47,748 bases of DNA. Source: Promethearchaeota archaeon (GTDB lineage Archaea; Asgardarchaeota; Lokiarchaeia; Sigyniarchaeales; SOKP01). Positions 1 to 47,748 of the stretch are shown here, piece after piece; positions within the stretch are counted from its first letter, which is position 1, and the number at the start of each line of letters is the position of its first letter. Under the pieces are notes generated by a model that was given only the letters and a program-made list of their open reading frames with translations, made no database searches and was not told the DNA's origin. The stretch spans positions 1 through 47,748 of the forward strand of contig JAHLWS010000013.1 in assembly GCA_019057795.1 (NCBI GenBank), in the 5' to 3' direction. A program made the translations under genes and the position numbers.

Positions 1-759
1 GTTGTATATTGTATCGTAGTGTCGTGCTAATTTTAAACGCGCTTTTTCTCGATTCTTGGAACCTTTCTTCTTTCGCGAAAGTTCCTTGCTTAGCTTCTTG
101 GTCTTTTTCTGCTCTAAACGGTAGAATCGTGGATTCTCCATCTTAACAAGATCATTCACCAAAAAATTATTTGCTGACATATCAAAAGCAGTTATATTCT
201 TCTCATGTATCTCTTGTAGTTCTTTTACGTCCTCCTGCGCCTCTAAGGTCAGGGAAACGAAATACTTGTTCGATTTCGTTTTTTTAATAGTAGCGCGTTT
301 GATCTCTTCGGAAAACACCCTCTTATCGTTAAACCTAAGCCAACCTATTTTCGGTAACTTTAATTTCTTTCTTTCAAAATCAATTTTGATGTTTTCCTTC
401 GTTTGTTTGGTCGTATAGGTTTCCTTTCCTCTCTTTGACTTGAATCTTGGAAAGCCGACCTTACGACCTTTTTTTAAACCGTTAAAATAGTTTTGATACG
501 CCTTAAGCAAATGCTCTCTTGAGGCTTGTAAGGCAATGGAATCAGCTTCTTTTAAAAACGGAAACGCGGCCTTATATTGCTTTTCGGTTTTATAGGTGTG
601 CTTTTTAAGCGCATCTTTATCGTCTCTAAATCGTTCATAGATTTCCATCCTCTCCCTAAGCATCCGATTGTAAATGAAGCGACTACACCCTATTGTTTTG
701 TGAATCTGAGTCCGTTGGGTCTTGTTCGGATATATCCGAACGTTGAAAGCTCGAATCAT
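1..759 (-). CDS. tnpB: IS200/IS605-family TnpB RNA-guided endonuclease, 3' part outside the window
   Basis: Not in the ORF track. Manual translation from ATG at 759 gives MIRAFNVRIYPNKTQ...IGCSRFIYN (HTH_OrfB-like), GFPRFKSK, LKLPKIGW, KYFVS, RuvC-I-like AFDMS, ENPRFY and GSKNREKAR. The frame is open to base 1. Confidence 0.93.
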   Translation of the reverse strand, partial: MIRAFNVRIYPNKTQRTQIHKTIGCSRFIYNRMLRERMEIYERFRDDKDALKKHTYKTEKQYKAAFPFLKEADSIALQASREHLLKAYQNYFNGLKKGRKVGFPRFKSKRGKETYTTKQTKENIKIDFERKKLKLPKIGWLRFNDKRVFSEEIKRATIKKTKSNKYFVSLTLEAQEDVKELQEIHEKNITAFDMSANNFLVNDLVKMENPRFYRLEQKKTKKLSKELSRKKKGSKNREKARLKLARHYDTIYN

Positions 760-843
760 TTATACCTAAAAAGAAAGAATCGTTCTTTAAATGGATTATA
801 GTGGAGTGGTTTTATGATTTTTTTTTTCAAAAAAATCGTGCTT

Positions 844-877
844 AATTCATCACCCCCATAAATGAAGGTGTTTTCTC
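844..877. mobile_element. Degenerate IS200/IS605 subterminal hairpin (element end upstream of tnpB); no tnpA seen
   Basis: AATTCATCACCCCCATAAATGAAGGTGTTTTCTC, an imperfect stem CACC..CAT/ATG..GGTG resembling IS200/IS605 end hairpins, about 90 nt from the tnpB start. Confidence 0.55.
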
Positions 878-1114
878 AAGCGTTCATGATAAAGTCCTTA
901 TAATTCGACTATCTCTTAATGCAAGAACATAATATTTTCATAGAAATAAACATAATTTTGATTAACAGAGAGGTAACAAAAAATTTTCTTATATGTTAGT
1001 GCTTTTAAAAATCAATGACTTTATTCTAACCTATAATTATTTTTTAGTTAATAAGAATTTATAATATATTTATAATCCTATTAGTGACAAATTAAACCCC
1101 TTTATATTGGAAAT

Positions 1115-1561
1115 ATGACGATAGAATATTCTGATAAAACTGCAAAACAGGTTCGAAATGAAACCACTAAAATTTTTGTTCAATTTCAACAATCACCATA
1201 CTTTTCTAAGATGTTTAAATATTGTCAGAAAGAAGCTAAATATGTTGTAGAAGAACTTGGAGAATTTCTTTATAATTACGAACTTATAGAACCAGAAGAT
1301 TGGACTATTGACCAATTTATTGGACAGGCTTATAATATCCAACGCAAATGCATGTTCTCTAAAAATTTTTTCAAAGCCCTTCCAAAAGTCATTTATCACT
1401 TCTCTCTATTTTGTGAAAAAAACAATATCGGATTATTTAAAAAGGAAAAGATTGAAGAATTTAAGCAAGATTTACGAGAAGGATATCATGATTATACTTT
1501 TCATTCAAGCTGGGAGGAAGGGTATCAGATCCGAAAAAAACAATATGAAGATTGGTTTTAA
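1115..1561 (+). CDS. Hypothetical protein (148 aa)
   Basis: Clean ATG ORF with protein-like composition; no motif recognised. Confidence 0.7.
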   Translation: MTIEYSDKTAKQVRNETTKIFVQFQQSPYFSKMFKYCQKEAKYVVEELGEFLYNYELIEPEDWTIDQFIGQAYNIQRKCMFSKNFFKALPKVIYHFSLFCEKNNIGLFKKEKIEEFKQDLREGYHDYTFHSSWEEGYQIRKKQYEDWF

Positions 1562-1679
1562 CTCCTTCTGTACTCTAATAACAAAGAACAATAAAAAACT
1601 GCTAAAAAACATTGAGTTCAGCTGTATTATTAGGCTCCTAATAATTATCATTATTCAATAAAGATTCTATAATAGAATT

Positions 1680-3821
1680 ATGAAAGAGACTGATGGCCCT
1701 ATGATTACTTATGAAATGATTTTAGAAATGACAAATTCAATTTATTTCCAGAGAGGTGAAGAGTATCAAAGTTGGGGGATGGTTAGGCAAGGATGGATTA
1801 TAGACAATGGGATAAAAGCAAAAGTAGCGGGAAATTATAAACCATATTATCTTGTCCAGATCACACTGTCTGATACCATGAAATTGAGAGGATCCTGTAC
1901 ATGTCCCGTGGGATTTGGTTGCAAACATAGCGTTGCAGCCTGTTTACAATATTTATACAAACCAAAAACCTTCAAATTAATACAATTCTCCGAATCTTCT
2001 ATTCCTGAAACGAGACAAGAGGAAATTAGGAACCAAATAGAAATTCCTGAACAATATATTTTAAAGCCAACTTCATTAAATGACTGGATCTCTTCTTTAT
2101 CATTAGAATCACTAAAACAAAAATTTATCGAACTCTGGAATCATTTTTCACCCAATATATTCAGGGATTTATTCGAACCAGATTATCCCTTTAAATTTTG
2201 GACATCAAAGTTCGAAGAAATAGAAGGGTTCCAAAGTTCTACGAAAGAAGAACCTTATAAAAGTTACTCTCTAAGCTGGTTTAAGCCACTTGAGCTATTA
2301 AATTTTCTAAATGATTCTGATCTATTAATACCAATCTTATATAATTGGACACAATCTTATATTGATTTAGGAAGTTATATAAAAGAAGAGTTGAATAGTA
2401 TTGGCATATCTAAGACTTTAATCGATTTTGATGTGGAGTTTTATTTTGGTGGGGTAGTTGAGGAGGAATATTATAGAGATAGATGGGATTATGAAGAGGA
2501 ATACGATGTAGACCCGGAATCCTTAGCAGATGATTATTTTTTGCAATATAAAATAGCTTTTGAAGAGATGGGGCGCTTTTTCGGATTTTTATTACATGAA
2601 AAACTTCCAAATTTGGCAGATAATTTAGCGGATTTTGGTTTTAAATGGCTAATTGGATTAAATCTAAAAGAATATAGGGATTACGGATTAAATGAATTAT
2701 ATAAAATTCAACAGCAATTTTCAGAACAAATAGAATCAATTCAAGCAACAAAATTACAAGGTCAAGCGCGAATTGATTACTTACTGATTATGTACTTAAA
2801 ATTTAAATCAGAAGATTTAAAAAAGACTATTGTTACTGAATTAACCAAACTTTCAAATATAAAAGATTTTAACAAAAAACTTAAAGAAATTTGGCTTCAG
2901 CTTATAGAAAATTATCAAATTGAAATGACCGTAGATAATTTCCTATTTTTATATGAATTATCGAGTAAATTTTCCAAAAGTAACGCAAAATTATATAATC
3001 TAATTAAAAATACGCTTTTTAACCTTGAAAAGCACGTTAAATATCCTTCGGACTTTATTGAAGCTATTTTTACTCATTTTGGTAAACAATCCACTGAAAA
3101 TATGGAATGGCTCTATTCTCTCATACTCAAGGGAGGTATTAATAATGAGAAGAACGATGAAAATAAGTATAATAAAAGTAAAACATTTCTTCTCTCCTAT
3201 TGCTTCGAAAAATTCCTTAAATACTATTTACCTAAAGGGGATATTAAAAAAGTGCTTGAACTTTGTATTAATGTATTATCGAGTAGTCCAGAAAGTTTCC
3301 AATATAATCATTATACTATGATTAGAAATTATTCTAAAAATAATTCAGAATTTGAAAAACAATTTAATCCCTTTTTAAACAAGGAATTCCTACCGAAAAT
3401 AACTAAACAACGTCAATATGATGTTGCCATTAAAATTTATCTTGATCAACTCAATTATTCCAAGGCTATTTCATTAGTATCTTCTCATTTTAATACTGAC
3501 AGGGCATGGAACATAATAAAAAAGAGTTATGCAGAAATAATAAGTAAAAAATCTAGCCGCGCATTAAAAATGATAAATAAACAAGATTTTCTATTATTGA
3601 AGAAGATTGTTAACAAGTATACGAATGATTCCATGAAGTTGTGCACAAAAAATAGACCTGATTATAGTATTTCTCAAGGAGTCCAATTAATGTTATTTTT
3701 CTTTGAACATTTCAAAAATCAACCAGAAGGAGATCTATGGTTTGCAGGATTTTGTAAAAAATATAAACGATATCGCAATCTTAGAAGCAGTCTTAAAGAA
3801 TTAGGAATTAAAATGTTTTAA
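1680..3821 (+). CDS. SWIM zinc-finger domain protein
   Basis: N-terminal RGEEY...AKVAG..Y.V.I followed by CTCPVGFGCKH (CxC-xn-CxH); long helical C-terminal region. Confidence 0.88.
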   Translation: MKETDGPMITYEMILEMTNSIYFQRGEEYQSWGMVRQGWIIDNGIKAKVAGNYKPYYLVQITLSDTMKLRGSCTCPVGFGCKHSVAACLQYLYKPKTFKLIQFSESSIPETRQEEIRNQIEIPEQYILKPTSLNDWISSLSLESLKQKFIELWNHFSPNIFRDLFEPDYPFKFWTSKFEEIEGFQSSTKEEPYKSYSLSWFKPLELLNFLNDSDLLIPILYNWTQSYIDLGSYIKEELNSIGISKTLIDFDVEFYFGGVVEEEYYRDRWDYEEEYDVDPESLADDYFLQYKIAFEEMGRFFGFLLHEKLPNLADNLADFGFKWLIGLNLKEYRDYGLNELYKIQQQFSEQIESIQATKLQGQARIDYLLIMYLKFKSEDLKKTIVTELTKLSNIKDFNKKLKEIWLQLIENYQIEMTVDNFLFLYELSSKFSKSNAKLYNLIKNTLFNLEKHVKYPSDFIEAIFTHFGKQSTENMEWLYSLILKGGINNEKNDENKYNKSKTFLLSYCFEKFLKYYLPKGDIKKVLELCINVLSSSPESFQYNHYTMIRNYSKNNSEFEKQFNPFLNKEFLPKITKQRQYDVAIKIYLDQLNYSKAISLVSSHFNTDRAWNIIKKSYAEIISKKSSRALKMINKQDFLLLKKIVNKYTNDSMKLCTKNRPDYSISQGVQLMLFFFEHFKNQPEGDLWFAGFCKKYKRYRNLRSSLKELGIKMF

Positions 3822-3944
3822 ATAATCCTTTAAAATGTGTATTCATAGTAATTCATAGTAATAGTAAATTTTTCTTGTTATATTCGCTTTATAAACTCAA
3901 AATTCCTAGCTAAATTTGGAATTAATGTAAAAACTATATTTCAT

Positions 3945-4337
3945 TCAATTACATCTCAAAAAACTTTTCTTAAAAAATTTATAAAAACTTAGTATTTTAT
4001 ATGGATTTTGCTTTGGAATTAAAACGATTTCATAGTCTTTATCAGAGATTAAGATAATTCCTAATGATAAATCTTTAGCTTGTTTATAGATTCTTTTATT
4101 GTAATTCTTCTCCGGAATTGCAATATAAGAAAAATCAGAAAAAATTAAATTCTGAGCTGCTTGAAGAAGTAACTTTGAGAAATTACTAATTTTAATTTCA
4201 ATACAGCTAATATTTTTTCCCTGAAATGTTACAATATCTACTCTTTTATGTTTGTATGGTGCTTCGAGAATTACACTCGTTTCATTAGCTTTTAATTATT
4301 GAGCTAAAAGTGTTTGATATGATTTTTCATCCTTCAT
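3945..4337 (-). pseudogene. Small PD-(D/E)XK nuclease with one premature stop
   Basis: Not in the ORF track. Reads MKDEKSYQTLLAQ*LKANETSVILEAPYKHKRVDIVTFQGKNISCIEIKISNFSKLLLQAAQNLIFSDFSYIAIP..., with TAA at 4296-4298 and a D...EIK...Q motif. Confidence 0.7.
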
Positions 4338-4575
4338 TCTGTATAATAATATACTAAATATATTAATAACAATTAAGTTATACCTAAAGATTCTTAATAT
4401 TATACATCTGTTGAAGATTAATAATTTAGAAAAGGCTCTTAACCCTGATTTTTGGAACTTTCTAAAAAAACATTTAGAAAACCAGTAATAAGCTTTTCTT
4501 CTTTTGAAATTATTCTAACATAATTTAAAATTTTATCAATCCTTGTCATTACATTAAAGTAAAAAAAATCGTAAA

Positions 4576-4603
4576 AGAGGTAAGACTTAAATAGAGGTAT
4601 TAC
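4576..4603 (+). promoter_or_regulatory. Putative TATA box flanked by a direct-repeat operator upstream of the TA module
   Basis: AGAGGTAagAC (4576-4586), TTAAATA (4587-4593), AGAGGTAttAC (4593-4603); the TATA-like element lies 23-29 nt before ATG 4616. Confidence 0.4.
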
Positions 4604-4615
4604 TATTTTTATAGT

Positions 4616-4852
4616 ATGACCAAATTAAAAGTTGGACCTAAAGGACAAGTTACCTTAATAAAAAAAATAAGAGAGAAATTTGGCATAGAACCAGGTTCAC
4701 TTATCGAGGAAATCGAAGTTGAAGATGGTATATTAATAAAACCTATAGAAGCTTCGTTTAAAAAATGGAAGAGCCTTAAAGAGAAAGTAAGTAAGAAATG
4801 GCCTTCAGAAATTTCTTCTGTACAAGCGATTCAAGAGGATAGAACAAAATGA
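4616..4852 (+). CDS. AbrB/MazE/SpoVT-family antitoxin (VapB-like)
   Basis: KVGPKGQVTLIKKIREKFGIEPG...DGILIKP swapped-hairpin signature; 4-nt overlap with the PIN gene. Confidence 0.9.
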   Translation: MTKLKVGPKGQVTLIKKIREKFGIEPGSLIEEIEVEDGILIKPIEASFKKWKSLKEKVSKKWPSEISSVQAIQEDRTK

Positions 4853-5265
4853 AAGATATAATCGTAGATTCTAATGTTTTTATTGCATCTTTAATAAAAA
4901 ATGATAAATTTCACCAGAAGAGCCTTAGTATTATTGAAAGAATGGAAAATGGTGAATTAAATTTTCATGTATCTATGATAACCCCTATTGAAATATGTTG
5001 TGCCATTGCAAGGAGAGTAGGAAAAAAAGAAGCTAAGGAAAGTGAAGAAATAATCCAAAATTGGGTTAAAGAAAAAAAAATTAATATTTACGAACTGAAT
5101 GAAAAGAGAATGCTTAAAGCACAAAATCATGGACTCAATTTTAAATTAAAGGGAATGGATGCAATCATAATTCAATTAGCATTTGAATTAAATTTCCCAT
5201 TAGCCACTTTCGATAATGAAATTATAGAAAGAACAAAAGAAATCCAATTTTTTGAATCATCTTAA
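4849..5265 (+). CDS. vapC: VapC PIN-domain ribonuclease toxin
   Basis: IVDSNVF, D..H, E, DA and LATFD acidic PIN residues. Confidence 0.92.
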   Translation: MKDIIVDSNVFIASLIKNDKFHQKSLSIIERMENGELNFHVSMITPIEICCAIARRVGKKEAKESEEIIQNWVKEKKINIYELNEKRMLKAQNHGLNFKLKGMDAIIIQLAFELNFPLATFDNEIIERTKEIQFFESS

Positions 5266-5320
5266 TATCGTGATTTTCAAATATTATTGGCTACGCCTTT
5301 ACATTAATAAATCTATTTAT

Positions 5321-5830
5321 CTATCTTAAATTTCTTTTTGGTCTATTCTTCTTGCGATTCACTCTTTCCAAGGGTAAATATTTTGATACATACCCTTGAT
5401 ATTCATTTTTTTGCCGAGGAAGGAGAAAAACTACCCCATATTTCTTTTTTAAATAAATGTACAGTGCAGAGAGAAGTCTAAGAGTCATTGACGTGAAAAT
5501 TACATCCCCATGAGGGCTTAAATCAATATGAGCGTCTATGGTGAATCCATAATGCTTTTTCCAAAGAGAGAAATGTATCGATGTTCCATCTTTTAAAAAC
5601 TTTCTAAACTGTAATCGATGAGGTTCAGTATTTATTGGTATAAAACCTTTTTCCAAAAAGAACTTCGCTAATAAGTTAAACTCATTTTGAGCCGGGTACC
5701 GATTTAATGACCAACATATGAATTGCTTTTTTTTGCTCTTAATTGTTTTCTTATGCAGAGTCAAGCTTACTGTCTCAGGGTAATTTAAAAATTTCTCAGC
5801 CATATTTTTTCCATAAGAGATTCTATTCAT
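5321..5830 (-). CDS. Hypothetical basic protein (169 aa)
   Basis: ATG ORF preceded by GAGGT; no family recognised. Confidence 0.6.
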   Translation of the reverse strand: MNRISYGKNMAEKFLNYPETVSLTLHKKTIKSKKKQFICWSLNRYPAQNEFNLLAKFFLEKGFIPINTEPHRLQFRKFLKDGTSIHFSLWKKHYGFTIDAHIDLSPHGDVIFTSMTLRLLSALYIYLKKKYGVVFLLPRQKNEYQGYVSKYLPLERVNRKKNRPKRNLR

Positions 5831-5841
5831 CTCAATACCTC

Positions 5842-6159
5842 TTAAAATATCAGTTTCTTTTTTATTGAATTCAATTCATTAAATTCTTCTCTTACCACTG
5901 AAAAACAAGTTTCCATCTCCTCAACAGATTTAAAATTTATACGATTAGGTTTTGTAAGATAATCTATATTTAAAGGATCAACCTCTTTCCATTCATACAT
6001 AGTTGTTTCTGAAAAATTATCTTGCATCTTGCATTTTAAAAGACGATTTTTTACTGCATTATTCAAATCGATAATTTTCATGATAGCATAACCCCATTTC
6101 CAACCAACCCAATAAAAATTTAGACTTAAATAGTTAGAACTACTTGTTAACAAACCCAT
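5842..6159 (-). CDS. Hypothetical protein (105 aa)
   Basis: ATG ORF preceded by GGAGGT; co-oriented 11 nt before the next gene. Confidence 0.55.
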   Translation of the reverse strand: MGLLTSSSNYLSLNFYWVGWKWGYAIMKIIDLNNAVKNRLLKCKMQDNFSETTMYEWKEVDPLNIDYLTKPNRINFKSVEEMETCFSVVREEFNELNSIKKKLIF

Positions 6160-6693
6160 TAGTTATCAACCTCCCATAATTTAATTATTTTATTTATAGA
6201 ACTTTCTTTGTAGCACAATATGTAACACCCAGGCCATATATAAATGTTTGCGTGAAAAATTTTCATACAATATATAAAGATTAAATATAAAAACTGAACA
6301 CTCCTCTTATAGAAAAATCTGAAAAATTTTCACAATAATCGCACAATTCCCTTTATTAAGGTCGAGACCTATATCTAAAAATTTAATTTTATTAAATTGA
6401 ACCTTTTAAGATAAACTTTAGTAAATGTTATAAAACTTTCAAAAATTATTTAAAAATTAAAACTTTTAACTGTTTCAGTCACTGAAATTCCACCCTTCAG
6501 AGATCCTGTTATTTTAATTGAGAATTTTTTTTTGTGAATTTTAGTACATCACATATCAAAACTTTAATCTCTTCTAAAATTAAATCTAAAAAAAAAACCT
6601 AATCATTTACTAATAGATTCCTACCTAAAGTGCTTATGAAATTGATCTTTCTCATAAAAAAGAGTTAAATAAAAGTCAACGCTATAGAAACAT

Positions 6694-7863
6694 GTGAATG
6701 AGGCAGAAGTTGTTTCGGTAATTTGTGAACATTTACAAAACGAAAAATGGCAATTTTGGATTGACGATCACCCTATCCACAAAGAGTTGAACTTTCAAAA
6801 ACATTGTTTGCTAATCGGGGGTGCTCGACCTGATATTTTTGGATTAAACGATGTTAAACAAATTTTTGCTGTTGAAGTAAAAGGATTAAAAGATTATAAA
6901 AAAGCACTGGGTCAAGCTTTGACTTATAAATCTGGTGTGAACATCTCGTATATTGGGGGAATAAGCTCACTTTTAAATAAAATTTCTAATATTGCTATTC
7001 CTTCAGGATTAGGTTTGATTTCTGTGAATGAAACAGATTTAAAAGTAGAAATCACTAATCCCCTCTATAATGTATCTCCAATATTTTTAGAAGATATTAA
7101 GAACGAACTAACCGTGCTCCAAAATCAGAAAAAAAAAAATAGAAGTTTCTCGTCGTTTGGCCGGACTCACATCATTAATTATTTCGCTCCAATTTTTTTA
7201 TTCCAGGATGAGGATATTAAAACAAAACAAGAATTAATTCAAAATTTCGAAAAAGTTGGCTGGGCGAATAGAGCTTATAGTGAACTTATAAGTGGAGCAA
7301 ATACAATCGGCATATTAGATTTAAACGGAAACGATTATAATTTGTCTAAAATTGGTCAATTTTGCTTGGAACATTTTTTAACAATTGGCATAGATTCCAT
7401 CTCTAAATTACAGGAAATCCTAAATAAAACAAAAAGAAATAAATGTGTATATTCCGAATTCCCATCGCTCGCCAAATTTTTACAGTTGATTTATTTTCAA
7501 AATCCGGACTTCAAACAATTTATATCAATCCTGCAAAGTTGTGGTAAGAGAGAAATTAGTTCAAGAAATATAATAGATAAATTGGTAATAGACTATCCAA
7601 ACCTCTTCCTGAATTTTTTTGTGAAACCAACGGCAAAAGATAAAGTTGTCTCCATATTCTTATTTGGAAATAAAGAATCATTGATGGAAGACTACAAGAG
7701 CACCATCTCGGACTTCGGTCAATACAACTTCTTTTTCGCATTTAAGCGACATCTGGTTCATTTAGGGGTCTTAAGCCAAGAGAATACGACTTTTTATAAA
7801 AAAACTGAAGAATTAGATGTGGAAAATGATTTTTGGATTCTGGGAAAGGATGTATTAATTTAA
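6694..7863 (+). CDS. PD-(D/E)XK endonuclease with C-terminal helical/wHTH-like domain (orphan restriction endonuclease-like)
   Basis: E..V helix, RPDIFG...AVEVKG...GQALTY motif. Confidence 0.75.
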   Translation: MNEAEVVSVICEHLQNEKWQFWIDDHPIHKELNFQKHCLLIGGARPDIFGLNDVKQIFAVEVKGLKDYKKALGQALTYKSGVNISYIGGISSLLNKISNIAIPSGLGLISVNETDLKVEITNPLYNVSPIFLEDIKNELTVLQNQKKKNRSFSSFGRTHIINYFAPIFLFQDEDIKTKQELIQNFEKVGWANRAYSELISGANTIGILDLNGNDYNLSKIGQFCLEHFLTIGIDSISKLQEILNKTKRNKCVYSEFPSLAKFLQLIYFQNPDFKQFISILQSCGKREISSRNIIDKLVIDYPNLFLNFFVKPTAKDKVVSIFLFGNKESLMEDYKSTISDFGQYNFFFAFKRHLVHLGVLSQENTTFYKKTEELDVENDFWILGKDVLI

Positions 7864-8108
7864 GGATTAAAACTTTATTTATTATTATTTGCTATGGTGT
7901 TGAAAATACGTCCTGGAATTATCTCAAGGAGCTTTTGTCTTTCGCTTTTGAGAAAACTGATAATTTCTTCTTCTTTTAATTCATTTTCCCGAGCTAAAAT
8001 ATCCAAATCTTAATAAAAGTGATTGAAAAAGATTTACAAAAAAGTTAATTTTTTAAAAATACAAGTAAAATTCATTTTTGTAGAAATATATTCTTAAATT
8101 CCTAATTA

Positions 8109-8933
8109 TCAACCAATTTTACTCTTAATCAATTCTAATTCAATTTTAATGTTTTTATCGTCAAAACAGATATTTCTAGTTAGAAATTCGATAAAATCTA
8201 TTACTTCTAGGTTTTTTTTTTTAATATTATCTATGATTTCTAAAATATCTTCTTTTGGAAGGCTTTTCCATATTCTTACCCATTCGAACTCTGAAGAATC
8301 TATTTTTTTAAACTTTTGGAGTTCCTTGCCTTTTAATAGATTCCATACATTTTTAAAACTAATAATGTGCCCAGAACCTGCTCTAGTCAAATCACCATAA
8401 TAATTTAAAAAATAGAATTCTGGGTCCATACGGTATTTAGAACCTATTTTGCTACCTATTTTAATACCTTTTTTAAGGAGTCCTCCCGCTTCTCCTATAA
8501 TAATAAGATTTCCTTTCCTTAGTTTATTTATGAATTTCACATGTGGATTTTTATATTTTTGATTTATTTCTTTAATTACTTCATTTAATTTTTCATGTGG
8601 TAAGTTTGGTTCAATTAGATCATATATCTTTTTAATTACATAATATCCTATAATGTATATTGCATTTACACCTTTTTTTCTAAGAGCAGCATAAAATACA
8701 ATAAGATCTCCTTTATTTAACTTCTGTAATTGTGAAATTTTTGGTGCAGGTCTGTTATTTTCTTTTCTTGACACATTATCTCCATATGTTAACTCCTTCC
8801 ATAAAGGATCATCATGCCCAGGCATAGGTGTCCATTTGAATGAATTATCCTCGGAAATTGTGCCTACAAAACCTCCTGATCCTTCTCCTGTGTCTGCTCC
8901 AATGCGTAATAATAATGCTTTAGGTTTCATCAA
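8109..8933 (-). CDS. Nucleotide-modification-associated domain 3 (Nmad3)-like protein
   Basis: LRIGADTG..GGFVG.I..D.SF...P.P, TYGD, L.KGDLIVFYA.L, YIIGY and NPH pattern recalled for Nmad3. Confidence 0.65.
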   Translation of the reverse strand: MMKPKALLLRIGADTGEGSGGFVGTISEDNSFKWTPMPGHDDPLWKELTYGDNVSRKENNRPAPKISQLQKLNKGDLIVFYAALRKKGVNAIYIIGYYVIKKIYDLIEPNLPHEKLNEVIKEINQKYKNPHVKFINKLRKGNLIIIGEAGGLLKKGIKIGSKIGSKYRMDPEFYFLNYYGDLTRAGSGHIISFKNVWNLLKGKELQKFKKIDSSEFEWVRIWKSLPKEDILEIIDNIKKKNLEVIDFIEFLTRNICFDDKNIKIELELIKSKIG

Positions 8934-9049
8934 GATCTACCTTAATTCTGAGTGTTTAATATTTTTAGTTTTAAATTAATTATATAAAAAATTCTATATA
9001 TTTATTATTGAATTAAAGCAAAATTATAAAAACACGGTATTAATAATCA

Positions 9050-9969
9050 TTGACCAATTTTAATAAGACTCTACTTTATATTTACATTTTAGGAACATCA
9101 AACGAATGGGACTATGTATGCACCCCTGTGCCTTATAAAATAAGTGAAAGAGAACTTTTTTTTGGACCATGTAAAAAGCTAGTAAGGCAAGATTTAAAAA
9201 AGAGGTTTTTGAGTAATTCACTTGAAGTTGATCTCGAATCAAGTCCTTATCAGATATATATCGTTGGTATTAACCCATCTAAACGAAATGGAGTAAGAAA
9301 ATTTTTATTTGCAGGGAAAATCTTAAGATTATTTACATTTAAACATGCTTGGGAATGTTATTGGAGTCGAGCGAAGAATGAGAATAATGTGAGAAAAATG
9401 ATTGAGGGGATTAAAGGTGAAAATGGTAAAATTTATAGTCCTCTTCATTTAGAGCCAATTGAAGGTGGATATAGACATAGAACAAACGAACATGAAAAAA
9501 GTTGGGTTTATGATCTTCTTTCAGGAAATCAAAACGGCGGGGAAATAAAGATCATTCTTAAGACGGCAAATTTAATTGAAGGATATAATAGAAAAACTAA
9601 TGACAATCTAATGAGATATTTTAAAAACAAAAATAATGAAATTTATAGAGATGATAAATTAAAAATTGTTTTTGAGAGGGATTGTTGCTTCTCAACAGAG
9701 AATATATTTTTCAGTAGTAAAGATGCCGAATGTCCAATCTCTTTTAATTTTGAATTCTTAGAATTAATAGAGGAGGGATTTAAAGAATCTAAAAAAAGAA
9801 TAGATTGACTAACAACGGAGGTCCAACATTAGATTCTCCTTTTGGATTTAGTTCGAATCCAAGAAAGCCAGGTGAATTTATTAAATATGGTCGAGGTCAT
9901 TTATTATTAAAAAATAACCTGGCTGAAAATTTTATGAAGCTATTATATAAATCAACGGAAAGGAAATAA
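9050..9969 (+). pseudogene. Nmad2-like protein, frameshifted at an A7 tract (or sequencing error)
   Basis: Y.Y...YVC.P.P....LFFGPCKKLVR resembles the Nmad2 CKxxIR motif. The ORF stops at 9808, but another frame after A7 (9791-9797) continues RLTNNGG...YGRGHLLL to TAA 9967-9969. Confidence 0.55.
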
Positions 9970-10124
9970 CTTAGTTATTTATAATAATTTTTCTTCCCCT
10001 TCTTCCTTTAGCTTTTTGATCGTACTAGAAATGTTTGAAATTCTTTTAGAAGTGATTGAAATAGAGGATTTGATTCATTTAATATAAATTTTTGTCGTGA
10101 CAAGGATCAATATTTTTACTTCTG

Positions 10125-13100
10125 TCATTCTTTTCGGGCTTTTCTTATTAATCTAAATGAAAGGCGATGAGATTTTTCTACTTTTGCATTTGAACTACGC
10201 CGACCACATCTAAAAAACTGGTTTTTAATGTTTTTTGGGAATGGATATTTCCCCCATGATCCGCCTCTTGCTATACCATTATCAGTTGTTAGAGGTCCAA
10301 CAGGGTCTTTAACAGATATTTTAGTATATTTTCTAATATCATCCTTAACAAGCTCATACATTAGACCATGCATATCATACAAACCCCAGTCGTTTGGTTT
10401 TAACAACCCTACATCGTGAATTCTTCTATCAGAATTAAGTTGGCTCCATGCGTATTGATCAAGTAATTTTTGGTTATTTCCAAAACAATATTTTCCTTTC
10501 GAACCAGCCCGGCTCGCATATTCCCATTGAGCATCTGTAGGAAGATCAAAATCTCCACTTCCTGGAAGGGAATTTAGTTTTTTTAGAAATTCTTGAACAT
10601 CATAGTAATTAATATAAATAACTGGAAAGTTTGGAGATCTTTGTTTAGGAGGGATTACAGGCAATTTCCCCATAATATTTTCCCATAGACTTTGAGTGAC
10701 CATATATTTACTCATATAGAAATTTTGAGTTATTTCGGCATTATGAACGGGTCTATCGTAAAATACCTCATTATCTCCCATCATAAACGAGCCGCTTTTA
10801 ATTAGAACCATATCATTCATAATTTCTTCGATAATAGGGTCTTCTTTTTGTACGATGTCTCTATGATCCTTTTTCTCCATTTCCTTTTTTAGCTTTTTTT
10901 GATTAGAACTACTAGTTGCTTTTCCTAAATTTTCATTTTCTATAATGGTTATCTCTTGAATTTCATCTTTCATTATAGGTTCGATATAAGGGATCCAATT
11001 TTTATCCAAGGTAGGTTTAAGTAAATAATATCGCATACCTTCTTTCCACAAGTATTCGATAAATGAATTTTGTATTAATTCATTCCTCTCTAGATAACAT
11101 GCAAGACGTTCTTGTATTAATTTCTTATCGAAATAATCGAATTCGCCCGGGTTAGGATTTATTAAATAATCTTCTATTGCCCCTTGAATATAATTTAAAT
11201 TAGAAAAATCAAAGTTTAATTCATCCTTAATCATTTCAAAAGAAAAATAACAATCAGATCCGAACACAATCCATTCATAAGGGCGATATCCCATTTCTGA
11301 GACTGCTCGGTCTGGATGTAAGTGATTCAATCTGTGAAATGTTGCCCATCCCTGGAGATGTCTAACTGCTGGAAGTGACTCAATAAATATACCCAATTCA
11401 CGAGATTCATAAATTCCTTTCTCACCTCCATAGCTCAAAAGATTTTCCGAAGTAATTAATCCTCTACAACCATCAAATAACGCAAATTTTGCGTGGTTTT
11501 CCATAGGTTCTAAACTAGTTTTTAATCGATTGCCTAATATTGATTGGGCCATTTTAATTGTATTTCTTGCATCCCTTAATTGATTTCTTACTTTTGGGCT
11601 TAGTTTACTTTTATTTTCCCATTCTCTCCCCCATAAGATTCTTAGAAATCTCTTGCTTTCATTTCCTTTTCCCTCGATATCATTCAATAAAGTTCGATCC
11701 AAGGCAGTTTTAGTCAATCTATCAGAGGCGAGAAAGATCTCATCTTCTGTGGACTTAATTTGTGTTATTAAAACATCCCGTGATTGATGTTCATTAATCA
11801 ATTTCACTTTGCTGCGCTTTAGAAACGGGAGCAGGCATATCCTGATGTTATATAACGATTCTTTATATTTCTGTTGAATTTCTTTGAATTCTATACTCCC
11901 TTGTAATAGAGAAATAAACGATAATAAGGATTGTTCTAATCTACTATAATAAAACTCAGCTAACTCTTGGAGATCTGAATCAATTTCAGTCTTTGAATTA
12001 AGAAGCTCGTTAAAACTTTTTAGATATTCAATGATCTCTTGACCTTCAAGATTTTCTTCGACTTTTTTCAAGACCTCCAGCGAGAATCGAGCAGATCTCC
12101 CTAAAATTCCTGCTTCGAATAATTGAGAATCTGGATTACTACTTCCTGGATTCCAACTACTTATCAACCAATCACCATTTGAACTCAGAATAATTTTTTC
12201 ATGTGAGCGTTTCACAGAAGAGACAATTTTGAGGCGATCTTTAAGTTTTGGTGATAATTGAACTACCTTATTATAATATTCCGTAATATCTTCTTTCTGT
12301 TGTTCTGGAGGATCATCATTGGCATGACCATAAATCAGTAAGATTTCAGCTTCAAGAGGGGTGTTTCTTAATGAGTAAAGTAATCCGAAATCAGCATGTA
12401 GATGATTAACATTAAGAAATGATGTATAAAGGATAATCTTTTGTGGAGGAGATTTGGGCTTTTTTTTGTTAATACTAAGCCTACCCTCACAGATTTCTGA
12501 GAGAACATCGAAAAAAAGCTCGCTTACATCGGTCAATGGTAAAAGGTCAATACTCGTATAGTACCAATTTATCCACTCTTCTTTCCTTTTTATTAGATCT
12601 TGTAATCTTTCAATAATATATTGAAAATAATGCTTAGAAGTGATTAATGATATATAATTAGGAAATTTCTCCAAAAGCAAAGCAAATTTTTCCACTATGG
12701 ATCTAGTCCAGAAAAACAGCTTTTTTCTCCTTTTTGGTTTTTTTCCGAAGATTTCTGGTGCAAACTCCCAGAGCATCGGTTCTAGGATTGCAAGATCTTG
12801 AGGAATTATTCTCTGATGTTCACCCTTAAAACTACCAAACATTTCAAATTCAATATCTTTTTTTCCGCCTAAAATAAACGGGCTACTAAGAAAAGCACGA
12901 CTATATTTGAAAAAATCATCAATTTCCTCCGGCTTAAATAAATTTATTAGGATTTTTATATCAATATTAAGATTTTCAATTAGATTTTCTATGGTTAATT
13001 GTGGTTTTAGTTTTATTAAATTTTTTGGATTAGGTCTATTAAAATCATAGTCATATTGTATCGCCCTTTGAACTGAGAGTGGCGTACCTGATAACGCATC

Positions 13101-13457
13101 TACCCACCATTGACCTCTTTCTGTGGAATATTTTAGAAACTCTTGCGCAAGTGCAATTTCTCCTCCTTTTTTATATATTTCAGTTATTTTAGGAATAACC
13201 CTAAATTCAGACTTAGTCCAATTAGGAATAAGCCAGCCTTGATCAATTAATTCCTTAAAGATTTGTCTAGTAATTAATTTATTATTAGGGATTGGCCAGG
13301 GAGGATTCTTTTCAATCTGCTTTATTGTTCGTCCATCTAAGAGTTCTGATACATAAGCTAACCACCAAATAGTATGAGGATTATATTCTGGAAAATCGAT
13401 ATTTGCTTCAATGAAATAACCTGGGATTCTTACCATATTTCTATTCGCTATTCTCAC
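10125..13457 (-). CDS. Tandem phospholipase-D-family (HxK) nuclease-like domains fused to a C-terminal FGE-sulfatase/SUMF1 domain
   Basis: RSHEKII...SWN...EAG and NHAKFALFD...SENLLS...ELG; C-terminal SGSFMMG, VTQ, LPTDAQWEYASRAG, KPNDWGLYDMHG, RGGSW, FRL. Confidence 0.82.
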   Translation of the reverse strand: MRIANRNMVRIPGYFIEANIDFPEYNPHTIWWLAYVSELLDGRTIKQIEKNPPWPIPNNKLITRQIFKELIDQGWLIPNWTKSEFRVIPKITEIYKKGGEIALAQEFLKYSTERGQWWVDALSGTPLSVQRAIQYDYDFNRPNPKNLIKLKPQLTIENLIENLNIDIKILINLFKPEEIDDFFKYSRAFLSSPFILGGKKDIEFEMFGSFKGEHQRIIPQDLAILEPMLWEFAPEIFGKKPKRRKKLFFWTRSIVEKFALLLEKFPNYISLITSKHYFQYIIERLQDLIKRKEEWINWYYTSIDLLPLTDVSELFFDVLSEICEGRLSINKKKPKSPPQKIILYTSFLNVNHLHADFGLLYSLRNTPLEAEILLIYGHANDDPPEQQKEDITEYYNKVVQLSPKLKDRLKIVSSVKRSHEKIILSSNGDWLISSWNPGSSNPDSQLFEAGILGRSARFSLEVLKKVEENLEGQEIIEYLKSFNELLNSKTEIDSDLQELAEFYYSRLEQSLLSFISLLQGSIEFKEIQQKYKESLYNIRICLLPFLKRSKVKLINEHQSRDVLITQIKSTEDEIFLASDRLTKTALDRTLLNDIEGKGNESKRFLRILWGREWENKSKLSPKVRNQLRDARNTIKMAQSILGNRLKTSLEPMENHAKFALFDGCRGLITSENLLSYGGEKGIYESRELGIFIESLPAVRHLQGWATFHRLNHLHPDRAVSEMGYRPYEWIVFGSDCYFSFEMIKDELNFDFSNLNYIQGAIEDYLINPNPGEFDYFDKKLIQERLACYLERNELIQNSFIEYLWKEGMRYYLLKPTLDKNWIPYIEPIMKDEIQEITIIENENLGKATSSSNQKKLKKEMEKKDHRDIVQKEDPIIEEIMNDMVLIKSGSFMMGDNEVFYDRPVHNAEITQNFYMSKYMVTQSLWENIMGKLPVIPPKQRSPNFPVIYINYYDVQEFLKKLNSLPGSGDFDLPTDAQWEYASRAGSKGKYCFGNNQKLLDQYAWSQLNSDRRIHDVGLLKPNDWGLYDMHGLMYELVKDDIRKYTKISVKDPVGPLTTDNGIARGGSWGKYPFPKNIKNQFFRCGRRSSNAKVEKSHRLSFRLIRKARKE

Positions 13458-16074
13458 GCTCCTTATTTTTTTCTTGATTCTCTAAGAAATTTTCTGAAGA
13501 TACGAATATACCCTCTTTCTTATACTCCAAATATAAATTATGAAAGATCTTTATTCTTTCCTCGTGACTATTTCTTATTATATGTTGAGTACAACCAATA
13601 ATAACTTGACGCGATTTTGTGCGTGAGAACATAACATTAAGTCGTTCGGGCTCTATTATAAACCCCCAAGATGATGCTGCATACAGCGTATTGTTTCTTA
13701 CTAAACTAAGTATAGTGAGATCTGCCTCATGTCCTTGATATTCGTCAGTGGTCCTTATTAATTCTTTAAACGGTTTATTAGTCAGCTCTGAACATACATT
13801 TTTAAGTTCTTCGGATTCTAAAAATAAATCTTTTTGATCATTATAGGGAGTTAAAATGATAAGATCTATACTCTTGATTGGTTTTAGTAATTTTAAATAT
13901 GTGATGAGTATGCTCAATTCGTAAAAATTGACTCGCATTCCAATTTTTTCAGGGTCATCAGTAGCATCCATATATTCAGTCATATGAGGCGTATCTATCC
14001 AAAGCATTGGAACGTCATATTCTTCCGGGATAATGCCTATAAGAGGTTTCTCAGGTTTTTTCTTATGTTTAAATTCTCGATTATAAAAAACTCTACCTAT
14101 AACGTTTGATAAAGGGCGCTCCATTCGGTATTGTTGGTCAAGTACATATTTCTTTTCCGCAGGAAGCAAATTAAAGAGAGTTTCAAAAGGTTTTAACCAG
14201 CATAATTGCTGCATATCAAATGAAGAATATATATTATAAAAATTCTTTAATTTTAAATAATCATATCCGAATCTTTTCTGTAAATCTTCATTAAGACGAG
14301 AATTTGACTTAACTCTTTTTAAAATATCTTCCCATATCCTTAAAGCTTCTTCAGTTTCTCTTATTTGATATGGTGGCAACTGATTTTGATCTCCAATTAA
14401 CAATACTCTGTGCCCAAGGCAAATAGTATGTAATAATTCACTTGGATAACTCTTCCCAGCCTCTTCAATTACTACTAAATCGAATGATTTTTTATTAATT
14501 AACTGATAAAAAGTTCTATCCATAGTAGTACAAAAAATAATTGAAGCTGAGCTAATAGCTAATGAAAGATTCCGAAGGTCATACTCTTGTACTAAGCTTT
14601 CTTGTGCATGATACCAGATTTCTGAACCGTTCTTCCATTTATAGGAGCCAATTTCTTTCATTATATTTGAGCTGAGAAATTCCTTAATATAAGACTCAAT
14701 TGTAGAAGTCGTTTGCTTTATATATGAAAGAGAGCGAAAGGCACGGAATTCCGTCTTCTCATAATTTAGTCTCTCCACAACTTTTTTAAGTATATAATTT
14801 AAAGCCAAATGCTCCTTGGAACATACTAGAATTTTTGCATATGGATTGTTCTTCAAAAATTTGGCTACAACTTCAGCAGCCAAATAAGTCTTGCCTGTTC
14901 CTGGTGGGCCTTGAACTGCGAATAATCCACAATTCTTAAAAATAATTTCTGCAAGGTCTTTTCTTTGATATCTATTAGTAAAACCGTCCTCTTCTTCAAT
15001 TGGAATTTTATTTAGATACTTTTCTAAAATTGGATGATTTTTTACGAAATTAATAAATTTACGCTTTTTTTGAATTTGATCAATATCACCAAATTCATAC
15101 ACATATAGAAATCCTCTTTTAGGTAACGGTTTTCCACGATTTTTTATAACGATTATTTGTTGATCACGATGCAAATCTATCCATTCAACAATTTTCTCAT
15201 TATTTCTCAAGATTTTTAAGGGATTAGGGGGGGTTTTCAAATCAGAATAAACCAATAGTCTTGTAATATGACTATTTTCCATTAACTCATCCCAAAGTTC
15301 TTGAACAGATGGTCTTTTAATTTTTCCAAAGTGATTATCATTAAAATATAAATCAATTTCTAATACATTTTCATTTTTTCGAATATTTTTAAAAGGAGCC
15401 TCATTTAAGGACATTTTCTTAAACTTGTAGATTTGACGAATTTTATAGAAGAATTCAGATTCGGTTAATAAATCGAGGAAGGATGGATTTTCCTTTGTCT
15501 TGAAACTCTTAATTAATTTTAGAATCTCTGAGTAATTGTGTTCATCTAGTGCTTCCCTTATAAGTTTAAATAAACCAATGGTCTCTTTATCGTTTTTTCT
15601 ATTTAATCTATTTAGGATTAAAGAGATCCATGTATCCATAAATCTAATGTCTCGGTGTAAAGCTTCTTCTAGTTTTTGTTTTTGAAGGGATCTTATAAAG
15701 AAGGATATTGGTGCAACCCATTTTCCCTTTATAGGAAGAAATTGAGAAAACCCCATTATGTTTAGTTCATGCTGATTTGCCAATGTCCTTAAAACTTTTA
15801 TAAAATCCTCGATATTGGAATCTAAATCTTGTAAATCTTTTTCAATCGCATCTATCTTAACCATTTTTAATCCTTGTGTGTCTCTAAATTTTAGAACAAG
15901 AATATTATTGATGAATGACCAATCATCAGGTAAAATAAAATTATCTGCTTGAGAAAATAATTCTCTAAATCTATGAAATAAATAATCCCTAAATAAATCC
16001 AAACTTTTTTCAGGAATTTGTAATTCGAAAGAAAGCTGATTGGAAGTTAATTGCCATACGCTCATTTTACTCAT
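13441..16074 (-). CDS. SF1 helicase of the DNA2/NAM7/UPF1 family
   Basis: QGPPGTGKT, Walker B variant VIEEAG, IGDQNQLPP, QYRM, TPY..Q, TDEYQGHEAD, RLNVMFSR. Confidence 0.92.
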   Translation of the reverse strand: MSKMSVWQLTSNQLSFELQIPEKSLDLFRDYLFHRFRELFSQADNFILPDDWSFINNILVLKFRDTQGLKMVKIDAIEKDLQDLDSNIEDFIKVLRTLANQHELNIMGFSQFLPIKGKWVAPISFFIRSLQKQKLEEALHRDIRFMDTWISLILNRLNRKNDKETIGLFKLIREALDEHNYSEILKLIKSFKTKENPSFLDLLTESEFFYKIRQIYKFKKMSLNEAPFKNIRKNENVLEIDLYFNDNHFGKIKRPSVQELWDELMENSHITRLLVYSDLKTPPNPLKILRNNEKIVEWIDLHRDQQIIVIKNRGKPLPKRGFLYVYEFGDIDQIQKKRKFINFVKNHPILEKYLNKIPIEEEDGFTNRYQRKDLAEIIFKNCGLFAVQGPPGTGKTYLAAEVVAKFLKNNPYAKILVCSKEHLALNYILKKVVERLNYEKTEFRAFRSLSYIKQTTSTIESYIKEFLSSNIMKEIGSYKWKNGSEIWYHAQESLVQEYDLRNLSLAISSASIIFCTTMDRTFYQLINKKSFDLVVIEEAGKSYPSELLHTICLGHRVLLIGDQNQLPPYQIRETEEALRIWEDILKRVKSNSRLNEDLQKRFGYDYLKLKNFYNIYSSFDMQQLCWLKPFETLFNLLPAEKKYVLDQQYRMERPLSNVIGRVFYNREFKHKKKPEKPLIGIIPEEYDVPMLWIDTPHMTEYMDATDDPEKIGMRVNFYELSILITYLKLLKPIKSIDLIILTPYNDQKDLFLESEELKNVCSELTNKPFKELIRTTDEYQGHEADLTILSLVRNNTLYAASSWGFIIEPERLNVMFSRTKSRQVIIGCTQHIIRNSHEERIKIFHNLYLEYKKEGIFVSSENFLENQEKNKERENSE

Positions 16075-16091
16075 GAAATAGAGCAGAAGTG

Positions 16092-16295
16092 TTAGGATTT
16101 TTCATTTCTATCTGCCGCAGACATTGCTCTGGATTTAAAATCTTGATTTCGACCAGTTTTATCTGCATGAGATTGAATAGCTCGAGCTCTTTCACTGGTT
16201 ATCCTCGTAGATGTCCTTGAGCTTCGACCTCGCCTTCCTTGGCTTCGACCTCGCCTTCCTTGGCTTCGACCTCTTTCCCCGTGTCCTCTACTCAT
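16092..16295 (-). CDS. Small basic protein with GRSQGRR repeats and an SMP-like C-terminal motif
   Basis: Co-oriented inside the operon; C-terminal ARAIQSHAD..G.NQDFKSRAMSAADRN. Confidence 0.75.
   Translation of the reverse strand: MSRGHGERGRSQGRRGRSQGRRGRSSRTSTRITSERARAIQSHADKTGRNQDFKSRAMSAADRNEKS
16221..16273. repeat. 21-bp tandem repeat, about 2.5 perfect copies, in frame
   Basis: GCTTCGACCTCGCCTTCCTTG at 16221 and 16242, partial copy at 16263. Confidence 0.95.
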
Positions 16296-16354
16296 AATCT
16301 ATCTATATTTATTATGTAATTTAAATTTATACTTATTTGTAATATTCCATTAAA

Positions 16355-17422
16355 TTATTTATCTAACTCATTAATCATTAACTTTAAAAACTCTTTTCTA
16401 GCTTGACAATTATATAAATAAGAAAATGTGTCTAAAATACAATCTCTTACACACACTTTTCTTAAATCACAATCATTGCATTCATTTTCATATTTCTCAA
16501 GTTTTTTCATCATTTTTTCTTGAAAAAATTCAATGTTTTGATCAAATTCACCTAATAACCAGTTTTTATCATTAAACATTCTCCCACATGGATAGACTTC
16601 TCTTTGAAGATAAATTAAATTTGATGTTCCCGCTCCACAACAGCTTCCTATTAATGTACATGTTCTTTCGGGTTCTCCTTTTACTGCTTTTCGAAATGCT
16701 TCTATATTCCCTATCTCAATATTTTTGAGATTATATTTTATTTGTAGATTATAAATCACCTTTAAAATCCTATAATAGTTATCATATGAAATTGGAGGAT
16801 AAAAGGATGGAACATCTATCATTCTTCCAAATATCACCTTGTCGAACCTCTCTTTTCTAATAAATTTGAAAAATAAATCTATATTATCAATAAGTTCTCT
16901 TGTGATTGTTGGATTTATGATAATCCTAAGATTATGTCTTCTTAAAACTTTGATTCCTTTCATAACAACATCAAAAGTAGGATTACCATCTGCGTAAAAA
17001 CGATTTTTGTTATGAATCAAAGCAGGACCATCTAAAGAAACACTGGGTATTATTGCTAATTCCTTCATCTTTCTTACTATTTCGTCTGATAATAATGAGC
17101 CATTTGTTACCATGTAAAATTTAATCTCCTTATGCTTTCCCTCATTTCTAAATTCTTCCATTGCTAATGAGATCTCTTTCCATGATAAGAGTGGTTCACC
17201 ACTTCCAACGAAAATTATTTTAATTTTCTTTTTTAACTTGAATTTAACACTATAATCATAGATTTTATCTAAAATAGTTCTGATATCAGTCTCTGTTAGG
17301 CTTTTTTGTGGAAAAATTGGATTTTCGGGATTATAGAAATAACAATATCTACAAGCAAAATTACAGACTGAATTTGGAGAAATGCAAACCTTCTCTATTT
17401 GTTCTTTAATTTCAAGCACCAT
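16355..17422 (-). CDS. Radical SAM/SPASM-domain protein (anSME/peptide-maturase-like)
   Basis: CNFACRYC, GSGEPLL, TNGSLL, SVSLDGP...H...R; C-terminal CGAG...YPC...CxxC....C...C...C. Confidence 0.9.
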   Translation of the reverse strand: MVLEIKEQIEKVCISPNSVCNFACRYCYFYNPENPIFPQKSLTETDIRTILDKIYDYSVKFKLKKKIKIIFVGSGEPLLSWKEISLAMEEFRNEGKHKEIKFYMVTNGSLLSDEIVRKMKELAIIPSVSLDGPALIHNKNRFYADGNPTFDVVMKGIKVLRRHNLRIIINPTITRELIDNIDLFFKFIRKERFDKVIFGRMIDVPSFYPPISYDNYYRILKVIYNLQIKYNLKNIEIGNIEAFRKAVKGEPERTCTLIGSCCGAGTSNLIYLQREVYPCGRMFNDKNWLLGEFDQNIEFFQEKMMKKLEKYENECNDCDLRKVCVRDCILDTFSYLYNCQARKEFLKLMINELDK

Positions 17423-18239
17423 CTTTATTTAGGTTTTCTTTTAAATATTTAATTGCTTTATCAATTAATAGGAATAATCCATTATTAGGCTGCATTCCTG
17501 GTCTAATTTTACCAAACCCCATTAAAGGTATACATCTTTTACATGATGGAAAATATATTTCTGAATTTAAAAAATCTTGTATATCTTCAAGAGTAAGAGT
17601 ATTATTTAAATACAAACCCTCTTTATCATCTCCGCATTTAGCAATTCTGGAGCAAATAAAAATTCTTTTTCGCTCAATGGTAGTACAATGTTTTCGATAC
17701 CAGCAATTTTCATACATTTCCTGTGCTTTTAAGTCAGAAACTATGTAATCTCCATGTTGATAATCCCAATTATGAATACGTATGTTGAATTTTACATTAG
17801 GCGCTTTTTTTTTGAGCCATTCTTTCCATAAGGATATTAGTTCATCTGATTCGAAGTATAAGCTTATAGTTAATTCATCAATAAGTTTCAGACTATTTAA
17901 AGTTAGTCCTTGAGGGATTAGTCCATTGGTTACAATTTCTAAAATATCAAAGTTATTTACAGTTCGAAAAGATTTTACGGCCCTTTCAAGTAATTTTTTA
18001 TCGATTGTTGGCTCCCCTCCAAGAACAGGAAAACGATGTATATAAATGCCTAAATCTTTTAAAATCCCGATTCCTTCTGTGATTTCTTTTATTGGATCTT
18101 CGCTATATGGGATTATTTGATTAGGTACAAAAAATCCACATTGGTCACATACTAGATTACATAAATTAGTGATAGAAACCTCAAGATCTCGTATATAATA
18201 TTTTTCCTTTTCATTATCATAGATGAGACCTTTAATCAT
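17412..18239 (-). CDS. Radical SAM protein with a short Cys-rich C-terminus
   Basis: CNLVCDQC, LGGEP, VTNG; C-terminal C....C...C...CKRC. Confidence 0.88.
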   Translation of the reverse strand: MIKGLIYDNEKEKYYIRDLEVSITNLCNLVCDQCGFFVPNQIIPYSEDPIKEITEGIGILKDLGIYIHRFPVLGGEPTIDKKLLERAVKSFRTVNNFDILEIVTNGLIPQGLTLNSLKLIDELTISLYFESDELISLWKEWLKKKAPNVKFNIRIHNWDYQHGDYIVSDLKAQEMYENCWYRKHCTTIERKRIFICSRIAKCGDDKEGLYLNNTLTLEDIQDFLNSEIYFPSCKRCIPLMGFGKIRPGMQPNNGLFLLIDKAIKYLKENLNKDGA

Positions 18240-18266
18240 GAATTTCTACCAATCCACTTGTAAAAT

Positions 18267-18875
18267 TTAAAGTGTTCCAAATAAACGATTTCCCGTATCA
18301 GTTTTTCCTTTTCCTACATATTTATTATATGATAATCTAAAAATAAAAAATAAAACATCGGGATATTTTTTTTCCAAAATCTTTGCAGTATCATAAGGCA
18401 TTACTTGGCATGTTACAAAAATTTTCTCTGGATTAAATTTTGAAATCTGCTCAATAACTGGCATCATTGTATTTCCGGTATTTATAACAGAATCGACTAA
18501 AATTATAACTTTGCCCTCTAATGATTTTAATGAGCTTAAATCAATCTCAGAAAGCCCCTCACCTCTTTTGGGTGTAATATGAAAATAAGGAGAGGTCTGA
18601 AAAATAAATCTTAAGCCATCACCTAAATATACACCTGCTCTCATGAAATCCAAAATTAAGATATCCTTCTCATTTTTTAGCCTTCTTCCAATTTTTATTC
18701 CTTGTGGATGCTGAATTTCACAATCTTCTAAATCTAGTTCTTCAAGTATTTCATATGCAAGGTATTTCCCCATCTCAATATGAACTTGAGATAATTGATA
18801 AGGAGTAATATCGGTTCTTCTTGAATCTGTAGCAATCAATTGGACAGCTTTTTTATCTGTAAAATGTTTTAACAT
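18267..18875 (-). CDS. Uracil phosphoribosyltransferase-like type I PRTase
   Basis: MRAG, PRPP loop ILVDSVINTG, C-terminal DTGNRLFGT as in UPRTases. Confidence 0.85.
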   Translation of the reverse strand: MLKHFTDKKAVQLIATDSRRTDITPYQLSQVHIEMGKYLAYEILEELDLEDCEIQHPQGIKIGRRLKNEKDILILDFMRAGVYLGDGLRFIFQTSPYFHITPKRGEGLSEIDLSSLKSLEGKVIILVDSVINTGNTMMPVIEQISKFNPEKIFVTCQVMPYDTAKILEKKYPDVLFFIFRLSYNKYVGKGKTDTGNRLFGTL

Positions 18876-18885
18876 TTTTCTACCT

Positions 18886-19623
18886 TCAAGTTATTAAATC
18901 CATTATTATTTTTGAAATTTTTTTAAAATCAGTAATTTTAATGCTTGCATGATGATAGTCTTTAAAGCTAATCTGATATAAAGATGAATGGGTTTTTAAA
19001 TGTGGAAGTAAATCTGCATTATTCCTATGGTTAACAACTATTACAGCATGATTCGCTTTTTTAAGCATTAATGAATCTACATCGCTATCTCCAAAAGCAA
19101 TTAAAATTTGTCCATTGCTGGCAAAAAATTCGGCAATCTGACCTTTTTCATACCGCCCGATAATATAATCGTCAATATTATTATGGGTTCCACCAATTAA
19201 TAGAACATTTTCTAAATCATGATTAATCAAAATATATTCCCATATCTTTTTCACACCACTCGTAACAATACAAATATCTGCAAACTCTTGAGTACTTTTT
19301 ATAAATTCCAATACACCTGGATATAATTCGATATTTTTTGCAGTCTCTTTTGAGCATCTTTTATAATCTGGAATGTTTAATCTACTGTAAATTTCAGCCA
19401 TATTCTTAAATCCTGGATAAGTGTATCCATGTTTAACAAATCCATCCTTTATTTCTGTAAAACTGATGTTGGCCATTTCATTAAATATTCTACTCGTGTC
19501 AAGGGCACAAAGAGTTCTATCAGCATCTAATAAAACAACACATTTTTTAATGAAATCAGATGTTTTATTCTCAATATCTCTAATCATTAGTTTCAAATTG
19601 CTACTTTCATCAGGTGGAATCAC
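18886..19623 (-). CDS. HAD-superfamily phosphatase
   Basis: LLDADRTL (DxD), IVTSG, K, AFGDSDVD. Confidence 0.88.
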   Translation of the reverse strand: MIPPDESSNLKLMIRDIENKTSDFIKKCVVLLDADRTLCALDTSRIFNEMANISFTEIKDGFVKHGYTYPGFKNMAEIYSRLNIPDYKRCSKETAKNIELYPGVLEFIKSTQEFADICIVTSGVKKIWEYILINHDLENVLLIGGTHNNIDDYIIGRYEKGQIAEFFASNGQILIAFGDSDVDSLMLKKANHAVIVVNHRNNADLLPHLKTHSSLYQISFKDYHHASIKITDFKKISKIIMDLIT

Positions 19624-20189
19624 ATCTTTTCACCTTTCAATATTTTAATTAATTCTATATTTAGATTATTATGAAAATCTTCATTTAAATAATGTAGCTG
19701 CATTCCGTATTTTTTTGCAATATTATCAGAATTCTCTCTTTCAAAAGAAAGCTCTTTTTTAATAATAGATAAATCTAAACTTCTTTTTTTAATAGAATCA
19801 CTTTTTCTTCTTTCTAACACGGTTAAAGCATTTACTTCATATAAAATCAGATCAGTAAAAAACTTGCAATCCAATTCAGTAAAAACATTTTCTGTTTCAT
19901 TACTAATCGGATTATAGAGTGTAGTATGTCCATCAACTAGAATATCTTTTTGAGTTTCATTCTGCCTTTTAATCATGTATTCTATTGCTTTCTCTCTATA
20001 TTTTTGTTTTTCTTCCTTAGGAAAATAATCAAAATTATCGAATCTTGGCCCTACTAATTGTCTTAGAATTTGAGAACCGATTAAATAATCAATATTAGGG
20101 ATTTCCTTGAGAATCTTTTTTATTATAGTAGTTTTCCCTATTCCTTTAATCCCTACTAAACAGTATCTTCTCATAAGAAATCTCCCCAT
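19620..20189 (-). CDS. P-loop nucleotide kinase (archaeal adenylate kinase-like)
   Basis: GIKGIGKTT, ILVDGH, lid motif RR..D..K.R. Confidence 0.85.
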   Translation of the reverse strand: MGRFLMRRYCLVGIKGIGKTTIIKKILKEIPNIDYLIGSQILRQLVGPRFDNFDYFPKEEKQKYREKAIEYMIKRQNETQKDILVDGHTTLYNPISNETENVFTELDCKFFTDLILYEVNALTVLERRKSDSIKKRSLDLSIIKKELSFERENSDNIAKKYGMQLHYLNEDFHNNLNIELIKILKGEKM

Positions 20190-20274
20190 TAAATAACATC
20201 ATATGTATTTAAATAGAATTTTTTGTCAATAGAAATTTAAATCATCATTTATTTTTAATTTTTTTGTATTCCTA

Positions 20275-20994
20275 ATGAAAAAACATATCCAAGTCACTTT
20301 AATAATTCCGACATATTATCAATTAATGAAGCTATTTCGCTTTTTAAAAAGCTTAATTCAATTAACTCCATTGCCAGATGAGGTTATTATAATAGATGAT
20401 CGTTCTACGGACCAAACGCCGGAATTACTCAAGCGATGGAAAGATTTTAACAATAGGATTTGCAAGAAAATTGTGTTAAAGGACCAAAATAAAGGGTCAG
20501 CACATCCCGAAATATAGGAATTGAGTTAGCGTCAAATAAATTAGTGGCTTTTGTAGATGATGATGTTGTAATTAAAAGCGACTGGGTTGAAAAAATAACA
20601 TCAGCCTTATCTAATGCCCATAAAAGTCTTGTTGGTGTCGGTGGAATTGTTAAAGCGTTTAAAAACCATATTATTAGTCAATATTATGTAATCCATAATA
20701 TTTTGGAAGCACCAATCCAACTGAATTATCTACCAACAGTAAATTGTTGTTTTAAGAAAGAACATCTTATGGAAGTTGGTGGATTCGACGATAATTTTCT
20801 ATTTGCTGAAGGCGAGGACACTGATCTCTGCCTTCGATTAAAAAAAAAAGGGCTTTTTATTCGATAAAATTCAAGACGCTATAGTATATCATGATTTTTC
20901 ACTGAATTTTATTGATTTTTGCCAAACATGGTTAAGATATGGAAAAGGAACTCATTTAGCAATTCATAATCTAAGGAGGGATTCACATGACTAA
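20275..20994 (+). pseudogene. GT2 glycosyltransferase with two frameshifts
   Basis: IIPTY, IIDDRSTD, NKG, then a shift near 20505 to RNIG...AFVDDD, VGGFD, EDTDL, then a shift at A10 (20840-20849) to AIVYH...RYGKG, ending TAA 20992-20994. Confidence 0.85.
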
Positions 20995-21250
20995 GTCATA
21001 TTTAGTCAATGAAATCCAACAGTATGAGCTCTCTGAATTATGGGAGCAAAATATCGTTGCCCGAAGGTTCTCCATAAGGAATATTACTAAACAAGTGACC
21101 TACAATCTGCGTATATATTTGCGGGAAAAAGAAACCTTAACTCATATAATAGTTTTTTCATTTTTAGGTATTATTCAACTGTTTTTTTATACATTAGGGG
21201 CGTTCCTGGTAAGATTACGGCTTAGAGGTATGCCTTCGATTAGAAAGTAG
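20987..21250 (+). CDS. Small putative membrane protein
   Basis: AGGAGG upstream; overlaps the GT2 stop; hydrophobic C-terminal segment. Confidence 0.55.
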   Translation: MTKSYLVNEIQQYELSELWEQNIVARRFSIRNITKQVTYNLRIYLREKETLTHIIVFSFLGIIQLFFYTLGAFLVRLRLRGMPSIRK

Positions 21251-21252
21251 AT

Positions 21253-22176
21253 TTAATACAACTTCCTTTTTGAATTATATTTCTTAAATAGTTCGATCAT
21301 CCAAGGTAAGGGTAAAGGTTGAAATGAATCAAAATTATGACGATCAGCACCATTTGGGAAGATTATTTTTGCTATGATATTCTCAGGTGGAATGGGTTTT
21401 ATAGCAAATAAATCAACACTTTTATGCATTCTCGAATATTGAATGCCATCTATTTCATGTGTAGACCGATAAGGTTCTATCCAATTTTCAAACCAATCTG
21501 GTTCTATTCTAATAGCATATACAACACCGTGATGAGATTTGACATATCTAATATATTTCCTCTTAATAACTCGAAATTCATCACATATTTCTTTAAAGTA
21601 ATCTTTATTTACAATATTTTTTAGCGCCAGAGAATATCGCTTCTTGTTCTCTCTTATATAGTCCTCAAAATCTTTATTCCGCTGCGATTTTAAATTTGGA
21701 TTCTGATAATATTTTAACTCTAAATCTTTAATTTTTTCTAATTCCTTTTTAATTTTGTTCCAATGTTTATCAACTAATTCTTTTTCATTAATAAAATTAT
21801 TAAATTCATTAAAAGCAATAAATAAGAAACTAAGAGTCTCACCACCAATATTCCTTGAGTAATTCCTCGCAGCCCAATAATCACTAGCAAAACTGGGTCT
21901 TTTTCTTTTAAGATTTTGATTTATGTCTCCCAATGTCCAAGATCTTAGCGCAACATAACCTTGACTATTTTCATAACATAAAGAATCAAATTTTTCTCTC
22001 ACAAGTTTGATGTCTTGCATATCGTAAATTGGATTGTTTAATTTCCAACCCAATTCTTCAATTTTTTCAGAGTAATTACTACTTGTACCATGATAGACGA
22101 CATTTATATCTTCAAAAATCTCACATTTTAGAGGATAGATAATATCCGAAGGTTTTGATATTTCTATTACTTCCAT
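21253..22176 (-). CDS. Hypothetical protein, possible ADP-ribosyltransferase fold
   Basis: VYHGTS...I...G, SFA.....A..YS, later GVVYAI and IPPENI. Confidence 0.5.
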   Translation of the reverse strand: MEVIEISKPSDIIYPLKCEIFEDINVVYHGTSSNYSEKIEELGWKLNNPIYDMQDIKLVREKFDSLCYENSQGYVALRSWTLGDINQNLKRKRPSFASDYWAARNYSRNIGGETLSFLFIAFNEFNNFINEKELVDKHWNKIKKELEKIKDLELKYYQNPNLKSQRNKDFEDYIRENKKRYSLALKNIVNKDYFKEICDEFRVIKRKYIRYVKSHHGVVYAIRIEPDWFENWIEPYRSTHEIDGIQYSRMHKSVDLFAIKPIPPENIIAKIIFPNGADRHNFDSFQPLPLPWMIELFKKYNSKRKLY

Positions 22177-22311
22177 AATGAATTCAATATTATATTTTTA
22201 AGAGATTTAACTACTTCTAAAATTCTTTTTCTCGGTTTTGATGATTTGGAACGTCTAAATGAACCAGAACTTCGAGTCGCATGTCTTATCGTTCTAACTG
22301 TTCTGATTTTT

Positions 22312-22464
22312 TTAGTCAAACAAATTTCGTCGTTTCTTTTTGTTTCTATCCACCAGAATATTGACCCAACGGCCTGCTCCACCAGCAGGATAAGGTCTAC
22401 CGCAATGGGGACAACTTTTTGCCAATGAAGACACAAAATTTCCACATTCTTGACATTTAGCCAT
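22312..22464 (-). CDS. Small zinc-ribbon protein (50 aa)
   Basis: Not in the ORF track. MAKCQECGNFVSSLAKSCPHCGRPYPAGGAGRWVNILVDRNKKKRRNLFD has two CxxCG knuckles. Confidence 0.75.
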   Translation of the reverse strand: MAKCQECGNFVSSLAKSCPHCGRPYPAGGAGRWVNILVDRNKKKRRNLFD

Positions 22465-22745
22465 TTTATTTACCCGAACATTAACAAATGTGTGATTATT
22501 AGTTGATTTTTATTTCCACCTTCATATAAAAATCCTGATATTTATACTTTTTCATAAATAAGAAATTAGTATAAAGTGGTTTCATTCATAGATATGGAAA
22601 TAGAAGATATATTTGATATTTTTGAGCTCAAAGTTATTTAGATGATATACAATCTATCAAAAATGACTATATAACTAAATTTAAATCTTTGAAAGAATTA
22701 GATTTAAATATTCATTTACGAAGGAGAGAAGTTGAGGGAGTAAAG

Positions 22746-23459
22746 ATGCAAAAAATTAAAGAATCTGCTCTTGTTGTTTTTAGCGGCGGCCAAGATTCGA
22801 CAACATGTCTTGTTTGGGCTTTAAAAAAGTTTGAAAGTGTTTCTGCTATTACTTTTAATTATAAGCAAAGGCATAAAATTGAGATTGACTGCGCTAAAAA
22901 TATCATTGATTTGTTAAGTTCAAAAAAGAATATCCAAATTGCTTGGCTCAAGGATAACGCCCAAATCAATCATATAATTGTGGATATGTCCTTCCTATCT
23001 AATATATTACAAACTGCTATGATTCAAGATTTAAACATAGAGTACGACGACGAGACAAACCTTCCAACCACATTTGTGCCCGGAAGAAATATTTTATTCT
23101 TGACGATTGCTGCGGCTTATGCGTATCAAAAGAAGATAAGGCATATTATTACAGGAGTTTGCCAGACAGACTATTCTGGATATCCCGATTGCCGAGATGC
23201 GACAATCAAATCGCTACAAGCGACTTTAAAATTAGGATTAGAATACGATATAATTATTCATACGCCATTAATGTGGAAAAATAAAGCTGAAACAATTAAA
23301 ATGATGCAAAAATTAGGCGGGCTCGAGTTATATAAATATACTCACACTTGCTATAAAGGAGAACGCCCTGCTTGTGGAGAATGTCCTGCTTGTGAATTAC
23401 GCTTGAAAGGCTATAAAGAAGTGGGATTGATTGATCCTTTGGAGTATAAACATCGCTAA
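22746..23459 (+). CDS. queC: 7-cyano-7-deazaguanine (preQ0) synthase
   Basis: FSGGQDSTT, Y.QRH..E, TFVPGRN, YPDCR, TCY...CGECPAC. ATG 22746 (after GAGGGAG) is preferred to TTG 22689. Confidence 0.97.
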   Translation: MQKIKESALVVFSGGQDSTTCLVWALKKFESVSAITFNYKQRHKIEIDCAKNIIDLLSSKKNIQIAWLKDNAQINHIIVDMSFLSNILQTAMIQDLNIEYDDETNLPTTFVPGRNILFLTIAAAYAYQKKIRHIITGVCQTDYSGYPDCRDATIKSLQATLKLGLEYDIIIHTPLMWKNKAETIKMMQKLGGLELYKYTHTCYKGERPACGECPACELRLKGYKEVGLIDPLEYKHR

Positions 23460-23469
23460 ATAAATCGTA

Positions 23470-23925
23470 TTATTCCTCGTAAGAAGCCATAGAACTCTTA
23501 CTTTCACCAACCTTTACGACAATCTTTTTATCCTTATAAATCTCCTTTAATTTTTCGTAAATATATTTTGCTAAAAGCTCACTGGTTGTAGCTGGCAAGG
23601 GGAGAAAGCACACATCAGAGCGAGGAAAAATATATCTTTTAGTTGGTGTGATAACTTCTACTGAACCCTGTTCCTCTCTAATTTTTATATCTTTTGATTC
23701 TGTAGGAATTAAGATGTAGTGGTCCATTGGTTCAATAATTATTTTTAATTTTTTATTAAGCTCCATAAAATCTACAACAAAGTAATTATCATCTAAATTG
23801 TCACTAACCTCAACTGAAACGTAATAATTATGTCCGTGGAGCCTTGAACATTTAAAGTGCTCCTTTAGAAAATGACACGCGCTAAACTTTACTTTAGATT
23901 CGTTTACAATAACTTTAAATCCCAT
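23470..23925 (-). CDS. queD: 6-carboxytetrahydropterin synthase
   Basis: FSACH, CSRLHGHNY, VVDF, DH, TTSELLA, VGE. Confidence 0.95.
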   Translation of the reverse strand: MGFKVIVNESKVKFSACHFLKEHFKCSRLHGHNYYVSVEVSDNLDDNYFVVDFMELNKKLKIIIEPMDHYILIPTESKDIKIREEQGSVEVITPTKRYIFPRSDVCFLPLPATTSELLAKYIYEKLKEIYKDKKIVVKVGESKSSMASYEE

Positions 23926-24093
23926 ATATTGACAATCCCTCGATTTATGCTTATTACTATTACAAATTTTATCTATAATAAATTATTTAATGTCATTCTT
24001 TTTTTTTCTTCTCTTTACTTTAAAACAATTAAGCCATGGGACTATTTTAACACGATTATTGAAGATTTAATAATCCTTTTAATACTGAACAAC

Positions 24094-24957
24094 TCAAAGC
24101 AGCTTGAGATATTTATGTGCTTGAATAGATAAAGTTAAGCTTTCTGATGGCAGAAATTCCGCAGCTGTGTAAAATATATTATTCAAATGTGCTGTAGAAA
24201 TGGAATATTTATCCTTTAATTCTTTACTTTCGAGATAGACTGGTTGAATCGCCAATCCTACCACTTGACCATCGGAGTATGTGATCTTAGAGAGTTCTTT
24301 ACTTATCCAGCGAATGTTATGAAGTTGTGTTTGCGAAGTTACAACCAGTTTAGCAAATGTTTCCGTGCCATATTTTACCATATTCCTTATAAAGTCTAAT
24401 TCAGTAATAACTAAGTTTTTCCAAGGATCTAGGGGCGCAACTTTGGAACTCAAATCTTTAATGTCGCAACAACAATATTTAAAATATGTTGCGAGTTGTT
24501 TCATTTGACTATTATCAAGAATTATTGTTCCATTTGTTTCTAAATACAACGGATACTTTATGCGTGTGCCTTTTAAAGCTTTTGATAAATTCAAAACAAA
24601 ATCCGGTTGGTATAAGGGTTCCCCACCAGTAAAGCTTATAGAATGAAGGTCAGGAGTAATTAAATTCTTAATAATTCGAATTATTTCTTCAATTCCTACA
24701 TGATTGTTTGAATTTATTAATTTTTGCGAGCCCGGATTTTCTTCATATTTGAACTTTAATGACTCTAATTTTTGAGCGCAAGGTGAATCACACCAGATAC
24801 ACCCTATATAACCAGAATCGCCTTCTGCTAAATTACAACCAGAAAACCGAACGAAAATTTGACGCTTCCCAAAACAACTTCCTCGTACTATACCACCTTC
24901 TCCTTGAATCGATGAGAAAACTTCCGAGAGGTAGCCTTCTGAATCTTTTTTAGACAT
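24094..24957 (-). CDS. queE: 7-carboxy-7-deazaguanine synthase (radical SAM)
   Basis: EVFSSIQGEG, FVRFSGCNL...CIWCD, FTGGEP, LETNG, QP, QAHK. Confidence 0.93.
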   Translation of the reverse strand: MSKKDSEGYLSEVFSSIQGEGGIVRGSCFGKRQIFVRFSGCNLAEGDSGYIGCIWCDSPCAQKLESLKFKYEENPGSQKLINSNNHVGIEEIIRIIKNLITPDLHSISFTGGEPLYQPDFVLNLSKALKGTRIKYPLYLETNGTIILDNSQMKQLATYFKYCCCDIKDLSSKVAPLDPWKNLVITELDFIRNMVKYGTETFAKLVVTSQTQLHNIRWISKELSKITYSDGQVVGLAIQPVYLESKELKDKYSISTAHLNNIFYTAAEFLPSESLTLSIQAHKYLKLL

Positions 24958-24984
24958 GTATAAAAAAGATATTAATATATATGA

Positions 24985-26166
24985 TTAGAATATATCTAAA
25001 TTTTTATCTCCCTTCTCTATTAAATCTATTATCTTTTCCCAATTAAAAGCATATCCTTTCCCTCGTATAAACTTACTCAAATAAAAATCGGTTTGTAATT
25101 GTTTTTGAAAATAATTCCCAAATCTTCTTGTAAGTTCTTCGTTTAATTGAGTTAAAGATCTACCATAACCCATTTTTAATAATTCTACCCCTAATATTTT
25201 CAACCAACAATTTTCAGCTTTCCTTTGATAAATTGGTAAGACATCATCCTTTTCATTAAATTCTTGTAAATCCTCCCTAATATTTCGAATAATGCTGTTC
25301 AATCTCGTAGCCATACCCTTTTTTTCATAGCTATTTATAGATTGAATTCTATCAATATGAACAAGCATTCTTAAATAACCCCCCTCTGTCAATATAACAT
25401 AATGTAAAGCATCTTTAAATTCTCTTGACTCGACTCCATATTTCTTACATATTTCATACAATCGATTTCCTAATACAGTAAGTTTTCCTTCTCCTGTCCA
25501 AAGATTTAAAGTATCTAAAAACAATTTATAATTTAATTTAAAAGATGATGGTCTTTGAGTATTTGGGTATCTTAAAATTAATACTTCGTCCCATATTTCA
25601 TTTAATACAATTTTTTGAATCTTTCCTTGTAAATTTCTGTTCTCCACATCAGAAATTTTTATTAGCATCTTAGCTACTTCTTTAATATTAGTGTCCATCC
25701 AAAATAACCAAGATCTAGGGTTCGATTTAGTTAATCTTTTTTCTAAGCGTTCAATATCAACTTGAGTCTGAAGTTTAGCTCTTTTTATAATTTTTGGAGT
25801 GAATTTAAGTATGTTGTAACTAATCACACCGATATTTAAATCGACTTTCTTTACAATATCATTAATGAATGAAGGTATATGTAATCCGTCAATTACTTCA
25901 TCAGGTAATACAATATAAACTAATGGAAATGTCATTAAATATGATATTGATTGCCCTAATCCAGTAAGATACTCTCTTTTTACAGCATGAGGGGGTTTAA
26001 CTTCAAACGCAATTTGTGCCATGGGTTCCTTTGAAAGCCCTAATAATACAATGTCAGGTCTAGGGAAAATTGGCAATTTTGAAGCAAGATATCTATTCCC
26101 AAATGTTTTTTCCTGAATAAAATTTAAAGTAACTTTTTCTGCTATTTGGTCGTGCAATAAACCCAT
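24985..26166 (-). CDS. Putative restriction endonuclease (N-terminal PD-(D/E)XK domain plus C-terminal putative specificity domain)
   Basis: RPDIV...AFEVKP...GQSISY; lies between a DNA MTase and queE on the same strand. Confidence 0.75.
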   Translation of the reverse strand: MGLLHDQIAEKVTLNFIQEKTFGNRYLASKLPIFPRPDIVLLGLSKEPMAQIAFEVKPPHAVKREYLTGLGQSISYLMTFPLVYIVLPDEVIDGLHIPSFINDIVKKVDLNIGVISYNILKFTPKIIKRAKLQTQVDIERLEKRLTKSNPRSWLFWMDTNIKEVAKMLIKISDVENRNLQGKIQKIVLNEIWDEVLILRYPNTQRPSSFKLNYKLFLDTLNLWTGEGKLTVLGNRLYEICKKYGVESREFKDALHYVILTEGGYLRMLVHIDRIQSINSYEKKGMATRLNSIIRNIREDLQEFNEKDDVLPIYQRKAENCWLKILGVELLKMGYGRSLTQLNEELTRRFGNYFQKQLQTDFYLSKFIRGKGYAFNWEKIIDLIEKGDKNLDIF

Positions 26167-26213
26167 AAGTAAATATTATATCCGAAAATATAAAACCATT
26201 ATTAAATCAAAAA

Positions 26214-27080
26214 TTATTCATTCCTAAATATTAAGCAATAAATATGATGTCTATTGGCAACATAAGCAGAATTAACTCCTAAAGCAATTAAGGGTTTATC
26301 ATCTTGACACCAAATTCGTTCATCTTTTAAAATATAGTATTTACCTAATTCAGAAGCAAGATCAAATGCTAAAGGGTAAAGTTTTCCATTTTTATATATA
26401 TTATTGACGATTATTGTCATATAACCCTTCTTTTTAAGCCATCTTTTAAGATTTTTATAGAAATCGACTAATTGACTTAAGAAATCCTCATAATTCTCAA
26501 TATTTTCAAAATTTTTCTCATCCGTTGAATATTCAGTATCCAAACCATCTTCTTTCCTTTTTTTCTGACGAAGTGAATTCCTTTTTAAGGAATCCCAATA
26601 TGGTGGAGATGTGATAATATAATCAACTTCGGGAATTTTGAAATGCTCTATATTCTTACAATCTCCAAGATAAAAGTGTTGATTAGACCTGTTCCTTCCG
26701 ATTTCATAATATTTCTGCTCTAATTCTATTGAAAATCCAATACGTTCTAATTTTTCGCATATAAAATTTACTGTACCTGTACCTGCCATAGGGTCTAAAA
26801 CCATTTGACCTTTTTTCGTAAAAAAACTAATATACTTTTCAACCAAAGATTCAGGAAATTTTGCTGGATGAAGAAGTACATCTCCTGTTCTTCTTTTTGG
26901 CCTTAAAATGAACCAAGACTTTGTTTCTTTTATCCATTCCTTTCCTGTTAAATCATTTAATTTGTTATTTATACAAAAACGCCCTCTATCACCTAAATCA
27001 ATATATTTCTGTGCGTTAGATTGTTTAATTTTTAATGTAATTTTTCCGTTTTTAACTACCATATAAGTTTCTTTCATCAA
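26214..27080 (-). CDS. DNA amino-methyltransferase (SPPY; m4C/m6A type)
   Basis: HPAKFP, VLDPMAGTG (motif I), ITSPPYW (motif IV). Confidence 0.9.
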   Translation of the reverse strand: MMKETYMVVKNGKITLKIKQSNAQKYIDLGDRGRFCINNKLNDLTGKEWIKETKSWFILRPKRRTGDVLLHPAKFPESLVEKYISFFTKKGQMVLDPMAGTGTVNFICEKLERIGFSIELEQKYYEIGRNRSNQHFYLGDCKNIEHFKIPEVDYIITSPPYWDSLKRNSLRQKKRKEDGLDTEYSTDEKNFENIENYEDFLSQLVDFYKNLKRWLKKKGYMTIIVNNIYKNGKLYPLAFDLASELGKYYILKDERIWCQDDKPLIALGVNSAYVANRHHIYCLIFRNE

Positions 27081-27271
27081 AATTTAATTATTTATTATAA
27101 TATCGAAATGATCTCATTTAAATTACACGCTTTTAATCGATTACAAAAAAAGGTTAATCATTAAATTAGTAACAAGCACTTAATAATTAATTATTAAATC
27201 AATAAAGCCTCATCTTTTTTTAAACAATTTTAAAATTTTCATTTATATAATCATAATTCTATAAAAAAAAA

Positions 27272-28594
27272 ATGAAGCAGTTCGAGTTTGAAGATAATAA
27301 ATTTTTAAATTCAAATAATAATAAATTCATTGAAGAGGACGTTAAAACACTATTGGATAAAAATCCTAGGTTAAATTTATTTTTAGAATATTTAAATAAA
27401 AATAAGGTAAATTTTAAAATTTTAGACGAAGTTGAGGATTCCTACCTGGTAATAAAAACATCTACGATAGATCCTAAATATTTCATAATAATAATCAATG
27501 AAAAAGATACAAAGAATTATTTGCTTGATTATAAAAATATTAAATATTTCCAAAAAGCTTTATCTGACGATAAAATTAATTACGGAAATTTCTATATTTT
27601 ATTTTTAGATCCTTCATTAAATTCTATCGATGATGTCCTATTTAAATCAAGTTATGTAGATTTTAAGAGAATATCTTTAAAAATGGAATTTAAAAGGATA
27701 TCTAGTGTTGATTTAAAGATTTCTTTAAAAAGAGAATTAAGAAAAGGGCTCCCTATTGGAATTTATAGCGAAAAGAATAAATTAAATGATTTAACTGGAA
27801 AAGAATGGATCAAGTTTACTAAAAGTTGGTTTACTCATAATCCACCTCCTAGAAATAAAATAGAAATTCTACACCCCGCTAAATTTCCTGAAACTTTAAT
27901 AGAGGATTTTATTAAGTTTTTTACGAAGGAAAACCAAATTGTATTGGATCCATTTTTAGGGACAGGAAGTACAAGTGTTGCAGCAAAAAATACAATAAGA
28001 AGTTGTATTGGAGTAGAAATTAACAAAGATTACGCAGAAATAGCTAAATCCAGAATAAATCAAAAAAAAATTGATAAATGGGTTTATTCTGACGAAGAAA
28101 ATTTAATGTATAAAATTATTAATAACGATTCTAGTAAATTAGATGAAATATGGCAAAAAAATAAACTTCCGTTAGTTGATTTTTGTATAACAAGCCCTCC
28201 TTATTGGAATCAACTAAAGAGAAATTTCATGAGGCAACAAAAAAGAAAAGAAATGGGTTTAGACACAATTTATAGCAAAAATCCAAAAGATATTGGAAAT
28301 ATTGATGATTACAGAGAATTTATCAAAGCTCAAGAAAAAATTTTCGAAGAAGTCTACAAAGTTATCAAAAACAAGGGTTATTTAGTAATCATTACGAATA
28401 ATGTTTTTTATAATGGGAGACTTTTTCCTCTTGCTCATGATACTGCAGTTTCTCTATCTGAAAAATGGGTTCTAAAGGATGAAAAAATTTGGTGCCAAAA
28501 TGATAAAGCATTACTCCCATTAGGGATTAATAATGCATGGGTTGCAAATCGTTGTCATCAATACTGTTTAATTTTCAGAAAGGAACAAAATTAA
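27272..28594 (+). CDS. DNA amino-methyltransferase paralog with an N-terminal extension of about 130-160 aa
   Basis: LNDLTGKEWIK, HPAKFP, VLDPFLGTG, ITSPPYW. Confidence 0.9.
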   Translation: MKQFEFEDNKFLNSNNNKFIEEDVKTLLDKNPRLNLFLEYLNKNKVNFKILDEVEDSYLVIKTSTIDPKYFIIIINEKDTKNYLLDYKNIKYFQKALSDDKINYGNFYILFLDPSLNSIDDVLFKSSYVDFKRISLKMEFKRISSVDLKISLKRELRKGLPIGIYSEKNKLNDLTGKEWIKFTKSWFTHNPPPRNKIEILHPAKFPETLIEDFIKFFTKENQIVLDPFLGTGSTSVAAKNTIRSCIGVEINKDYAEIAKSRINQKKIDKWVYSDEENLMYKIINNDSSKLDEIWQKNKLPLVDFCITSPPYWNQLKRNFMRQQKRKEMGLDTIYSKNPKDIGNIDDYREFIKAQEKIFEEVYKVIKNKGYLVIITNNVFYNGRLFPLAHDTAVSLSEKWVLKDEKIWCQNDKALLPLGINNAWVANRCHQYCLIFRKEQN

Positions 28595-28659
28595 TTACCT
28601 TAGAAACAAAGTATTTTTTATATAAAGTAATGAAAAGATATTATGAGTTTTAACAACAA
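28571..28659 (+). repeat. Direct repeat copy A (MTase 3' end, intergenic, start of DUF6884-like gene); copy B at 29801-29889
   Basis: Ungapped manual alignment gives about 78/89 identity with 29801-29889. Confidence 0.9.
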
Positions 28660-28715
28660 ACGGAAAGTAGAGAGTTGTCTTAAAAGTAACGATAAAAAGG
28701 TCGTAGAGTGGAGAA

Positions 28716-29705
28716 TTAGTAAATAAAAACATTTTTCAGCTTATTTCTAAGAGTAATACCATGATCTCCAATAAAAATATCTTTCTGATGTGTAAAAATA
28801 GTAAAAACATTGTTTTTTTCGATTTGTTTTCCAATATCGTCCATAAGTTCATGGGAGACATAAGTAATTTTTTCATAAAAACCATGTAAATATTGTAAGA
28901 ACTCATGATTTGTTCCACACCACCAGTGAACAAGTTCATCAAAACAGAGGATTATATTTTTATATTTCCTTCCTACTGAGGGATGTTTACAAATATCTTC
29001 CAGAACATTTGAAGAGAAAAAAGATAATTTTAAATCTTCTAACAATTTTTCAATTTTTCTTGCTATTTTCTCAATTACTTCTTGATCAAATTCAGCATTT
29101 GTTTCTATAATTTCATATACTCTTTGAAGTTCAATGAAATCTTCTGAGGACAAGTGAGATTGAATTAAGTTTTTTAGACCAGTTTCAAAACAAATTCTAA
29201 TAATTTTTACATCCGGATTTATGCTTTCAGCAGGATTTAAGATATAATTACTTACAGTATATCGAATTGCTGTATCTAAATTTTTAGAACGGAATGTTAC
29301 TAATGAGATTGGAATTATTATGGTACCAGATAGCGTTTGGAGATCGGATTTTCCTTTTAATAGATTAATTGTATTACGATATTCACTGAAGAATTCCATA
29401 TCTTCAAAATTATTTAATTTCTTCTCGATAACCTCTTGAATTTCGGGTAAATATTTCTCTTTATTTAATATAATTGATAAGAAGAGCAAAGGATTTAAAT
29501 GATATGGAAAATATGGTATTAGGATATCAATTATTCCTTCTTTACTTGGATCATGAATCTTTGCCTTAATAGCTTGAAAAATTTTCTTAAATAAATTGAT
29601 GAATTTAATATTAAGATCGAAATTTTCCAAATATTCAGATATTTCGCTTAATGATTTCTCATTAAGATCATAAAAGTCTTGAATATTTCCAATCATTATT
29701 TTCAC
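28716..29705 (-). CDS. Walker-A-degenerate paralog of the BrxC ATPase domain
   Basis: CFDELVHWW...LQYLHG...HQK...ITLRNKLKNV aligns with BrxC ILDELSQWW...INQLHG...YQK...ITLKERLKKV; no GxxxxGKT. Confidence 0.75.
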   Translation of the reverse strand: MKIMIGNIQDFYDLNEKSLSEISEYLENFDLNIKFINLFKKIFQAIKAKIHDPSKEGIIDILIPYFPYHLNPLLFLSIILNKEKYLPEIQEVIEKKLNNFEDMEFFSEYRNTINLLKGKSDLQTLSGTIIIPISLVTFRSKNLDTAIRYTVSNYILNPAESINPDVKIIRICFETGLKNLIQSHLSSEDFIELQRVYEIIETNAEFDQEVIEKIARKIEKLLEDLKLSFFSSNVLEDICKHPSVGRKYKNIILCFDELVHWWCGTNHEFLQYLHGFYEKITYVSHELMDDIGKQIEKNNVFTIFTHQKDIFIGDHGITLRNKLKNVFIY

Positions 29706-29747
29706 TTTTTAATACATACTAGATATTTTTTTTAACATTAAATTTGT

Positions 29748-29795
29748 TTTATCATATTTCTTTATTAATTTATTGATATAATCCCAATTTATTTT
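29748..29795. repeat. Duplicated near-3' segment of the 31777-32529 gene; other copy at 31819-31866
   Basis: 47/48 identical; encodes KINWDYINKL[I/V]KKYDK on the minus strand. Confidence 0.92.
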
Positions 29796-29872
29796 TTTAC
29801 ATTTTCAGTAAGGAACAAAATTAATTACTCTATAATCATAGTATTTTATATACAAAGTAATGAAAAAATAAT

Positions 29873-39372: not shown

Positions 39373-42300
39373 TTATTTACCTAAAATCTTTTTTATCATT
39401 TTTGATATTGTTATAACTTTTCTAAATTTCTCTTTATTAACAAAAAATTCTAACCATGTTGGAATATTACTATATTCATGAACATCAAACTTTTTTAATT
39501 TTTCTACAACTTCGTCTATATTTTCACATTCAATCAATTCTTCTGTAAAATTAATAATTCCTTCAATTTTTTCTTGAAATTCAAAATTAGCAATAATTTC
39601 ATCATCAAAATCGATACCTTCAATAAAATTTTCAATATTACCTTGAATTAATGAAACTTTTGATAATCTTAACCCTTGAACTTGTTGAAAAACTGTTCTT
39701 TCTATATTTACATTATGCATATCTTTATAATTTTCTAATTTTAACTTGTTCAGTTCAGGAAATAAATGACTATCCCTTAAAAACTGTAGGAATTGTATTA
39801 AATGATTCCAATCATTTATGCTTATCAAATCTCCCTTTTTGATATAGAATGATGGTTTTGAAAGATTATTTAATTGATTTATAGTTTTGCAGAAATTATC
39901 TCTCTCATTTTGAGTTTGTGGATAAGGTTCTAATGTACCTCTACTACTTTTCATTATTTTAATATAGCCTTCAGCGAATAATGCTACTATGGAGAGTAAT
40001 GTGTATTCAAAATTCATGTTATACATCGAATGTCTTAAATCTATTAAAATGTCTTTAATGGCTATTGGATCATCATTTAATATACTAAGTATTAAATCTT
40101 CAATTGGTTTAATATAGACTTTTTTAAAATCCAAGCTTACTTTGAATTTTCCTGCTGAAATTTTTTTTAAAAACCCGAGATCTGAATAAAAATTTAAAGT
40201 CTCCTTCTGCGTTTTAACATTTGTCTTATACTCATCAAGTGTTTTTAAACAAAGAAGTAGATGATTTATTTTTGGGGGTGTAAAAAATTGATCTATTGGC
40301 TCTAATCCTGCTGAAAAATTTTCTCTTTTAAATCTTTCTCTAGCACTTTCATAATTATCATATTCAGCACCATCATAATAATAACGATATAAAGATTTAA
40401 ATTTAAGAAAGAATTGTTCATCGATTTCAGGGACTTTTCTCAATCTATCTGCTAGTTCAGCCGAAATTATAGTTGAATTTTTAATACATATATTATGAAA
40501 TTCACGTAAAGGTTCCCAGAATAGATTTATATCAATTAAATTCAAATTAATTTCATTTTGATATTTTTCTTGAAAGAAATTGAATACATCTTCAAATAAA
40601 TTAGTTGAAGTTTGCATAAGATCTCCAGATTCCTCTAAAATAGTTTTAAGAACGTTAAGTATTAAATTTGACTGTAAGATTTTGTTTAAATTATAATTGA
40701 AATATTCAATATCTTTCAATTCTTTATCAGTATAAGCGAAAATAATTTTTTTATTTTCCTTAAATTTATTTTCAATAAAATTGGTGATATCTCTTAATTT
40801 AGGTTTATAATAATATGCAAACCCATCAGGTATTGCAGTTTCAATAAATTTATTAATATTGATGAAACTATCTAAATGATTAGTTAAATTTAGCTCGTTT
40901 TCCTCAAGATCATCATTTATATTATTTTCAATTTCATCGAAATCATCCATATTTAAAAAAGAATTTTTTATAAAAACATAATCAAACTTTGGAACAAGAT
41001 CTCCATAATCATCAGTAAAATCTTTACTAGAATCACCAATGTTAAGTTTATATTGTAAGTAATTCAAAATATTTTCATAATCAATTAGGTTTTCAAGTTT
41101 ATTAATATAAGTATCAATATTTATTACGGCTTCAAAGGACAATAAATATTTTCTGGTTGCGCTTTCATAAGTTAATTCAATAATTCCATTAGTTATCAAT
41201 TTATTATGAAAATCTTTTATCTCTTTTGAGATATCTTTTAGAAAAATTAAGTTAAACGCGTCAACTGTCATTCCCTCTCGAAAAACGAATAATAATTTAA
41301 TAATTTTCAATTCTATTGAATCTTCATCCAATTTTAAATTGTTTCGGATCTTTCGGTAGAATAAAGATAAAAATTGATTTTCTTCAAAAATATCATTCAG
41401 AAATTCATTTATAACTTCGTTAGGGTCAATTAATTCATCATAATTATTATTTAGGTTTTTTTCTAATAATTTAACAATAATATTCATCCCACCCCTCATT
41501 TCAGTAGAATATTTTCCTATCTCCCCCCATATTGCAGGAATAAATATTGTTGGATGAAATGGATAAAACAATTGAAAATATTTATAAATACCTTCTTTGG
41601 TATTCCTATAAACAATTTTATCATCAAAAAAAATATATTTTTTTAGAAGTGATTCAGATGGTTTTAATGTATTTTGTATATGGGTGGAAAAAAATAATGC
41701 AATCTTTTCAATTTCAATATGATCTAACGAAGTTTGATCCAAGCATCTTCTCGGCACTATATCTTTGAATTCGCTGGATTCGACAACCCACACTTTTTTC
41801 AATCTTTCTTTTAATGTGATAAATTCATTACTTCTTAAATTTTTTTGATAACTTACAATTAATGAAATATTTAAATCGAGTTCATTTCGAAAATCTTCAA
41901 CTAAACCATGTAATTGGTTTATTAAATCCACTTCAGGTTTACTTCCCCACCATTGACTCAATTCATCAAGAATTATTAAAACATGTTTTACATTGTACTT
42001 TTTTGTAAGTGCAGAATTTTTAATTACTTCAGATAATTTTTTATTCTCCATATCAAGAGTAAATTTAGTACTCATTTTATCCTCATAAGTTCTAATTAAA
42101 TTCTGTTGGATTTCAATTAATTCTTCAAACTCAAGGTTATTTAAATTACTGATATCATCAGAAATACGATTTCTTGTTATTCTATCAAGATCATTTAAAA
42201 TTAGTTTCCTTATATCTGGATCTAATTCATTTTTGAACCAGTCAATAGTGTTATAGATTGAAAACAATCTGATTTCGTTATCATCATACTTATTAATAGC

Positions 42301-42801
42301 AATGTCTTGTAAACTATATCTTATAATCTCAATTAATCTGGTATCATTAGTAAAATCGGTTAATTTGATTGGGCAAATTAATAAATCATTATTAAATCTT
42401 TTTCTCAACTCTGTTGAATAATGTATGATTTGCGTATTTTTTTTATAATCTAGATTTAGATTAAATAAATCCTGAATTTTTTCATCATTAAGTAAGAGTA
42501 AAGATAAAAATGTTAAGAAATGTGTTTTACCTGTTCCATATTCACCTCTGAGAAAAAAACAAATTTTTTTTTTGACTTTTTTTTCTCCTTGGGCTTTAAT
42601 CCTTTCTAAAAATGATTGTAAAAACTCTATCATGTGATAAGAAATATCTCGTGTTATAATATACTCTTGAATGATTTCAGTAATTAGTTCTTTAAAACTA
42701 AATGCATCAAATTGCTTGTATTGAATATCTCTTATCCAATTAATATCTATTACATCTGTTGGTTTTTTTACTCTTTTTATAATATCTTCTATTTTTTTCA
42801 T
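39373..42801 (-). CDS. brxC: BrxC/PglY-family P-loop ATPase
   Basis: GEYGTGKTH, IILDEL, ERL arginine finger, YPFHP, R sensor; upstream of pglZ. Confidence 0.85.
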   Translation of the reverse strand: MKKIEDIIKRVKKPTDVIDINWIRDIQYKQFDAFSFKELITEIIQEYIITRDISYHMIEFLQSFLERIKAQGEKKVKKKICFFLRGEYGTGKTHFLTFLSLLLLNDEKIQDLFNLNLDYKKNTQIIHYSTELRKRFNNDLLICPIKLTDFTNDTRLIEIIRYSLQDIAINKYDDNEIRLFSIYNTIDWFKNELDPDIRKLILNDLDRITRNRISDDISNLNNLEFEELIEIQQNLIRTYEDKMSTKFTLDMENKKLSEVIKNSALTKKYNVKHVLIILDELSQWWGSKPEVDLINQLHGLVEDFRNELDLNISLIVSYQKNLRSNEFITLKERLKKVWVVESSEFKDIVPRRCLDQTSLDHIEIEKIALFFSTHIQNTLKPSESLLKKYIFFDDKIVYRNTKEGIYKYFQLFYPFHPTIFIPAIWGEIGKYSTEMRGGMNIIVKLLEKNLNNNYDELIDPNEVINEFLNDIFEENQFLSLFYRKIRNNLKLDEDSIELKIIKLLFVFREGMTVDAFNLIFLKDISKEIKDFHNKLITNGIIELTYESATRKYLLSFEAVINIDTYINKLENLIDYENILNYLQYKLNIGDSSKDFTDDYGDLVPKFDYVFIKNSFLNMDDFDEIENNINDDLEENELNLTNHLDSFININKFIETAIPDGFAYYYKPKLRDITNFIENKFKENKKIIFAYTDKELKDIEYFNYNLNKILQSNLILNVLKTILEESGDLMQTSTNLFEDVFNFFQEKYQNEINLNLIDINLFWEPLREFHNICIKNSTIISAELADRLRKVPEIDEQFFLKFKSLYRYYYDGAEYDNYESARERFKRENFSAGLEPIDQFFTPPKINHLLLCLKTLDEYKTNVKTQKETLNFYSDLGFLKKISAGKFKVSLDFKKVYIKPIEDLILSILNDDPIAIKDILIDLRHSMYNMNFEYTLLSIVALFAEGYIKIMKSSRGTLEPYPQTQNERDNFCKTINQLNNLSKPSFYIKKGDLISINDWNHLIQFLQFLRDSHLFPELNKLKLENYKDMHNVNIERTVFQQVQGLRLSKVSLIQGNIENFIEGIDFDDEIIANFEFQEKIEGIINFTEELIECENIDEVVEKLKKFDVHEYSNIPTWLEFFVNKEKFRKVITISKMIKKILGK

Positions 42802-42807
42802 TTTTTC

Positions 42808-43413
42808 TCACTCATTTTTGGACTTGATAAATTTAATATGTTGTTTAAGATCATTAAAATTGTCGAATCTAGATAAATTATCAATATGTAGTTCTCCATA
42901 ATTTAACTTTACAAAGTTTATAAATGAAGATTCAGAGGGTTTCTCTAACTCGAAAGTTTTTATACAACTAAAGTTAAAAGAAATAGTCTTATTTTTATCA
43001 AAAATTAGGAGTATTGTCCCTCCTAAGCTAAAAAATTTACTCTTTCTAAATAATAAATAATTAATATCATTAGATTGTTCAAAAGAAAATAATCTATCAA
43101 TATGATCAAATATAATAAGAAAATCTTTATATTTCTTTTCAGGAATATCTTTAATTAAGTTATGAAATTTTGTTTTTATTAATCTTCTATTTTCAAATTT
43201 ATCGTCTAAATCCAAATCTTCCAAAATGTCTTCACCGTTAAATAAAATAACATTTTGAATATTTTTTTCTAAACGATTAGCTATTATAGATTTTCCATAT
43301 CCGTTATCACTTACTAAACAAATTAACTTTCTACGCTTGTAACTTTTAAAAATTTCAAATATTTTTTCGAAAATTTTTATCTGTTCTGGAAAAAGATTTA
43401 TATGATTAAAAAT
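42808..43413 (-). CDS. Small BrxB/BrxF-like P-loop protein (about 201 aa, non-canonical ATT start)
   Basis: The frame is open upstream of the annotated TTG (43224) to 43434, adding LICLVSDNGYGKS (degenerate Walker A). Walker B is LIIFDHID. GGAGGT (43423-43428) lies 9 nt before ATT 43413. Confidence 0.7.
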   Translation of the reverse strand: MFNHINLFPEQIKIFEKIFEIFKSYKRRKLICLVSDNGYGKSIIANRLEKNIQNVILFNGEDILEDLDLDDKFENRRLIKTKFHNLIKDIPEKKYKDFLIIFDHIDRLFSFEQSNDINYLLFRKSKFFSLGGTILLIFDKNKTISFNFSCIKTFELEKPSESSFINFVKLNYGELHIDNLSRFDNFNDLKQHIKFIKSKNE

Positions 43414-44182
43414 CGTAAATAAACCTCCATTTTTCTATCTTTTCTTTATTAATATTTATTGTTCCTCCAGTTAGATGCCCAAATGAAATATAACCCATAT
43501 TTTTCAATTGATTTAAGATATTAGACAAGTTTCTATTTTTTAAAAACCAAATTTTTGTAACATTGAGTCTTAATATATCTCCTTGGTTAATTCCTGGATT
43601 TTTTCTTGTGTTCAATTCATCCAATAAAGTAAAGAAAAATATTTTGGAATCTGGGTGATATTCTTTGATTAATACTTCAAAATTTCCTCTTCCATCTTTT
43701 CTATTTTCTATTAACTTACAATCCTCCAGATTTAAAAGAGCTCTACTAACATTATTTAATTTGCTCGCTTGCTTTAATGAACTTTCAATTGTGTTTATTA
43801 ACTTTAACTCTAATATTGCTCTTCTTTTTTTATAAATTCCGCCTGATTTATTAAAATCATTAAAGAGGTGCTCAATAACATCAAAGTAGGGTTCAACATA
43901 TCTATATAAACCATAGTGAAGTACTTCATTTTGATGTTTTTTTGACTCACTAAAAAATTCAAGTAAGGGGTGAATATATATTTCTTTTTTTTTTGATATG
44001 AAATATGAATTTATAATCTGTGAAATTATTCCTTTTATTGTGGTTTCTTTATCTTGATATTTTTCAACGATTTTAGTGATATCTTCTCTAGCGACATTTC
44101 TTTTTTCAAAATCTAAATTTTTCACAATGTCTATCAAAATAGGTCTTATTTGTTTAAGCATATATTGAAATGTTTTTGTCAT
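43406..44182 (-). CDS. BrxA-like multi-wHTH DNA-binding protein
   Basis: First gene of the BREX-like run; 258 aa with wHTH-like segments (RALLNLEDCKLI, ILNQLKNMGYI). Assignment rests mainly on position and size. Confidence 0.55.
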   Translation of the reverse strand: MTKTFQYMLKQIRPILIDIVKNLDFEKRNVAREDITKIVEKYQDKETTIKGIISQIINSYFISKKKEIYIHPLLEFFSESKKHQNEVLHYGLYRYVEPYFDVIEHLFNDFNKSGGIYKKRRAILELKLINTIESSLKQASKLNNVSRALLNLEDCKLIENRKDGRGNFEVLIKEYHPDSKIFFFTLLDELNTRKNPGINQGDILRLNVTKIWFLKNRNLSNILNQLKNMGYISFGHLTGGTININKEKIEKWRFIYDF

Positions 44183-44468
44183 AAATCTATTTCCATTTTA
44201 TTCGATTCTTGTTCTTATTTAATATATTATCTAATATTTTATATATAACATTTTATATAAGTAAATTTCAAGTAATAGTGTTAAATATCTGTATTTTAAT
44301 TTTTTTTATTTGAATACCAGCCTTGGATTAATCTAAAACTATATCCGTTATGATTATATTGTCTCTCCAATCTCATTAAAGTTTTAAGATTTTTAAGGTT
44401 GTAGTAAAGTTTTCTAGATAAATTTATATAAGAGAGTTCAAATTAATTTGGTAAATGCTTAAAAAGGG

Positions 44469-44966
44469 TTGATTGTAATAAGCAGTGGTTATATTATTAA
44501 CTTTGATTCAAATTGGTTTAAAAGGTTTAAATATGAAGCAAAAAATAATGGTTGAATAGTTCACTTTCAAATTAGCGGTAAGCAACCTGCGAAAATTGTT
44601 GATGGTAGCACAATTTTATTTCATAGGATAAAGGGGCCAAATAAAGTTTTGGGATATTCTAAAATATCGGAAATTGGATATGATACATTTGATAATGTAA
44701 TAAAAAGGTTTGGAATTGTTAAATTAGGATATAATAGCAAAAAAGAAATTTTTAAAGCAGCAAGTAAATGGACAACTAGCGTTTCTCATATCATTTTTTA
44801 TGAAGCACTTGAGAATTTAGGATTGTGCGATTTAGACTTAAATAAAGATTTAATAAATAAATTTAATATACATTTTGGTCGACCTCCATCACATCTTCTA
44901 ACGGTAGGAAAAAGTTTATCAAACATACAATTTAATGTTTTAATGGATCATATTATAAATCCATGA
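44469..44966 (+). pseudogene. Interrupted ORF, possible EVE/PUA-like domain
   Basis: The frame extends to TTG 44469 across one TGA (44553-44555): GYIINFDSNWF...*IVHF...ILFHRIKG..KVLGYSKI. Confidence 0.5.
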
Positions 44967-44999
44967 TTTCAATTATATTTTTTTAAAAAAGAGGAACTA

Positions 45000-45590
45000 A
45001 TGTGTAATTTTATGGTAGAAATTGATAATATATTAAATCAAAATCCAATATTGATAATTGGTCCTTATGGTTCTGGTAAAACGAGTATTATAACAAAGAT
45101 TTATAATTTTTTAATGAGTTTAATTACTTTAGATGATCTCCAGATTCAAAATGAAGAACTTTTTCAGATTTTAAACAATATTGAACCCGAAAATTATGAA
45201 CTTATATGGTTTTCTGCATCTGAAGGTGAAAACATTAGAGATTTATTTTATGACAAATTAACGCCACTCATCGAGCGTTTCAATATAAATCTAAATAATA
45301 TCTCCAATTTTGGGAGAGATCTGAAAAATGATATTGGATCCATCGTTGAAATTATTAAAGAAAATAATCCTAATAAAAGATTATTATTTCTAATTGATGA
45401 ATTTGAATTTGCTTTAAAGTCAAATAACAGATAGCAATCTTTGAGTTTTATCCAATTATTAAGCGAATTAATTAGAGAAAGAGGAATAAATCTTATAATA
45501 GCACTTCAATCAGGATATAGATTACCTCAATTAATTGAAAGTAGATTCTATATCCTCAGAATCTCTTATACCAGTAAAAAAATTGGATGA
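45000..45590 (+). pseudogene. P-loop/AAA ATPase with premature stop, cut off by the mobile element
   Basis: IGPYGSGKT and LIDEFE; in-frame continuation after TAG 45432-45434 reads QSLSFIQLL...NLIIALQ...ESRF. Confidence 0.7.
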
Positions 45591-45694
45591 AAAAGAATTC
45601 AGTTTTTTTAAGAAAATTATTGAAGCAAAGAAGATCTATAAGAAAGATCGTGAAATAACCGATATTTCGTTACAAGAAAGTTTTTTAATATCAA

Positions 45695-47748
45695 TTCTTA
45701 AGTTTACAAGTTAACAACTTTTTTTATATTTTTTTGTAATATCTCTTATTTTTCTTTCCGACATTATTTCTTCAGTATTTTAAGTTATTAGAATTGTTCA
45801 AAACTGCGTTTAACAGATTAATTGAGTGATTTCTTCATTTAAAAGAGATTTTGCTCTATTTTGATTCCATCCCCCCTACTCTTGAAAAATATTCGCTAAT
45901 TCGATAAGATGAATCTAGTTTTTATAGGCAATAAATTTATAAACCTTCCCCCCTATTATTAATTATGGTTTATTTAACTCGAAAAAAAAAGAAAGGGAAA
46001 TATTACCTGTATTTGGAAGAAAAGGCTTGGATCAACGGTCGTACTCGTCGAGTTTGGCAAAAATATCTGGGTCCAGAAGATAAACTTAAAGATATTAAGT
46101 TTAATAGTCTGTTAACAAGACTTGATAACAGAGTGGAGGTAAAAATCATCGAGTTCGGGATTTCCGCAGCTCTATGGCAAATGGCAGAGGAGATTGAATT
46201 AGCCAAGATTATTGATGCTCATACTGGAAAAGAGAGGAATCAAAACTTATCTTTGGGTGAGTACATTACCATTGCAGCCATAAATCGCTGTGTTGCCCCT
46301 TGTTCAAAATCTAAATTAAAACAATGGTACGAGAAGGACTGGCTTTCCACGAGATACGACGTTGAGCCCAAAGTATTGAATGCCCAGACCTATTGGAACC
46401 ACTTTCAATACCTAAATAAAGAGGTTCTTGCGCAAATTGAACTCGCATTCGGGCAGTTTGTGGTTGATAAGTACGACCTCGACCTTGACAGCTTATTCTA
46501 CGACCCTACTAATTTTTTTACGTTTTCTAAAGGAGGTGAAGGAAGCGAATTGCTTCAATTCGGGCACTCTAAAGAAAATCGAAACGGATGTCGCCTTGTA
46601 AATTATTCGCTACTATGTGCTCGAGAATCGGGAATCCCTTTGATGCACGAAACATACGCAGGAAACGTTCAAGACGCACGGGAATTTAAAGAGGTGCCGC
46701 AACGAATAGCAAACCGCCTTCGTGCACTCGGAAGGGATCCCGAGCGAATTACGTTGGTGTTTGATAAAGGAAACCATTCAAAAGAAGCGTTTGCTGCCAT
46801 CGATCAAATGGGGTTAGGTTTTATTGCCTCCAGAAAAAATTCGACTCACAAGGAACTTCTCCACACGCCTCGGGATAAATTCATCAAGACGGTATTACCG
46901 CTAACAAAAAAGGCGGTCGAGTACTTTAAGACGACTAAGAAGATATACGGGAAAAATCGGATTCTTTACGTTGTCCTCGATCCGTTGAAACAGAAGAAAC
47001 ACGCTATTAAATTTAACGAAAACCTTGAAAAAAAGGTTCTTGAAATTAAGGAGTACTTTAAAGACCGTTTGAACGTAAAAATGTGGTCTAAAAAAGAAGC
47101 GGTCGAGAAGAAGCTGAAATCCATAATCGGCAGAAGACCCCTTACAGATGTAATTATTACCGAAGTTCTGGGTACGGACGGAAACATGACTCTAAAAGTT
47201 TCAATTGATGAGAAAGCCAGAAAAGCACACGAGGCAACGCTGGGACGGACAATATTATTCACTAATCGCGAAGAGTGGACCCCTGAGGCCGTTATTTGGG
47301 GATATAGAGAACAATACATTGTAGAACACGCCTTTCGGGACATGAAAAGTCCAACTTCTATTGCCATTCGACCGATGTATCACCACGCAGACTCCTCTGT
47401 CCGGGCTCATGTGTTCTTGTGCGTGATTTCCTTGCTTTTATTATCGCTACTCAGGTTGAAATTGGCGAGAAAATCGGTACCTACGAGTTACAACGAACTT
47501 CTCAGCGAACTAAGAGCAATACACGCTCTTAAAATTTTAACCAGCCCAAAAGCAAAACCTCTTTGGAAACTTGAAAAAATTCCTAAAAGCGCTTCAAAGC
47601 TTTTCAAGACGCTAAATTTAAGGCGTCTACTGCCAAATTAAGAATTCATCCCCCCCTACTTTTTTCTTCAACGTCTTTAAATTCATTAATGTCGTTAGTT
47701 ACATTAAGAAAAACTTTTTTTTTGATACTTAACTTGTAAACTTAAGAA
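45695..47748. mobile_element. Element bounded by perfect 20-bp terminal inverted repeats, containing the IS1634 transposase
   Basis: TTCTTAAGTTTACAAGTTAA at 45695-45714 and its exact reverse complement at 47729-47748. Confidence 0.85.
45965..47641 (+). CDS. IS1634-family DDE transposase
   Basis: YLYL.E...NG......YLG, YDPTN, FGHSKE.R, GN..D, VFDKG, Y.....VE.AFR.MK....IRPMYH, AH.F.C. Visibly GC-richer than the flanks. Confidence 0.93.
   Translation: MVYLTRKKKKGKYYLYLEEKAWINGRTRRVWQKYLGPEDKLKDIKFNSLLTRLDNRVEVKIIEFGISAALWQMAEEIELAKIIDAHTGKERNQNLSLGEYITIAAINRCVAPCSKSKLKQWYEKDWLSTRYDVEPKVLNAQTYWNHFQYLNKEVLAQIELAFGQFVVDKYDLDLDSLFYDPTNFFTFSKGGEGSELLQFGHSKENRNGCRLVNYSLLCARESGIPLMHETYAGNVQDAREFKEVPQRIANRLRALGRDPERITLVFDKGNHSKEAFAAIDQMGLGFIASRKNSTHKELLHTPRDKFIKTVLPLTKKAVEYFKTTKKIYGKNRILYVVLDPLKQKKHAIKFNENLEKKVLEIKEYFKDRLNVKMWSKKEAVEKKLKSIIGRRPLTDVIITEVLGTDGNMTLKVSIDEKARKAHEATLGRTILFTNREEWTPEAVIWGYREQYIVEHAFRDMKSPTSIAIRPMYHHADSSVRAHVFLCVISLLLLSLLRLKLARKSVPTSYNELLSELRAIHALKILTSPKAKPLWKLEKIPKSASKLFKTLNLRRLLPN

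What the first reader, a model, noticed from the sequence alone, without database searches (positions are those of the whole stretch)
22746..44182. Candidate new system: PglX-less BREX core coupled to 7-deazaguanine (preQ0) DNA modification and a restriction endonuclease
Seen: a tightly coupled minus-strand run brxA-like > small ATPase > brxC > pglZ > inactive pglZ > brxL > orphan specificity-domain gene. It converges on DUF6884-like > TGT, which sits next to two MTases, a PD-(D/E)XK nuclease and queE/queD/queC. No PglX, PAPS-reductase (BrxP/DpdC) or DpdB/DndB gene was recognised. Established: BREX types mark self DNA with PglX methylation, and type 4 carries a PAPS-reductase-domain BrxP instead. 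Dpd systems insert preQ0 into DNA with the TGT paralog DpdA plus the ATPase DpdB. Inference: the BrxC/PglZ/BrxL scaffold is paired with a third chemistry, base exchange to 7-deazaguanine, with BrxC possibly replacing DpdB. I know of no described BREX-Dpd hybrid. The two MTases could instead be the BREX marker.
Basis: partly seen in the sequence, partly recalled or inferred. Interest (0 to 1): 0.95.

Follow-up and report, generated by a model that had tools for sequence, protein, structure and literature searches.

The report
PglX-less archaeal BREX beside deazaguanine/methylase cassette
An Asgard archaeon carries a BREX-type antiviral operon that lacks its usual DNA-marking enzyme and abuts a portable cassette (two DNA methylases, a guanine-swapping TGT enzyme, preQ0 synthesis genes); in related archaea the same cassette pairs with either this BREX type or a Dpd-type helicase set, so it probably writes the "self" mark, but this is untested.

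Summary
The gene layout is real, but some labels are not. BrxL (short, Lon-less), PglZ (catalytic residues kept) and a BrxC-like ATPase are supported. The "small ATPase", "brxA-like" and "inactive pglZ" labels could not be verified. No PglX, BrxP or DpdB was found.

I could read what abuts the TGT 3' end in 14 related Asgard loci (TGT at least 60% identical). A BrxC-PglZ-BrxL operon sits there in 7 (one inferred from a fragment) and a Dpd-like DpdJ/DpdK/DpdH-like set in 7. Nothing else occurs there. BREX-linked TGTs are not one clade (AU p = 2e-5), so the partners were swapped repeatedly.

The queCDE genes are the genome's only copies, and the ancestral QueC/QueD locus is deleted. The TGT keeps its catalytic and Zn residues, lacks tRNA-binding domains and ends in a conserved PIP-like motif.

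Two caveats remain. The paired methylases travel with the cassette too, and one BREX locus has them without TGT, so which mark BREX reads is unresolved. A BREX-related/TGT hybrid (BRC) was also published in 2026. This scan already found the same system in another genome. Verdict: a new variant of a known kind.

The parts
22689..23459 (+). QueC (preQ0 synthase), the only copy in the genome
   Evidence: Pfam PF06508 3.3e-73 and TIGR00364 above cut-off. Sole full-length QueC in G000. The ancestral SDR-QueC/QueD locus is cleanly absent at C82:76626-76691.
23470..23925 (-). QueD (6-carboxytetrahydropterin synthase), the only copy
   Evidence: PF01242 2.9e-24. Single match in the genome.
24094..24957 (-). 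Divergent radical-SAM QueE-like protein
   Evidence: PF04055 above cut-off; weak hits to several QueE models, all below their cut-offs. Conserved next to queD in L011, L107, L119, L130 and L137.
24985..26166 (-). Candidate restriction endonuclease: N-terminal PD-(D/E)xK motif plus a ~240-aa helical C-terminal domain
   Evidence: PD...EVK motif invariant in 6 homologues. No family hit. AF2 model poor (pLDDT 51). Optional in related loci and found at variable positions.
26214..27080 (-). MT1, PF01555 amino-methyltransferase (SPPY motif)
   Evidence: Pfam 9.6e-24, PADLOC MTase_II 1.4e-31. SPPY at residue 158. 74-95% identical across loci.
27272..28594 (+). MT2, paralogue of MT1 (47% identity) with an extra ~160-aa N-terminal domain. 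First gene of the MT2-DUF6884-TGT operon in related loci.
   Evidence: Pfam 1.5e-31, PADLOC 8e-41. SPPY at residue 308. Operon layout seen in L105, L117 and L119.
28716..29705 (-). orf329: decayed N-terminal fragment of a flavour-A BrxC, without a P-loop, inserted between MT2 and DUF6884
   Evidence: 35% identity to BrxC residues ~1-330 of G276 and L104. No Walker A. Flanked by an 89-nt direct repeat, 28571-28659 / 29801-29889, 88% identical.
29873..30406 (+). DUF6884 protein, homologous to the N-terminal part of DpdC
   Evidence: PF21818 9.4e-16, PF03883 2.8e-4, PADLOC DpdC 5.7e-10 and PDC-M57A 7e-17. Sits upstream of TGT in every assessable locus of this TGT family, directly adjacent in all but L111/L107, where the 397-aa nuclease gene lies between them.
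30409..31656 (+). TGT paralogue (DpdA-like by role, arcTGT-like by sequence), with no PUA or C-terminal tRNA-binding domains and a C-terminal PIP-like motif
   Evidence: TIGR00449 76.7 bits, above cut-off; DpdA equivalog only 16.5 bits. Aligns to ArcTGT 1IQ8 with DSGGFQ, GVDSIDS and CxCxxC...H conserved. The C-terminal Qxx[LI]xx[FY][FLI] motif is conserved across homologues. Housekeeping arcTGT and an ArcS-like gene lie elsewhere in the genome.
31777..32529 (-). orf250: stand-alone paralogue of the nuclease's C-terminal domain; last gene of the BREX-like operon
   Evidence: 35% identity to residues 154-388 of orf393. Present after BrxL in L111, L107 and L110.
32555..33973 (-). BrxL, short type (N-terminal domain plus MCM-like AAA+, no Lon or HKD domain)
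   Evidence: TIGR02688 427.5 bits (cut-off 329.3), PF13337 1e-101, PF20442 1e-20. Short BrxL is reported as typical of type 4 BREX (PMC12839542).
33970..36084 (-). orf704: orphan protein at a PglZ-like position; function unknown
   Evidence: Only 4 close homologues. None further in an exhaustive HMMER search. hhalign against PglZ matches only the C-terminal beta-sandwich (E 0.014). Language-model lead to PglZ at 0.82. AF2 pLDDT 42. It is the only gene in the PglZ position in L110.
36077..38629 (-). PglZ (alkaline-phosphatase-fold effector) with catalytic residues retained
   Evidence: Pfam PglZ E 0.0025. Homologous to the G276 PglZ, which passes Pfam and PADLOC. Invariant D506, P539, D590, D644-H645, H716.
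38613..39371 (-). orf252: conserved small gene between BrxC and PglZ; unknown function
   Evidence: No family hit. Positional counterparts of 244-268 aa in L110, L111, G276 and L104.
39373..42801 (-). BrxC-like AAA+/P-loop ATPase (1142 aa)
   Evidence: PADLOC BrxC 2.6e-9 and PDB BrxC-BrxB 9zn5 E 0.0026, both over the P-loop region only. Walker A GEYGTGKT and DE Walker B invariant. 24% identity over the full length to the G276 BrxC. Precomputed PF19557 hit (weak) in the L111 homologue.
42808..43224 (-). orf138: small protein at the BrxB-like position; no P-loop
   Evidence: No family hit and no Walker A. The G276 counterpart (223 aa) has a P-loop and STAND-like hits.
43406..44182 (-). orf258: first gene of the operon, possibly a BrxA/DUF4007-like DNA binder (unverified)
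   Evidence: 30% identity to the G276 286-aa first gene. Language-model leads to wHTH and FokI-recognition clusters at 0.87-0.90. No HMM hit.

Best explanation
The region is a composite, horizontally acquired self/non-self DNA defence island built from three modules.

(1) A self-marking cassette, MT1 | MT2-DUF6884-TGT, fed by island-borne queC/D/E. QueD, QueE and QueC make preQ0. The TGT paralogue keeps the base-exchange chemistry of archaeosine TGT but lacks the tRNA-binding domains. It ends in a PIP-like peptide, so it is inferred to swap guanine for preQ0 in DNA, probably tethered to PCNA at the replication fork. The DpdC-like DUF6884 partner either converts the nitrile to an amide or assists insertion. 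The two SPPY methylases add m4C or m6A, plausibly one strand each at an asymmetric site.

(2) An optional PD-(D/E)xK nuclease that the marks block.

(3) A BrxC-PglZ-(orf704)-BrxL-orf250 operon with no PglX or BrxP of its own. It acts as the effector and depends on the cassette for self-recognition. Its last gene, a free copy of the nuclease's C-terminal domain, is inferred to supply the DNA reading that PglX supplies in type 1 BREX.

In related archaea the same cassette is wired to a Dpd-like DpdJ/DpdK/DpdH-like set instead, so BREX-like and Dpd-like effectors are interchangeable.

Shown: gene content, conserved catalytic residues, recurrence and swapping of the pairing, and acquisition of queCDE. 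Inferred: DNA as the TGT substrate, the PCNA link, which mark BREX reads (my split: deazaguanine ~40%, methyl ~35%, both ~25%), and the role of orf250.
For: Recurrence. In 14 of 14 loci where the TGT 3' flank is readable, the neighbour is either BREX-like or Dpd-like.
- BREX-like: window, L111/L107, L110, L104, L117, G276, and probably L119.
- Dpd-like: L010, L105, L108, L118, L011, L106, L109.

Swapping.
- The AU test rejects BREX-linked TGTs as one clade (delta lnL 73, p 2e-5).
- L104 and L117 share a 99% identical BrxL but carry TGTs that each match the window's differently (89% and 72%).
- The window and L110 share 91-97% identical BrxL-orf250-TGT-DUF6884, yet their upstream BREX genes are only 57-67% identical.

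No marker gene inside the operon.

DNA-directed TGT.
- Catalytic Asp residues and Zn site conserved, no PUA domain.
- Conserved C-terminal PIP-like motif.
- Separate arcTGT and ArcS-like genes are present.
- The partner is DpdC-like.
- Dpd-type neighbours occur in the sister loci.

queCDE is acquired. It is the only copy, and the ancestral locus is deleted. It is linked to this TGT cassette in L011, L107 and L119, and to the sister TGT family in L130, L137, L124 and L133.

The PglZ catalytic residues are intact.
Against: - There is no biochemical or modification data; everything rests on sequence and gene context.
- The BREX operon and the cassette are separate, convergent transcription units.
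- L096 has BREX flavour C plus MT1/MT2 without TGT. L010 has TGT-DUF6884 plus a Dpd-like set without methylases. Each mark may therefore have its own native effector.
- orf250 is related to the nuclease of the methylase module, which points to the methyl mark rather than to deazaguanine.
- The bacterial DpdA model scores far below its cut-off and DpdB is absent.
- Many loci come from a few sediment metagenomes and related lineages, so the counts are not independent.
- The backbone of the TGT tree is unresolved.
Confidence: 0.55

Rival explanations
1. BREX reads methylation only. MT1/MT2 are the functional substitute for PglX. TGT-DUF6884-queCDE is a second, independent mark belonging to Dpd-type restriction (lost here), or it shields DNA from the PD-(D/E)xK nuclease or from foreign nucleases.
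For: - L096 has BrxC-PglZ-BrxL-s194 directly followed by MT2/MT1, with no TGT.
- L092 has a BREX-like operon co-directional with a related methylase.
- orf250 is a paralogue of the C-terminal domain of the nuclease encoded next to MT1.
- L010 shows that TGT-DUF6884 can serve a Dpd-like set without methylases.
- All characterised BREX types except type 4 use methylation (PMC12839542).
Against: - TGT-DUF6884 is intact, with catalytic residues conserved, in all 7 BREX-linked loci.
- It is inherited as a block with BrxL-orf250 (91-97% identity between the window and L110).
- MT1/MT2 are just as constant in the Dpd-like loci, so they are not BREX-specific.
Confidence: 0.25
2. Plain defence-island adjacency. 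The cassette borders a recombination hot spot where unrelated systems land. The BREX-like operon is autonomous, or discriminates by some unknown means, and has no functional tie to either mark.
For: - The window is a mosaic: IS605 OrfB, a DDE transposase, a PIN toxin, Nmad3, a further candidate system at 10-20 kb, and BrxC fragments.
- The modules converge rather than share a transcript.
- Junction shuffling and an 89-nt duplication scar are present.
- GC content of the BREX genes (20-24%) differs from that of the cassette (25-28%) and the genome (31%).
Against: - Only two kinds of neighbour, BREX-like and Dpd-like, occur in 14 of 14 readable loci. No CRISPR, toxin-antitoxin, Abi or other system was seen at that junction.
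- The junctions are 22-120 nt, with no room for another gene.
- The operon has no marker gene of its own, unlike every BREX type described.
Confidence: 0.13
3. The TGT, DUF6884 and queCDE genes serve tRNA (archaeosine-type) modification, and their position next to defence genes is incidental.
For: - The TGT is closest to archaeosine TGT: TgtA model 90 bits and PDB 1IQ8 E 2e-15.
- queCDE are the genome's only copies, so they must also feed any tRNA archaeosine pathway.
Against: - The genome has a full-length arcTGT (548 aa, 243 bits) and an ArcS-like gene elsewhere.
- The paralogue lacks the C-terminal tRNA-binding domains and scores far below the TgtA cut-off of 350.
- It occurs in only 5 of 400 genomes sampled from the phylum.
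- It always sits with DpdC-like, methylase and restriction-type genes.
- It carries a conserved C-terminal PIP-like motif.
Confidence: 0.05

Closest known systems
Type 4 BREX (BrxP/DUF4007, BrxC, PglZ, short BrxL; phosphorothioate mark)
   Same: BrxC-PglZ-BrxL core. BrxL is the short form without a Lon or HKD domain. There is no PglX. A small DNA-binder-like first gene and a BrxB-position gene precede BrxC.
   Different: No PAPS reductase (BrxP) or cysteine desulfurase. It has an extra orphan orf704 and a terminal orf250. The neighbouring marker genes are a TGT/DpdC-like/queCDE set and two PF01555 methylases. The sequences are very divergent (PADLOC BrxC matches the P-loop only; PglZ falls below Pfam's cut-off).
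BREX-Related Capture (BRC) system (Rakesh & Krishnan, NAR 2026, PMC12839542; computational)
   Same: PglZ and a BrxC-like ATPase associated with a TGT homologue, which the authors propose writes a 7-deazaguanine self-mark. No DpdB.
   Different: BRC is defined by a universally retained HerA/FtsK translocase, with DUF6079, a STAND NTPase, DUF4007 and often a GNAT. None of HerA or GNAT is present here. This system has BrxL, a DpdC-like DUF6884 protein, paired methylases and linked queCDE, which BRC lacks (the paper states that no DpdC homologue was found in BRC).
Bacterial Dpd system (DpdA/B/C modification, DpdD-K restriction; PMC10164549)
   Same: A TGT-family enzyme plus a DpdC-related protein plus linked preQ0 synthesis genes, beside a large restriction module. 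Sister loci carry DpdJ-, DpdK- and DpdH-like genes.
   Different: The TGT is arcTGT-like and fails the DpdA equivalog model (16.5 against 200 bits). DpdB is absent. The DUF6884 protein covers only the N-terminal part of DpdC. In this window the DpdD-K genes are replaced by BrxC-PglZ-BrxL. Two methylases are built into the cassette.
BRIGADE (haloarchaeal Dpd/ARMADA hybrids; bioRxiv 10.1101/2025.09.15.676423)
   Same: An archaeal system with a 7-deazaguanine biosynthesis cluster joined to alternative effector sets that share components with BREX.
   Different: BRIGADE is centred on YprA helicases and PLD nucleases and was reported only in halophilic archaea. It has no PglZ or BrxL.

Membership tests
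BREX (any type) | PglZ domain protein | tested here: met
   orf850: Pfam PglZ E 0.0025, below cut-off. It is homologous (E 1e-13) to the G276 PglZ, which passes Pfam (33.8 against 25 bits) and PADLOC (2.5e-13). Metal-binding and nucleophile-motif residues are invariant.
BREX (any type) | BrxC/PglY large ATPase | tested here: inconclusive
   Only the P-loop region matches BrxC models (PADLOC 2.6e-9; PDB BrxC-BrxB E 0.0026). Size, operon position, Walker A/B motifs and a weak PF19557 hit in a 90%-identical homologue agree. The C-terminal domains could not be tested.
BREX types 1, 2, 3, 5, 6 | PglX-type N6-adenine methyltransferase in the operon | tested here: not met
   No methyltransferase hit for any of the eight operon ORFs in Pfam, PADLOC or NCBIfam. 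orf704 has no detectable relative outside its own small family.
Type 4 BREX | BrxP PAPS-reductase (phosphorothioation) gene | tested here: not met
   No PAPS-reductase hit anywhere in 22.7-44.2 kb.
Type 4 BREX | Short BrxL (DNA-binding N-terminus plus MCM-like AAA+, no C-terminal extension) | tested here: met
   472 aa; TIGR02688 427.5 bits, above its cut-off; matches only positions ~1-470 of the long BrxL models. The feature is as described in PMC12839542.
Dpd system | DpdA (DNA-guanine transglycosylase) | tested here: inconclusive
   Member of the TGT superfamily (TIGR00449 above cut-off) with catalytic residues conserved. NF041059 DpdA scores 16.5 against a cut-off of 200, and PADLOC DpdA gives 1.6e-4. 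DNA activity was not tested.
Dpd system | DpdB ParB-like ATPase | tested here: not met
   No ParB/DndB-like hit in the region.
Dpd system | DpdC | tested here: inconclusive
   The DUF6884 protein hits five DpdC models (best 5.7e-10), but only over model positions ~33-106 of 319. It is 177 aa, against ~315 aa for DpdC.
Dpd system | DpdD-K restriction genes | tested here: not met
   Absent from the window. DpdJ-like (1.8e-29), DpdK-like (1.7e-9) and weak DpdH-like (6e-5) genes occupy the same position in sister loci.
BRC system | HerA/FtsK translocase (universally retained) | tested here: not met
   No HerA/FtsK or DUF87 hit among the window ORFs.
Type II restriction-modification | Methyltransferase(s) with a cognate endonuclease | tested here: inconclusive
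   The two PF01555 methylases pass cut-offs. The nuclease is supported only by a conserved PD...EVK motif. It is missing from several loci that keep both methylases (L011, L096, L117).

The most novel reading that the evidence does not exclude
This is a further BREX marking chemistry. The BrxC-PglZ-BrxL machine would tell self from non-self by a 7-deazaguanine base written into DNA by a PCNA-tethered, arcTGT-derived transglycosylase with a DpdC-like partner. The same mark would be read interchangeably by Dpd-type helicase/PLD effectors in sister lineages. In that case modification cassettes and effector sets in Asgard archaea form a plug-and-play system, much as phosphorothioation is shared between Dnd, Ssp and type 4 BREX.
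Probability: 0.35. Interest if true: 0.85.

Novelty: new variant of a known kind. Interest (0 to 1): 0.7.

Why it matters
BREX is widespread, but how it tells self from foreign DNA is still debated. Only methylation and phosphorothioation are established as its marks.

This locus offers a natural series for study. One modification cassette is wired to either BREX-like or Dpd-like effectors, with several BREX flavours and one methylase-only locus. That series makes two questions directly testable: which mark a PglX-less BREX reads, and what replaces PglX in site recognition.

It would also be the first case for deazaguanine DNA modification in Asgard archaea. The conserved PIP-like tail on the TGT suggests a replication-coupled way to insert the base without DpdB.

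The claim is tempered by the published in-silico BRC proposal and by the complete lack of experimental data.

Tried and rejected
- Single-protein scans of genome contigs with TGT and orf850 found nothing.
- A 400-genome search with orf850 missed the G276 homologue that BLAST later found. Its 'no match' tally is therefore not used.
- A protein-based QueC search of the genus gave 0 of 41. This was misleading: the family search found a divergent SDR-QueC fusion in 19 of 33 genomes. I dropped my interim claim that the genus lacks QueC.
- The AF2 models of orf393 and orf704 were too poor for fold searches (pLDDT 51 and 42), so none were run.
- hhalign of orf704 against PglZ, of the s194 family against MT2 or the nuclease C-terminal domain, and of BrxC against the DpdH-like set gave nothing significant. 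The only matches were a P-loop, a beta-sandwich and a weak motif-level hint.
- The PglZ alignment was too divergent for a metagenome scan.
- tblastn of the TGT against phage genomes found no match, so a recent phage DpdA origin was rejected.
- No tRNA genes or viral hallmark genes occur in the window, so a provirus reading was rejected.
- The divergent second BrxC operon of L110 has no counterpart in the window.

Full report
**Setting**

The window is contig C13 of a 4.95-Mb, 31% GC genome. Named homologues of its TGT come from Promethearchaeota, Lokiarchaeota and Helarchaeota MAGs, so the host is an Asgard archaeon.

GC content falls to 20-24% across the BREX-like genes and 25-28% across the cassette.

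The surroundings are a mosaic of mobile and defence-type genes: IS605 OrfB, a PIN toxin, Nmad3, a kinase/HAD/UPRTase/radical-SAM/helicase operon and a DDE transposase. There are no tRNA genes and no viral hallmark genes.

**What is there**

Pfam, PADLOC and NCBIfam scans confirm the following:
- QueC, QueD and a divergent QueE-like radical-SAM protein.
- Two paralogous PF01555 methylases, 47% identical, both with SPPY motifs.
- A DUF6884 protein followed 3 nt later by a 415-aa TGT.
- A packed minus-strand operon that ends in a short BrxL (TIGR02688, 427 bits).

For PglZ, orf850 scores weakly by itself. It is homologous to the G276 PglZ, which passes Pfam and PADLOC. An eight-member alignment keeps the metal-binding and nucleophile-motif residues D506, P539, D590, D644-H645 and H716.

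For BrxC, orf1142 matches the models only around its P-loop. It has Walker A and B motifs, the right size and the right position, and it aligns over its full length with the G276 BrxC.

- orf138 has no P-loop.
- orf258 has only language-model leads to wHTH-type DNA binders.
- orf704 is an orphan family. It has four close homologues and nothing more in an exhaustive HMMER search. Profile comparison with PglZ finds nothing beyond the C-terminal beta-sandwich. The AF2 model is unusable. In L110 it is the only gene in the PglZ position.

One statement was wrong. The DUF6884 protein hits DpdC models (5.7e-10) and weakly hits the YaaA/DUF328 family, so a DpdC-like gene is present.

No PglX, PAPS reductase, DpdB, HerA or GNAT was found.

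The 393-aa protein has a PD...EVK motif conserved in six homologues, and orf250 is a stand-alone copy of its C-terminal ~240 residues.

orf329 is a decayed, P-loop-less fragment of a different BrxC flavour. An 89-nt direct repeat brackets it.

**The TGT**

The TGT aligns to Pyrococcus ArcTGT (1IQ8). Both catalytic Asp motifs and the Zn site are conserved, but it stops before the C-terminal tRNA-binding domains.

The genome has a separate full-length arcTGT and an ArcS-like gene. The paralogue fails both the TgtA and the DpdA equivalog cut-offs and has no phage relatives.

Across the family, the last eight or so residues follow Q-x-x-[L/I]-x-x-[F/Y]-[F/L/I], which resembles a PCNA-interacting peptide. 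That this motif binds PCNA is my inference from general knowledge of archaeal PIP boxes.

The paralogue is rare, occurring in 5 of 400 genomes sampled from the phylum.

**queCDE**

The window holds the genome's only QueC, QueD and QueE.

A protein-based search wrongly suggested that the genus lacks QueC. The family search shows that 19 of 33 congeners carry a ~530-aa SDR-QueC fusion next to QueD.

In this genome the syntenic locus on C82 keeps all flanking genes, but only 65 bp lie where the pair should be. The island's stand-alone queC>, <queD, <queE cluster is therefore an acquired replacement.

The same cluster type sits beside this TGT cassette in L011, L107 and L119. It also sits beside a sister TGT family in L130, L137, L124 and L133.

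I read the flank of TGT homologues at least 60% identical, taken from protein-database contigs, species genomes and a metagenome scan.

A BrxC-PglZ-BrxL operon lacking PglX and BrxP converges on the TGT 3' end, with gaps of 22-120 nt, in these loci:
- the window;
- L111/L107;
- L110;
- L104;
- L117;
- G276;
- probably L119, where only the terminal s194 gene is visible.

A Dpd-like set occupies that place in L010, L105, L108, L118, L011, L106 and L109. It consists of a 1,600-1,800-aa DpdJ/YprA-type helicase (PADLOC DpdJ 1.8e-29), a DpdK-like protein (1.7e-9) and a ~990-aa protein with a weak DpdH hit.

No other kind of neighbour was seen.

The BREX operons fall into three flavours. These are only 22-38% identical to each other in BrxC, PglZ and BrxL (flavour-C PglZ shows only a fragmentary match), whereas the cassette genes are 57-95% identical.

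On the TGT tree, BREX-linked rows are not one clade (AU p 3e-4 and 2e-5). A Dpd-linked TGT (L011) is sister to the window/L110/L104 group with 99/99 support. The backbone is otherwise unresolved.

Junction shuffling is direct. L104 and L117 share a 99% identical BrxL but carry TGTs that match the window's at 89% and 72% respectively. The window and L110 share BrxL-orf250-TGT-DUF6884 at 91-97%, but their upstream genes are only 57-67% identical.

**What limits the deazaguanine reading**

MT1 | MT2-DUF6884-TGT behaves as one cassette. MT2, DUF6884 and TGT are co-directional, with gaps of 10-60 nt in L105, L117 and L119. The methylase pair is present in 8 of the 9 loci where that side can be seen.

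L096 has BREX flavour C, then s194, then MT2/MT1, with no TGT. L010 has TGT-DUF6884 with a Dpd-like set and no methylases. Each mark can therefore stand alone with one effector type.

orf250 is related to the nuclease of the methylase module, which also hints that this BREX flavour reads the methylase site.

Short BrxL genes elsewhere in the phylum pair with SMC-like ATPases, so BrxL alone is not diagnostic of BREX.

Many of the loci come from a few sediment projects and are related, so the counts overstate independence.

**Comparison with the literature**

- Rakesh & Krishnan (PMC12839542) define BRC systems: HerA/FtsK, PglZ, DUF6079, STAND and DUF4007, with or without GNAT and TGT. They propose a TGT-written deazaguanine mark with no DpdB or DpdC.
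- The same paper reports that type 4 BrxL is the short form and that type 4 BREX uses BrxP.
- The YprA preprint describes haloarchaeal BRIGADE systems and treats DpdH/I as BrxC-like.
- DpdA needs the DpdB ATPase in Salmonella, and DpdC converts dPreQ0 to dADG (PMC10164549).
- Full-text searches found no description of a BrxL-containing BREX joined to a TGT/DUF6884/methylase cassette, and none of deazaguanine DNA modification in Asgard archaea.
- This scan has already reported the same system in another genome. I reached the same reading independently here.

**Verdict**

Which mark the BREX-like machine reads is open, and nothing has been tested experimentally.

It fails membership of type 4 BREX (no BrxP), BRC (no HerA) and canonical Dpd (no DpdB, no DpdD-K). 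It is best filed as a new variant within the BREX/Dpd family of modification-dependent defence systems.

Noticed in passing
window 10125-20189 (-), with 8109-8933: An operon of AAA_17 kinase, HAD, UPRTase-like, two radical-SAM proteins, an SF1 helicase (AAA_11/AAA_12) and a 1110-aa protein ending in an FGE-sulfatase domain, next to an Nmad3 protein. It looks like a separate nucleotide-modifying defence candidate.
   Followed up: partly
window 31630-31656 (TGT C-terminus) and homologues P0002-P0064: A C-terminal Q-x-x-[L/I]-x-x-[F/Y]-[F/L/I] motif, resembling a PCNA-interacting peptide, is conserved across the whole TGT paralogue family, including the Dpd-linked members.
   Followed up: yes
G000 contig C82:72572-84293 versus L114 (G267:C3): Congeners carry an SDR-QueC fusion (~530 aa) plus QueD in a conserved neighbourhood. 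In this genome the neighbourhood is intact, but only 65 bp lie where the two genes should be.
   Followed up: yes
L012/L125, L124, L130, L131, L133, L136, L137: A sister TGT family (~48% identical) is always followed by a DUF5591 protein and flanked by giant ~1,450-1,475-aa proteins, with DUF87/HerA in L012. It often has queCDE up to 95% identical to the window's. This is another TGT-based system in the same archaea.
   Followed up: partly
window 45000-45434 (+): A 144-aa ORF matches the N-terminal ATPase part of DUF6079/BrxC-PglY_N (E 1e-6) and lies just upstream of a DDE transposase (45965-47641). It is probably the stump of another BrxC-like gene. It is unrelated to the second BrxC operon of L110.
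   Followed up: partly
L097, L098, L100 (G056, G045, G051): In other Asgard genomes, short BrxL homologues sit directly after an 1,100-1,200-aa SMC-like AAA_23 ATPase, with no PglZ or BrxC detected in the short contigs examined. This may be a distinct two-gene system.
   Followed up: partly
L093 (G069:C258): Two complete BrxC-PglZ-short BrxL operons converge tail to tail on one 19-kb contig, and no marker gene is visible.
   Followed up: no
L110 (GCA_019057775.1 contig 192) versus L104 (same assembly, contig 313): One MAG holds two TGT loci joined to different BREX flavours. The flavour-B' locus lacks the canonical PglZ gene and keeps only the orf704 homologue.
   Followed up: partly
L047, L053, L054, L056, L058 (same-genus genomes): A 152-aa DUF6884 paralogue sits in a conserved chromosomal neighbourhood with no TGT. 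The DUF6884 family therefore also has roles unrelated to the cassette.
   Followed up: no
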